A DNA stretch of 64,000 bases from Phycisphaerales bacterium. Lineage in GTDB: Bacteria; Planctomycetota; Phycisphaerae; Phycisphaerales; UBA1924. Position numbers and translations under genes: made by a program. Shown in pieces: positions 1 through 64,000 of the stretch (position 1 is the stretch's first letter; every line of letters begins with the position of its first letter). The notes under the pieces were generated by a model, which was given only the letters and a program-made list of their open reading frames with translations, had not been told where the DNA came from and ran no database searches. Location: the NCBI GenBank assembly GCA_965228605.1, contig OZ245825.1, positions 735,621 to 799,620 of the forward strand, read 5' to 3'.

Positions 1-5
1 CTCGT

Positions 6-521
6 GTGGGATCGGGCTCGCGCTTCCTTCTTGGCGCGGTGTTCGGCTCGCTTGTTCTGGCCCTGTTCGCCCAGGTCAGCTTCCCGATCGGGCCAGTCCC
101 GATCACGGGGCAGACGCTCGGCGTGCTCCTGATCGGGGTCATGCTCGGCTCGCGCGGCGCCGCCGCGGCCGCGACGCTCTACCTGATCGAGGGGGCGGCG
201 GGCCTGCCCGTCTTCGCGGGCTTCATTGGAGGCCCCCTCGCGTTTGTCAGCCCCAGCGCGGGCTACCTCCTCGCCTTCGTGCCGGGCGCCTGGCTCGCGG
301 GGTGGTTTGTCGAGCAGCGGTGGAATCGGACCTTCGCCGGTTCGATCGGCGCGATGCTTGGCGTGCACCTGCTCATCCTGGCCGCCGGCGCTGCCTGGCT
401 GACGATGTTCTTCCCGATCGGCGTTGCCGTGCAGACTGGCTTCGTTGTGTTCGTGCCTGTCGCGATGGTGAAGACGCTCCTGGCCCTGCCGGTCTACTGG
501 CGGCCTCGGTGTCGGGTTTGA
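6..521 (+). CDS. bioY: BioY-family biotin transporter membrane component (possibly 5'-truncated by the window edge)
   Basis: Multi-TM protein with the BioY-like motif ITGQTLGVLL and a Gly/Ala-rich hydrophobic profile. GTG start at the window edge. Confidence 0.6.
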   Translation: MGSGSRFLLGAVFGSLVLALFAQVSFPIGPVPITGQTLGVLLIGVMLGSRGAAAAATLYLIEGAAGLPVFAGFIGGPLAFVSPSAGYLLAFVPGAWLAGWFVEQRWNRTFAGSIGAMLGVHLLILAAGAAWLTMFFPIGVAVQTGFVVFVPVAMVKTLLALPVYWRPRCRV

Positions 522-527
522 ACCGCC

Positions 528-1223
528 TCAGCCCCTGACGAGCTCGTCGATCTCGCGGAGCAGCCTGTCCATGTCGCTCAGGGTGTCGGGCTTCTGGCGC
601 TCGAACGCGTTGTAGCTGTCGATGATCTCGCCATCGGGCCCGAAGAGGACGAAGCGGGTCGGGTGGATGATGTTGGTCATGGTGGAGCCGTCGTCGAGGG
701 GGATGGGCGCTGAAGCGCTGTCCAGCGTAAGCGCGAAGCCCAGCGCCTCGACGAGGCGGTTGATCTGCTTCTCATCGCCCGTCAGGAATTGCCAGCGCTG
801 CGTGTCGACACCGCCCAGCTTCGATGCGTATTGGCGGAGCCGCTCGGGTGTGTCGTTGGCCGGGTCGACGGTGATGGAGACGAAGCGCACGGGCAGGCCC
901 GATGTCTGGTTGTAGATGCGCAGCATGTTGCCGCTCATGATGGGGCACGCCATCCGGCAGTGCGAGAACATGAAGTCAAGGACGGTGTAGTGCTCGCCAT
1001 CGGCGAGGTCGGCGTTGGTGAAGGGCTGGGCGTCCTGGTCGATCAGGTCGAGCGGCGGGATCACCACGCCCTTGAGGAAGTCGCGGCGGGCGGCACGTCT
1101 CTCGTCCTCCGTCGGTGGTGGTGGGGTCACATCGCGCGTGATCCGCGTCCACGCGAGCACAGCCATCCCGCCCGAGAGGGTGAGCCCGATCAGCAGGATG
1201 ACAAGGATGATGGCGCGTTGCAT
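528..1223 (-). CDS. SCO1/SenC family copper chaperone (thioredoxin-like, CxxxC = CRMACP)
   Basis: N-terminal TM anchor. Conserved Sco CxxxC motif and a downstream His-containing region. ATG at 1223. Confidence 0.75.
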   Translation of the reverse strand: MQRAIILVILLIGLTLSGGMAVLAWTRITRDVTPPPPTEDERRAARRDFLKGVVIPPLDLIDQDAQPFTNADLADGEHYTVLDFMFSHCRMACPIMSGNMLRIYNQTSGLPVRFVSITVDPANDTPERLRQYASKLGGVDTQRWQFLTGDEKQINRLVEALGFALTLDSASAPIPLDDGSTMTNIIHPTRFVLFGPDGEIIDSYNAFERQKPDTLSDMDRLLREIDELVRG

Positions 1224-1243
1224 GTCGAGTCTCCGTTCGGTCG

Positions 1244-2026
1244 CTACCGCTCACCCGCGGCGCCGATCCTCGATGACCTCCGGCTCATCACGATAGACGC
1301 CCACGCGAACGAAGCGAGGGCGAATGCGCCGGTTGCGAGCCAGTGCCACGCGTGCGCATCGCCCACGCCAATCGATGACGCGATGCAGCGCGTCGCCCAC
1401 GTGAGGGGGTTGATGCTCATGACCGTGGCGAGCCAGGGGGCGGCGCCCGATGGGGGGAACAGTGCGCCGCTCAGGAGCCACATGGGCATGAGCAGGAGCG
1501 TCATGACGCTGTGGAAACTCGCGATCGAGTCGGACCGCCACGCGAGGGCGAGCCCGACGGACACGACCGCGATGCAGACCAGCGCGATGGCGCCGAGCGC
1601 GGCAAGCACGCCCATCGTGCCAGGCCACCCCGTTGCGAGCGCGCCCGCGATCAGGAGCAGCCCGCCCTGGGCCGCGCCGATCAGGGTCCCGCCCGCGACC
1701 TTCGATCCGACGATGGCCCACCCGGGCGTGGCGCTCACGATCACGCCCTGGAGGAAGCCCGCGTGGCGGTCCTGGATGAGCGAGATGGCCGAGAACACGA
1801 CGGAGAACATCACGGTCATGGTGACCACGCCGGGGAGGAGGAACTCGGAGAACGAGGTGGCGTTGTCAGCGCCCCCTCGGAACGAGCCCGATGCGCCCGA
1901 AGCGAGGAAACCCCAGAACAGGAGGGGCGTGCCGATGGTGCCCGCGATGCGCCCCGGCTGGCGGAGGAAGCGGACGAGTTCTCGCGTGGTCAGCGCTGCG
2001 AGCGCTCGCACCGGCGCGATAGTCAT
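1244..2026 (-). CDS. ABC-2 type transporter permease
   Basis: Six-TM ABC-2 permease pattern. The start at 2026 overlaps the stop of the upstream ATPase (ATGA), which suggests translational coupling. The 5' extension in the ORF track (to 2266) is rejected. Confidence 0.65.
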   Translation of the reverse strand: MTIAPVRALAALTTRELVRFLRQPGRIAGTIGTPLLFWGFLASGASGSFRGGADNATSFSEFLLPGVVTMTVMFSVVFSAISLIQDRHAGFLQGVIVSATPGWAIVGSKVAGGTLIGAAQGGLLLIAGALATGWPGTMGVLAALGAIALVCIAVVSVGLALAWRSDSIASFHSVMTLLLMPMWLLSGALFPPSGAAPWLATVMSINPLTWATRCIASSIGVGDAHAWHWLATGAFALASFAWASIVMSRRSSRIGAAGER

Positions 2027-2940
2027 GGCGTGACTCCCGGTATGAGCGGCGCATCGGTGCGCGCCGCGTAGGCATCCGCGAGTGTTGCGCGCCCCATGGT
2101 GACGCGTCCGCCCTCGCTCACGATCCGTTCGCTCAAGCGGGCAAGGTCGTGCGGGTCGCCCGATGCGATGAACTCGTGCGATCCAGCGGAGACGTCGAGC
2201 GATGTCTCGTCGAGCAGATGGCGCCAGGTCGCGTCGGTGCGCAGTGTGGCGTGCCCCGTGCCGCACAACTCCTCCGGGGTGCCGAACGCCACGACGCGGC
2301 CCTCGTGCATCATCGCGACCAGCCCGGCCCGGGCGGCCTCGTCGAACAGGTGTGTGGAAAGGACGACGGTCAGGCCCGCATCGACGCGCCGCCTGATCGC
2401 TTCGAGGAAGGCCTCGCGTGCGCCGGGGTCGAGGCCCGCGGTGGGCTCGTCGAGGAGGAGCAGGTCGGGGTCGTTCATCAGTGCCCGCGCAAGGTCCGCG
2501 CGCCGGGCGAGCCCGCCCGAGAGCGTCGCGACGCGGTCGTCAAGGCGGTCGTCGAGGGCGAGTTCGTCGGCGAGCGCTTCGGCCCGGCGCTTCGAATCGG
2601 CGCGCGTCAGCCCACCGACGGCGCCCTGGAGCATGAGGTTCTCGCGCACGCTCAGCACGCGGTCGAGGCTTGGCGACTGGAAGACCACGCCGAGTCGGGC
2701 GCGGACTGCGTGGGCTTCGCGCGCGGTGTCGAAGCCAAGCGCCCTCGCGCTCCCGCTGGAGGGCGACTCGATCGTCGCGATCGTGCGCAAGAGGGTGGAC
2801 TTGCCCGAGCCGTTCGGGCCCAGAAGGGCGAGCCACGCCCCTACGGGCACGCTCATGGTGACGTCGTGCAGCGCATCGCGGGACGCCTTCGCGTAGCGCT
2901 TGGAGAGGCCCCTCACATCGATGGCGGGACCGGTGCCCAT
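2023..2940 (-). CDS. ABC transporter ATP-binding protein
   Basis: Walker A GPNGSGKST, ABC signature LSGGLARR, Walker B LLLLDEPTAGLD. Confidence 0.85.
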   Translation of the reverse strand: MGTGPAIDVRGLSKRYAKASRDALHDVTMSVPVGAWLALLGPNGSGKSTLLRTIATIESPSSGSARALGFDTAREAHAVRARLGVVFQSPSLDRVLSVRENLMLQGAVGGLTRADSKRRAEALADELALDDRLDDRVATLSGGLARRADLARALMNDPDLLLLDEPTAGLDPGAREAFLEAIRRRVDAGLTVVLSTHLFDEAARAGLVAMMHEGRVVAFGTPEELCGTGHATLRTDATWRHLLDETSLDVSAGSHEFIASGDPHDLARLSERIVSEGGRVTMGRATLADAYAARTDAPLIPGVTP

Positions 2941-3911
2941 CAGGTGAACAGCAGCGCAGTGAGCATGGCGTCGCCCACGACGCCGAAGAGCATGAGAGGG
3001 AGGGCGAGCAGCGACGCGAGGAAGAGCCCCCGTGCGGAGTGGTCGTCACGCTGGCGGGCGAAGCGGACCGACGCACGCACCATGAGCAGGGCCGCGGGGA
3101 CGGTCAGGAGCAACGAAGCCCCCGTGACTTGGCGCTCCGCTGCCATGACTACCACCGCGAGCACGGCGGTCACCACGAGCATGAGCGACCAGGCGACGGA
3201 GCTGTGAGCGGTGCGCTCGCCCGACGGTTGGACGACGGGGAGCACGGCGTAGCCCGCGCGCGAGTACTCCTCGCGGTACCGCCACGACAGCGCCATGACG
3301 TGCGGGATCTGCCAGATCAGCATGATGAGGAAGAGCGCCCACGGCGCGGGCGAGGCGAGCCCGCTCATCGGGGCGAACTGCCACGCCGCGGCGCTCCACC
3401 CGATGACGGGCGGGAGCGCGCCCGGGATGGCGCCGATGATTGTGGCGAGGGGAGTCACGGGCTTGAGCGGTGTGTAGAGGGCGACGTAGATGACGATGGT
3501 GAGCATCGCGGTGCTCGCGGCGATCGGGCCCGCTGTGGGGATCAGGACCGCGGCACCCGCGACGGCCAGCCCGAGCCCGACGAGCCACCCCAGCATCGGT
3601 GAACGTCGCCCGCACGCGATCGGGCGGGTGCGCGTGCGCTCCATCAGGGCGTCGCGTTCCCACTCGGCGGCCTGGTTCATCGCGTTCGCGGCAGCCGCTG
3701 CAGCGCCCACGCCCACGAGGCACGCTACGAGCCTCAGGACGACCTCGCTCCAGGGGAGACGCAGCGAGACCGCGGGAACGGCGAAGCCCAGCGCCGCGGT
3801 GATCAGCACCATGCGAACAATGCCGGGCTTGGTGAGCTCGACCACGTCGCGCCACAGCGCGGCGGCCCCCGAGCGATTCACCGCGACCGAGATGCCTGAT
3901 GCCTGGGTCAT
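2940..3911 (-). CDS. ctaB: Protoheme IX farnesyltransferase (heme O synthase, UbiA family)
   Basis: UbiA-family multi-TM protein. Start taken at internal ATG 3911 (MTQASGISV...). The upstream 118 codons of the ORF are Arg-rich and non-protein-like. The stop overlaps the ATPase start. Confidence 0.75.
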   Translation of the reverse strand: MTQASGISVAVNRSGAAALWRDVVELTKPGIVRMVLITAALGFAVPAVSLRLPWSEVVLRLVACLVGVGAAAAAANAMNQAAEWERDALMERTRTRPIACGRRSPMLGWLVGLGLAVAGAAVLIPTAGPIAASTAMLTIVIYVALYTPLKPVTPLATIIGAIPGALPPVIGWSAAAWQFAPMSGLASPAPWALFLIMLIWQIPHVMALSWRYREEYSRAGYAVLPVVQPSGERTAHSSVAWSLMLVVTAVLAVVVMAAERQVTGASLLLTVPAALLMVRASVRFARQRDDHSARGLFLASLLALPLMLFGVVGDAMLTALLFT

Positions 3912-4090
3912 GGGCTCCTCAGGGATGGGGCGTCGTCCGACGTGGCAGGAAAGATTCCTGCATGCCGAGACACGCGAGTATATCCACGAGGTCCCGAAGA
4001 GGTGCTCGCTGACCGGAGCCCAAAACGCCAACAGGGCCGGCGAGGGGACCGGCCCTGTGGCAACAACTCCGCCTTGTCGAACACTCCCGA

Positions 4091-4795
4091 TCAGGCGCGG
4101 CGGCGGCGAACGCCCGCGATGCCCGCGAGCGCGGCGAGCCCAACGGCTCCCGGCGTCGGAACGGGCAGCACCTCGAGCGTGCCGGTGAAGGCGCTGTTGG
4201 CCTCGAAATCGGTGAAGAAGCCACCTTCGTTGATCACGGTCGAGGTGATCGCGGTAATGGTCCACGCGGCATCGACCGCGCCGCCCGCGACGAGGCCCTG
4301 GGTCGCGAGCGCCGAGGCGATCGCATCGCCCACGGTGTACTCGAGCGAGCCGCCCGGCGCCGTCGAGTTGGCGTTGAGCGTCGCGGACGTGGTGAGCATG
4401 GTGAGGTCGGCGCCGAAGGGCTTCTCCGCCGCGTTGCCGTAGGTCCCCGCGAGGATGAGGTTGTCATCGGCATCGCGGATCTCGAAGGTGGCGTTGAAGA
4501 CCTCGGCGGCGAAGATGGTGCCCGGGACGAGCTCGGTGACGTCGCTCACCGCGGCGGTCTTGGTGATGGTCGCGCCGGGGAACGTCAGGACGCCCAGGCC
4601 CTCTTCTGTGAGGTCCACCTGGAAGTCGATCGCGGTGTCGATCAGGAGCGAGCCGTAGATGTCGCCATCCGTCGGGGCGAAGTACTTCAGCTCGCGGTCG
4701 CCCGCGGGGTCCTGGTACGTGGTGAAGATGGCGCCGTTGGCCGAGGCCGCAAGCCCCGCAGAGGCCACCATACCGATCAATGCAAAGCGCTTCAT
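4091..4795 (-). CDS. Secreted protein with C-terminal PEP-CTERM-like sorting signal (VPTPG...RRRRA)
   Basis: Signal peptide, Thr/Gly/Ala-rich body. C-terminus is VPTPGAVGLAALAGIAGVRRRRA (TM helix plus basic tail). Confidence 0.7.
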   Translation of the reverse strand: MKRFALIGMVASAGLAASANGAIFTTYQDPAGDRELKYFAPTDGDIYGSLLIDTAIDFQVDLTEEGLGVLTFPGATITKTAAVSDVTELVPGTIFAAEVFNATFEIRDADDNLILAGTYGNAAEKPFGADLTMLTTSATLNANSTAPGGSLEYTVGDAIASALATQGLVAGGAVDAAWTITAITSTVINEGGFFTDFEANSAFTGTLEVLPVPTPGAVGLAALAGIAGVRRRRA

Positions 4796-5001
4796 CTCTC
4801 ACCCCCCCAAGGGTTCATGTGCCTGTGGTTGCGATACACCTTCAACGTACGCCCGATCCGGGCATTGGCGAGTGCGGAGGGCGAGCGGGAACCGAATCGG
4901 TTCGGATTGTGCGGGCGCGCCTGGGTTTCGGGACCCCTCGGGCGCGGTTATGGGTCATCGCCCCGTCCGCAAACGCGGCACAGGCGTACCCTTGCACGAA
5001 T

Positions 5002-5075
<74 letters not shown>

Positions 5076-5333
5076 TTGGGCGGGCAGGGGTGGTGGGGTG
5101 GGCGGGGCTTCGCCCTCACCCTGAGCGAGGTGGCACTGCGCTCCCGCGCTCGCGGCGCGACCTCTCAGTCGCAAGACGGATTCGCGCGGCGCCGACCGCC
5201 ATGGCGTGGGCGCGCAGAGAAGCCCCCCAAGCCGCCGGGGGTGGCTTGGGGGACACGCAGGAGGTACTGAGGCTTGTTGGCTCGTGGGGCAGTCGCATGT
5301 TGCGCCACGAGCGTGCGGTGTACCTGGGGAGAG

Positions 5334-6146
5334 TCAGCTGGTGCGCCGGCGCCTGCGGGCCGTGAGCATGCCGCTCAGGCCGACCAGGGCGAGCGAGCCT
5401 GGCGTCGGCACGGTCTGCGTGGGGATCGCGCCCGAGTCGAACCAGCCCTGCTGCTTGAACGACCAGTTGGTGAGTTCGCCCTCGGTGTACACGGCGCCGG
5501 GCTTGCTGTCGCTCGTGCCCTTGAAGGAGTGCATCCAGATGCCGATCTCCTCGGCGAATGCGACGCCCGTCCACGGGTCGTTGTCGGGATCGGGGTAGAG
5601 CGGGTCGCGCCCATTGATCGTGGAAGCGTCGATCGAGAAGCTGAAGATGCGCTTGCCGCCGACGTCGGTGACCGAGGCGTCGTAGACCCAACCGCCATCG
5701 AGGCGCGAGGTGTCGATCAGGTCGGGGGTCTGGTTGCCCGCGACGGTGGAATCACCATCCTTGTAGCTTGAAGCGTTGTTGAAGCCGTTGTAGCCGTAGG
5801 CCGCGAGGTCGAGCGAGCCGGAGTCGTCGGGGTTGATGGAGGCGTAGATGAGCGCCATCTGGCCCGGGTTGTTCTTGGGGTTCTCGCCGCCGTTGACCGC
5901 GAGCGTGAGGCCCTGGGTGACCTGGTTCCCGAAGGTGACGGTCCACTCGAAGCGGTTGGTGGAGGGTGTGAACGAGCCGGCGATGGACTCGATCTGGCCG
6001 GCGTTGTGGCTCTCACCCCCGTAGGGGATGTTGCCCGAGCCGTCGGCGACGAGTTCGAACTGGTGGGAGATCGCCGCCTCGGCGTTGTGCTGGAGCGCCC
6101 CGATCGCGCCACCCGCGACCGCCATCATGAAAGCTACTTTGCCCAT
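5334..6146 (-). CDS. Secreted protein with C-terminal PEP-CTERM-like sorting signal (VPTPGSLALVGLSGMLTARRRRR)
   Basis: Signal peptide, Gly/Asn/Asp-rich beta-rich body. Same VPTPG-TM-Arg tail as the 4091..4795 gene. Confidence 0.7.
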   Translation of the reverse strand: MGKVAFMMAVAGGAIGALQHNAEAAISHQFELVADGSGNIPYGGESHNAGQIESIAGSFTPSTNRFEWTVTFGNQVTQGLTLAVNGGENPKNNPGQMALIYASINPDDSGSLDLAAYGYNGFNNASSYKDGDSTVAGNQTPDLIDTSRLDGGWVYDASVTDVGGKRIFSFSIDASTINGRDPLYPDPDNDPWTGVAFAEEIGIWMHSFKGTSDSKPGAVYTEGELTNWSFKQQGWFDSGAIPTQTVPTPGSLALVGLSGMLTARRRRRTS

Positions 6147-6325
6147 TTCTCATCCTCCTGATCTTGCGTTGTGCGATGCGGTGCGTTGGCCACCGCACCC
6201 ACACCATGCCCTATCGCGGGGAGGGTGCGAGGCGCGAGCGCGTGGAGTTCAGTCTGTGACGGCGCGCCGGTTCGGCGGGCGCGGGACGCGCGGCCTAGTC
6301 CGGTCCGATCACACGGCCGCCGGCC

Positions 6326-6688
6326 TCAAGGGCGCCACACCGCGGCGCACCCCGGCGCTTCGGTCACGCGCACACTGGCGACATGAACGCCCTCTGGGAG
6401 TCGCTCTCCCAGAACACGCCCGATATGCAGCGCGACATGCTCCGCGGTGGGGTTCAGGTCGATGAACGGCGGCGTCGCGTTCAGGTCCGCGTTGTGGAAC
6501 GGCGCGACGATCTCGCGCAGCGCCCGCTCAACCGCGTGGAAGTCGACCAGGAGCCCGTCCTCATCAAGGGCGTCGCCCCGCACCACCGCGGTCACGTGCC
6601 AGTCGTGGCCGTGCACGGGCTCGCGCTGGCCCGCGATGACGATCGCGTGCGCCGCGGAAAACGTCGCCTGAACTTCGAGGTCGAACAT
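6326..6688 (-). CDS. queD: 6-carboxy-5,6,7,8-tetrahydropterin synthase (6-pyruvoyl-tetrahydropterin synthase family)
   Basis: 120-aa protein with the CxxxHGH-type motif (AHAIVIAGQREPVHGHDWHV). It occupies only the 3' end of the long ORF 6326..8302. ATG at 6688. Confidence 0.75.
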   Translation of the reverse strand: MFDLEVQATFSAAHAIVIAGQREPVHGHDWHVTAVVRGDALDEDGLLVDFHAVERALREIVAPFHNADLNATPPFIDLNPTAEHVALHIGRVLGERLPEGVHVASVRVTEAPGCAAVWRP

Positions 6689-6739
6689 GGTCCGATTGTA
6701 GGGGGGTGGGGCGGGCGAACCCGTCGGGTGGCGGCCCGT

Positions 6740-8173
6740 ATGATCGCCACCATGACGAACCATACGCCAACTCCCGCGCCCCTCATGCTCTCGGTCAGCG
6801 GGTGCAGGGGGATTGTCGGGCGGAGCCTCACGCCTGAGGTTGTCGCCCGTTTCGCCGCCGCGTTCGCACGCTGGGTCGGTCAGGGCGGGGCGTCCGCTCG
6901 CCCGCGCATCGTGGTCGGGCGCGACGGACGCCAGGGAGGCGATGCGATCGCCCGGTGCGCCATCGCATCGCTCGCGGCGGCGGGGTGCGACGTGGTCGAC
7001 ATCGGCGTGGCCACGACCCCCACCGTCGGGCTCATGGTCCGCGAGATCGGCGCGCAGGGCGGGCTCAGCATCACCGCCTCGCACAACCCTGCGGAGTGGA
7101 ACGGGCTCAAGCCGATCACATCGGAGGGGCGCGCCCCCGCGAAGCGCGATGCGGAAGCCCTCATCGCGGCCATCCGCTCGCCCGACCCGATCCCGACCGC
7201 GACGCCCGGCGAAATGGGTGAGGCCGCGCCCGATGCGAGCGCCGGCGACCGCCACGTGGCGAGCGTGCTCAGTGCGATCGAGCGGGTCTGCCCGATCGAC
7301 ACGATCAAAGCCAAGCGGTTCCGGGTGGCCCTCGACTCGGTCAACGCATCGGGCGCGCGCGTCGGCGCACGCCTGCTCGAAGCACTCGGGTGTGAGTTGA
7401 CCCACCTCCACGCCGAGGAGTCGGGCGTCTTCCCCCACACCCCCGAGCCGACGCGCGAGAACCTCAAGGGGCTCTGCGAAGCGGTGCGAACCATGGGCGC
7501 CCAGGCGGCGTTCGCGCAAGACCCGGACGCCGACCGCCTCGCGATCATCGATGGATCGGGCGCGTACCTCGGCGAGGAATACACGCTCGTCATCGCGGCG
7601 ATGAGCCTGCTCTCCGCCATGCCCAAGGAGGAAGCGGCTCGCGCGACGGTCGTCGCGAACCTCTCTACCTCGCGGATGATCGACGACGTCGCGGCGACCT
7701 TCGGCGCGCGTGTCGTGCGGGCCGCGGTGGGTGAGGCCAACGTCGTGGAGGCGATGAGCGCAAACGGGTCGGTGCTCGCGGGTGAGGGCAATGGGGGGGT
7801 GATCTGGCCCGAGGTGGTGCCCATCCGCGACAGCCTCGTCGCGATGGCGCTCACGCTCGCGCTGCTCGCGCGGGACGGGCGCACGCTTGGCGAGATCGTC
7901 GCGGACGTGCCCCGCTACGCGATCGTGAAGCGGAAGCTCGATATCGCGCCGGGCATGGCGGACGCGGCGATGAGCGCCACGGAGCGCGCCTTCCCCGGTG
8001 CCGCGATCGACCGCCAGGATGGCGTCCGCGCCGACTTCGCGGTCGAGGAGGGGCGGGCGTGGGTGCATGTGCGCCCATCGAACACGGAGCCGATCCTGCG
8101 CCTGATCGCGGAGGCGCCAAGCGAAGCCGCAGCAAACGAGGCGCTCGACAGGGTGCAAGGCGCGATCGCCTGA
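6740..8173 (+). CDS. Phosphoglucomutase/phosphomannomutase family protein (alpha-D-phosphohexomutase)
   Basis: Active-site loop TASHNPAEWNG and the four-domain PGM/PMM layout. Start taken at ATG 6740 (MIATMTNH...). The upstream part of the ORF is Arg-rich noise. Confidence 0.8.
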   Translation: MIATMTNHTPTPAPLMLSVSGCRGIVGRSLTPEVVARFAAAFARWVGQGGASARPRIVVGRDGRQGGDAIARCAIASLAAAGCDVVDIGVATTPTVGLMVREIGAQGGLSITASHNPAEWNGLKPITSEGRAPAKRDAEALIAAIRSPDPIPTATPGEMGEAAPDASAGDRHVASVLSAIERVCPIDTIKAKRFRVALDSVNASGARVGARLLEALGCELTHLHAEESGVFPHTPEPTRENLKGLCEAVRTMGAQAAFAQDPDADRLAIIDGSGAYLGEEYTLVIAAMSLLSAMPKEEAARATVVANLSTSRMIDDVAATFGARVVRAAVGEANVVEAMSANGSVLAGEGNGGVIWPEVVPIRDSLVAMALTLALLARDGRTLGEIVADVPRYAIVKRKLDIAPGMADAAMSATERAFPGAAIDRQDGVRADFAVEEGRAWVHVRPSNTEPILRLIAEAPSEAAANEALDRVQGAIA

Positions 8174-8261
8174 TGCGCCACTGCCTGTCGGCGGCTCACA
8201 GCTCGACAACCATCTCGTGAAAGCACTGAGGACCGGTCCGGGCACACGCCCTCGACCCAAA

Positions 8262-8345
8262 TGCGGGCGACAGGAATCGAACCTGCACGTCCTCTCGGAC
8301 ACGGGAACCTAAATCCCGCGCGTCTGCCAGTTCCGCCACGCCCGC
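8262..8345 (-). tRNA. tRNA-Leu (anticodon TAG), class II
   Basis: The reverse complement gives acceptor GCGGGCG, anticodon loop TTTAGGT, a long variable arm and T-arm GTTCGATTCC. Confidence 0.8.
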
Positions 8346-8506
8346 TAAGTCGCCAGCATAGAGCGCCCGGCCCGCGCAGGTCCCCGATGCGCCACCGTAG
8401 TCCCTTGCAAACGCCGTTCCGCCGCGATAGGCCAGCCCTGGTCGGACCGAGGGTGCAGGCGTGGGGGCCACATACTGGGCCCCTTCTTCGAGTGAGGTGC
8501 CACAGT

Positions 8507-10077
8507 ATGACCCACAACGCCATTCCGGTCGAACGCCGACGGGGCATCGCGCTGATGCTCGTCATGCTCGTCATGGGTGCCGCAGTCATTATGGCAGCGG
8601 CGTTCCTGAGCTTCGAGCCCACCGCCACCGTCTCGGCGGACCGCGCCCTCGAGGACGTCCAGTCGCACTGGGCGGCGGAGGGCGCTGCCAATCAGGCGGT
8701 GGCCCTCTTCGAGTCGGGCGTCTCCGCCTCGACCAACGCGGGCGACATGATGACCGCGGCCACCCGGGGTGCCGCGACGTCGACGTCAAGATCACCAACA
8801 TGTCGGGCGATCCACCCACCGACGACGACCGCGACCTCCTCCTCTTTGCCACCGCGGACGTCAACGGCATGAAGCGGCGTGTCGCACGCCAGGTGTCGCT
8901 GCCGGTGGCCGTCGCGGACGCCTACGACGCGGTCGACCCCTACCTCAGAGAGTTCGCGGCGTTCGCGACTGATCTCTACCGCACCGACGTTGGCTCATCA
9001 CTCGGGCTCTGGGCCCTTGACCCGAAGGTGGGGGTTGAAAAGGACATCAACATCGGTGTCAACTTCGCGAGCCCGACGCAACTCGCCGTGGCGGCCACCG
9101 CGCCCTCCAACACCGCCTACTTCGCGGATTCGACCGCGAGCCCCCTGCTCGAACTGGCCTTCACCGTGCTTGACGTGCTCGGGCGTGGCTACGTCATCGA
9201 CGCCAAGATCCCAGTGGTGTGCGGCGCGCTGTCTTCGGACATCACCGCCCTCACGACCGTCGGCACGCCGATCAGCAACTCGGGCATCGGGCGCGACAGG
9301 ACGGTCCTCACGGGAGGCGTCTATGCCGCCGCGAACATCGCCTCCGATGCGATCACACGCTTCGACGCCTCTGTCGCTCCTGCCTACCAACTCGCGACTC
9401 TGAACATCACGACACGTGGCGCCGTCGTCATTCACGGCGATGTCACGATCCACGTCGCGGGCGATGTCACGATCCAGAACGGCGGAATCCTCGCGTTGGG
9501 CGACGACGATGCCCGCCTCACGCTGCTCGTCGATGGCGACTTCATCGTCGACAACGCGACGATCGGGGTGCCGCTCGCGCTGGCCCAGTCGGGGCGGGGC
9601 ATCGCGGACATGACCGAGTGGGTGAACCCCGATCGCATCCGGATCGTCCATGTCCGCGTTCCGGATGGTGGCGACCCAAACCCCAACTGGTGGATCAGCA
9701 ACGGCGCATCGGTGGTCGCGAACCTCCACGGCGCAATGGCGGACTTCCAACTCAGCAACGCGACACTCGCGGGCCGCGTGACGGCAGGCGATGTCGTGCT
9801 CGCGATCGGCGGCCAACTGCTCTACTCGCCAAGCCTGAACCCGGGCGTCGGCTTCACCTCGCCCGGTAGCCCGCTCTTCGCGTCACCCGGGTCAGTCACG
9901 TCGGGTGTCGCAGGCGTCCTGAATGCGGCGCTGCCCGCTGATGGTCTTGTGGCCTACGAGGCGGCTCTGCGGGGTGTGCCCATATCGGGCTCGACAACCG
10001 TGATGAGCAAGCGGATCGACGCGGACGCCGCGGAGATCGAGAACCGCGAGTCACTCGCAGATGCCGCGGCCGACTGA
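8507..10077 (+). CDS. Membrane-anchored or secreted protein with parallel beta-helix-like repeats. Apparent frameshift near 8765.
   Basis: ATG 8507 opens MTHNAIPVERRRGIALMLVMLVMGAAVIM (TM or pilin-like N-terminus) in frame 2. The coherent reading continues in frame 1 from about 8770 (…DVDVKITNMSGDPPTDDD…) to 10077. The C-terminal half has repeats of the form GDVTIHVAGDVTIQNGG. Confidence 0.5.
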
Positions 10078-10080
10078 TGG

Positions 10081-11934
10081 TCACGCGGTGTTGCCGGCCT
10101 TGGCCTCATCGGCCTCGGGATACTTGCCCGCCACCGCCGCCTTCATCAGGCCCATGAACATGGGCTGGGGGCGAAGGGGGCGGCTGGTCAACTCGGGGTG
10201 GAACTGCGCCGCGATGAAGTAGGGGTGCTCCATCGCGTCGGGCCCGCCATCGCCGACGGGCAGTTCGAGCATCTGCATGATCTCGTGCTCCGGGTGGCGG
10301 CCCGAGAAGATCAGGCCCTTGGTCTCGAGCCTCCGCACGTACGCGGGGTTGACCTCGTAGCGGTGGCGGAAGCGCTCGCGGACTCGGTCCTTCTGGGCGT
10401 ACACCTGCCACGCGAGCGAGCCGGCCTTGATGGCGACGTCCTGACCGCCCAGGCGCATCGAGCCGCCGAACTGCTCGATCTCGCGCTGGCCCGGCAATTC
10501 GCAGATCACGGGGCTGGCGCACTCGGGCTCGAACTCGGTCGAGTTGGCATCGTCGAGCCCGACAACGTTGCGGGCAAACTCGATCACCGCGACCTGCATC
10601 CCAAGGCAGATCCCAAGGAACGGCACGCCCTTCTCCCGGCAGTGCCTGACGCACGAGATCTTGCCCTCCACGCCCCGCGTGCCGAACCCGCCGGGCACGA
10701 TCACCGCGTCGATCCCCGCCAGGCGGGAAGCGGCGTTCTCGTCGGTGAGCTCGGAGGCGTCGATCCACTCGAGCTTGGCTTCGCAGCTGTGGTGCGTCGC
10801 GGCGTGCTCGACGGCCTTCTCGATGGAGGCGTAGGCGTCGCGCACGCTGGCATACTTCCCGATCATGCCGATGCGCACATGGCGGGCGCGCGGGGCGGTC
10901 GCCTTGCGCATATAGCCGACCCAACGCTCGCGGCAGCGGTCCTCGTGGGCCAGGTCCACGCGCTGGTGCAGGTCGAGGATGGTCAGGATCTCGCGGTCGA
11001 GCCCCTCCTGGCGCATCGAGTCGGGGATCTCGTACACGCTCTTACGGTCGTGCATCGAGAACACGCGCCTGAGCGGCACGTTCGAGAACATCGCGATCTT
11101 CTGCGAAGCGGTCTGCGATGCCACCTCGCGCGCCCGGCACGCGATGATGTGCGGCTGGATGCCCGCCTCCATCAAGCGCTTGATGCCGAGCTGCGCCGCC
11201 TTGCTCTTCTGCTCGCCCGAGACGGACGGCTGGATGATGTAGGTCAGCGCCACGAAGCACACCGAGCCCGGCCCCTCCTCGAACGCCAGTTCACGCAGCG
11301 CCTCGATGTAGAACCCGTTCTCGTAGTCGCCCACCGTGCCGCCCACCTCGACGAACACCACATCTGCGGGGCGCTGCCCATCGCCGTGCAGCGCGAGTTC
11401 GCGCAGGCGGCGCTTCACCTCGCCCGTGACGTGCGGGATCATCTGGACATCGCGCCCGAGGAAGTCGCCGTGGCGTTCGCGGTCGAGGATATCGCGGTAG
11501 ATCTGGCCCGAGGTGACGAAGTTGTGGTGGCTCAGGTTCTGGTCGAGCATGCGCTCGTAAGTGCCCAGGTCCATATCGCACTCGGTGCAGTCGTCGAGGA
11601 CGAAGACCTCGCCGTGGCGGTAGGGGTTGAGCGTGCCCGAGTCGATGTTGAGGTAGCCCTCCATCTTGATGGGGGCGACCGACAAGCCCTTGTCCTTGAG
11701 CAGCTTGGCGAGCGAGGAGGCGAAGATGCCCTTGCCGAGGCCCGACATAACTGTGCCGAGCACAGCGACATACTTGTGCCGCCCTCGCCGGTAGCCATCG
11801 GGGATGGGCGAGTAGAACTCAGTGTCGGCGCTCGACGACCCCGCCGAGGCGAGTAGGCCTCCCCCGAGGGGCGAGGGGGGGCTTGCGTCGGGTCTTTCCC
11901 ATGCCGGGCCGATCTGGTCTTCGCTGGAGGGCAT
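10081..11934 (-). CDS. pyrG: CTP synthase
   Basis: Strongly conserved PyrG motifs (GLGKGIFASSLA…, C-terminal glutamine amidotransferase domain GICLGMQ). Carries an unusual ~45-aa N-terminal extension before the canonical KY(V/I)xVxG start. Confidence 0.9.
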   Translation of the reverse strand: MPSSEDQIGPAWERPDASPPSPLGGGLLASAGSSSADTEFYSPIPDGYRRGRHKYVAVLGTVMSGLGKGIFASSLAKLLKDKGLSVAPIKMEGYLNIDSGTLNPYRHGEVFVLDDCTECDMDLGTYERMLDQNLSHHNFVTSGQIYRDILDRERHGDFLGRDVQMIPHVTGEVKRRLRELALHGDGQRPADVVFVEVGGTVGDYENGFYIEALRELAFEEGPGSVCFVALTYIIQPSVSGEQKSKAAQLGIKRLMEAGIQPHIIACRAREVASQTASQKIAMFSNVPLRRVFSMHDRKSVYEIPDSMRQEGLDREILTILDLHQRVDLAHEDRCRERWVGYMRKATAPRARHVRIGMIGKYASVRDAYASIEKAVEHAATHHSCEAKLEWIDASELTDENAASRLAGIDAVIVPGGFGTRGVEGKISCVRHCREKGVPFLGICLGMQVAVIEFARNVVGLDDANSTEFEPECASPVICELPGQREIEQFGGSMRLGGQDVAIKAGSLAWQVYAQKDRVRERFRHRYEVNPAYVRRLETKGLIFSGRHPEHEIMQMLELPVGDGGPDAMEHPYFIAAQFHPELTSRPLRPQPMFMGLMKAAVAGKYPEADEAKAGNTA

Positions 11935-12040
11935 GATCTACTGTAACACGTTTGGGGCACCTGGCGTGCGAGGCCGGGAGGCTCGTGAGCACAAATGCGC
12001 TTAGGATGGGCGTGAACGCCCGTGCAGGAGAGCCAGACCG

Positions 12041-14746
12041 ATGACAACCGTCCACCGCCGACAGCCCGCCAACATCTTCTCCACGCTTTGGTGCGCCATC
12101 GCGGTCACGGCGGTACCCGCGCTCGCGGGGGCATCGACCAACGAGTGCCTCGATGGCCGCCTCGAGCGCCTGTCCCTCTATGGCACATCGCTCGCCGCTG
12201 AGCGGTTCGATCCCGATACGGGCCGGGACCTGCGCAACTACGCCCCCGACCGCCTGGTCGATTACAAGCACATGCGGCTCGCGCTCGACATCCCCGACAT
12301 GGACAAGCCGGTCGCGAGGGGCAATCAGCAACTCAGCTTCGAGGTCATCGGCAAGCCCCTCGGAGCCCTCCGCCTCAACGCGGTCCAACTCGACATCGAG
12401 CGGGTCGGCTTCGCAGCGGTCGACAAGAACATCCACAAGGTGTCGTTCCACCACGAGGACGACGTCCTGACCGCGTCGTTCACCCCGCCGCTCCCCGTCG
12501 GGCGTGAGTTCACGCTCGCGATCGACTACACGATTGATCACCCGAGCGATGGGCTGTTCTGGACGACGAGTTCGCCCGAGTGGCCGGGCCGTCCCCCCCA
12601 GATCCACACGCAGGGCCAGCCCGAGACCAACCGCCACTGGTTCCCGGCGCACGATTCGCCCAACGAGCGCCTCACGACGGAGCTCCTCGTGACCGTCCCG
12701 TCGGGCTTCGAGGTGATCTCCAACGGCCACCTGTTGTCGTCTGAAAGCCGGGGCGGGCGCACGATGTGGCACTGGGACCTCGACCACCCGCACGTGACGT
12801 ACCTCGTCACGCTCGTCGTGGGCAAGTTCGCGACGGTCGATGTCGCGCCCGACGGCGCCAAGGTGCGCATGCCCGTCCATGTGCCCGAGCAGTGGGGCGA
12901 TCGGGCCGAGCCGACCTACAAGAACACGCACGCCATGCTGGAGATCTTCGAGGAGCGCTTCGACGAGCCCTACCCGTGGGGGGATCGCTACGCGCAGGTC
13001 GTCGTCTGGAACTTCGGCGCGGGCGGCATGGAGAACACGACCGTGAGCTCCATGTACGACACCGCCGTGCTCGATGACATCGCGCTCGCCGAGCGCGACC
13101 TCGATGGCCTGATCTCGCACGAACTCGCGCACCAGTGGTTTGGCGACATGCTCACCTGCAACACCTGGGCGCACATCTGGCTCAACGAGGGGTGGGCGAC
13201 CTACTCCACCTCCCTCTGGTTCGAGGCCCGCGATGGCTACAACGAGGGCTACCTGCGCAATCTCCACGGCTCGCTGCGTGGGCTCGCCGAGCGCGACCAG
13301 CTCAAGCCCGGCGATGACACATCCCGCCCGGGCATGGTCTCGCGCGTTTACGAGCACCCGTGGGAAGTCTTCCGCAGGCGCTCCAACCCCTATCCCAAGG
13401 GCGCCGCGATCCTCCACATGCTCCGCATGAAGCTCGGCGAGGATCTCTTCTTCGACGCCGTCGCGCAGTACATCGACCGCTACAAGTACCAGTCGGTCGA
13501 AACCGAGGACTTCCGCGCCGTCCTCGAAGAAGTCAGCGGCCTCTCCCTCGAGCACTTCTTCCACCAATGGTGCGACCGCCCCGGCACGCCCAAGCTCGAC
13601 GTGAAGGTCTCATGGAACGAATCGGCCGGCGAACTCACCATCGCGGTCGACCAGAAGCAGCTCATCGACGCGGCGAACCCCGCGTTCGCCTTCGACCTCC
13701 CCATCGAGGTCTACGAGCACAACGGCACGAGCGAGCCCGACCGGCGCACCATCACCGTCGAGGCACGCCGCCACACGCTCACCATCCCCATGGGCGCCAA
13801 GCCCGAGATGGTGCTCATCGACCCCGACCTGAGCGTGCTCGCGGCCGTCTCGCTCGACATGCCGCGCGACATGCTCATCAAGCAGGCGACCAGCGCCGGC
13901 TCGCTCGCCTCGCGCATCGAAGCCGCGAAGGAGCTGCGCGACAACAAGTCGTCCGAATCCGCTGAGGCCCTCGCCGCGATCGTGGCCGACGCCGATGAGA
14001 ACTACGCGGTCCGCGCCAAGGCCGCCGAATCGCTCGGCAGGCTCGGGCGTACCGATGAACTCACCGCGTCCCTCGAAGCCGTCCGCTCGGGCGACCCGCG
14101 TGTGCGCCAGAGCGTACTCAGCGCCATCGCCCGCCAGGACACCGATGCGGTCTACGAACTCATCGCGCCCCACGCCAAGGCGAGCGAGCGTTCCTACCTG
14201 TGCCGCGCCGAGGCGCTCGAAGCCCTGGGCCGCTCGGGCGACACCCGCTACCTCCCCGTCATCCGCGCAGGTCTCGAGGCCGAGAGCCAGCACGACCAGG
14301 TCCGCAATGCGGCGCTCAAGGCCCTCGCGCACTTCGAGGACAAGCAGAGCCTCGAACTCGCCACCCGCTACGCGATGCCGGGCCACTACGCCCGCACACG
14401 CCCCACCGCGATCGACACCGTCCGCAAGCTCAACGACACCGACCCGGACATGGCCTACGAGGCGCTGGCACCGCTCCTGGTTGATTCCACAGAGAAGCGC
14501 ACCATCCGGGGCCTGATCGACGCCCTCTCGCACATCGAGGACGAGCGCGCCCTCGCCACCCTCGAAGCCTTCGCCGACCGCACGAGGGACCCGCGCCTCG
14601 CCGAGCTGGCCACCCGCGCCCACGAGCGCCTCGCGGCCCGCCTCGCGGGCGACGAGTCGCTCGAAGAGGCCCACACCAGGATCGAGCACCTGGAGCGCGA
14701 GATCGAGAAGCTGCGCAACGAGGTCGAGGAGAAGGCCAAGGACTGA
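12041..14746 (+). CDS. M1-family zinc aminopeptidase (PepN-like) with C-terminal HEAT-repeat region and coiled coil
   Basis: Signal peptide. GAMEN-like motif GAGGMENTT. Zinc motif HELAHQWFG…NEGWATY. C-terminal armadillo/HEAT-like repeats and a coiled-coil tail ([21 protein letters not shown]). Confidence 0.8.
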
Positions 14747-14897
14747 CCGCCCCCCGGCGGCGACAGCCTCAGTGTGGGTGGGGCGGGCGTCCCGCCCGCC
14801 TCCGCTGGGCGTCTCGCCCGGTGGACCCCGCGCGGAGGCTGGCGATCGTCCCCACCCGGTCTACCATCCCGGCCCCAACCCTCGCGAGGACCCCACC

Positions 14898-16013
14898 ATG
14901 GAAGCCGGCATCGTCGGCTTGCCCAACGTCGGCAAGTCAACACTCTTCAACGCTCTCACCGCCGCGGGCGCCCTCGCGGCCAACTACCCCTTCGCCACCA
15001 TCGAGCCCAACGTCGGCGTCGTCACCGTCCACGACCCGCGCCTCGCGCTCATCAACTCCTTCATCACCACCGAGAAGGTCATCCCCGCGGCCCTCAAGCT
15101 CGTGGACATCGCGGGGCTCGTCGCGGGCGCCTCCAAGGGCGAGGGCATGGGCAACAAGTTCCTCAGCCACATCCGCGAGGTCGATGCCATCTGCCACGTC
15201 GTCCGCTGCTTCGAGAAGGCGCCGGGCGGCGAGGACATCACCCACGTCTCGGGCTCGGTCGATCCGCTCCGCGACATCGAAGTGATCGACACCGAACTCA
15301 TGCTCGCCGACCTCGAGACGGTGGACAGCTCGCTGCCCAAGGCCGAGCGCGCCGCGCGCTCGCGTGAGCCCGAGGCGATCCTGCGCTTCGAGATCCTCAA
15401 GCAGCTTGCGCCGGTGCTCGCAGAGGGCAAGCCCGCCCGCTCACTCATCGAATCCGGCGCCTTCGAGAAGCCCGAGGAGCGCAAGGTCGTGCGCGGCCTG
15501 GGCCTCATGTCCGCCAAGCGCGTGCTCTACATCGCCAACGTCGATGAGTCGGACGTGCTGGGCCGGGGCGAGCTCGCGACCAAGGTGCGCGAGCACGCGA
15601 CGGCAGAGGGCATGGAGGTCGTCCCCGTCTGCGCCAAGGTCGAAGCCGAACTCTCCGAACTCGACGACGCCGACCGCGCCGAGATGCTCGCCGACTACAA
15701 CCTCGAAGAGCCGGCCCTCCACTCGGTCGCCCGCGCCATCTACACGCTGCTCGGCTACCAGTCGTTCTACACCGCCGGCCCCAAAGAGGTCCGCGCCTGG
15801 CCCATCCGCGCCGGGAGCACGGCCCCCGAGGCCGCGGGCGTCATCCACACCGACTTCCAGAAGGGCTTCATCCGCTGCGAGACCTACTCGGTGAACGACC
15901 TCGTCGACTACAAGAGCGAGAAGGCCATCCGCGAAGCCGGCAAGATGCGCTCGGAGGGCAAGGAGTACATCATGCGCGACGCCGATGTGTGCCACTTCCT
16001 GTTCAACAGATAG
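14898..16013 (+). CDS. ychF: Ribosome-binding ATPase YchF (Obg-family GTPase)
   Basis: N-terminus [21 protein letters not shown] (G1 motif), TGS-like C-terminus. Start taken at internal ATG 14898. The ORF upstream is Pro/Arg-rich noise. Confidence 0.85.
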
Positions 16014-16501
16014 CGGGCCGGGGGGGGCGGGGGGGATGGCATCAGGGACCAGGCACCAGGCATCAGGGCAGAGGTGGCCCGGCTCGCCGAGCCGGGTCCC
16101 ACGGCTGCGGACCGCGTGCCACTGACCCGTCCTCGGGTCAGTGTCTCTGGGTCACCCGTCGGCGTTCGCCGGGTGCCCGGGCTCCGGCCGCCATGCGCAA
16201 GCCCTGCTCGCCCGTGCCGAGGACCTGACGACACGGGCAACGCGGACGTTCCCCATGCCACCCAGCCGTGCTCGATGTTGATCTCGTGCCGGGGGGGGGG
16301 CGTTGAAGAGGTACACTTGACTGCTGACGGTGCTCGAAGACATGGCCATCCCTTCGGGCTGACCATGGCACCCCCCCAAGGATCACGGGCACCCGGCGTC
16401 GCAACACCCCTGCGCCCCCTTTCGGGGCGTGCCCGACAGTCACCGCCGAGAGCCGGCTCAGCGCAGAATCGATCGGCGTCCGGTCCGGCGAGTGACTCGG
16501 C

Positions 16502-18346
16502 TCACGCGCCATACGACGCAAAGCTCTGAAGAATCTCCTCGATCTCCTGGAACGGGCTGTCGTCCACGTGTTCTGCCTCGCGAATGTAAAGCCGCTTAGC
16601 CTGTTCGATGCCCAGCTGCGCGTGGTTCACAAATTGGTGGACAATCTGCCGGCCGGGCAAGAGCCTCTTCCAGTCGTCTGTGTCATCTTGGAGGCTCTGC
16701 TGGACCAAGTCGTAGTCGCGCCGGACCTCCTGAGCGAGCCTCGTCGTGTCCAGCAGCCGAGCCAGCCTCTCCGACTCAGCCCCTGCCCTCGCTCCAATGA
16801 GCGTCGCTAACTCGGAGGCAGATTTGCCAACGCAATCACCGGGCATCAGTGAGAGGTTCCCGCCGGCCCGCCTCGTCTCCGATGTGATCCGAAGTGCAAC
16901 CGCGTAGGATGCCATTTCGCATGCGATGAACCTGAGCTTCTCCCGAATCGCCTCAACGCTCTGCATCCACGGCTGCGATGCCGCTGTTGCTTGTGCCACC
17001 CGATGCCAGACCAACTCGTTTAGAAAATAGTTCTCGAGGTGGTAGCGACTCAACACCCGGAGCTTGCTGGCTTGCGTTGTTTGCCCTTGAGTCAAGTCAG
17101 CTGGACGGGTGTCGCCATCACAGAGCATAAAGAACTCCACACCCCAGAGTGTGCGAGACAGGACCTTCTCTGAGATCACCTCGAAGGACTGAAGCAGTTC
17201 GCGCCCCTCGGACGGAACCAGGACAAGATCCGGATGTCTGTCCTTCACGATCCAGCTGTACACCTGCTTGTCGAGACTAGCCTCCGTGCCCTCGATCAGC
17301 ACGATCTTCTTGCCCAGAGAGATGATGCCGATCGAATGGCCGAGGAGTCGGAGGGCTTGGTTTGTTTCGTCTTCTTCGCGAATCAGCTGCGCCTGGTTTA
17401 CTGGCTCTTGGCTGTCCGGATGTCGAGCCGGAGGCGCCAGAAAGACCACAGACCCATTCAGTGCCGAAGAAATGATGTCAGCAGAGTGCGTGCAGAGGAT
17501 GAACTGGTTGTTCTCGCCGATCGTCTGTAGGGTGCGGATCAGGCGATAGGCAAGCTCTGGATGGAGGTGCAACTCGGGCTCGTCGAACAGGACAACGCAG
17601 TGGCTCGGACCTCGGAGCAGGAAGTCGAATGCCACAGTGACCACTTCGCGCTCGCCAGAGCTCAGCGCTTGCAACGTGAAGGTCCTGCCACCAACTGTGT
17701 ACTGGAGCGGTTGATTTTGGCTCGTGTCCAGGTTAGCCAGCGTCTTCGGCGCCAGGAGTTGCGCGAAGACCCTCTTGAATGGCTCCATCGGATCGCCGAA
17801 GTCGAGCGGCATTGACGTGTCCCCCGCCCGCTGCTTCGTCATCGCACGTTCCGCTATCTCGCGCTTCTGGTGCTCGACCATCTTAAACATCGAATGCACG
17901 GTTTCTTCAAATCGTTTCGCCACGGGTCGAAACGTCGAGTTCCAGCCGATCGACTCCTTGTAGGGGTCAGGAATGTGCCAGTCGAACTTAGGCGGCATCA
18001 CACGCCCGACCCGCCTGTCGCTATCGAAGTAGAGCAGGCTGCTGTTCCATTCTCGCCGGCGCCGGGACCTCTTGAGAGTCTCCTTTAGCGCCCTCAGCCC
18101 GGCAGGCTCAGAAGTAGAGATGCGGTCCCTGCCCCAAGCCGCTCGCTCGGCATCACACGTCGCTTCGAGGCAAAGCCGTGTCGCCAGATCCTGATTCGGA
18201 TTCTCCAGAAAGGCCAGAACATGCTGCATTAGGCGTGTCTTCCCCACACCGTTGGGGCCCGCCAGCACGACCAAGTCGCGCAGCCCCTCCACTTCGAAGC
18301 GGTTAATGGGAGGCATGTCAGCGATGGCGATGGACACGATTCGCAT
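16502..18346 (-). CDS. OLD-family nuclease-like protein: N-terminal ABC-type ATPase fused to C-terminal Toprim domain
   Basis: Walker A GPNGVGKT, ABC signature LSSGEREV, Walker B VLFDEPELHLHPE, H-loop CTHS. Toprim hallmarks downstream: IVLIEGTEASLD and FFMLCDGDTRP. ATG at 18346 (MRIVSIAIADMPP). Confidence 0.75.
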   Translation of the reverse strand: MRIVSIAIADMPPINRFEVEGLRDLVVLAGPNGVGKTRLMQHVLAFLENPNQDLATRLCLEATCDAERAAWGRDRISTSEPAGLRALKETLKRSRRRREWNSSLLYFDSDRRVGRVMPPKFDWHIPDPYKESIGWNSTFRPVAKRFEETVHSMFKMVEHQKREIAERAMTKQRAGDTSMPLDFGDPMEPFKRVFAQLLAPKTLANLDTSQNQPLQYTVGGRTFTLQALSSGEREVVTVAFDFLLRGPSHCVVLFDEPELHLHPELAYRLIRTLQTIGENNQFILCTHSADIISSALNGSVVFLAPPARHPDSQEPVNQAQLIREEDETNQALRLLGHSIGIISLGKKIVLIEGTEASLDKQVYSWIVKDRHPDLVLVPSEGRELLQSFEVISEKVLSRTLWGVEFFMLCDGDTRPADLTQGQTTQASKLRVLSRYHLENYFLNELVWHRVAQATAASQPWMQSVEAIREKLRFIACEMASYAVALRITSETRRAGGNLSLMPGDCVGKSASELATLIGARAGAESERLARLLDTTRLAQEVRRDYDLVQQSLQDDTDDWKRLLPGRQIVHQFVNHAQLGIEQAKRLYIREAEHVDDSPFQEIEEILQSFASYGA

Positions 18347-18601
18347 GTCTGGCGTCCGTTTAGACTCAGGCCATAGTACCACCGGGCTGGCCTGGCACCT
18401 ATAGTCTTGGGCGCAGGTACAATAAGTTGAATATCAGTGAGCGCCCATGTTGACCTTCGTCCGCTCAGGACTCTGCGACCGTGCGGCTGTGCTCGACGCG
18501 ATGGAGTGCTGGGCGCTCCTTCGGAGTGGCGCCGGGTGCCCCCGTACGGGCCCGCCATGAGTCGGGATCCGGCCGCGTCCATGGAGAGCGCCATCGCACG
18601 C

Positions 18602-18727
18602 GTGTACAGCGCAGGGTCGCCGAGGTCCAGCGTCGGGGCGTGGGTGTACAGCGCCGCTGCGCCCGTGTACAGCGCCGAGGGGCGCATGTACAGCGCAGCC
18701 GCGCGGATGTACAGCGCAGAGGCGATT
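18602..18727. repeat. Tandem 21-bp direct repeats (6 units, one degenerate). Core (G/A)TGTACAGCGC containing the TGTACA palindrome.
   Basis: Units start at 18602, 18623 (degenerate), 18644, 18665, 18686, 18707, with exact 21-bp periodicity. They lie in the 670-bp divergent intergenic region between the OLD-like gene and gene 19016. Confidence 0.7.
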
Positions 18728-19015
18728 GCCGGGGCCGTGGGTCGCCCGGTGGGGGGAGGGGTGTCGCTGCGTGAGGGGATGAGGGTCGCCGGTTCGGAGG
18801 GCCAGCGGGCCAGATCGCCAGATGGCAGATGGCCAGCGGGCCAAGGAAGAGTGGGGGGCTGGGACAGGAGATCGGGAACCGAGATCGTGGGGGCTTCGTC
18901 TCGCACGATTGTTCGCTTTGTGCGGGTTTGGGTGAGCGCGGCCGGCGCCGGGGTCGATGTCGCGTGTGGGCGGGCTTTGGTAGGCCGCCGTGACACGAAC
19001 CGGAAGGAATCGACC

Positions 19016-19705
19016 ATGAGCAGCTACCCATCGACCCCCCGCGCCGACCTGCTGGCCTGGTGTCAGGAGCACTCGACCGCCTTCACCAACAACGCCGCGG
19101 CCATCGGGCTCACGCCCGAGCAGGCCATCGCGTTCGCGAGCGCGACCTCGACGGCGGTTGACGCCGTGGCCGATCAGACCACCGCCAAGGACGCCGCGCT
19201 GGTCGCGACCCAGGGCGCGCAGACTGCGACCGCCAACCTGCGCTCCATCGCCGGCGACACGCTCCGCATCATCCGCGCGTTCGCCGAGGTGCAGGCCAAC
19301 CCCGACACCGTCTACGGCCTGGCGCAGATCCCGCTGCCCTCACCGCCGACGCCCATCGCGCCGCCCGCCAAGCCCGAGAGCATCGCCGGCGTGCTCGATA
19401 CCGCGACCGGTGCGCTCACCCTCCGCTGGAAGGCGAGCAACCCCGCCAACGCCGGCGGCACCAGCTACCTCATCACGCGCAAGCTGACCGGTGAGAGCGA
19501 CTTCACGTTCATCGGGTCCACCGGCGCGAAGAACTTCACCGATGCCAACCTGCCGTCGGGCGTCGAGCAGGCCCAGTACATGGTGCAGGGCCAGCGCTCG
19601 GACCTCAAGGGACCGGTCAGCGAGGTGTTCACGGTCAGCTTCGGGCGCGCGGCCACCGGTGAGACCACCATGACCGCCCAGCAGGCGCCGAAGCTGGCGG
19701 CGTGA
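19016..19705 (+). CDS. Hypothetical protein with C-terminal fibronectin-III-like beta domain
   Basis: RBS GGAAGGA 6 nt upstream of ATG 19016. N-terminal helical region, Pro-rich linker, then an Fn3-like segment (LRWKASNPANAGGTSYLITRK…VEQAQYMVQG). Confidence 0.55.
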   Translation: MSSYPSTPRADLLAWCQEHSTAFTNNAAAIGLTPEQAIAFASATSTAVDAVADQTTAKDAALVATQGAQTATANLRSIAGDTLRIIRAFAEVQANPDTVYGLAQIPLPSPPTPIAPPAKPESIAGVLDTATGALTLRWKASNPANAGGTSYLITRKLTGESDFTFIGSTGAKNFTDANLPSGVEQAQYMVQGQRSDLKGPVSEVFTVSFGRAATGETTMTAQQAPKLAA

Positions 19706-19878
19706 GGCAGATCGCCAGAGAGCACATGGCCAGATAGCCAGATCAGGAAGCGCAGAAGCGGCGCCGCAGCGGGGTTGTCAACACCCCGCGCAGCGCCGCT
19801 GTCTCATCTGGCCCTCTGCCCACCTGCCATCTGGCCATCTGGTGATCTGGCCCTCTGGCGATCCGGTACCCTCGCCGC

Positions 19879-21102
19879 ATGAACCTGCCCACCCTCGCGG
19901 GCTTCCTGATCGGCCGCCCGCAGGCCATCCTCGCGGTCGCGATGGACCGGCGCACGCCGTGGATCGGCGCGTTCCTCGTGCTCATCGCCGCGATCGCCCG
20001 CGAGTACGACGGCGAGAGCCTCCTCCACGAGCCCTGGCACCTCCTCCGCCCGCTCGCGTTCTCGACCGTCTCGGCGAGCGTGCTGTTCTGGATGCTCTTC
20101 CCGACGGCGCAGTGGCGCCGCATCCCCGGCGAGGACCCGCCCATGCCGCGCGCACGTCGTGGCTACGTCATGTTCCTGGGCCTCTTCTGGATGACCGCGC
20201 CGCTCGCGTGGCTCTACGCCATCCCCTACGAGAGCTTCATGGGCGAGCTCGACGCGGTCCGTGCCAACCTGTGGACGCTCGCGCTCGTCGCGGCGTGGCG
20301 GGTGGCGTTGATGGTGCGCATCGTCACCGTGGTCTTTGGGACGCCCCGCTGGGCGACGATCGCGATGGTGCTCGCGTTCGCGGACGTCGTGGCGTTCATC
20401 GCGCTGGTGATGGCGCCGACGCCCGTCATCGACGTCATGGGCGGCCTGCGCCAGAGCGAGCGCGACCGCCTGATCAGTTCGATCAACTTCCTCGCCCAGG
20501 TCCTCACACTCATATCGATGCCCGTCTGGCTGATCTTCGCGGGCTTCGCGCTGCCCAGGTTCCGCCCGTGGTGGCGCGTGCAGACCTACGACGAATCGCG
20601 CCCCCTCGGGTGGATCAGCGCCGTCGTCATCATCCTGGTGTGTGCCGGGCTGCTCGCGTGGGGCCAGCCCGCGCAAGCCCGCCGAGAGCGCATCGAGCGC
20701 ACGTGGGCGAGCGGCGACTTCGCATCCGCCTACGCCCAGCTCTCGGCTCGCACGCCTGCGGACTATCCACACCACTGGCAGCCGCCACCCGCACGGGCAC
20801 GATCGTGGCGCGATGCGCAGTTGCTCGGCGCCATGGATGCGCTGGCCTCGGCCGACGCGGCGCCCTGGGTGAAGGAGGCGTACCTGCGCAAGTTCGATGT
20901 CGCGGTGCGCCTGCGCTTCTCATCCTGGCCCGACGACTGGGAGACCATCACCGACGCCGCGTTCACCGACCGCATCGATCGGGGTGAAGCGAAGGCGAGC
21001 GGGCTCCCGGCGATGCTGGACTTCCTGTTGCGCGAGGGCCGGCCCATCTACGACTCGGAGCACCGCCAGCTCATCCGCCAGGTGAGGGATGCGATCAGGT
21101 AG
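19879..21102 (+). CDS. Multi-pass integral membrane protein, function unknown
   Basis: About 7 predicted TM helices, Trp/Arg-rich loops, soluble C-terminal domain. Confidence 0.6.
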   Translation: MNLPTLAGFLIGRPQAILAVAMDRRTPWIGAFLVLIAAIAREYDGESLLHEPWHLLRPLAFSTVSASVLFWMLFPTAQWRRIPGEDPPMPRARRGYVMFLGLFWMTAPLAWLYAIPYESFMGELDAVRANLWTLALVAAWRVALMVRIVTVVFGTPRWATIAMVLAFADVVAFIALVMAPTPVIDVMGGLRQSERDRLISSINFLAQVLTLISMPVWLIFAGFALPRFRPWWRVQTYDESRPLGWISAVVIILVCAGLLAWGQPAQARRERIERTWASGDFASAYAQLSARTPADYPHHWQPPPARARSWRDAQLLGAMDALASADAAPWVKEAYLRKFDVAVRLRFSSWPDDWETITDAAFTDRIDRGEAKASGLPAMLDFLLREGRPIYDSEHRQLIRQVRDAIR

Positions 21103-21122
21103 GCGGCCCATCGGCGTCAGCG

Positions 21123-22082
21123 CTACTCCCGTTCGGGTTGAGGCGCGCCCACGACCACGACCGCGCCGGGCTCGGCGGGCAGCACGCGCCACCCCTCGCT
21201 CCCCGCCGCGTTCTCGAGCCGCCGCATAGGCTCATCCACGGGCTCGTCGGAGAGTTCGAAGGTCGAGTGGTGGATCGGGAGCAGGTAGCGCCCGTCGGCC
21301 TGCTCGAACATCCGCCAGACCTGCTCGGGAGTCGCGTGCATGTGCTCCCATGGGTCGTACGCGCCGATCCCGAAGGCGGCCAGATCGACCGGGCCAAGCC
21401 CCGCGAACGCGTCGGTGGCCGCGGTGTCGCCCGCGAAGAGCACCCGCGACTCCTGATCAGCCACCAGGAAACTGCACACGCCGCGCCGGCGATCGACGAT
21501 CCTGCGGGCGCCCCAATGGCGCGGTTCAATCGCGGCAATCGTGAGCCCGCCAGACGCGACATCGCGGCCCGTGCGCAACTCATCGACCTGCCCGAACCCA
21601 CGGGGTATGAGCCGCCCGCACCCCTCGGGCGTGATCACCCACGTGTCCGGGCTTGCCATCGCGCTGAGCGTCGGGCGGTCGAGGTGATCGAAGTGGGCAT
21701 GGGTGATGAGCAGGACGTTCACCCCTCTGATCGCGCCCGGCCCGAGCGGGGCCGGGGTGAGGCGATGCAGCCCGAGCGTCCGCCCGATGAGACGCGGCCC
21801 GATCCGATCGGACAGCACCGGGTCCACGACGATCGACGTGTCGCCGATGCGGGCCAGCACGCCGGCATGCCCAAGCCACGCCGCGGCAAGCGCGTGCTCC
21901 TCCAGCGCGGGGGCTGGGCTGACACCGCCATCCGCGCCCGTCGCGGCGGGCCCAATGAGCGACCGGAGCAGCGCCGGTGGGTACCGGCGGACGCCCGAGC
22001 GCAGCGCGCGAGCGGTGCGCCGCAGGCGCGCGGAAGGCCCACGGGCATCGCGGCGCGCGTCGTGGGGGTCGGGTCGGGGCAT
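21123..22082 (-). CDS. MBL-fold metallo-hydrolase
   Basis: HxHxDH motif (ITHAHFDHLD) and downstream His/Asp ligands. Confidence 0.7.
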   Translation of the reverse strand: MPRPDPHDARRDARGPSARLRRTARALRSGVRRYPPALLRSLIGPAATGADGGVSPAPALEEHALAAAWLGHAGVLARIGDTSIVVDPVLSDRIGPRLIGRTLGLHRLTPAPLGPGAIRGVNVLLITHAHFDHLDRPTLSAMASPDTWVITPEGCGRLIPRGFGQVDELRTGRDVASGGLTIAAIEPRHWGARRIVDRRRGVCSFLVADQESRVLFAGDTAATDAFAGLGPVDLAAFGIGAYDPWEHMHATPEQVWRMFEQADGRYLLPIHHSTFELSDEPVDEPMRRLENAAGSEGWRVLPAEPGAVVVVGAPQPERE

Positions 22083-22140
22083 CGGGCGATGCTAGGATGG
22101 ACCCGCTCTCGATGGTTGGAGTCGAAGGGGTGTGTCGGCC

Positions 22141-23595
<1,455 letters not shown>

Positions 23596-23698
23596 CGATC
23601 GCCGATAGCCTTCGCCCGGTTCGCAATAGGCCACGCCCTTCGTTCGTTGAGGATGTCGGCGGGGCAACGCCCCCGGTCCCTGGAAAGGAGCCCCCACG

Positions 23699-24325
23699 AT
23701 GCGCCGGAAGTTCATCCCAACGTTGGCCGCCTCAGCGGTGATCGCCGCTCTGGGCGCCTGTCAAACGAGCGCCCCCGTGGGCAACTCGGGCGGGCGCGTC
23801 GACCCCTACCGCCAGACGACCGCCGATCGGACAAGCCCCGAGGTCAGCTCCGTCACCCTCCTCGAGTTCGCTGACCAGGTTTCGCAGGCGCTCTCGGCCC
23901 GCCTCGCGACCGTCCCCGACATCTCGAACCGCCCGGCCAAAGTCGCCCTCGAGATGGGTTCGATCAAGAACGACACCTCGACGCCGTCCTCCGACTTCCA
24001 CCTGATCCGGCGCAAGATCTTCCTGGGCATGGTCAACAACCAACTCATCACCCAGCACGCCGACATCTTCGAGCAGCCCGAGCGCATGGACGCCCAGGCG
24101 GAACGCTTCGGCGGCGGCAGCAAGACCGACCTCTTTGACGACGGCCACCCCACAGCGGCCACCGCCCGCTACGCCCTGAGCGATACGTACCTCCTCGAAG
24201 GCACGTTTGGCGAGATCAAGCGAGGCCCATCCCAGAGCACCTACCTCTTCGACTGCACTGTCACCAACCTCGCGTCCCGCAAGATCGTGTTCGCAGAGCA
24301 GTTCACCTCGAAGGAACTCCGCTAG
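23699..24325 (+). CDS. Lipoprotein, LpoB-like (penicillin-binding protein activator-like)
   Basis: Lipobox AALGAC, RBS AAAGGAG. The C-terminal domain resembles LpoB/COG3417. Confidence 0.45.
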   Translation: MRRKFIPTLAASAVIAALGACQTSAPVGNSGGRVDPYRQTTADRTSPEVSSVTLLEFADQVSQALSARLATVPDISNRPAKVALEMGSIKNDTSTPSSDFHLIRRKIFLGMVNNQLITQHADIFEQPERMDAQAERFGGGSKTDLFDDGHPTAATARYALSDTYLLEGTFGEIKRGPSQSTYLFDCTVTNLASRKIVFAEQFTSKELR

Positions 24326-24345
24326 CGCCCGAGGGGAGCCCACGC

Positions 24346-24948
24346 ATGCCCCGACGACGCCCGTTGGCGACGCTCTCCGCGCTGGTGGCGATGTGCTGCG
24401 CCCTCTTGGCCCTCCCCGCGTGTCAATCAAGCGGGCGGGCTTCGGGATGGGGCGCTGGACGCACCACCGTCTACACGCCCGAGGACATGAACGAGATCGC
24501 GGACGCGGCCCGCCAGGACCTCTCGGCGAGCGACTTCCTCACCACGCGCACCCCCGCCTCGCCACGCGTCGTGCTCCAGCCCGCCAGCGTGCGCAACGTC
24601 TCTTCCGAACGCATCGACCGCGCCGACCAGTGGGCGGCGCTGACCCGCGTGCTCTACGCGCCGGGCATGCTTGACCGCTTCCGCGCCGCGAACATCGACG
24701 TCGTCACCCCCGAAGCCGTGCGCGACCACGAAGCGGGACAGCCATGGGCGGGTGATGCGCCGACCCACGCGCTCAACTGCACGTTCGCCTCCGTGAAACG
24801 GGCGGGCAGCGCCTCGCTGGGACCCGCAGACGACCGCAAGGACGTGTTCAACGTGGACTACAACATCGTCGACCTGCGCACGCGCGACACCGTGTGGACC
24901 ACCACCGTCACGATCGCGCGCACCGCGAAGGGACTCCTGGTGGACTGA
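24346..24948 (+). CDS. Lipoprotein, paralogous to the upstream LpoB-like gene
   Basis: Lipobox LALPAC. Similar length and architecture to the 23699..24325 gene. Confidence 0.45.
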   Translation: MPRRRPLATLSALVAMCCALLALPACQSSGRASGWGAGRTTVYTPEDMNEIADAARQDLSASDFLTTRTPASPRVVLQPASVRNVSSERIDRADQWAALTRVLYAPGMLDRFRAANIDVVTPEAVRDHEAGQPWAGDAPTHALNCTFASVKRAGSASLGPADDRKDVFNVDYNIVDLRTRDTVWTTTVTIARTAKGLLVD

Positions 24949-26606
24949 TGGGAACCGCGCTGCGCCCATCTTGTGCGGACGCAGGGTCGGCGCGACGCGA
25001 GAGCGCCGATCCGCACCCCCATGGGCTTGCCTGGATCACCCTCCTCGCGTGCGCGACCCTGCTTGCCGCTTGTTCCTCCACCCCTTCCCACCAGACCACC
25101 CTCTCCCTCATCGCCGAGGGTGAGTACGGCAAGGCCCGCGCCCGCGCCATCGAGACCGCCCCCTCGAGCCCCAACGACAAGCATTACATCCTCGCCCGCC
25201 AACGCTACGCCCTCCTCGCCCTCGCAGATGGCATCCCGTTCGCCGCCGAGGCGAGCTTCGACCAGACATACGACTTCCTGCGCACGCAGGGCATCAACAA
25301 GGGCACGAAGGGCGCCACTGTCGTGCTGGGCGAGGCCGCGTCGCGCACGTGGAAGGGAGAGGCGTACGAGCAGGCGATGGCCTACGCGTACGTCGCCGCG
25401 CACGACGGCGCGCGCGCCGATTGGGGCAACGTGCGGGCCGTCGCGGATAACTCGCTTCTCCTCGTCCGCGACTTCTCGCCCGACGCGGCGGGCGAGACGA
25501 AGGTCGCGCCGTCCGACTTCGAGCTCGGCTACGCCCTCCGCGCCATCGCGGAGGACCAGTTGGGCCTCGCCGATCAGCGCGACGAGACGCTTGATGACCT
25601 CGTCGCCCTCGCGCCGCGTCTGGAGGGGTTTGCGCATCAGCTCCGCGCCCGCGACTACAACGCGGTCCTGATGGTCGACTACGGGCTCGCCCCCGAGCGC
25701 TACGCGGGCGGGCGCGACGGCGTCGAGCCGCGCTACCGCCCACGCACGCGCTCGGGCGACGAGCCGCTCAAGGTGAGCGTCGACGGGCGCGAGGTCGTCA
25801 GCGCACCCGTCACCACCGATGTCAACCGCCTCGCGGAGGACGTGCGATGGAACGGCCTGCAGTCACTCCGCAGCGCCAAGAGCGCCGTGGGCGATGCGCT
25901 GATCATCGGCGGCGGCATCACCGCGGCATCGTCCGACGACGAGATCTTCCAGATCGCCGGGCTGGGTGCGGTGCTCGTTGGCGCGCTCACCAAGGCGACC
26001 TCATCGGTCGACACCACCCACCTCGAGACACTCCCGCAGCGCACCTACATCGCGCTGGTCAATCTCGATAGCCAGCGCGGGAGCCAGGTCGAACTGTCGA
26101 TCCCGGGGCGTGCGCGCATCATCCTCCCAATCGTGCCGGGGAGCCCAGCCCACGGCGCGGCGCCACTCCACTATGTCCGCCTCGCCTCCCAACAGGGCGG
26201 GTGGGCCGATGCCCGGGCGGTCCGATTCGCGAATGACGCCACGGGTCCCCTCGCGACCCCGACCCTCCCATGGGTGCTGGGTGGCCGCTGCGTCCGCACG
26301 CCCACTGACGCGCTCATGAGCGAGTACCACGCCGCGGGCCTGCCCCGCGCGGTCACCCTTGACGACCTGCTCAGCGCCTATCGCGAAGAGGGCATTGAGA
26401 TCGTCACACCAAGCTCGGGCGGCGCGGGTCCCGTCGGTCGCCATGTCCTCGAAGGCGGGCGCTTCCTCTTCACCCCGGACCCCGCCAGCGCGGGCTTCGT
26501 GCGCCTCTTCGCCCAGGACCACCCGGGCTACGTCCCCAGATCCAAGGCACTCGGCGCGATCAGGGACGCCATCGCGGCGCCAACAGCGCCGCCCGCCACG
26601 CAATGA
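24948..26606 (+). CDS. Large lipoprotein of unknown function
   Basis: The start overlaps the previous stop (TGATG). Lipobox LLAACSS, helical N-terminal domain. Confidence 0.55.
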   Translation: MGTALRPSCADAGSARRESADPHPHGLAWITLLACATLLAACSSTPSHQTTLSLIAEGEYGKARARAIETAPSSPNDKHYILARQRYALLALADGIPFAAEASFDQTYDFLRTQGINKGTKGATVVLGEAASRTWKGEAYEQAMAYAYVAAHDGARADWGNVRAVADNSLLLVRDFSPDAAGETKVAPSDFELGYALRAIAEDQLGLADQRDETLDDLVALAPRLEGFAHQLRARDYNAVLMVDYGLAPERYAGGRDGVEPRYRPRTRSGDEPLKVSVDGREVVSAPVTTDVNRLAEDVRWNGLQSLRSAKSAVGDALIIGGGITAASSDDEIFQIAGLGAVLVGALTKATSSVDTTHLETLPQRTYIALVNLDSQRGSQVELSIPGRARIILPIVPGSPAHGAAPLHYVRLASQQGGWADARAVRFANDATGPLATPTLPWVLGGRCVRTPTDALMSEYHAAGLPRAVTLDDLLSAYREEGIEIVTPSSGGAGPVGRHVLEGGRFLFTPDPASAGFVRLFAQDHPGYVPRSKALGAIRDAIAAPTAPPATQ

Positions 26607-26652
26607 AACCCCGACTCGCACGTTCACCCCCCGAGCAGAAGGAACCAGCACC

Positions 26653-27078
26653 ATGTCCGCGAAGCGCTCCATCCTCACCATCGCATCACTCGCCGCGACG
26701 ATTGCGCTCGGCGCGTGCCAATCCAAGCCTGTCGGTGTGTCCCCCGGCGCGGGAGACCCCGTCGCCGCGGGCGACTACCCCCATGTGTCGGTTGAGCCGG
26801 CGCTGAGCAAGTTCATCGCGGTGAGCTACGACGCCATCGTGGCCACACCGCCCACGGGCAGCACGCCACTGACCGTGCAGGTGCCTATCCGCTCGACGGC
26901 CGGGAACCAGTACCTCATCCAGCACCGATTCACCTGGTACGACGGCAACGGCCTGCAGACGGGCCAGACCGCGTGGACCATGCTCGCCATGGAGCCCGCG
27001 ATGCGCCGCACCATCCGCGCCAACGCCAACGATGCAATGTCCGAGCGCTGGCTCCTCGAAATCCGTTCATCGCGCTGA
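26653..27078 (+). CDS. Small lipoprotein (YcfL/DUF1425-like)
   Basis: Lipobox ALGAC. About 140 aa beta-rich protein. Co-occurrence with LpoB-like genes mirrors the enterobacterial ycfL-lpoB neighbourhood. Confidence 0.45.
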   Translation: MSAKRSILTIASLAATIALGACQSKPVGVSPGAGDPVAAGDYPHVSVEPALSKFIAVSYDAIVATPPTGSTPLTVQVPIRSTAGNQYLIQHRFTWYDGNGLQTGQTAWTMLAMEPAMRRTIRANANDAMSERWLLEIRSSR

Positions 27079-27108
27079 CCAGCGCACACTTTCCCAAGGG
27101 GTGGACCC

Positions 27109-28404
27109 ATGACGAACAACATCACCCGAGTCGCACGCGCCTTCGCTGGGCTGGGCCTCCTCGCCACGAGCGCCCTTGGGCAGTGGGGGGGCAAGCCCGG
27201 CCCCACGCCCGTTACCCAAGACGCGCTCGCCACGCCCAACATCGCGGGGTGGGCCAACGCGTACCGCGCCTGGAACCACCCACGCATCCTCGTGCTCTCG
27301 GGGTGGTCGACCTCCGCCCACGCCGCGGACTCGCCCGCAGACCTGCTGTTCAACACCGATGAGTCGGGCATGAGCCACCAGCTCAAGGCGGCCTTCGAGA
27401 TGGTGGTGAATGCGCCCGAAGCCGATGTGTTCCTGGTCGACGCCAACCAGGCCAACGCCGCGGCGACGCGGCTCCGTGCGGCTCTCGAAGCCAACAGCGA
27501 GCGCGACGCCGTCGCGTCGCTCGCCCGCGAGCTCGATGCGGAGCTCGTCGTCGTGCTCCGCCTGCTCGACTACAACGAGGCGGGCGATGCGCCGGGGCGG
27601 GTCATCGCACAAGCGATCGATGCCGCGTCGGCGCGCACGCTCTGGACCCTGCCGTTCCAATGGAAGGGCGACGGCTCGGCGCGCAACATCCGCGTCTACG
27701 GCGAGCAGCTCGCCGCTCGCTTCATCGACGAGTACGCCGTACGCTCGCTCCGCGCCCAGCGGTACACCGTCCGCCTGCTCGGCGCATCGGATGATCCCGG
27801 CGTGGTCCGTGCAGTCCGCGACCACCTGCGCCAGATCCCCGGCGTGACGGGCATCGTCGAGCGCTACGCCGCCGCGGCGCCGTCTGGCACGGGCTCACCG
27901 GGTGGTGCGATGACGCTCGAGGTGCAGTTCGCTGGCGGCTTCCTCGACCTCCAGGCCGGGATCGCCGACCGCCTCTATGACTTCGATGCGGGCGGCGCTC
28001 GCATCATCGATGCCGCGGGCACCACCATCACGCTCGATGTGATCCCGGGTGACGGCCACCCTCACGCATCTCCCATGGGGAATGGGGTCGGCGTGAAGGG
28101 TGATGCGGACGGGCTGATCGAGGTCATCATCGAGGGCCTCGCGAGCGCGGACCAGCTCGAGGAATTCACGCGTGCCGTGCGCACGCGGGGCGAACTCGGT
28201 TCTCCCATCTCGATCGCGGACCTCGTCGGCTTCACGGGGGGGGTCGATGGGGCACCGGGCTCGGCACGGCTGGTCCTTGCGCACGACGCGCCGTTCGAGC
28301 GCGTCTTGACTGAACTCCGCTCTATCGAGGGCGAACTCGCCTACGCGATCGAGATCGAGCACCTGGATCGCCAGTCGATCGTCCTGCGCGCACGCACACG
28401 GTGA
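27109..28404 (+). CDS. Secreted hypothetical protein
   Basis: Signal peptide AFAGLGLLATSALG. Coherent 431-aa ORF. Confidence 0.55.
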   Translation: MTNNITRVARAFAGLGLLATSALGQWGGKPGPTPVTQDALATPNIAGWANAYRAWNHPRILVLSGWSTSAHAADSPADLLFNTDESGMSHQLKAAFEMVVNAPEADVFLVDANQANAAATRLRAALEANSERDAVASLARELDAELVVVLRLLDYNEAGDAPGRVIAQAIDAASARTLWTLPFQWKGDGSARNIRVYGEQLAARFIDEYAVRSLRAQRYTVRLLGASDDPGVVRAVRDHLRQIPGVTGIVERYAAAAPSGTGSPGGAMTLEVQFAGGFLDLQAGIADRLYDFDAGGARIIDAAGTTITLDVIPGDGHPHASPMGNGVGVKGDADGLIEVIIEGLASADQLEEFTRAVRTRGELGSPISIADLVGFTGGVDGAPGSARLVLAHDAPFERVLTELRSIEGELAYAIEIEHLDRQSIVLRARTR

Positions 28405-29146
28405 TTCCGTGCGATGGTCCGGCTCGCCGAGAGCAGGGTCTCTCGCGACGCCCGCAAGAAATCAACAGAAAATAGGAACAACCCGTTTGACCCGCGTGAT
28501 GTTAGAAGGCATTATGCGGCCTGCGGGTCGTGGTGACCCGCCTACCCCGTCAATCAGTGAACCGGGGAGGAAACCGATGATCAAGTACGCCAACCACAAT
28601 CCAGTCAACCCAGCGAAGGTCGAACGCTCACTGATGCAACGACCCTGCCGAGGTATCGATCCAGATACGCGGCGCCGGGGCTATCGACTTGGCTTGTTTG
28701 CCGGGTCTGCCTGGCGCTAACCCGCGGAACGATCGTCCCCTTCGAGCATGCTGTGAACACGGGCGGGGTCCCCCCGCCTGGCGTGGCCGCGCCCCACCCG
28801 GCGCTGCACCCACGTGCGCCCTGATCGGCGTGCGCTCGCCCTGACACGTGTTCACACCGCGCCCGTTGGGCCCCGACAGGGGCCGCGCGATCGTTGCGCA
28901 CACATAAGAACCACCTTAGTACGGTCCCGACTGGGCCCGCACGTCACCCATCCTGCGCGCCCGCCGCGCCCGCTCTTTGACAACCGCACACTCGCCACAC
29001 ACACAGACTCACACCGCCCGGCGTGCGCGCCGGCGCGGGGTGAGGCGTGGCGGCGCAGCGCCCCCTGGGATACCACCCACCTCCCGGGCGAGCCCACCGC
29101 TGCGCCCCCCGCACCCCGCGCCGGTTCGCACGCACGGGCGGTCCTC

Positions 29147-29219
29147 AGATCGGTAGCTCAATCGGCAGAGCGGCGGACTCCAAACCCGCTGGTTGAAGGT
29201 TCGACCCCTTCCCGATCTG
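29147..29219 (+). tRNA. tRNA-Trp (CCA)
   Basis: Acceptor AGATCGG/CCGATCT, D-arm GCTC-AATCGGCA-GAGC, anticodon loop CTCCAAA, T-loop TTCGACC. A1-U72 pair. Confidence 0.75.
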
Positions 29220-29240
29220 TTCCTCCTGCATGCCACGCTG

Positions 29241-29313
29241 GATCGATAGCTCAACAGGCAGAGCAGCGGCCTCTGAAGCCGAAGGTTGGAGGTTCGAACC
29301 CTTCTCGATCTGC
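29241..29313 (+). tRNA. tRNA-Gln (CTG)
   Basis: Anticodon loop CTCTGAA, T-arm GGAGG-TTCGAAC-CCTTC. G1-U72 wobble. Confidence 0.75.
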
Positions 29314-29332
29314 TTCTCCATCGCACTTCGTG

Positions 29333-29405
29333 GATCGGTAGCTCAATCGGCAGAGCGCTGGCCTGTTAAGCCGGAGGCTGGAGGTTCGAGCCCTCCCCGT
29401 TCCGT
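29333..29405 (+). tRNA. tRNA-Asn (GTT)
   Basis: Anticodon loop CTGTTAA. One U-U mismatch in the acceptor stem. Confidence 0.7.
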
Positions 29406-29427
29406 TCGCGTTGGCAACGCATCCATA

Positions 29428-29500
29428 CACCGGTAGTTCAATCGGAAGAGCACGCGTCTACGAAGCGCGGAGTTGGGGGTTCGAATCCCTCCCGGTGTGC
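29428..29500 (+). tRNA. tRNA-Arg (ACG)
   Basis: Acceptor ACACCGG/CCGGTGT (A1-U72), anticodon loop CTACGAA. Confidence 0.75.
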
Positions 29501-29521
29501 TTGCTCCTCTCTCCTCACGTG

Positions 29522-29595
29522 GCCCCATAGCTCAATCGCGCAGAGCACCCGCCTGTCCAGCGGGAGGTTGCCGGTTCAAGTCCGGTTGGGGCCGT
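29522..29595 (+). tRNA. tRNA-Asp (GTC)
   Basis: Perfect acceptor GGCCCCA/TGGGGCC, anticodon loop CTGTCCA, T-loop TTCAAGT. Confidence 0.8.
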
Positions 29596-29656
29596 TGGCA
29601 CCACTTCGTCTCTCCGTCTCTCCGGTCTCTCCGGTCGCTCCGTCTCCTCCCCATCG

Positions 29657-29731
29657 CGTCAGTAGCTCAGCGGCACCAGAGCGCCGGCACGCCATGTCGG
29701 AGGCCGCGGGTTCGAATCCCGCCTGACGCTT
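29657..29731 (+). tRNA. tRNA-like, probable tRNA-Gly (GCC) with atypical anticodon loop ACGCCAT (C at position 33)
   Basis: Good acceptor GCGTCAG/CTGACGC with U73. T-arm GCGGG-TTCGAAT-CCCGC. Anticodon stem CCGGC/GTCGG, but the loop lacks U33. Confidence 0.55.
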
Positions 29732-29740
29732 TGCGGGTCT

Positions 29741-29813
29741 GGACCGTAGCTCAGTGGCCAGAGCGCCCGCCTGATAAGCGGGAAGTCGGCGGTTCGATCC
29801 CGCCCGGTCCAAT
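29741..29813 (+). tRNA. tRNA-Ile (GAT)
   Basis: Anticodon loop CTGATAA. Acceptor TGGACCG/CGGTCCA (U1-A72). Confidence 0.7.
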
Positions 29814-29819
29814 TCGACA

Positions 29820-29892
29820 GGCCCGTAGCTCAGCAGGCAGAGCGCTCGTCTTACACACGAGAAGTCGTCGGTTCGACCCCGACCGGGCCTCC
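29820..29892 (+). tRNA. tRNA-Val (TAC)
   Basis: Anticodon loop CTTACAC. Acceptor AGGCCCG/CGGGCCT (A1-U72). Confidence 0.75.
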
Positions 29893-29943
29893 TTGTCTCA
29901 TCGTTCACTTTGTCTCTCAGTCTCTTCGTCTCTTCCCACCATG

Positions 29944-30017
29944 GTGATGGTGGCCCAACAGGTCAGGGCACTCGGTTGTGAGCCGAGCGGTGCGGGTTCG
30001 AGTCCCGTCCATCACCC
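29944..30017 (+). tRNA. tRNA-His (GTG) with encoded G-1
   Basis: Extra 5' G pairing with the C73 discriminator. Anticodon loop TTGTGAG. 4-nt variable loop. Confidence 0.8.
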
Positions 30018-30032
30018 TTCACAACTCTCCCG

Positions 30033-30105
30033 GCGGGATGGAGCAGCGGAGTGCTCGCCGGCCTCATAAGCCGGAGGTCGTGGGTTCGAATCCCACTCCC
30101 GCTAC
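30033..30105 (+). tRNA. tRNA-Met (CAT), elongator-type (or tRNA-Ile2 precursor)
   Basis: Anticodon loop CTCATAA. The anticodon stem lacks the three G-C pairs typical of initiators. Confidence 0.7.
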
Positions 30106-30220
30106 TTCGGGCGTCGCAACGGCAGATCGGAAGACCGGCGACGTGGCAAGTCCGGGGCGCAATCGCGCCGGATCTGACGCGTTGCTCTCTGTCGCTCTGC
30201 GGCCGTGCGCGCCCGCCCCA

Positions 30221-30294
30221 GGTGCGGTAGCTCAACAGGTAGAGCGGCAGCGTGAAATGCTGCGTCGTTGGGGGTTCGAACCCCTCCCGCGCCA
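30221..30294 (+). tRNA. tRNA-Phe (GAA)
   Basis: Anticodon loop GTGAAAT. D-arm GCTC-AACAGGTA-GAGC. G3-U70 wobble. Confidence 0.75.
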
Positions 30295-30331
30295 TTCGTT
30301 GGTTCTCTTTCCACTCACGAGGAGTCATCCC

Positions 30332-30529
30332 ATGACCCAGACAAGGCGATTCGTTTCGAGGATGCGCCCCGATGGCACCAATTGGGGCGCATGGGACCGC
30401 AAGCAGAACACATGGTGGGGGCCCACATGCACCGAGCCCCCCGTCGAGCTCGCGGATTACCTGAACAGCGGCGAGCGCGCTCAACGGCGCCTCCAGGTCC
30501 TGGTGCGCCGCTACGCGGTGCGCAAGTGA
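30332..30529 (+). CDS. Small hypothetical protein (65 aa, Trp-rich) embedded in the tRNA array
   Basis: Strong RBS GAGGAG 8 nt upstream of ATG 30332. The ORF ends just before the Ala-like tRNA. Confidence 0.4.
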   Translation: MTQTRRFVSRMRPDGTNWGAWDRKQNTWWGPTCTEPPVELADYLNSGERAQRRLQVLVRRYAVRK

Positions 30530-30573
30530 CCGCCGCAACCCCCGGCGCGCCACCCCACGGTGCGCCGGCCATT

Positions 30574-30644
30574 GGGCGCGACGCCAACGGGGGCGGGCCG
30601 GCCTTGCAAGCCGGTTGCGGAGGGTTCGATCCCCTCCGCGTCCA
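30574..30644 (+). tRNA. tRNA-Ala (TGC)-like with G3:U70 but a shortened/atypical D-arm (possible pseudogene)
   Basis: Acceptor GGGCGCG/CGCGTCC with G3-U70. Anticodon arm CCGGC-CTTGCAA-GCCGG. T-arm GAGGG-TTCGATC-CCCTC. Only 71 nt, and the D region does not fold canonically. Confidence 0.45.
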
Positions 30645-30837
30645 CTTACGGAAGCAGCGAATGGCGGAACAGCGAAGCAGCAAAGCCGAAGGTTCAAGTG
30701 CCCACAGTCGCTGCTTTGTTGCTCCGCTGCTTTGCTGTTCCTCCCAGCCCACTCCGCATCGTCCGGCGGCACGCACGCCTTCGCCACGCGATCAGGCGCG
30801 CGCGTTCCGAGACAACGGGTTCGAGCGGTGCATCGTG

Positions 30838-31000
30838 GAACGCTTGTAGCTCAGTTTGGTAGAGCGACGGATTACACCTCCGTTAGTCGCCGGTTCGAGT
30901 CCGGCCAAGCCCTCTGGATAAGGACGTGACCCACGTCTGGGGTTCGAATCCCCCCGGCTCTGGATAGAGCACCAGTATCCACACTGGAATGTGAGTGAGT
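30838..31000 (+). pseudogene. Cluster of degenerate tRNA-derived segments: a Val(TAC)-like pseudo-tRNA, a 3' two-thirds class-II Ser(GGA)-like fragment, and a D-arm plus anticodon-arm fragment
   Basis: 30841-30910 has D-arm GCTC-AGTTTGGTA-GAGC, loop TTACACC, a T-arm, and only a 5-bp acceptor. 30909-30956 has CTGGATA loop, GACGTG-ACC-CACGTC hairpin, TGGGG-TTCGAAT-CCCC. 30956-30990 has GCTC-TGGATA-GAGC then CCAGT-ATCCACA-CTGG with no T-arm. CTCTGGATA is duplicated. Confidence 0.5.
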
Positions 31001-31421
31001 CGAGGGACACGATCCACGATCGGTCCACGCCCCCTCCGCCGACGCGGCTGCGCCGTGTGCGCACCAGCCGACGCGGAGGAACGGCGCCGCCCGATCCGGC
31101 CCGCGGCCGCGCAGATACCGCGCGAGCACAGCGCCCCGCCCTGCCCCAACTCGTCACCCGCCACCGCGCCGGCTCCCCGAGCCAGCGCGGGGCACGTGCG
31201 ACACGGGCAGGGGCCGACGCTCCCTGCCCGCGCTCAAGCGCCGCCCCGCCGGTGACGCGGGGACCCATCGATGGCTCATCTCTCGGCTCGCATTTCAAAC
31301 GAGTTGGGCGGGCTTCGAGCCCGCCTCCCACTCACCCTGTCTCTCCGTTTCGTCTCGCAGCCCGCCGACGGTCGGCGGGCGCCTCCTCGTCATGTCCCCA
31401 GACCAGCAAGGAAACACACCC

Positions 31422-40414: not shown

Positions 40415-40868
40415 GGGCGACCAACTCCCGACCACGATCGAAATCATGGAGCCGCTCTGCGCTGTGTTCCGCAGGCACCTCAAGTCGCTCGGCCAGAAGT
40501 ACACCCCCGAGCGCGCCCAGATCCTCGACACGCTCATCCGGATCGATGATGTCTTCCAGGCCGACGACCTCATCGAAGAGATGCGCGAGGGCGAGCATCG
40601 GGTCAGCAAGGCGACGGTGTACCGCACCATCAAGCTGCTGCAGGAGGCGGGCATCATCCAACAGGTGCTCGTGCAGTCCGACCAGGCCCACTACCAACTC
40701 GCCTACGGGCGTCGCCCACGCGACCTCCTGATCCTGGTCGATGAAGAGGGCGGGCGGATCGAGGCGATCGACGTGCCCGAACTGGCAGAGATCCGCGACC
40801 GCATCTGCAAGGAGCGAGGGCTCCGCGCGACGGGCCACCGCTTCCAGGTCTACGCACGGGAGCCTTGA
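40407..40868 (+). CDS. fur: Fur-family transcriptional regulator
   Basis: RBS GGGAGGA. Winged-helix TPERAQILDTL…SKATVYRTIKLLQEAGII. Dimerisation domain. Confidence 0.75.
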   Translation: MTEGDQLPTTIEIMEPLCAVFRRHLKSLGQKYTPERAQILDTLIRIDDVFQADDLIEEMREGEHRVSKATVYRTIKLLQEAGIIQQVLVQSDQAHYQLAYGRRPRDLLILVDEEGGRIEAIDVPELAEIRDRICKERGLRATGHRFQVYAREP

Positions 40869-40878
40869 AGCGACGCGC

Positions 40879-41367
40879 TCAGGCGGCCGCCTGCTCGGCG
40901 CGCCGATCCGCGAGCTTCTTCAGCCCCCGGTACTTCCAGTTCGTGACCGTCGTGATCTTCACGCCCAGCGCCTCGGACGCCTCGCGGAGTGACAGCCCGC
41001 GGCACACGGTGAGGCGGACGGCGGCCTCCTCGTTGCACGTGAGCTCCCCCAGGTGGAGGTCGTCGTACGCCGCCCTGCGTTCGGGCTTCGCGGCCGCCTC
41101 GGGGCGACGCTCGATGCCCGCGGGCTCGATCGCCACCGACGCCTTCCGGCGCTGGCCCCGGATGAGGTTGTGCGCCATCTTGATCAGGTAGCTCGACTTG
41201 ATCTCACGCTGCTCGAGATCGTCCATCCGGAGGAGTTTCAGGAACACCTCCTGCGTGACGTCCTCAGCAGTTGACGCATCGGTCAACTGACGAGCAAATG
41301 CATACACCCGTGCGTAGAACCGTTCGGAAAGCGAGGCAATCGTGGCCTGCTCTGATGCGAGAGTCAT
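40879..41367 (-). CDS. RNA polymerase ECF sigma factor (sigma-70 family, group 4)
   Basis: Region 2 (EDVTQEVFLKLLR) and region 4 HTH (LSLREASEALGVKITTVTNWKYRG). Confidence 0.85.
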   Translation of the reverse strand: MTLASEQATIASLSERFYARVYAFARQLTDASTAEDVTQEVFLKLLRMDDLEQREIKSSYLIKMAHNLIRGQRRKASVAIEPAGIERRPEAAAKPERRAAYDDLHLGELTCNEEAAVRLTVCRGLSLREASEALGVKITTVTNWKYRGLKKLADRRAEQAAA

Positions 41368-41472
41368 TCCTCATACTCCCACCCGCGACATCGGGGCACC
41401 AGTTTTTCTTCCACGGTCATCCTGACCGTTTCCCACCGGCACTAAACTAACTCGCATGAGTATGCGGTGCCT

Positions 41473-41490
41473 TGAGGACATGTCCTCAAT
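41473..41490. promoter_or_regulatory. Perfect 18-bp palindrome TTGAGGACATGTCCTCAA upstream of the ECF sigma gene
   Basis: Exact inverted repeat with 9-bp half-sites, about 105 bp upstream of the sigma-factor start codon. Confidence 0.4.
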
Positions 41491-41550
41491 CTCCCCGACG
41501 CCGCACATCGGGTCCGCCTTTCGTCAACACTTCGCCCACACTTGTGGTGT

Positions 41551-42330
41551 CTAAGGAAGAAGCGACGCGCTGCGCGTCGCGGCGACCGCGATGTTGCGGA
41601 GCAGGCGTGCGCGAAGCCGCGCGTTGCTCGCCGCGACACCCGCCGGGCGGACCACCCGCACCTGTTCGACCACGCGAGGGTCGAGTGACCGACCCACAAG
41701 GGATGCCGTCGGTGCCTCGAGCAGACCCCAGCCATGGGGCAACTCGCGCGGGCGGATCACCCCCGGCGGGGCCATCATGTAGAAGCGATCCGCGAGGCGG
41801 TAGCGCACCATCCGGCTCAGCTTCGCCCCCTTGTGGATCGAGGCATCGGTGCGGTCGATGCGCCGGAGCAACCCCCGGTACTGCGGGCTCCGCGCCGCGC
41901 CAAACGACCAGCGCTCCATCTCCTCGAACAGGAAGGAACCCGACTGACGAAGATTGGGCTCTTTCGATTTGAGGTGGTTTGACTCCAGATTCGCGCGCAT
42001 CTCGTGCAAACGCTCCCGAAGCGTCAGCAGGCGCGCAAGGTCGTGACGCTCGCGCAGGAAGTCGCCCCGCTCCTGCTTGCACTCGATGATCGCGGTGCGC
42101 GGCTCGATGGGCCGCCGCTCGGGCGGACGCTCGAAGAGGCTCACCGAGGCCCACAAAGGGTCATCGGTCGAGCGACCGTCGTTCATGGGCAGTGCATCGA
42201 TGTAGCCCGCCGCGTCGAGGCGGTGGCGGTTGATCGGGCACATCACCTCAGTCGCGACCGCCTGGAACCCGACGGAGCGGAGGAACACCACCGCGAGCGC
42301 TTTCAAGCGGGCGTGGGCCTCGGTCTCCAT
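41551..42330 (-). CDS. Hypothetical protein with a PD-(D/E)xK-like motif (…GYIDALPM…IIECKQERGDF…)
   Basis: RBS GGAGAG upstream of ATG 42330. Motif consistent with a restriction-endonuclease-like fold. Confidence 0.4.
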   Translation of the reverse strand: METEAHARLKALAVVFLRSVGFQAVATEVMCPINRHRLDAAGYIDALPMNDGRSTDDPLWASVSLFERPPERRPIEPRTAIIECKQERGDFLRERHDLARLLTLRERLHEMRANLESNHLKSKEPNLRQSGSFLFEEMERWSFGAARSPQYRGLLRRIDRTDASIHKGAKLSRMVRYRLADRFYMMAPPGVIRPRELPHGWGLLEAPTASLVGRSLDPRVVEQVRVVRPAGVAASNARLRARLLRNIAVAATRSASLLP

Positions 42331-42410
42331 CGCAGGCATCCTCTCCTTACACGGACCAAACACCGTATGCGGAGGGGAGGTCCCGCTCCACCACGCCGAT
42401 AGCATCACCC

Positions 42411-43295
42411 GTGGATGTTGTCCTGAGCCCATACGACCTGCTCGAGTCCTCACCCGCGTTCGCGGCCGTCGCCTCGCTCGCCGACCAGGCGCTGACCCTC
42501 GCGCCCGTCGAGACGGACCTGCACGACGACGCGGAGGCGGGCGAAGCGGCCCGACGCCTCGTCCACCAATGGCGGTGGAGCCTGCCCCTTTGGAGCGCGG
42601 GCCTCCTCGTGAACCAATCCGAAGAGACGGGCACAGCGTCCGCGCTTCAAGCCCTCCGGGCCGCCGCGTTGAGCGAGCCGTGCCTCGAGCGCCTCGCGAT
42701 GATCTGCGGCGGCGACGACGGGGGCGGGGCGATCTGGCGCGATGTCGCGCGGGGCGGGGTCTCGCCCGACCTGACCACGAGCATCCGATCGACCGCCCAT
42801 TGGATCGGCGCCTCGGCCGACCTCCCCGTCGTCGAGGAGGGTCGCGCGAAGGCCCGCCGGGCGGGCCTGGCGTGGCGAGTCGGTATCGCTGGGGTCATCG
42901 GGTCGCCGAGCGCCGACCTGCTCGAATGGCGCGAGGCGACCGCCCCGGCGCGGGCGCAGCTCAGCGAAGCCCTCCGGGCCGCGATCGACGACGCGGCGGT
43001 CGTGGACCGTGATGGGCGTGGCGCGGCCCCCCAGGCATTGGTCGAAGCGGCGGGCGAACTCGAAGCCGCGTCTCGCGCATTCATCCAGGCCGAACCCGAC
43101 TGGCGTGGTCAGGCGGTGATGCTCGCGGTCGAACTCGCCTTCGAGCCCGTCGCCGCGTCGTTCGCCCATGGTGCGCGGGCCGCGGGACGCCTGCTGGGCA
43201 AGCCAACGGCGGGGGGCGCCCAGGTGCCCGCGCTGCTCAACGATCTGTCGGTGGCGGTGCTCAGCGTGCGCCGGCTGCCGTGGGCGCCATCGTGA
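42411..43295 (+). CDS. Hypothetical protein (Ala/Leu-rich helical)
   Basis: Coherent 294-aa ORF, diverging from the upstream gene. Confidence 0.45.
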   Translation: MDVVLSPYDLLESSPAFAAVASLADQALTLAPVETDLHDDAEAGEAARRLVHQWRWSLPLWSAGLLVNQSEETGTASALQALRAAALSEPCLERLAMICGGDDGGGAIWRDVARGGVSPDLTTSIRSTAHWIGASADLPVVEEGRAKARRAGLAWRVGIAGVIGSPSADLLEWREATAPARAQLSEALRAAIDDAAVVDRDGRGAAPQALVEAAGELEAASRAFIQAEPDWRGQAVMLAVELAFEPVAASFAHGARAAGRLLGKPTAGGAQVPALLNDLSVAVLSVRRLPWAPS

Positions 43296-43680
43296 GTCGC
43301 GACGGCCCGCCGCAGAACTGCACCTCGAGGTAGCGGGCGATGTAGTCCACGATGGACATCGCCTCGGGCACTTCCGGGTTCGCGGTGGCGCCCATGGGCT
43401 CGAAGCGCATGCCCTTGAAGCGGACGACCGCGTCTTCGACCGAAAGGCCGTATTGCAGCGCGAGCGAGAACGAGCGGGCGAAGCCCTGGCACATCCCCGA
43501 GAGGGTCGAGCCGGCCTTGGCGATCTTGAGGAACACCTCTCGCGGCAGCCCCTCGTCGTCGAGCCCGATGGTCAGGTAGCCCTCGACACCCGAGATGCAG
43601 AACTTGTGGGTGATCGAATCGCGGGTCGGGGGGAGGGACTGGCGGACCATGGGCGCTCCTTGCTCGTGATGTGACTGCAT
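43261..43680 (-). CDS. Stand-alone fragment resembling the C-terminal region of class II (B12-dependent) ribonucleotide reductase NrdJ
   Basis: Resembles the C-terminal region of class II (NrdJ) ribonucleotide reductase as recalled (…YLTIGLDDEGLPREVFLKIAKAGSTLSG…RFEPMGATANPEVPEAMSIVDYIARYL…). Only about 139 aa, with no N-terminal catalytic domain adjacent. Confidence 0.45.
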   Translation of the reverse strand: MQSHHEQGAPMVRQSLPPTRDSITHKFCISGVEGYLTIGLDDEGLPREVFLKIAKAGSTLSGMCQGFARSFSLALQYGLSVEDAVVRFKGMRFEPMGATANPEVPEAMSIVDYIARYLEVQFCGGPSRLTMAPTAAGAR

Positions 43681-43737
43681 GGGTCCAGTCTACATCGGCG
43701 GGCGCTGGGGGCGGCCCCTCAGATTTTGGGGGTCGGC

Positions 43738-44010
43738 CTACGCGGCGCGGGCCGGCTCACTCGCCGCCGCCTCGCGGAGCCTGGCATAGACCGCATCGTG
43801 GCGGGCCGTGACCTGCTCGGGCGTGAGGTCGAGCGTGCGGGCGATCTCCGCGTGGCTCATGCCCTCGGCGTAGCGGAGCAGCATGAGCAACTGATCGTTG
43901 CGGTCGAGCCCGCGGACGAAGAAGCTGCGGAGGACATCAAAGGCCTCGCCCTGGCAATCCTTGCCTTGGGGGGCGGGGGGGGGCGTGGTGGTCGTGGCTG
44001 TCATGGTCAT
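43738..44010 (-). CDS. Small sigma-70 region-4-like HTH protein
   Basis: LLRYAEGMSHAEIARTLDLTPEQVTARHDAVYARLR matches sigma region 4 / LuxR-type HTH. Thr-rich N-terminus. Confidence 0.45.
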   Translation of the reverse strand: MTMTATTTTPPPAPQGKDCQGEAFDVLRSFFVRGLDRNDQLLMLLRYAEGMSHAEIARTLDLTPEQVTARHDAVYARLREAAASEPARAA

Positions 44011-44160
44011 GACTCGGCTCCGTTGCTCACCCCGTTGGGCCTCCTGCCCGCCATCGATGAGACACACCGACAATGCGAGAGTCGGTACTGTTCATGTAGG
44101 GCAACGGGCCTAATTTGCACCGATCTCCCCATAGACCTGACCACCGGAGCCGCACGACCC

Positions 44161-44715
44161 ATGGCACGCACCCCCTCGACGATGGCCCTCCCCCTGGGCG
44201 CCCCCGCGCCCGACTTCTCCCTCCCTGACCCGTCTGGGGCGGCGCACACGCTGCGCGATGTGGCCGGCGGCACGGGGCTGCTCGTGATGTTCATCTGCAA
44301 CCACTGCCCGTTCGTGATCCACGTGCGCGACGAGCTGGCGCGCATCGGGCGCGATGCGCAGGGCAAGGGCGTGGGCGTCGCGGCGATCATGTCCAACGAC
44401 GTCGCCAACTACCCCGACGATGCGCCCGACAAGATGGCCGACGAGGCGCGCGAGGTCGGCTACACCTTCCCGTACCTGTACGACGAGACGCAGGAGGTCG
44501 CCAAGGCGTACCACGCGGCGTGCACGCCGGACTTCTTCCTGTTCGATGCGAACCTGAAGCTCGTGTACCGCGGCCAGCTCGACGCGAGCCGGCCGGGCAA
44601 CGAGCTGCCCGTGACGGGCGAGGACCTGCGCGCGGCGGTCGATGCGATCGTGACGGGCGCGGATGTGAACCCGAACCAGACGCCGAGCATTGGGTGCAAT
44701 ATCAAGTGGAAGTGA
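44161..44715 (+). CDS. Thioredoxin-fold thiol-disulfide oxidoreductase/peroxiredoxin-like protein (CxxC = CNHC)
   Basis: AhpC/TSA-like fold (DFSLPDPSGAAHTL…LVMFICNHCPFV). Confidence 0.7.
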   Translation: MARTPSTMALPLGAPAPDFSLPDPSGAAHTLRDVAGGTGLLVMFICNHCPFVIHVRDELARIGRDAQGKGVGVAAIMSNDVANYPDDAPDKMADEAREVGYTFPYLYDETQEVAKAYHAACTPDFFLFDANLKLVYRGQLDASRPGNELPVTGEDLRAAVDAIVTGADVNPNQTPSIGCNIKWK

Positions 44716-44817
44716 GGCGGGTCTCGGGTTCCGGGTCTCGGGGTTCGGGGTGGGACCGGCCAGCGACCGGTCTTCGGGCGCCGCCCGAGCCGACGCGGAT
44801 GGGTCCCTTAGCATGCG

Positions 44818-45324
44818 GTGATGACTTCCCGCCCCGACATCTGGATGCGCGTGCAGGCGGACATTGATGCCGGCGACCTGGTGATGGCGCGGCGACGTCT
44901 GGTGTCGTGGATCGGCAACGAGGGGCCGGACGATGAGGTGGCGATCCGGATCGGGTCGCTGTCGCTCCAGTTGGGCAACCAAGTGAACGCCGGTCGGTGG
45001 TGGTTCCTGACCAGTGCGACTGGCGCGGAGGTGGACGACGCGGTGCGGGCGTTTGTGGAGTGGGCGGGGACCCCGTACTGGGTTCCGTGCCACCTGCCGA
45101 AGCCCCTGCGCCGCGGGCGTTCGTGGGACGACCTGCCCGCGCCGGCGCAGGCGCGGTTCGAGTCCCTGCAACTGGGCAAGCGTGGGTGGCCGGCCGCGGC
45201 CGGTGACGAGCGTGCGTTTGGCCGACCGGGCGCCCTTGCCGACTTTGTCGGCCTGCTGATCGTCGCGGTGTGCGTGCTCGTGTTCGGGGTGGGGGTGGTG
45301 ACGGTGCTCGGTTGGATCTTCTGA
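44818..45324 (+). CDS. Hypothetical protein with C-terminal TM helix
   Basis: Coherent ORF with a C-terminal hydrophobic anchor LIVAVCVLVFGVGVVTVLGWIF. Confidence 0.45.
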   Translation: MMTSRPDIWMRVQADIDAGDLVMARRRLVSWIGNEGPDDEVAIRIGSLSLQLGNQVNAGRWWFLTSATGAEVDDAVRAFVEWAGTPYWVPCHLPKPLRRGRSWDDLPAPAQARFESLQLGKRGWPAAAGDERAFGRPGALADFVGLLIVAVCVLVFGVGVVTVLGWIF

Positions 45325-45414
45325 GGTGTCGTCGCGTGCGGGGGCGGCGGGCCGCCGGAGTTGGGTGGTGTTCAGCCTGTGCGCGGGGTCCGCGCCGTTA
45401 TGGGCGGGCGCGCA

Positions 45415-45730
45415 CGGCGATGTTGCGTGGATGCAGGGGAGCATTGCATGGATGCAGGGCGATCGTGCATCCATGCGCTGCGGCCGTGCGTGGATGCGCT
45501 GCGACCGGGCATGGACGACCGACGATCGGGCATGGACGGGCGACGATCGGGCGTGGACGGGCGGCGATCGGGCGTGGACGGTCGACGACTGACCGTGGAC
45601 GTTCGACGATCGACCGTGGATGGTCGATGACCGACCGTGGACGGTCGACGACCGACCGTGGACGGTCGACGGCCGACCGTGGACGGTCGATGACCGACCG
45701 TGGACGTTCGATGATCGACCGTGACCGTAC
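45415..45730. repeat. Tandem array of about 15 21-bp repeats. Consensus ACCGACCGTGGACGGTCGACG, each with the 6-4-6 palindrome CGACCG-TGGA-CGGTCG.
   Basis: Exact 21-bp phasing. The 3'-most copies are near-identical. 5' copies degrade progressively (…GCATGGATGCAGGG…). Confidence 0.75.
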
Positions 45731-45810
45731 CCGGACGTTGCGCGGGCGGCGCGCGGGGGTGGATGGCCCTGTACCGGGGTGATGAGGGTGGCCCGAACTA
45801 TCATGCGGCC

Positions 45811-46450
45811 ATGGCTGCGCCCACCGACGACCCACGCCCCGTGCGCCGCGCTCGACTCCCCCGGTTGAGGTCGGGCGGGGTTTGGACCGTTGCCTTGTGC
45901 GTGCTGCTTGGGGCGGTGACAACGGTGGGCGTGGCTTGGGGAGTGGTTTGGCTGGCACGCCCGACCAGTGACACCGTCTATTTCGGCCCGGACTACATGG
46001 GGAGGGCAACGCCAGACTGGATTCGGAGCGATTCGTTGGAATGGCCGCGGGCTTGGGGCTGCGATTGGCCGGCCGCCGACATGCAGATCAGGTCCACTGG
46101 CGCCTTCCGTCGAGGCGCCGCGACGTATCGTGGCTATACGCACATTGCCGTAGTTGAATGCGCCGGTGCGCCTCTACCGGCGGTCTGCAAGGACCACAGT
46201 CGCTGGGTGGCAGCTGCCTGGCACGTGGCACAACGGGATGTTGTTGGGATCGGTGTACTTGCCTGTCAAGCCCCACTTCCCCGGCCTCCTCATCGACACA
46301 CTCTTCTGGGGCGCGCTCTGGCTCGCGGTGATCGCGGCCCTCCGCGCGTTGCGTCGTCGCCGCCGCCGCAGGCGCGGGCTGTGCGTGCAGTGCGGGTACG
46401 AGCTTGCGGGGCTTGGGCGGTGTCCGGAGTGTGGGGTAGTGGTGCAGTAG
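45811..46450 (+). pseudogene. Zinc-ribbon membrane protein paralog 1 (TM – extracytoplasmic domain – TM – polyArg – CVQCGYELAGLGRCPECG), frameshifted
   Basis: The N-terminal part is in frame 1 (ORF 45721..46467). The conserved C-terminal module (LPVKPHFPGLLIDTLFWGALWL…RRRRRRRRGLCVQCGYELAGLGRCPECGVVVQ) is in frame 2 (ORF 46154..46450). Collinear with the intact paralog 46460..47182. Confidence 0.5.
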
Positions 46451-46459
46451 GATCCAGGC

Positions 46460-47182
46460 ATGGCTGAGCCCGTCGAGCGCGCGTGTCATTCACGGCTGCT
46501 GCGCCGGCCCTGGCCGGGCAGGGTAGGGCTTTGGATTCTCGCGTTGTGCGCACTGCTTGGGGTGGTGACGACGGTGGGTGTGGCTTGGGGGTTGGTGGGG
46601 TACTTTGGACCCAGGCCGCGAATCAACGATGTGAGCTTCATCGCGGCTGAGGAGTACCGCTCTAGCGGGCGGATGCGAACAAAGGACGCGCCGGTACGAC
46701 CGGACGCGATGGCTTGGCCCACGGCGGTGCCGGCTGACTGGCCAACGCCATGGTCTGTGAGTGTCGGATCGATGCCCGGCTGGCGGAGGCAAGTGGCGTG
46801 GGGCGGTGGTTTCGGTTTCATTCTGTACACCGACAGGGTTGGGCTCCCTTGGCCCGCGATGGAACTGAACCGTGCGCGGGAGCCTGGGTCGGCCTTTCAA
46901 GGGGTCTGGAGCCAGGGGTTTGCTCTGCGCAGGAGCACTTACCCCGCTGGGTACGAGACGACGTTTGACGGTCGGACTCGCCTCCCCCTCAAGCCCCACT
47001 TCCCCGGCTTCCTCATCGACACGTTGTTCTGGGGCGCACTCTGGCTCGGGGTGATCATGGCGTTCCGCGCGTTGCGTCGTCGTCGCCGCCGCAGGCGTGG
47101 GCTGTGCGTGCAGTGCAGGTACGAGCTTGCGGGGCTTGGGCGGTGTCCAGAGTGTGGGGTGGCTTGCGAGCCCGGAGCGTGA
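46460..47182 (+). CDS. Zinc-ribbon membrane protein paralog 2 (TM – extracytoplasmic domain – TM – R8 – CVQCRYELAGLGRCPECG)
   Basis: Intact 240-aa ORF. Two TM helices bracket a roughly 150-aa domain. Cytoplasmic poly-Arg plus CxxC…CPEC zinc ribbon at the C-terminus. Confidence 0.6.
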   Translation: MAEPVERACHSRLLRRPWPGRVGLWILALCALLGVVTTVGVAWGLVGYFGPRPRINDVSFIAAEEYRSSGRMRTKDAPVRPDAMAWPTAVPADWPTPWSVSVGSMPGWRRQVAWGGGFGFILYTDRVGLPWPAMELNRAREPGSAFQGVWSQGFALRRSTYPAGYETTFDGRTRLPLKPHFPGFLIDTLFWGALWLGVIMAFRALRRRRRRRRGLCVQCRYELAGLGRCPECGVACEPGA

Positions 47183-47269
47183 GCGATGGGCTTCGGGGCG
47201 CGGGGGTCGTCGGAGGTGAAGAAGCCCGTCGCTTACGCTCTGGGCTCGCAGTGGGGCGCGGCGCGTCGG

Positions 47270-47725
47270 TCAGGGGCTCGACTTCCACACGTCGCGGTAA
47301 GACGCCGGGAGGGCGTCGATGAAGACCTGGCTTGCCTCACTGATCACGTCCGGGTTGAAGCTGTCGGGGCGCTGGTCAACGCCGACGAGAACGCCCTCGG
47401 CGTCGGGCGTCCAGACCCTCACGCCGAGGTCGCCGTTGTAGCCCCAGAGCCACCCGTTGGCGGTGACATCGAAGAACCACCGGCTGTGGACGCTGCCGAA
47501 GGTGTCGGAGGCGATGATGCGTCCGGCGTCTTCGAGGCGGATGGAGACCGTGCCCGCCGTGTCTTGCCAGATGAGCAGCGTGGCGCCGGTGGGGAGCGTT
47601 GTGGTGCCCGGGTCCCTGATGAGGGATCGGGCGGGTGGGCCGGAGGCAGCCGGCCGGCACGCCGTCGCGGCGAGCAGGAACAGCGCGATGAGGGCGAACT
47701 GAAGGAAGATCCGGTGGGCTGGCAT
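47270..47725 (-). CDS. Lipoprotein/secreted hypothetical protein
   Basis: Signal peptide with lipobox-like LAATAC. Confidence 0.5.
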   Translation of the reverse strand: MPAHRIFLQFALIALFLLAATACRPAASGPPARSLIRDPGTTTLPTGATLLIWQDTAGTVSIRLEDAGRIIASDTFGSVHSRWFFDVTANGWLWGYNGDLGVRVWTPDAEGVLVGVDQRPDSFNPDVISEASQVFIDALPASYRDVWKSSP

Positions 47726-47788
47726 GCGGGCGATCCTGGCGGCGCAGGGAAGGGCGCAACCGCTTGATCATACGGTGCGCCGCGTGCT

Positions 47789-48736
47789 CTATTCGCCGCC
47801 GAGCCCCTCGACCAGCGCCCCGAGGTTCGCCCGCATCGTCTTCGGCCAGTCACCCTCGCCCAGTGGGTCGAGCATGAGCACCTTCACGCCCGTCTTGCTC
47901 GCCAGGCGGTCGGCCTCGGCGCGGGAGATCTGGGGCTCGATGTAGATCGCGCGCACACCCTGGGTCTCGATGAGCACCTTCGCCGCCGCGATGTCGCGCG
48001 GGCTCGGGGCGACCAGGCTCATCGGGCGCAGCGCTGCGCCGACCTCGAGCCCGTAGCGGTCGCACAGGTAGGCGTAGGCCGAGTGCTGGACGACGAGCGT
48101 CCTGCGTGGCAGCGCGCCGATCGCCGAGGCGTACTCCGCGTGCACGCCCCGGCACGCCTCGCGCAGCGGCGCCGCCTTGCCGGCGGGCGCGCCGAACTCC
48201 GCCGCGAGCTTGTCGACGAAGCGTTCCATGAGGAGCGGGTCGAGCCAGAAGTGGGGGTCGATGGGGCCGTGGTTGTGCTCGCCGTCTTCGTGGTGGTGGT
48301 GCTCGTGGTCAAAGGCGATGGCCTCGTCCTCGGCGACCACCTCCTCGAAGCGCACGACCCTGCGTGTGTCAGACGCGTGAGCGCGCAGGGCGGCCTCGAC
48401 GGGCGGCTCGAGCATCGCGCCCGCCATGACAAGCACATCCGCCTTCGCGATCGCCATGACCTGCGCGGGCGTGAGTTCGAACCCGTGGGGCGACACGCCG
48501 GGCGGCATGAGGAGCGTGATGTCAGCGTCATCGGGCGCAAGGCCCCGCACCGCCCACTCGATGGGCGGGATGGTGACGACGATGCGGAGCGGGGTGGGGG
48601 TGGGGGTGGGCGAGGGGGTGGGGGTGGCGTCGGCCGCTGAAGGTGCGGTCGCCGGCTCGTCGCACCCCGCCAGAGCGAGCAGCAGCGCAGCGAGCAGCCC
48701 CATGATCAACAGGCGTGGCGGGGAGAACGGGCTCAT
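47789..48736 (-). CDS. znuA: Zinc ABC transporter substrate-binding lipoprotein (ZnuA/TroA family)
   Basis: Lipobox LALAGC. TroA-like fold with a His-rich loop DHEHHHHEDGEHNHGP. ATG at 48736. Confidence 0.8.
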   Translation of the reverse strand: MSPFSPPRLLIMGLLAALLLALAGCDEPATAPSAADATPTPSPTPTPTPLRIVVTIPPIEWAVRGLAPDDADITLLMPPGVSPHGFELTPAQVMAIAKADVLVMAGAMLEPPVEAALRAHASDTRRVVRFEEVVAEDEAIAFDHEHHHHEDGEHNHGPIDPHFWLDPLLMERFVDKLAAEFGAPAGKAAPLREACRGVHAEYASAIGALPRRTLVVQHSAYAYLCDRYGLEVGAALRPMSLVAPSPRDIAAAKVLIETQGVRAIYIEPQISRAEADRLASKTGVKVLMLDPLGEGDWPKTMRANLGALVEGLGGE

Positions 48737-48903
48737 CGTTGGACCTCCTGTGCGAGTGCTACGCCGGCGGGTGGGGGCGGGATCGCCCAAGCCGTGAGGG
48801 TAGTCGGCCCGGAGAAGTGGGCCCGGCGGGCTGACAGGTGGCGTGGAGCGGGTATGATGGGCGGTGCTGAGCGGCCCCCCGGGTCGCCCGGCACGACAAC
48901 CTG

Positions 48904-48976
48904 GGGGCAGTAGCTCAATTGGGAGAGCGCCTCGGTCGCATCGAGGAGGTTGTGAGTTCGAGCCTCATCTGCTCCA
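48904..48976 (+). tRNA. tRNA-Ala (CGC)
   Basis: G3:U70 identity pair. Anticodon loop GTCGCAT. Canonical D-arm GCTC-AATTGGGA-GAGC. Confidence 0.8.
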
Positions 48977-48988
48977 CTTGCCCAGGAC

Positions 48989-49025
48989 GGGCCGGCTTGC
49001 GAGAGCCGGCCCGTGTGGCTTTTTG
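48989..49025 (+). terminator. Rho-independent terminator after tRNA-Ala
   Basis: GGGCCGGC-TTGCGAGA-GCCGGCCC stem-loop followed by GTGTGGCTTTTT. Confidence 0.7.
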
Positions 49026-49078
49026 GGGCGCGAAAGCGCGGCTCACCGGGGCCCAATGATGCGGCGGGAGGCAGATCG

Positions 49079-49303
49079 ATGGTGAAGGACGTTGTGAAGG
49101 CGCTGACTCAAGAGCTGACCCGCTGCGCGGTCGCCACGTGTGTGGGCGCCGTCGTCGGCGGGGCCGCGGGGGCGGGCGTCGGGCTCTGGCTTGGGATGGG
49201 GCTCAGTGGATTGGCGGCGTTCGCGGGGATCGGCGCGGTGCTCTGCGGGGCGGGGATGCTGTTCCTCTATGTGATGATCGTCGCGGACACGACGGTCCTG
49301 TAG
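49079..49303 (+). CDS. Small membrane protein (Gly/Ala-rich TM helices)
   Basis: ATG 49079 (MVKDVVKAL…) followed by two hydrophobic helices. Confidence 0.4.
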   Translation: MVKDVVKALTQELTRCAVATCVGAVVGGAAGAGVGLWLGMGLSGLAAFAGIGAVLCGAGMLFLYVMIVADTTVL

Positions 49304-49378
49304 GTGCTGAGCGAGTCAGGGGCAGCGCTGGCCGAAGGCCGCGAGCAGTTGGTTCAGGTCGGTCAGTCGCTGCTAGGG

Positions 49379-50521
49379 CTACCAGTCGGCTAGGAGGTCG
49401 AACCGCTCGCCGGTCCGCCATCGCGGTGGTACTCGGTCCACCGATGAGACCCTGGCGTCGTCATCGAAGGTGAGGACGAGCGTGAAGGGCTCACCGGCGT
49501 CCATGTCGTACTCCCATCGGTCGGCAAACCAGATGACCTGATCGGGCTCCCCGATCGCGACGAGCACGGCGCTGCTGGTCAGGCCTCGTGTGATCGAGTC
49601 TGCGTGGTCGTGTCTGGGGCCCTTGAGTGGAGGGAGTTTCAGGCCCGAGTCGGTGCATGGGCAGGCGGGTGGCACAGCGCCGAGCATGCGGATCGCCGTG
49701 TGGACGAACGCACGGACGGGGAGCTGCTCGACGCTGCCTGGGTCGAGCCGGCCTCTCAGAGAAGGGCGGTCCTTCTCGGGCGCGACGACCGGCGCGCACG
49801 CGATCCGGTGGAGGGCCGGCAGGGCTTCCTTTGCGCCAGCCGAACCCGCGAGTAGCGCTGCGTTGGCGATGGGGTAGAGCGACTCCCATTCTCCGGGTTT
49901 CGGTTCGGCGTTCTCCAGTTCCCGCACCGCCTTCGCGACTTCCGCGCGTTCTGCAGCCTTGAGCAATCCGGGCGTGATCTCCGTGTTGCGCCGATCGGTG
50001 AGGCTCAGAGCGATCCGCGTACCCCATGAGGTGCGGAGCACGAAGTACTCCTTGTCTTCGTGGTTGAGGAAGTACCAGTTTGAGTAACTCGACCACATCG
50101 GCCCCGCTGTCGTCCAGGAGATGTGGGCCTCGTCCTCCTTCGAGAAGGCATCAAAGATCCGAAGTTCGCACGCCTTGGCGCCCGTGAGTGGTTCGAAGGC
50201 GAACAGCTCGTCGTGTGCCGTTCGGGCGACGAGCCACCCGGAGTCGCTGATCCACAGCGCAACGGGTGACGGCTCTTCTCGCGGCTGACGACGAGTCCAC
50301 AGGACGGTGTCGGTTGCGACATCGCGGAATGTGTAGACGAAGTCGTCGGCGAACGGCTGACGGTTGGCGTTGTCGGGCGAGACGGTTGTGGCGTGATAGG
50401 CCCCGTTGGGTGACGTCGCTTCCGCGTCCTGGTAATAACGGTTGGTCGCGCTGGCATGCGGGGCGGCGGAGAGCAGCAGCGTGGTGGCGAGGGCAACGGC
50501 GGGCGACTTGGCGCGGGCCAT
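49379..50521 (-). CDS. Secreted hypothetical protein, co-operonic with the upstream HEAT/zinc-ribbon membrane protein
   Basis: Signal peptide MARAKSPAVALATTLLLSAAPHASA. 4-nt gap to the upstream gene. Confidence 0.5.
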   Translation of the reverse strand: MARAKSPAVALATTLLLSAAPHASATNRYYQDAEATSPNGAYHATTVSPDNANRQPFADDFVYTFRDVATDTVLWTRRQPREEPSPVALWISDSGWLVARTAHDELFAFEPLTGAKACELRIFDAFSKEDEAHISWTTAGPMWSSYSNWYFLNHEDKEYFVLRTSWGTRIALSLTDRRNTEITPGLLKAAERAEVAKAVRELENAEPKPGEWESLYPIANAALLAGSAGAKEALPALHRIACAPVVAPEKDRPSLRGRLDPGSVEQLPVRAFVHTAIRMLGAVPPACPCTDSGLKLPPLKGPRHDHADSITRGLTSSAVLVAIGEPDQVIWFADRWEYDMDAGEPFTLVLTFDDDARVSSVDRVPPRWRTGERFDLLADW

Positions 50522-50525
50522 GAGT

Positions 50526-51791
50526 TCACTCCTTCGAGTCGAGTGCCTTGAGGATGCCAGATGAGTAGACACGGAGAACCGGATCGTTGCTTTGGGCAGC
50601 GGTCGTAGCGATGCCCCTGGAGGCCTGAGCGCCAGCCGGCGCCAGCGAGAGGAGAGCGCGGAGCGAGGCCATCTGTCGCGCTGGATCCGACGAGGCGTAC
50701 TCGGCCGCGGCCCGATCCGTGGCCTGCGCGATCAGTGCCGGCTCGGTGGCGATGCTCTGCGCCGCTGCGGTGCGAGCGATCGCCTCCGGCTCGAAGAGGC
50801 ACTCGAGGAGCAAGCCGGCAACCTCGGGGTGCAGCGGGTCGATCGAACCCAGCGCTTCGATGCAGAGTCCCTTGTCAGGGGCATCATTGACCTGGCCCAG
50901 GAGCGACAAGATGTCATCGAGAGCGGGCTGTGCAAGCGGTCCGATCCTCCCGAGCGCCTGCGCCGCCGCTGCACGGGTGTCGTCCCATCTGCTCGCCGGG
51001 GTGGGTGCCCGGACGAGTTCTCGCAACAGCGGTATCGCCTCGGCGGCATATGGGCCATAGAGGCCAAGCAGCGTGACATAGCCAGAGTCGGTGGAGTCCT
51101 CTTCGAGCAGTCCGATGATGACAGGAACGGCGCGCGATGCGCCCGTGGGCGCGCACGAGGACAAGATGCTCCTGCAGGTCCATCTCCCCTCATAGTTCGA
51201 GGACTGTTCGAGGGCGATCAGTTCATCGATGACAAGGTCCACCGCCGGGGCGGCGTCAGCGTCCATCGCGTCGAGCCATCCCAGGACCGTCGGGTCGAGC
51301 GGATCCGGGCCGGGGCGGCTCAGGACACTCGCACAGCAACGCGCGAGCAAACGGTGTTGCCACGAGGTGCCCGCCGATAGTCGCGTGCCCCTCCATCGCT
51401 TCTCGAACAACCGCTCGCTCACCGCCTTGATGCGCACATCGTCCGGGTCTTCGCACAGGGGTACCCCGAGGATCAGGAGTGTCGTTGGCGCGACGCGGAC
51501 CCACCCCTCGCCCCGTAGCTGGGGGAACGAGGCGATCGCGGCGGAAGTGACAATCAACGCTGCTGCCAGCCCGGCTCGCCCCCAGCGCCGCTTGGTCTTC
51601 GTGAGCCTGCGGGCGTGGCGCGCGTTGTTCCCACACTCGGGACAGGTCAGGCCCGCGGTGCCCGACATGTCGTACCAGCACTTGGGGCAGCGCAGCCGGC
51701 CCTTGGATCGGTCTGCGAACAGCGCTCTGGCCAGCAGCAGAAGCGCGGCCGCCAGCCCGAGGCCTCCCGTCAGGTACCAGGCCCACTCCAT
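50526..51791 (-). CDS. Membrane protein: TM – cytoplasmic zinc ribbon (RCPKCWYDMSGTAGLTCPECG) – TM – periplasmic HEAT-repeat domain
   Basis: N-terminal module paralogous to the zinc-ribbon family members. The C-terminal part has HEAT/armadillo-like repeats. Confidence 0.6.
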   Translation of the reverse strand: MEWAWYLTGGLGLAAALLLLARALFADRSKGRLRCPKCWYDMSGTAGLTCPECGNNARHARRLTKTKRRWGRAGLAAALIVTSAAIASFPQLRGEGWVRVAPTTLLILGVPLCEDPDDVRIKAVSERLFEKRWRGTRLSAGTSWQHRLLARCCASVLSRPGPDPLDPTVLGWLDAMDADAAPAVDLVIDELIALEQSSNYEGRWTCRSILSSCAPTGASRAVPVIIGLLEEDSTDSGYVTLLGLYGPYAAEAIPLLRELVRAPTPASRWDDTRAAAAQALGRIGPLAQPALDDILSLLGQVNDAPDKGLCIEALGSIDPLHPEVAGLLLECLFEPEAIARTAAAQSIATEPALIAQATDRAAAEYASSDPARQMASLRALLSLAPAGAQASRGIATTAAQSNDPVLRVYSSGILKALDSKE

Positions 51792-51854
51792 AGCCAGACC
51801 ATACGCCCGGCGGGGGGATCGGTTGCCCGCGAAGGGCCGCTACACTCGCCACCC

Positions 51855-54728
51855 ATGGCCAAACGGACCACGCCCACGCCGGCGATGCGCCAGTTCTACG
51901 CCTTCAAAGAGCAGCACCCGGGGTGCGTGCTCTTCTTCCGCATGGGCGACTTTTACGAGCTGTTCGAGGACGATGCCAAGCTCGCTTCGCGCGTGCTCGG
52001 GCTCACGCTCACGCAGCGCTCGGAGGGTGTGCCCATGGCGGGCGTGCCCTACCACTCGGCCGATGGGTACATCAAGCGGATGATTGAGGCGGGCCACCGC
52101 GTCGCGATCGCGGACCAGGTGCAGGACCCGAAGGAGGCCAAGGGCATCGTCGAGCGCGCGGTGACGCGCGTCGTCACCCCGGGCACGCGGATCGACGAGT
52201 CCCTGCTCGACGATGCGGCCAACCACCTCGCGGCGGTGTGCTTCCTCGGTGAGGGCGATGACCCCGATGGGCCCGTCGCGTGGGGTGTGGTCGAGGCGTC
52301 CACGGGGGCGTTCGTGATCGGCGAGTCGGTGGCATCGCTCCTGAGCGACGACCTGGCGCGCTGGGGCGCGAGCGAGGTGCTGTATTGCGAGACCGCGACG
52401 GGCAAGCCGCCGGCGCGTCTCGACGCGGCGGTGGGGGGGCTCGGGTGCTCGCTCACAGCGCGGGCGTCGTGGCACTTCCGTCAGAAGGAATCGGTCGAGG
52501 CGCTGTCCGAGCAGTTCGGCGTCACGACCCTCGAGGGATTCGGGCTCGTCGATGACGACCCGGCACTGCGCCCCGCGGGGGTGCTCGTGCGCTACCTGCG
52601 CGAGACGCAGGCGCTCGACATGGGCGAGGTCGCGACGTCGGAGGGCGCTGGCTCGGGGACGATGCTCGCGGCGGTTCTGCGCTCGCGCTCGCTTGCGCAC
52701 CTGCGCCCGCCCCGGCGCGAGGTGCGCACGGGGCACGTCGTCATCGATGCGGTCACGCTTCGCGCGCTGGAAGTCGAGCGCACGGTGCGCGATGGTGCGC
52801 TTGAGGGCTCGCTGGTCGGCGCGTTCCTCTCGGGCGCGGGACGCGGGTGCGCGACCCCCATGGGCAAGCGGCTCCTCCGCGAGTGGCTCACGCGCCCGCT
52901 CGCGGATGCGGGCGCGATCACGGCCCGCCAGGACGCGGTCGCGACGCTGGTCGAGGACCGAAGGGCGGCGGGCGAACTCGGGCGTGCGCTGGAGCGTGTC
53001 CAGGACGTGGCCCGCATCGTCGGGCGCATCGGGCTCGGGCGCGCGACGCCGCGTGACCTGGTGGCGATGGGGCGGTCGCTGGGCGCGATCAGCGCGATCG
53101 AGGCCGCGATGGAGGGTGCGCCGGCGCTGCGCGCGCACCGCGAGGCCCTCGCCGGCCTGCGTGCATCGCTCGAACCGATCGCGGCGGACATCGCGGCGCA
53201 GTGTGTCGAATCACCACCCGCGCACCTGCGCGAGGGCGGGCTGTTCCGCGATGGCGTGGATGCGGAGCTCGACGAGTGCCGGGGCCTGCAGCGCGAGTCG
53301 GACTCGTGGCTCGCCAGGTACCAGGGCGAGCTGATCGAGGCGCACGACCTGCCGAGCCTCAAGGTGGGCTACAACAAGGTCTTCGGCTACTACATCGAGC
53401 TGCCCGCCGCCCAGGCGCGGCGCGCGCCGGATGTGTTCACGCGCAAGCAGACGCTCAAGAACGCCGAGCGGTACATCACCCCCGAGCTCAAGCAGTACGA
53501 GGACAAGGTGCTCAGCGCGGGCGAGCGGGCGATCGCGCGCGAGCTGACGCTGTTCCTCGGCCTGTGCGCACGCGTGACGGAACTGGCGGGCGAGGTGGCG
53601 CGGTTCGGGGAGTGCGTCGCGGAGCTCGATGTGCTGGCGTGCTTTGCGGGGAAGGCGGCGAGCCGGGGGTGGGTGCGCCCGGAGGTCGAGGGCGAGGCGT
53701 CGGTGGTGGACATCGAGGAGGGCCGCCACCCGGTACTCGACGAGGTGCTCGCGCACGAGTTCGTGCCCAATGGTTGTGCACTGGGTGTGCGCACCGCGAG
53801 CGCGGGGGCTGTGGAGGGTGCGCCGCGGCTTGCGCTGATCACCGGGCCCAACATGGCGGGCAAGTCCACGTACATCCGCCAGGTCGCGCTGCTCGTGCTG
53901 CTCGCGCACACGGGGTCGTTCCTCCCAGCCGACCGGGCGCGCGTGGGCATCGTCGACCGCATCTTCTCGCGGCTCGGCGCAGACGATGCGCTGCACCGCG
54001 GTCAGTCGACGTTCATGGTGGAGATGATCGAGACCGCGCGGATCCTCCACCACGCGACGGGGCGGTCGCTCATCGTGCTCGACGAGATCGGGCGCGGGAC
54101 CTCGACGCTTGATGGGTTGAGCCTGGCGTGGGCGATCGCGGAGGAGTTGGGGGCCGGAGAGACGGAGGGACGTGGGGGAGAAGAGACGGAGAGACGGAGA
54201 GACGGAGAGACGGAGTGTGGGAGTGGGCCGGGGGGTGATGGGTCGCCGTTGGTTTTGTTCGCAACGCACTACCACGAGTTGACGGAACTGGCCGAGTCGA
54301 TGCCTCATGCGGTGCGCAACCTGCACGTGAGCGTGGAGGAGTTCGGGGATGAGATCGTGTTCCTGCACCGCATCGTGCCCGGCGCGGCCGGGGGGAGCTA
54401 CGGCATCCACGTCGCCAAGCTCGCGGGCCTGCCAAGGGGCGTGGTCGCGCGGGCCCAGCACCTGCTCGGATCGCTCAGCGTCTCGCAGGAGCAGGCGCTG
54501 AGGAGCGGGGAGGGCGGCGCGGGTGCGCCGTCGGCGCGCCCGCCGGCGGATCAGATGATGCTGTTCACACAATTCGTCACGCACCCGGTGGTGGACGAGC
54601 TGAAGTCGCTCGACATCACCCGCCTGTCGCCCATGGACGCGTTCGATGAGCTGCGGCGGATGTCGCGGTCGGTGCGGGAGAGCGCGGACGGGGGCGCACC
54701 CGACGGCCCGGGGCCGAACGGGCGGTGA
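51855..54728 (+). CDS. mutS: DNA mismatch repair protein MutS carrying an in-frame insertion encoded by tandem GAGACGGA repeats
   Basis: All MutS domains are present (mismatch-binding N-terminus, Walker A GPNMAGKSTYIRQ, DEIGRGTST, ATHYHEL). About 25 extra residues (…GETEGRGGEETERRRDGETECGSGPGGDG…) lie between Walker B and the THYHEL motif. Start taken at ATG 51855. Confidence 0.9.
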   Translation: MAKRTTPTPAMRQFYAFKEQHPGCVLFFRMGDFYELFEDDAKLASRVLGLTLTQRSEGVPMAGVPYHSADGYIKRMIEAGHRVAIADQVQDPKEAKGIVERAVTRVVTPGTRIDESLLDDAANHLAAVCFLGEGDDPDGPVAWGVVEASTGAFVIGESVASLLSDDLARWGASEVLYCETATGKPPARLDAAVGGLGCSLTARASWHFRQKESVEALSEQFGVTTLEGFGLVDDDPALRPAGVLVRYLRETQALDMGEVATSEGAGSGTMLAAVLRSRSLAHLRPPRREVRTGHVVIDAVTLRALEVERTVRDGALEGSLVGAFLSGAGRGCATPMGKRLLREWLTRPLADAGAITARQDAVATLVEDRRAAGELGRALERVQDVARIVGRIGLGRATPRDLVAMGRSLGAISAIEAAMEGAPALRAHREALAGLRASLEPIAADIAAQCVESPPAHLREGGLFRDGVDAELDECRGLQRESDSWLARYQGELIEAHDLPSLKVGYNKVFGYYIELPAAQARRAPDVFTRKQTLKNAERYITPELKQYEDKVLSAGERAIARELTLFLGLCARVTELAGEVARFGECVAELDVLACFAGKAASRGWVRPEVEGEASVVDIEEGRHPVLDEVLAHEFVPNGCALGVRTASAGAVEGAPRLALITGPNMAGKSTYIRQVALLVLLAHTGSFLPADRARVGIVDRIFSRLGADDALHRGQSTFMVEMIETARILHHATGRSLIVLDEIGRGTSTLDGLSLAWAIAEELGAGETEGRGGEETERRRDGETECGSGPGGDGSPLVLFATHYHELTELAESMPHAVRNLHVSVEEFGDEIVFLHRIVPGAAGGSYGIHVAKLAGLPRGVVARAQHLLGSLSVSQEQALRSGEGGAGAPSARPPADQMMLFTQFVTHPVVDELKSLDITRLSPMDAFDELRRMSRSVRESADGGAPDGPGPNGR
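54183..54214. repeat. Four perfect tandem copies of the 8-mer GAGACGGA inside mutS (plus a degenerate copy at 54159-54166)
   Basis: The reverse complement, TCCGTCTC, is the repeat unit that fills the tRNA-array spacers. Confidence 0.8.
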
Positions 54729-54737
54729 CCGCAGGGG

Positions 54738-54950
54738 TTGCGCGGGTCGCCGGAGTCGGGGGCGGCGACGGAGGAGTTCGAGGGGGCTCGCGCAGGGCTC
54801 GACGGCCCGTTCGCGGAGCTCAACAGGGCTTGCGCACAGCTCGAAGGGCACGCGGAAGAGCTCAGCGCGGCTTCCGAAGAGTTCATCATGGCTTTCGAGG
54901 CGTTCGCGGCCGCCCCGTTGTTCTGTGAGATCGCCAGTCAGGACCTGTGA
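54738..54950 (+). CDS. Small acidic hypothetical protein
   Basis: 70-aa ORF immediately downstream of mutS. Confidence 0.3.
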   Translation: MRGSPESGAATEEFEGARAGLDGPFAELNRACAQLEGHAEELSAASEEFIMAFEAFAAAPLFCEIASQDL

Positions 54951-54992
54951 GCGGCGTTCAGGCGGTCACACGATCCCCCGCCCCGCCTACCG

Positions 54993-56063
54993 TTGCCCGT
55001 GATGAACCCGATCCCCCCCATCCTGGCCCAGGCCGCAACGAATGCCCCGCGTCCCCCGGCGCTGGGGGATGAAGTGTCGTCGGCGTTGCGCGACCTGGAC
55101 TGGTCGGCGCACACCATCGTGCTCGGGGCGCTGGTGATCGGCATCGCGGTCTGGCTCTTCGGGCGTGCGCTGTCGCGCCTGGCGTTCGGGGGTGTGGGGC
55201 TCGTGCTCGGCGCTTCGGCCGGGTGGAGCCTGCCCGCGGCGGTCGGGCTCAACTTCGACACGTGGCTCACCACGGGGATCGGCGCGATCCTCGGGCTGAT
55301 CGTCGGGATGGCGGCGCTGCGCTTTGTCGTGGCCAGTTCGCTCGGCGTGCTGCTCGCCGCGGTCTCGCCCTTCGTCATGACGGGGCTGCTCACGCTCAAC
55401 CCGCCACCCCCCCCAGGCGCCGACCCCGATGCGCCGGGGCCCGGCATCGACCTGCCCTCACAGCTCCCCACGCTCCCGCTCAACGGCGCCGGCGGCGACG
55501 GCGAGGCGGCGCCGCCCGCGGGGCTGAGTCCCGAGGAATTGAAGGAGTGGAAGGACCTCTACGAGGACTTCGTGAAAGGTGGGGATGCGGAGGGGGGCGA
55601 TGCGCCCGCGGGCGGCGGTCCCGGAGCCGACGACCCGGGCGAGCCATCGCAAGCCGAGCAGACGCTCGCGGAGGGCGCAGAGCGTGTGCGCGTGTTCTTC
55701 GGCGCGCTGGGTGATCAGCTCCGCCCGTATTGGGACGAGATGGACGGGCGCCAGAAGACGCTTTACATCGGCGCGGCGTTGCTTGCGCTGGCGGTGGGCG
55801 TGGGCGGCGGGATGCTGCTGCCCAAGAAGTCGGCGGCGCTGGTGACGGCGTTCCTCGGCGCGGGCCTGTGGATTCCTGCGAGCGTGTGGCTCTGCAGCCT
55901 CGCGGGCAAGCCGTTGCCTGGCCTGCTGCCCGAGAGCCCGCTGGGGTGGGTGGCGGTGTGGCTGGGCGCGGGGGCGCTGGGGACCGTGTTCCAATGGACG
56001 GGCATTGGCGGGCGCGTGCTCAGGCGCGGCAAGAAGAAGCGGGGGCGGACGGACGACGAGTAG
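54993..56063 (+). CDS. Integral membrane protein (multi-TM with Pro/Gly/Asp-rich central loop)
   Basis: Several TM helices at both ends. Low-complexity acidic central region. Confidence 0.55.
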   Translation: MPVMNPIPPILAQAATNAPRPPALGDEVSSALRDLDWSAHTIVLGALVIGIAVWLFGRALSRLAFGGVGLVLGASAGWSLPAAVGLNFDTWLTTGIGAILGLIVGMAALRFVVASSLGVLLAAVSPFVMTGLLTLNPPPPPGADPDAPGPGIDLPSQLPTLPLNGAGGDGEAAPPAGLSPEELKEWKDLYEDFVKGGDAEGGDAPAGGGPGADDPGEPSQAEQTLAEGAERVRVFFGALGDQLRPYWDEMDGRQKTLYIGAALLALAVGVGGGMLLPKKSAALVTAFLGAGLWIPASVWLCSLAGKPLPGLLPESPLGWVAVWLGAGALGTVFQWTGIGGRVLRRGKKKRGRTDDE

Positions 56064-56081
56064 CCGGCGCCCGGTGGTGCG

Positions 56082-57536
56082 CTAGGGGTCGGTGACCTCG
56101 ACCGGGAGTGTGATCTCGCCGCGCCAGTAAGACGTCGCCTCGTGGGCGGAGAGGGCGGCGGCTTCGTCGGTGGAGATGCGGACGCGCCAACGGGGGGCGT
56201 CGGACGGGGTGATTCGGAAGAGTTCGTCATCGACGGGGGTCATCTCGACCTCATCGAGCCACATCGGAGTCGATTGGGTCCAGACTTCCCAGCCGGTGGC
56301 GACGACAGTGTCGTCGAGCATGAGGTCGATGCGGATGCCGAAGGCCATGCCTGGGTAGGGCGTGCACACGTCGGAGACCGCAAAGTCCCATTGGCCCGGG
56401 GTGCCGTTCTGGCCCGCGGGGACGATTGGGCGCGTGTGGAACCAGAGCTGGAAGTGGGGGGCGGCTTTCTCCCGCCTGACGGCGCCGATGGAGAGCTGCT
56501 GGCGGAGCCTGTCGGCGATCGTGGGGTCGGGGATGGGGGTGAGGATGTCGTCGATGCTCTCGACGCCTTCGAGTTCGAGCGTGATGTCGTGGCGTGCGAT
56601 CACGCCACTCGCGGCGTGGGCTGCGAGGCGAAGTTCGGTCGTGTTGGGGCCCAGCGCCGGGGGATCGAGGATGAGCCGGTCGCGGCGGGCCCAGAAGTCC
56701 GAGGAAGGGAGGCCCCAGATCCTGTTCGGCCCATCGATCATCAGTGTGGCGGTCCTGTCGGGCGCGCTCGGCTCTGAGAGTTGGATGTTGAGGTGTGACC
56801 AGCAGTCGGACCTGAACCACGGCCCGGTGTGGCCCAGTTGCACGATCACGGGGAGGCCGGCGACCCAGCGGTCGCGGACCTTGACGGCATCGCGTGCGGT
56901 GGCGGCGGTGCCGATGTACTCGCGTCGCAGGCCGAAGCGGCGGAGGAACGCCGGCGCCTCGTGCTCGACACGGCGCGTGGTTTCGGAGCGGAGCGTTGTC
57001 CTCGGGCCGCTGAGGTCATCGACGAGGAGGAAGAGGATGGGCGTCGGGATGCCGGCGACCAGGCCGCGCTCGCGCATCTCGTCGAAGCGGAAGGCGGGCC
57101 AGGCGAGGAGGAGGGCGAAGACCGCGGCGGCCGCGGTGCGCCAGCGGCGTCGTCGGCGGCGCCAGTCCTTGGGGCCCTTGACGGTGCGGCCGCACTCGGG
57201 GCAGCGGCCGGTGGGGTTGTCGCGGTCGAGGTCGCTGAGGTCGTAGGTGCACCTGGGGCAGCGCTGGCCGCGCGGACGCCGGCCTCGCAGCGCCCAGGCG
57301 AGCAGGGCGAGGCTCGCGAGCGCGATGCCCGCTGCGGCGTGGTCCCATGTGGGCGGGAAGGGGTACCAACTGGAGTACCGGATATCGTCGATCAAGCCCG
57401 GGATGATCGACGGGCCGATGGGGATGAAGATCGCGAGGGCGAGGGCGACGAGGCCCATGCCGCTCGCGGAGGCGACCAGGCTCACGATTGCCATCCACTC
57501 GCCGATCGTCGATTGCTGCATCGAACACCTGAGCAC
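56082..57536 (-). CDS. Membrane protein: TM – TM – zinc ribbon (RCPRCTYDLSDLDRDNPTGRCPECG) – polyArg – TM – large extracytoplasmic domain
   Basis: Shares the zinc-ribbon plus basic tract plus TM module with the genes at 45811, 46460 and 50526. Confidence 0.6.
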   Translation of the reverse strand: MLRCSMQQSTIGEWMAIVSLVASASGMGLVALALAIFIPIGPSIIPGLIDDIRYSSWYPFPPTWDHAAAGIALASLALLAWALRGRRPRGQRCPRCTYDLSDLDRDNPTGRCPECGRTVKGPKDWRRRRRRWRTAAAAVFALLLAWPAFRFDEMRERGLVAGIPTPILFLLVDDLSGPRTTLRSETTRRVEHEAPAFLRRFGLRREYIGTAATARDAVKVRDRWVAGLPVIVQLGHTGPWFRSDCWSHLNIQLSEPSAPDRTATLMIDGPNRIWGLPSSDFWARRDRLILDPPALGPNTTELRLAAHAASGVIARHDITLELEGVESIDDILTPIPDPTIADRLRQQLSIGAVRREKAAPHFQLWFHTRPIVPAGQNGTPGQWDFAVSDVCTPYPGMAFGIRIDLMLDDTVVATGWEVWTQSTPMWLDEVEMTPVDDELFRITPSDAPRWRVRISTDEAAALSAHEATSYWRGEITLPVEVTDP

Positions 57537-57687
57537 TTGGTCGGGGAGCGGTGCTGAAGCCGTCTCGCTCCGTGTCCAGAAGCCGACCTGCTCGCGGCGT
57601 TCACTCCCAGGAGCTCAACCTCGTCCTGAGCGCGTTCGGGGGGGCGTGTGACCGACGGACACGCGCCGAACGCGCGAGGAGGCCCAA

Positions 57688-57734
57688 AGCGGGTGACCGG
57701 AGTCGAACCGGCGACATTCAGCTTGGGAAGCTAG
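57688..57734 (-). other. 3' fragment (about 47 nt) of a tRNA-Gly (CCC) gene, a putative attL/attR of an integrated element
   Basis: The reverse complement reads …AGCTT-CCCAAG…GCCGG-TTCGACT-CCGGT-CACCCGC-T (anticodon arm, T-arm, Gly-type acceptor with U73). No 5' half (acceptor 5', D-arm) is present. Confidence 0.6.
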
Positions 57735-57906
57735 TTCATGGGACTTGCGCGCGGTGGGGGTGGGTGGCTCAGGATGCCCGTGGGATCGGCGGAATCGGCG
57801 GTCTGAGCGGGGTTGTGGACGATTCTCGTGGGTCGCCTCGTCTCGGCTCATCGACGCCCGGATACGGTTACATGCGCCAAGAAGTGCGCCAAACCTTGGA
57901 GTTCGC

Positions 57907-59616
57907 ATGAGCAGCGACGTTCGGTTGTCTGATGCGCTCACGCTCGACCCGGAGAAGCTCGCCACCACGCGGGCGCTGATCCAGGCGTCGTCGGGCGGGG
58001 GCAAGAGCTACCTGCTGCGGCTCATCGTCGAGCAGTGCGCCGATGCGATGCCCGTCATCGTCATCGACCCCGAGGGCGAGCTGCACACGATGCGGGAGGT
58101 CGTCAGCATGATCCTGGTCGGCGGCGGCGGCGAGGTGCCCTGCACGGTCGCGTCGGCGGGCAAGGTCGCCCGCTCGCTGCTCGAGCACCAGGCGTCGGCG
58201 ATCGTGGACCTGTCGGACCTGCACCACAGGCACCACGCCGAGTACGTCGCGTCGTTCGTCGCCGCGCTGATGAGCGCCCCGCGGCGGCTGTGGAGGAAGA
58301 CGCTGGTCTGCATCGACGAGGCCCACCGGGTGTGCCCAGAGGGGGCGGCGGTGGACTCGTCGGACGCGGTGATGGACCTGATGAGCCGGGGCCGCAAGCG
58401 CGGGTACGGCGGCGTGCTGCTCACGCAGCGGCTCTCGAAGCTCTCGAAGAACGCCGCGGCCGAGGCGGCGAACCAGTTCGTGGGCTACATGAACCTCGAC
58501 GCGGATGTGAAGCGGGCCGCCGACACGCTGGGCATCACCAAGGCCGAGGCGGGCGAGCTGCGGAAGCTCGCGCCCGGCGAGTGGTTCGGGTACGGGCCCG
58601 CGCTGAGCGAGCGCGGCGTCGTGCGGTTCAACGCCGACGAGCCGCAGACCACGCCGCCCGATGGCGCCCAGTCGGCGGCGCCTCGTGTGAAGCACGGCGC
58701 GGCGGTCGCCCAGCTCGCGGCGGCGGTGGCTGAGGCGGCGGAGGACACCACGCCGGTGAGCCTGGAAGAGGCCGAGCAGCGGGTGCGCGAGCTGGAGGTG
58801 GAGCTGCGGCGGGTGAAGGCGGCGGCGCCGCCCACAGCGCCCTCGGGCATGAGCGATGCTGAGCACGAGCGGTGCGTGCAGGCGGCGGTGCGCGCTGCGG
58901 TGGAGAAGCGGGATGCCGAGTGGTCGCAGCGGCTCGCGGGTGTGCAGATGAAGGTGCCCAGGCTTGTGTCGTCGCTGCGCGAGACGGTCGATGGCGTTGA
59001 GGCGGTGAGCTCGACGCTCGCGGGCCTCGCGCCTGCGCCGCTGAACGGCTCGGCGTATGTGGCGACGCCGATTCCGAGGCGTGAGGGTCGATCTGAAACG
59101 TCTCAGAAAGAAACGAGGCCGGAAGTTGCCATCGGCGGAGGCGGTCTGACCGGTCCGGAGCTGCGAGTGCTGAGGTCGTCCGACTGGTGGTCGTCGATCG
59201 GGGTGGCCCAGCCAAGCCGGGTGCAGCTCGCGATCGTCGCCGGGTATCACGAGCGGACCAAGAGCTTCACGAATGCACTCGGGTCGTTGCGATCGAAGGG
59301 GTTCATGGAGGGGGACCGCATGACCTGTGAGGGCGCGCAGGCTCTCGGTGCGCCGAGTCACGACCCGCCGACGATGGCGGCGTTCCACGAGATGATCCGG
59401 GGGCAGCTCCGGGGCGTGGTGCTGCGGGTGTTCGATGCGGTGCTGGCGCGTGGCGGTCGGGTCGGGCGTGCCGAGCTGGCTGAGGCGCTTGACTACCACG
59501 AGCGGACCAAGAGCTTCACGAACGCGCTGGGGCGGCTGCGGACGTTCGGGCTGATCGACTACGAGCAGGGGGACATCGTGGCGACGGGGCTGGTGTACCC
59601 CGAGGCGCTGGTATGA
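57907..59616 (+). CDS. P-loop ATPase (HerA/FtsK/DUF87-like) with duplicated C-terminal winged-helix-like repeats. Prophage/mobile-element associated.
   Basis: Walker A SSGGGKSYLLR, Walker B VCIDEAHRV. C-terminal tandem repeat YHERTKSFTNALG(S/R)LR…. Confidence 0.6.
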   Translation: MSSDVRLSDALTLDPEKLATTRALIQASSGGGKSYLLRLIVEQCADAMPVIVIDPEGELHTMREVVSMILVGGGGEVPCTVASAGKVARSLLEHQASAIVDLSDLHHRHHAEYVASFVAALMSAPRRLWRKTLVCIDEAHRVCPEGAAVDSSDAVMDLMSRGRKRGYGGVLLTQRLSKLSKNAAAEAANQFVGYMNLDADVKRAADTLGITKAEAGELRKLAPGEWFGYGPALSERGVVRFNADEPQTTPPDGAQSAAPRVKHGAAVAQLAAAVAEAAEDTTPVSLEEAEQRVRELEVELRRVKAAAPPTAPSGMSDAEHERCVQAAVRAAVEKRDAEWSQRLAGVQMKVPRLVSSLRETVDGVEAVSSTLAGLAPAPLNGSAYVATPIPRREGRSETSQKETRPEVAIGGGGLTGPELRVLRSSDWWSSIGVAQPSRVQLAIVAGYHERTKSFTNALGSLRSKGFMEGDRMTCEGAQALGAPSHDPPTMAAFHEMIRGQLRGVVLRVFDAVLARGGRVGRAELAEALDYHERTKSFTNALGRLRTFGLIDYEQGDIVATGLVYPEALV

Positions 59617-59658
59617 TCTGGGTGGGTGTGTCTCGATTGTCCACAAGGAGGTATGAGA

Positions 59659-59829
59659 ATGGCGGAGCGCGAGCCCAGTGCGACCTATCACGACACGTTG
59701 AACGCGATCGAGCGGATCGGGAAGATCGCAAACCGCGACAGGGCGACGGCTGAGGCGCTGTGCCTGATCGCCGAGCAGCAGGCGCGGATCGCCGATGCGC
59801 TGGAGCGGCTTGCTGACCGAGAGGGGTAG
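59659..59829 (+). CDS. Small hypothetical protein (phage-like)
   Basis: RBS AAGGAGG 7 nt upstream of ATG 59659. Confidence 0.4.
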   Translation: MAEREPSATYHDTLNAIERIGKIANRDRATAEALCLIAEQQARIADALERLADREG

Positions 59830-60128
59830 GTCCGTCTCCGGCGGGGGTGGCGGGGGCGATGGTCGGGGAGCCGGTCGAGACGGCGAGCGAGGACGAGGCG
59901 CGGGCCGCCCACGGCGGATAGACACCTCAGTACGCTGATCGGTCGACTCGCGCGTAGTGGATAAGTCGATCCCGAGTTGACGACCATCACCGCGCGGTTA
60001 GTCTTCTCGTGTTCGCAACACGTCGCCCCGTTCCGGCCTGATGGAGGTTTTTCCATGCAGGCTTGTGTTCGTTGTCACGTTCCCCACAACCTGAGCCGCG
60101 CTGAACCGGCCGAGCCCAGCCGGGGGGT

Positions 60129-60320
60129 GTGCACATGACCGATGGCATGAGGACCTCCGAGTTCTGGGTCTCGCTCGTTGTGATCGTCGGCGGCACCGTG
60201 CTCGCTGCGATCGGGAAGCTCACACCTGAATGGACCGCACTCGCCACCGGCACCACCGGTGCGTACGCGGTCGCGCGCGGCCTCGCCAAGCGGGGCCAGA
60301 AGGAGAACGGCTCGCTATGA
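60129..60320 (+). CDS. Small membrane protein (holin-like)
   Basis: 63 aa, one or two TM helices. Overlaps the downstream lipoprotein gene start. Confidence 0.4.
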   Translation: MHMTDGMRTSEFWVSLVVIVGGTVLAAIGKLTPEWTALATGTTGAYAVARGLAKRGQKENGSL

Positions 60321-60877
60321 CGACTCTCTCACGCATCGCCCTCGTTGCCCTGACTGCTCTGCTGATGGTTGGATGCACCACGCAGAGCCCACCGCCCAAC
60401 ATCGCGAATGCCGGCGTCACGGTGGACGGGGTCACCCAGGAGACACTCGTCGATGACGGCGAGGTCCTGACGTTCACCGGTCTGCAGACCAACTACTACG
60501 ACTCGACCGCCGAAGGCACGTACATGCTGAACAACGTGCCGAACAAGATCACCGAGGTGAACTACGGCGGCGCCCAACTCCGCCATGGCGGACCCGAGGA
60601 CCTCACGATCGAGGACATGAAGATCACGTTCGCTGATGGGACCGTGATCGACATCGGCACGGTGTCGACGCTGACCACGACACTGATCGAGGCCAATGCT
60701 GCGTTGGTCACCGAGCTGGTCGGCGGCCAGGTGGACCTGGCGAACTCCGAGGCCGTCAAGGGATGGGTGCAGGCGAAGCTCGCCGAGGGCGAGCGCTTCG
60801 AGAACATCGCGTCTGCACTGGGGTCGCTGGGCCTGGACATCGCGACGCTGTTCGCACCAGTGCCTGTACCGCAGTAG
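60318..60877 (+). CDS. Lipoprotein of unknown function
   Basis: Lipobox LLMVGC. Thr-rich beta-rich body. Confidence 0.55.
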
Positions 60878-60894
60878 CCGCACCCATCAAACGC

Positions 60895-60995
60895 GGTTGT
60901 TAGGTCTTTCGTTTCGACACCTGGATGCCGAACGAAACGGGCCTGAGAGCCCGCAATCCGAGATTGCAACCCGTTCAATGTCCTAACACGGGTCC
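60895..60995 (+). ncRNA. Structured non-coding element (nested hairpins, lower GC) immediately upstream of the terminase gene. Possible pac/cos region or small RNA.
   Basis: Long-range stem GTTAGG…CCTAAC enclosing hairpins CGTTTCG…CGAAACG, GGGC-CTGAGA-GCCC and GCAAT-CCGAG-ATTGC. No ORF. Confidence 0.35.
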
Positions 60996-61102
60996 TTCCG
61001 GGACACGTACCCCTTTGCCATACCTAACGGAGCAGTCGGAAATGCCAACTGACTTTCTTTCCTTTCAGGAACAGATGAAATCGGGCTAACGAGGGGCGTG
61101 GT

Positions 61103-63178
61103 TTGGCCAAGCGGTCCCCGGCGGCGGAGGCGTACGAGGCGCACAAGGAGCGCGCCGCCGGGCGTCAGGCATCTCAGAGTGCCGCGGGGCGGGACATCGG
61201 CGACATCCCCAAGGTCGCCGATGCCCGCCGCAAGAGCAGGTGCAGGCGGAGCTTCAAGCTCTTCTGCGAAACGTACTTCCCAGAGGTCTTCAACAAGCCA
61301 TGGTCACCCGACCACCTGAAGGTCATCAAGAAGATCGAACTCGCGGTGCTCCGTGGCGAGCTGTTCGCTGTGGCGATGCCGCGCGGCTCGGGCAAGACCA
61401 GCCTCTGCGAGGTCGCGGTGATCTGGGCGGTGCTCTACGGGCATCGGGTGTTCGTGGTGCTGATCGGCGCGACTCAGACCGCTGCGCAGGAGTCGCTCGA
61501 CTCGATCAAAACCGAGATCGAGACGAACGAGCTCCTCGGGGCCGACTTCCCGGAGGTCTGCTACCCGGTCCAGCAGCTCGACGGCATCAACCAGCGGGCA
61601 GCGGGTCAGCTCTGCAAGGGCCAGCGCACGGCGATCGAGTGGACCAACGAGAAGGTCGTGCTCCCGACCGTGAAGGGCAGCAAGGCGTCGGGCGCAGTCG
61701 TGAGGGTCGCAGGCCTGACCGGTGGCATCCGCGGCATGAAGCACAAGACCCGGGACGGCCGGTCGATTCGCCCGGACCTGGTCCTCATCGACGACCCGCA
61801 GACCGACGAGAGCGCCCACTCTCCGACCCAATGCGACACGCGCCATCGCCTCCTGATGGGCGCGGTGTTGGGCCTGGCGGGGCCGGGCAAGCAGATCGCG
61901 GGACTGATGCCCTGCACCGTGGTGCGGGAGGGGGACCTGGCCGACAGGATCCTCGACGTCGAGAAGCACCCCGAGTGGCACGGGGAGCGGACCAAGCTGA
62001 TGTACGAGATGCCGAAGGACACGGCGCTCTGGGACGAGTACGCCGAAGTCCTGAAGGCGAGTATGCGCCGCGGCGAGGACATGAGCGAGGCGACCGAGTT
62101 CTACGAGGTCCGGCGCGCGAAGATGGACGCGGGCGCCGTCGCGGCGTGGGAGCACCGCTTCGACGCGGAGCGCGAGGCGTCGGCGATCCAGCACGCGATG
62201 AACCTGCTGATCACGCGCGGCGAGGAGGCGTTCTGGGCGGAGTATCAGAACCAGCCGCTGAAGCCGGACGACTCCCCGGACCTGCTGACCGCGGATCAGA
62301 TCGCCTCGAAGACCAACGGGCATGCGAGGAGGCGCGCGCCAATCTGGGCGGAGCACCTGACGGCGTTCATCGACGTCCAGGGCGACGTCCTCTTCTACGT
62401 GGTGACCGCGTGGGGGAAGAACTTCACGGGCGCGATCGTCGACTACGGCTCGGAGCCCGACCAGGGTGTGCCCTACTTCACGATCCGGAAGCTCCGCAAG
62501 GGCCTCAAGCGCGCGGCGCCGAAGGGCAGCGGCATGGAGGCCGCAATCTACGCGGGCCTCGAGCGTCTGGTCGAGCGGCTGATGTTGACAGCGTGGGAGC
62601 GGGACGACGGGGCCCCGATGCACATCGAGCGGATGGGCATCGACTCGGCGTGGGGCAAGACCCAGAGCCTGGTCTTCCAGTTCTGCAGGCAGAGCACGCA
62701 CTCCCGAGTGCTAATCCCGACGCGTGGGCAGTTCTACGGCGCCTCGAGCATGCCGTTCAACGAGTACCGGGCGAAGGCCGGCGACCGGATCGGGCATCAC
62801 TGGCGCGTGCCATCGGTGACCAACCGCGCGATCACACGGCGCCTCGACTACGACACGAACTACTGGAAGAGCTTCCTGCACGAGCGGCTGCGTGTCGGGA
62901 TGGGCGACCCGGGGTGCCTGTCGCTCTACGGCGACGACCCCCAGCGACACCGGATGCTCGCAGACCATCTGCTCTCCGAGCGACCGTACCGGGTGACGGG
63001 ACGCGGGCAGGTTGTGGACGAGTGGAAGGGTCAGCCGGGACTGGAAAATCACTTGTTCGACGGGGCCACGGGCTGCTGTGTGCTCGGGTCGATGCTCGGG
63101 TGCGAGCTGGCGGGGGTGGCCAACGCGCCGAAGAAGCGACGCGTTCGCTTGTCGGAGAAGCAGAGGGCGCGCCGGTGA
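61103..63178 (+). CDS. Phage terminase large subunit (ATPase plus nuclease)
   Basis: Walker A MPRGSGKT, Walker B LVLIDDPQTDE. C-terminal RNaseH-like nuclease region. 691 aa. Confidence 0.8.
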   Translation: MAKRSPAAEAYEAHKERAAGRQASQSAAGRDIGDIPKVADARRKSRCRRSFKLFCETYFPEVFNKPWSPDHLKVIKKIELAVLRGELFAVAMPRGSGKTSLCEVAVIWAVLYGHRVFVVLIGATQTAAQESLDSIKTEIETNELLGADFPEVCYPVQQLDGINQRAAGQLCKGQRTAIEWTNEKVVLPTVKGSKASGAVVRVAGLTGGIRGMKHKTRDGRSIRPDLVLIDDPQTDESAHSPTQCDTRHRLLMGAVLGLAGPGKQIAGLMPCTVVREGDLADRILDVEKHPEWHGERTKLMYEMPKDTALWDEYAEVLKASMRRGEDMSEATEFYEVRRAKMDAGAVAAWEHRFDAEREASAIQHAMNLLITRGEEAFWAEYQNQPLKPDDSPDLLTADQIASKTNGHARRRAPIWAEHLTAFIDVQGDVLFYVVTAWGKNFTGAIVDYGSEPDQGVPYFTIRKLRKGLKRAAPKGSGMEAAIYAGLERLVERLMLTAWERDDGAPMHIERMGIDSAWGKTQSLVFQFCRQSTHSRVLIPTRGQFYGASSMPFNEYRAKAGDRIGHHWRVPSVTNRAITRRLDYDTNYWKSFLHERLRVGMGDPGCLSLYGDDPQRHRMLADHLLSERPYRVTGRGQVVDEWKGQPGLENHLFDGATGCCVLGSMLGCELAGVANAPKKRRVRLSEKQRARR

Positions 63179-63206
63179 GCGCGGGGGAGGCCTATGCGTG
63201 ATCGCG

Positions 63207-63401
63207 ATGGCGGGACGGACCCCTTCAGATCCCGAGCGCGACGATGCCCATCGCGCGATTCGATGCCCGAAGTGCGGGTGTGGTCACTTCAAGGTCGTCT
63301 ACACGCGGCATGTCGGCAAAACGGTCCGACGTCGGAAGGAGTGCAGGTATTGCGGGCATCGCCTGACAACCTCCGAGAGGAGTCTCGGTGCCGGCACGTG
63401 A
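63207..63401 (+). CDS. Small zinc-ribbon protein (C4: CPKCG…CRYCG)
   Basis: 64-aa ORF with two CxxC pairs, directly downstream of the terminase. Confidence 0.45.
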   Translation: MAGRTPSDPERDDAHRAIRCPKCGCGHFKVVYTRHVGKTVRRRKECRYCGHRLTTSERSLGAGT

Positions 63402-63548
63402 CCCCTCTCGCCCTAGGGGGCGTGGGGTGGCCTTGAGGCGGATCGATTGGCGCGGCAGCGCCGCTCCATGGACCGCTCTCACGTCGAGATGACGTTGGAG
63501 CGGCTTCACAACTTTGGGCCATGAACGCCCAGAAAGGAGAGTGCATCC

Positions 63549-64000
63549 ATGATGCACCGATCTGTCATCGGACTATTGGGTCTGCTCTGTGTGTCCGTCG
63601 CCTCCGCACCAGGCCAGAGTCAGCCTCTGGAGGAGCAGCCACCGTGCTGCCAGTCGCTCTGCGGCGTTGGTACGGCCTCTGAGTTCTTTGATCGCGGCGA
63701 CGTCACTGTGCGCGTCACGGTGACGTCGTACCGGGACGTGCGGGCGGAGCTCTGCGTCGCCTATCTGGATTGCTCACAGCTCGAGTGCTGGGAGAAGGAC
63801 TTCGCCCTTCAGACGACCCCGCTTCAGACCGAGACCAAGACCCACACGCTGTCGCAGTGGTTCTGCGGGGACCTCGACTTCGATCTGGCCTACGACCTCC
63901 GCGTCTCGAACTACCCGATGTCGTGGGGCGACCTGGGATGGATGGAACTGAACTCGCTCTCCTGCTTCTCCGGAGACGACACCTACGACCGCCAAGCTGC
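63549..64000 (+). CDS. Secreted Cys-rich protein, 3'-truncated by the window edge. Noticeably lower GC than the rest of the window.
   Basis: ATG 63549 (MMHRSVIGLLGLLCVSVASA signal peptide). The open frame continues to position 64000. The codon usage is AT-richer. Confidence 0.5.
   Translation, partial: MMHRSVIGLLGLLCVSVASAPGQSQPLEEQPPCCQSLCGVGTASEFFDRGDVTVRVTVTSYRDVRAELCVAYLDCSQLECWEKDFALQTTPLQTETKTHTLSQWFCGDLDFDLAYDLRVSNYPMSWGDLGWMELNSLSCFSGDDTYDRQA

What the first reader, a model, noticed from the sequence alone, without database searches (positions are those of the whole stretch)
57688..64000. Prophage-like segment bounded on the left by a 3' remnant of tRNA-Gly(CCC)
A 47-nt copy of the 3' part of a Gly(CCC) tRNA has no 5' half. 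This is the typical footprint of site-specific integration into a tRNA gene (att duplication). Immediately to its right lie an HerA/FtsK-like ATPase with duplicated wHTH repeats, small phage-like ORFs, a holin-like membrane protein, a lipoprotein, a structured non-coding region, a terminase large subunit, a Zn-ribbon protein and a lower-GC secreted-protein gene. The intact tRNA-Gly and the integrase would be expected beyond the right window edge.
Basis: partly seen in the sequence, partly recalled or inferred. Interest (0 to 1): 0.6.

Follow-up and report, generated by a model that had tools for sequence, protein, structure and literature searches.

The report
Prophage end at a tRNA-Gly remnant
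The last 6.3 kb of this Phycisphaerae-type chromosome window is one end of a virus-derived element that inserted into a glycine tRNA gene and left a 45-base tRNA fragment as its scar; this is an ordinary kind of event, and the other end lies outside the window.

Summary
Bases 57732-57688 (minus strand) are an exact 45-nt copy of the anticodon arm through 3' end of a tRNA-Gly(CCC). The same 44-mer occurs in 20 metagenome contigs: 14 as intact tRNA-Gly(CCC) genes, 5 as similar orphan fragments beside unrelated islands. This tRNA end is therefore a recurrent integration target.

The fragment's orientation puts the inserted DNA to its right. That DNA encodes:
- a HerA/FtsK-fold ATPase with two winged-helix repeats; its family occurs in at least 163 viral contigs, next to integrase, RecT and helicase genes where looked at;
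- three orphan small genes;
- a lambda gpA-type large terminase;
- an NrdR-like zinc-ribbon gene that follows this terminase in many relatives, ahead of portal, capsid and tail genes.

The secreted-protein gene at the window edge sits where relatives carry variable cargo.

Not supported: the "structured" non-coding region folds no better than shuffles, and the holin label has no family hit.

Not testable: the source genome is withheld, so the intact tRNA, the integrase and completeness are unknown. No small terminase gene was found, which hints at a rearranged or defective element.

Verdict: a new member of a known kind, of low to moderate interest.

The parts
57688..57732 (-). Displaced 3' fragment of tRNA-Gly(CCC): anticodon stem 5' strand through the discriminator base. 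This is an attR-type junction, with no D arm or 5' acceptor strand to its right.
   Evidence: a 45-nt exact match to 14 intact metagenomic tRNA-Gly(CCC) genes.
57620..57685 (-). Long GC-rich hairpin directly 3' of the tRNA fragment, on the chromosomal side. It is possibly the original tRNA terminator.
   Evidence: -34.7 kcal/mol, z = -1.59. The signal is modest and the role is inferred only.
57907..59616 (+). ATPase of 569 aa. It has an N-terminal HerA/FtsK-fold P-loop domain (Walker A SSGGGKS, Walker B IDEAH), a long coiled coil, a disordered linker and two tandem winged-helix repeats (DNA repeat 59245-59309 / 59494-59558).
59659..59829 (+). 56-aa helical ORF with no detectable relatives.
59830..60134 (.). 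305-nt non-coding gap, not unusually structured.
   Evidence: z = +0.20.
60135..60320 (+). 61-aa small membrane protein. Its stop codon overlaps the start of the next gene. The holin role is conjecture.
60317..60877 (+). 186-aa lipoprotein (signal peptide plus lipobox LMVGC), close to an orphan.
   Evidence: One search finds three hits at E <= 0.001 among 1.84 billion representatives, one of them the protein itself. One search finds none in IMG/VR.
60878..61102 (.). 225-nt non-coding region at 55% GC, directly upstream of the terminase gene. It is a candidate late promoter or packaging-site region (inferred). It is not more structured than chance.
61103..63178 (+). Large terminase subunit, lambda gpA type, 691 aa, TTG start. 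It lacks the roughly 65-aa N-terminal HTH extension that most relatives carry.
63207..63401 (+). 64-aa NrdR-like zinc-ribbon protein (CPKC-x22-CRYC). It is found directly after this terminase in many relatives.
63549..64000 (+). 5' part (at least 150 aa) of a Cys-rich protein with a signal-peptide-like N-terminus. It sits where relatives carry variable cargo, between the Zn-ribbon gene and the gpW-like and portal genes. It runs off the window.

Best explanation
This is the integrase-distal (attR-type) junction and the first 6.3 kb of a temperate-phage genome inserted by site-specific recombination into the 3' part of a tRNA-Gly(CCC) gene of a Phycisphaerae-type (Planctomycetota) chromosome.

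How it works: a tyrosine integrase recombines a phage attP that carries a copy of the tRNA's anticodon-arm-to-3'-end segment with the chromosomal gene. The phage copy regenerates the tRNA at the far end. The original 45-nt 3' piece is displaced to this end, where it still abuts the old chromosomal flank.

Reading inward from the scar, the element carries:
- an early-region HerA/FtsK-type DNA ATPase with two winged-helix DNA-reading heads (inferred role: sequence-directed DNA translocase or replication-initiation motor);
- a small membrane protein and a lipoprotein (accessory or lysis-related, role unproven);
- a lower-GC control region;
- the start of the late packaging/head operon (gpA-type large terminase plus a small zinc-ribbon partner);
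- a cargo gene for a secreted protein, in the family's usual cargo slot.

Portal, capsid, tail, lysogeny genes, integrase and the intact tRNA would lie beyond base 64000.

Shown: the tRNA fragment and its orientation, the protein families, and their viral context in relatives. Inferred: that the far end exists, the roles of the ATPase and the small genes, and whether the element is still complete (I put complete against defective at roughly 55:45).
For: (1) The fragment is real and specific. It matches intact tRNA-Gly(CCC) genes exactly over 45 nt, and the 5' part is absent here.

(2) The same tRNA end carries other islands. Five further orphan fragments have different flanks (L142, L145, L147, L155, L160). 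One contig holds an intact tRNA plus a fragment in the same orientation about 6.5 kb away (L149/L160). An integrase lies 1.7 kb from the L142 fragment.

(3) The geometry matches the rule that a regenerated tDNA and its displaced fragment mark island ends. In the Islander survey, 3760 of 3919 islands have 3' fragments (PMC4383910).

(4) To the left is chromosome: MutS, then ZnuA-tRNA-Ala(CGC)-MutS synteny shared with relatives, and housekeeping genes.

(5) The ATPase family is in at least 163 IMG/VR contigs. It lies beside an integrase and an SNF2 helicase in L029, beside RecT and HNH genes in L030, and beside tail genes in L022, where it is about 1.3 kb from a tRNA-like fragment at a chromosome junction.

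(6) In relatives, the terminase and Zn-ribbon pair precedes gpW-like, portal, protease-capsid, cement, head-tail joining and tail genes.

(7) The slot after the Zn-ribbon gene holds variable cargo in relatives. This explains the secreted-protein gene without needing a truncation.

(8) The ATPase (569 aa) and terminase (691 aa) ORFs are intact and full length against their relatives.
Against: No second repeat copy, intact tRNA-Gly(CCC) or integrase lies inside the window, and the far end cannot be read.

All 19 close relatives whose upstream sequence was inspected have a small-terminase or HTH gene directly before this terminase; this covers both architecture types. The window instead has 225 nt of non-coding DNA and a lipoprotein gene, and no such homologue anywhere in its 64 kb.

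The ATPase sits 170 nt from the scar, without the early genes that surround it in relatives.

The ATPase and terminase families do not co-occur within 10 kb in any of about 130 related loci. The element is therefore a mosaic and may be rearranged.

Four of the seven ORFs have no phage relatives. No endolysin, repressor or capsid gene is visible.

No empty-site comparison was possible, because the nearest MutS relatives are only 62-63% identical and lose synteny downstream.
Confidence: 0.72

Rival explanations
1. It is a cryptic, defective prophage remnant. A phage did integrate at tRNA-Gly(CCC), but later deletions and replacements left only scattered phage genes (ATPase, terminase, Zn-ribbon) among unrelated orphan genes. 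The integrase, the head and tail genes, or the far att site may be gone. The element can no longer excise or package.
For: No small-terminase or HTH gene stands upstream of the terminase, unlike the 19 close relatives inspected. The ATPase directly abuts the scar with none of its usual early-gene neighbours. There are two non-coding gaps of 305 and 225 nt. The gpW-like and portal genes are replaced, at least locally, by a secreted-protein gene. The orphan genes have no viral relatives.
Against: Both large phage ORFs are intact and full length. The cargo slot after the Zn-ribbon gene is variable in apparently complete relatives too. Relatives with a separate small-terminase gene also have 691-aa terminases, so the terminase itself is not truncated. 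Everything right of 64000 is unseen.
Confidence: 0.3
2. It is a tRNA-integrated island that is not a phage, for example a phage satellite or a mixed genomic island that captured a terminase module. Alternatively, the fragment is the scar of an older, unrelated event, and the phage genes arrived separately.
For: Other fragments of the same tRNA flank non-phage cargo: a Ser/Thr kinase and a VCPO-like protein in L147, and an MmeI-type enzyme in L155. The ATPase and terminase modules never co-occur in relatives. There is no small terminase. In tandem arrays several fragments can accumulate at one tDNA (PMC4383910).
Against: The DNA next to the outermost fragment is by construction the element that displaced it. 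The only genes here with relatives are phage genes. The terminase and Zn-ribbon pair has the same order and spacing as in full head operons. No conjugation, transposase or defence-system hits were found.
Confidence: 0.08
3. The tRNA resemblance is due to chance, or to a decayed tRNA pseudogene, and has nothing to do with integration.
For: The Rfam score is below the family threshold (17.4 against 29 bits). No partner copy lies in the window.
Against: There is an exact 45-nt identity to 14 intact tRNA-Gly(CCC) genes, with a sharp break at the anticodon stem. No shuffle matched. Five other loci show the same break pattern, each with a different flank. A gene decaying in place would keep a recognisable but mutated 5' half, not unrelated sequence.
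Confidence: 0.01

Closest known systems
tDNA-integrated prophages and genomic islands as mapped by Islander/TIGER (lambdoid-style site-specific integration by tyrosine integrases; anticodon-centred attB class)
   Same: There is a displaced 3' tRNA fragment running from the anticodon stem to the 3' end, oriented so that the island lies on its 5' side. There are phage genes inside and chromosomal genes outside. The same tDNA is used repeatedly by different islands (PMC4383910).
   Different: Only one end is visible, so no integrase or regenerated tDNA could be shown. The host is a little-studied Phycisphaerae-type planctomycete.
Lambda-like head/packaging operon (Nu1-A-W-B-C...; gpA terminase PF20454, portal Phage_portal_2) as found in many Phycisphaerae prophages (L162, L163, L006, L013)
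   Same: The gpA-type large terminase is 45-59% identical to these relatives. The same small gene follows it, and the same position then leads to gpW-like, portal and protease-capsid genes in relatives.
   Different: No Nu1-like or other small-terminase gene and no N-terminal HTH extension is present. The partner after the terminase is an NrdR-type zinc ribbon, which lambda lacks. The downstream head genes are not visible.
HerA/FtsK-superfamily DNA ATPases (archaeal HerA 4d2i, defence-system HerA 8wiv/8sub, STIV2 B204 packaging NTPase 4kft; FtsK with its gamma winged-helix)
   Same: The core is a P-loop with the HerA/FtsK fold (Foldseek E = 4e-12; TM 0.75 relative to B204), with Walker A and B motifs. 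Like FtsK-gamma, it has C-terminal winged-helix DNA-reading modules.
   Different: It lacks the HerA N-terminal barrel (HAS) domain and has no nuclease or SIR2 partner gene. It has a coiled coil plus two tandem wHTH repeats. It sits in phage early regions. Sequence matches to curated HerA and VirB4 models are far below their cut-offs. It is best treated as an uncharacterised phage family.
NrdR transcriptional repressor
   Same: The N-terminal four-cysteine zinc ribbon, with the VRRRxxC motif, matches PF22811 (8e-11) and TIGR00244 residues 1-43.
   Different: It has no ATP-cone domain, is only 64 aa long, and is linked to a phage terminase. It is not an NrdR orthologue.

Membership tests
tDNA-integrated island/prophage (Islander criteria) | A displaced fragment of a tRNA gene marks one end | tested here: met
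   45-nt exact 3' fragment of tRNA-Gly(CCC) at 57688-57732 (-).
tDNA-integrated island/prophage (Islander criteria) | Intact cognate tRNA gene in the same orientation at the other end (direct repeat) | not testable with these tools
   None in the window. The source contig is not retrievable.
tDNA-integrated island/prophage (Islander criteria) | Tyrosine integrase gene inside the island | tested here: inconclusive
   None of the ORFs in 57.7-64 kb matches an integrase family. It is expected at the unseen far end.
Prophage (tailed phage) | Large terminase gene | tested here: met
   PF20454 1.9e-19; phrog_38 2.8e-42; 7534 relatives with E <= 1e-50.
Prophage (tailed phage) | Portal, major capsid and tail genes | not testable with these tools
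   Absent from the visible 6.3 kb. In relatives they follow the terminase within 0.3-2.2 kb, which is beyond the window edge here.
Prophage (tailed phage) | Small terminase or DNA-recognition subunit next to the large terminase | tested here: not met
   No homologue of the relatives' HTH ORF, N-terminal HTH extension or 153-197-aa protein is upstream of 61103 or anywhere in the window.
HerA/FtsK ATPase superfamily | P-loop core with Walker A and B motifs and the HerA/FtsK fold | tested here: met
   DUF87 4.6e-9; invariant GGGKS and IDEAH; Foldseek hits to 8wiv, 4d2i and 4kft.
HerA/FtsK ATPase superfamily | Hexameric ring that translocates DNA | not testable with these tools
   Only a monomer model was made.
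NrdR | Zinc ribbon plus ATP-cone | tested here: not met
   Only the zinc ribbon is present; the protein ends at residue 64.
Holin | Membership of a known holin family, and an adjacent endolysin | tested here: not met
   No Pfam, PHROG or NCBIfam holin hit, and no endolysin in 57.7-64 kb. Only one or two hydrophobic segments and a charged C-terminus.
Bacterial lipoprotein | Signal peptide ending in a lipobox cysteine | tested here: met
   MTTLSRIALVALTALLMVG-C read directly from the translation. No dedicated predictor was available.

The most novel reading that the evidence does not exclude
The element is a working unit that packages DNA without a classical small terminase. On this reading, the NrdR-like zinc-ribbon protein that follows this terminase in many Phycisphaerae prophages supplies, or helps supply, DNA recognition. 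The HerA-fold ATPase with two winged-helix heads, an uncharacterised family found in at least 163 viral contigs, is a new kind of sequence-directed phage DNA motor or replication initiator placed next to the attachment site.
Probability: 0.08. Interest if true: 0.55.

Novelty: new member of a known kind. Interest (0 to 1): 0.25.

Why it matters
The finding gives a precisely mapped junction for an integrated phage-derived element in a planctomycete of the Phycisphaerae type, a group with very few characterised phages. It also shows that the 3' end of tRNA-Gly(CCC) is a repeatedly used landing site in this lineage. That is useful for annotating the genome, for finding inducible phages, and possibly as an integrase and att pair for genetic tools. 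The biology itself, tRNA-targeted integration of a lambda-like phage, is textbook. The two side products worth a specialist's attention are the widespread, unstudied HerA-plus-double-wHTH ATPase family of phage early regions, and the conserved terminase and zinc-ribbon gene pair.

Tried and rejected
1. Extending the sequence failed. Exact look-ups of the terminase and ATPase, and of the 100%-identical database entry P0001, returned nothing. The GTDB representative genomes do not hold the source; the best terminase match is 56%. The cluster look-up gave no accession.
2. An empty-site comparison through MutS was not informative. The nearest MutS proteins are 62-63% identical. ZnuA-tRNA-Ala-MutS is kept, but the downstream genes differ and no tRNA-Gly lies nearby.
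3. A tblastx run of loci against the window gave only high-GC noise and was discarded.
4. I searched for the att 44-mer in viral contigs to find an attP. There were no hits.
5. I looked for the window's other genes beside ATPase or terminase relatives. None is shared.
6. I tested both non-coding regions for RNA structure and Rfam families. Nothing was found. No sigma-70-like promoter or excess of terminators was found either.
7. I tested whether the 56-aa ORF is a degraded small terminase. It is not.
8. A defence-system reading of the HerA-like ATPase was rejected. There are only weak PADLOC hits, no partner gene, and the context in relatives is phage early regions.
9. The tRNA-like fragment at the L022 prophage junction could not be assigned to a tRNA. 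I use it only as a weak parallel.
10. The lipoprotein and the secreted protein have no relatives in IMG/VR, and the lipoprotein has almost none anywhere.
Full report
**Setting.** The window is a high-GC (about 69%) bacterial chromosome segment. It carries CTP synthase, phosphoglucomutase, an M1 peptidase, a pseudouridine synthase and MutS. Its closest MutS and terminase relatives are Phycisphaerae/Planctomycetota metagenome-assembled genomes. The database copies of its ATPase, MutS and terminase (P0001, P0121, P0241) all sit on one 3,900,213-bp contig. That contig cannot be retrieved with the tools, so nothing right of base 64000 could be read.

**The tRNA fragment is real.** ARAGORN finds 21 tRNAs in the window, none of them Gly(CCC) and none near 57.7 kb.
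- On the minus strand, the Rfam tRNA model aligns without gaps from the anticodon arm (loop UUCCCAA) through the variable loop and T arm (GCCGG-UUCGACU-CCGGU) to the acceptor 3' strand and discriminator.
- The positions that should form the 5' acceptor strand are mismatched, and the D arm is missing.
- The 48-mer is unique in the window and never arises in shuffles.

**It matches intact genes elsewhere.** The exact 44-mer occurs in 20 metagenome contigs.
- Fourteen are intact tRNA-Gly(CCC) genes with the 5' part GCGGGTGTAGTTCAGTGGTAGAACGTCA.
- One further copy (L144) is cut off by a contig end and cannot be classified.
- The window matches these genes over exactly 45 tRNA bases (57732 down to 57688) and then diverges abruptly. 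That is the signature of a recombination breakpoint, not of decay in place.

**The same tRNA end is used repeatedly.** Five other contigs (L142, L145, L147, L155, L160) hold the same orphan fragment, each with a different sequence on its 5' side.
- In contig Ga0081535_100524, an intact gene (L149) and a fragment (L160) lie about 6.5 kb apart in the same orientation.
- In L142, a tyrosine integrase lies 1.7 kb from the fragment.
- The 3' end of this tRNA is therefore a recurrent integration target in this lineage.

**Geometry.** Integration into a tDNA splits the gene. The island carries a copy that regenerates it, and the regenerated gene and the displaced fragment mark the two ends. Most mapped islands have 3' fragments (3760 of 3919) (PMC4383910).
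- Here the fragment reads right to left, so the island lies on its 5' side, at coordinates above 57732.
- The old chromosomal flank lies to the left. It has a long hairpin directly 3' of the fragment, then a membrane and zinc-ribbon protein gene and MutS.
- That the integrase usually lies beside the intact tRNA gene rests on my own knowledge of such islands, not on a tool result.
- A block that starts at the anticodon stem fits the anticodon-centred class of tDNA sites listed in that paper.

**What lies inside: the ATPase.** It occupies 57907-59616.
- It hits DUF87/HerA and Zot in Pfam and several PHROGs.
- An AlphaFold model (mean pLDDT 85) matches HerA structures and the STIV2 B204 packaging NTPase.
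- The model also shows a coiled coil (about residues 286-371), a disordered linker and two winged-helix repeats. These are visible as a 77%-identical DNA repeat 249 nt apart, and they are conserved across the family.
- The family has at least 308 members in the protein database and occurs in at least 163 IMG/VR contigs.
- Where the neighbourhood was read, it sits in early regions: after an integrase and an SNF2 helicase in L029, after RecT, an exonuclease-like protein and HNH in L030, and beside tail genes in a Phycisphaera genome, L022.
- In L022 it is about 1.3 kb from a tRNA-like T-arm/acceptor fragment at the junction with chromosomal genes. This parallels the window, but I could not assign that fragment to a tRNA.

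**What lies inside: the terminase and its partner.** The terminase (61103-63178) is a gpA-type large subunit (PF20454, phrog_38).
- It belongs to a very large family, with 7534 proteins at E <= 1e-50.
- The best relatives are 56-59% identical.
- The next gene is not the ATG ORF at 63194 but the frame 63207-63401. It encodes a 64-aa NrdR-type zinc ribbon (PF22811, 8e-11).
- A homologue follows the terminase within about 10-60 nt in many relatives.
- In those relatives the order continues: a roughly 150-nt spacer, a gpW-like 64-81-aa gene, portal (Phage_portal_2), protease-capsid fusion, cement protein, head-tail joining and tail genes. This is a lambda-like late operon.

**The window edge.** In the window, the spacer after the zinc-ribbon gene is followed by a gene for a Cys-rich protein with a signal peptide, which runs off the window. 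This does not by itself mean truncation.
- In relatives, the same slot holds 0.3-2.2 kb of variable cargo before the gpW-like gene.
- That cargo includes an AbiEi/AbiEii-like pair in L112 (recognised by eye from the translations, not by a family search), a 331-341-aa reverse-strand gene in L139 and L115, and a sigma-factor-like gene in L013.

**What does not fit a tidy, complete prophage.**
- All 19 close relatives whose upstream sequence was inspected have a DNA-recognition partner directly upstream of the terminase. It is either a roughly 66-78-aa HTH ORF plus a roughly 65-aa HTH extension on the terminase (hence their 753-766 aa), or a separate 153-197-aa protein before a 691-aa terminase.
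- The window has neither. There are 225 nt of 55%-GC non-coding DNA, then a lipoprotein gene, and no homologue of either type anywhere in the 64 kb.
- The ATPase starts 170 nt from the scar, without any of the early genes that surround it elsewhere.
- The ATPase and terminase families never co-occur within 10 kb in about 130 related loci.
- The 56-aa ORF, the 61-aa membrane protein, the lipoprotein and the secreted protein have no phage relatives. The lipoprotein has only two relatives among 1.84 billion representative proteins.
- The element is therefore at least a mosaic, and it may be rearranged or defective. On the other side, both large ORFs are intact.

- The non-coding region upstream of the terminase is not unusually structured (z = -0.54). 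Neither is the 305-nt gap after the ATPase operon (z = +0.20). No Rfam family matches.
- 'Holin-like' rests only on one or two hydrophobic segments. There is no family hit and no endolysin nearby.

**Conclusion.**
- The best reading, at about 0.7, is the integrase-distal junction of a tRNA-Gly(CCC)-integrated temperate phage of a lambda-like head type that is common in Phycisphaerae. It also carries an early-region HerA-fold/double-wHTH ATPase.
- Within that reading, complete and defective are roughly evenly balanced. The rival figure of 0.30 for a defective remnant expresses that split and overlaps the 0.72; it is not an independent alternative.
- A non-phage island or an unrelated older scar is unlikely (about 0.08). 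Chance is excluded.
- This is a new member of a well-known kind. It is useful for annotation and as a lead to planctomycete phages, but not surprising.

Noticed in passing
window 29146-34955: A dense array of 18 tRNA genes lies in 5.8 kb on the plus strand, interrupted by an SPFH/Band-7 gene (30999-32579). It includes an unusual call, tRNA-Cys with anticodon ACA (30840-30914), and a weak tRNA-Ala(TGC) (35.9 bits). The surroundings look like housekeeping chromosome.
   Followed up: partly
window 17001-18000: A 1-kb stretch has only 57% GC in a roughly 69% GC chromosome.
   Followed up: no
L142, L145, L147, L155, L160 (with L149): The same tRNA-Gly(CCC) 3' 44-mer occurs as an orphan fragment beside five different islands in marine metagenome contigs. 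Cargo includes an integrase (L142), an MmeI-type restriction enzyme (L155), and a Ser/Thr kinase and a VCPO-like protein (L147). In contig Ga0081535_100524, an intact gene and a fragment are about 6.5 kb apart.
   Followed up: partly
L112 4481-6720; L139 12213-13701; L115 9950-11757; L013 12240-13142: In relatives of the terminase operon, the gap between the zinc-ribbon gene and the gpW-like/portal genes is a variable cargo slot. It holds an AbiEi/AbiEii-like pair (recognised by eye), a 331-341-aa reverse-strand gene with an XRE-like neighbour, or a sigma-factor-like gene.
   Followed up: partly
L001-L011, L111-L121, L139 (upstream of the terminase match): Most relatives encode a roughly 66-78-aa HTH protein and carry a roughly 65-aa HTH extension on the large terminase itself (753-766 aa). 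This looks like a split or fused small-terminase arrangement. The window's terminase lacks both.
   Followed up: partly
L022 8655-8715 (Phycisphaera sp. CP098402.1): A tRNA-like T-arm/acceptor fragment on the minus strand lies at the junction between chromosomal genes and a prophage. The prophage's first genes include the ATPase homologue (45% identical). No tRNA gene is called there, and the parent tRNA was not identified.
   Followed up: partly
window 47789-54728; L027, L028: The gene order ZnuA, tRNA-Ala(CGC), MutS is conserved with relatives whose MutS is only about 62% identical. The genes after MutS (54993-57536 in the window) have no counterparts there and no family hits.
   Followed up: partly
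window 57620-57685 (-): A long GC-rich hairpin lies immediately 3' of the tRNA fragment (-34.7 kcal/mol, z = -1.6). It is possibly the old tRNA terminator, although no U-tract follows it.
   Followed up: partly
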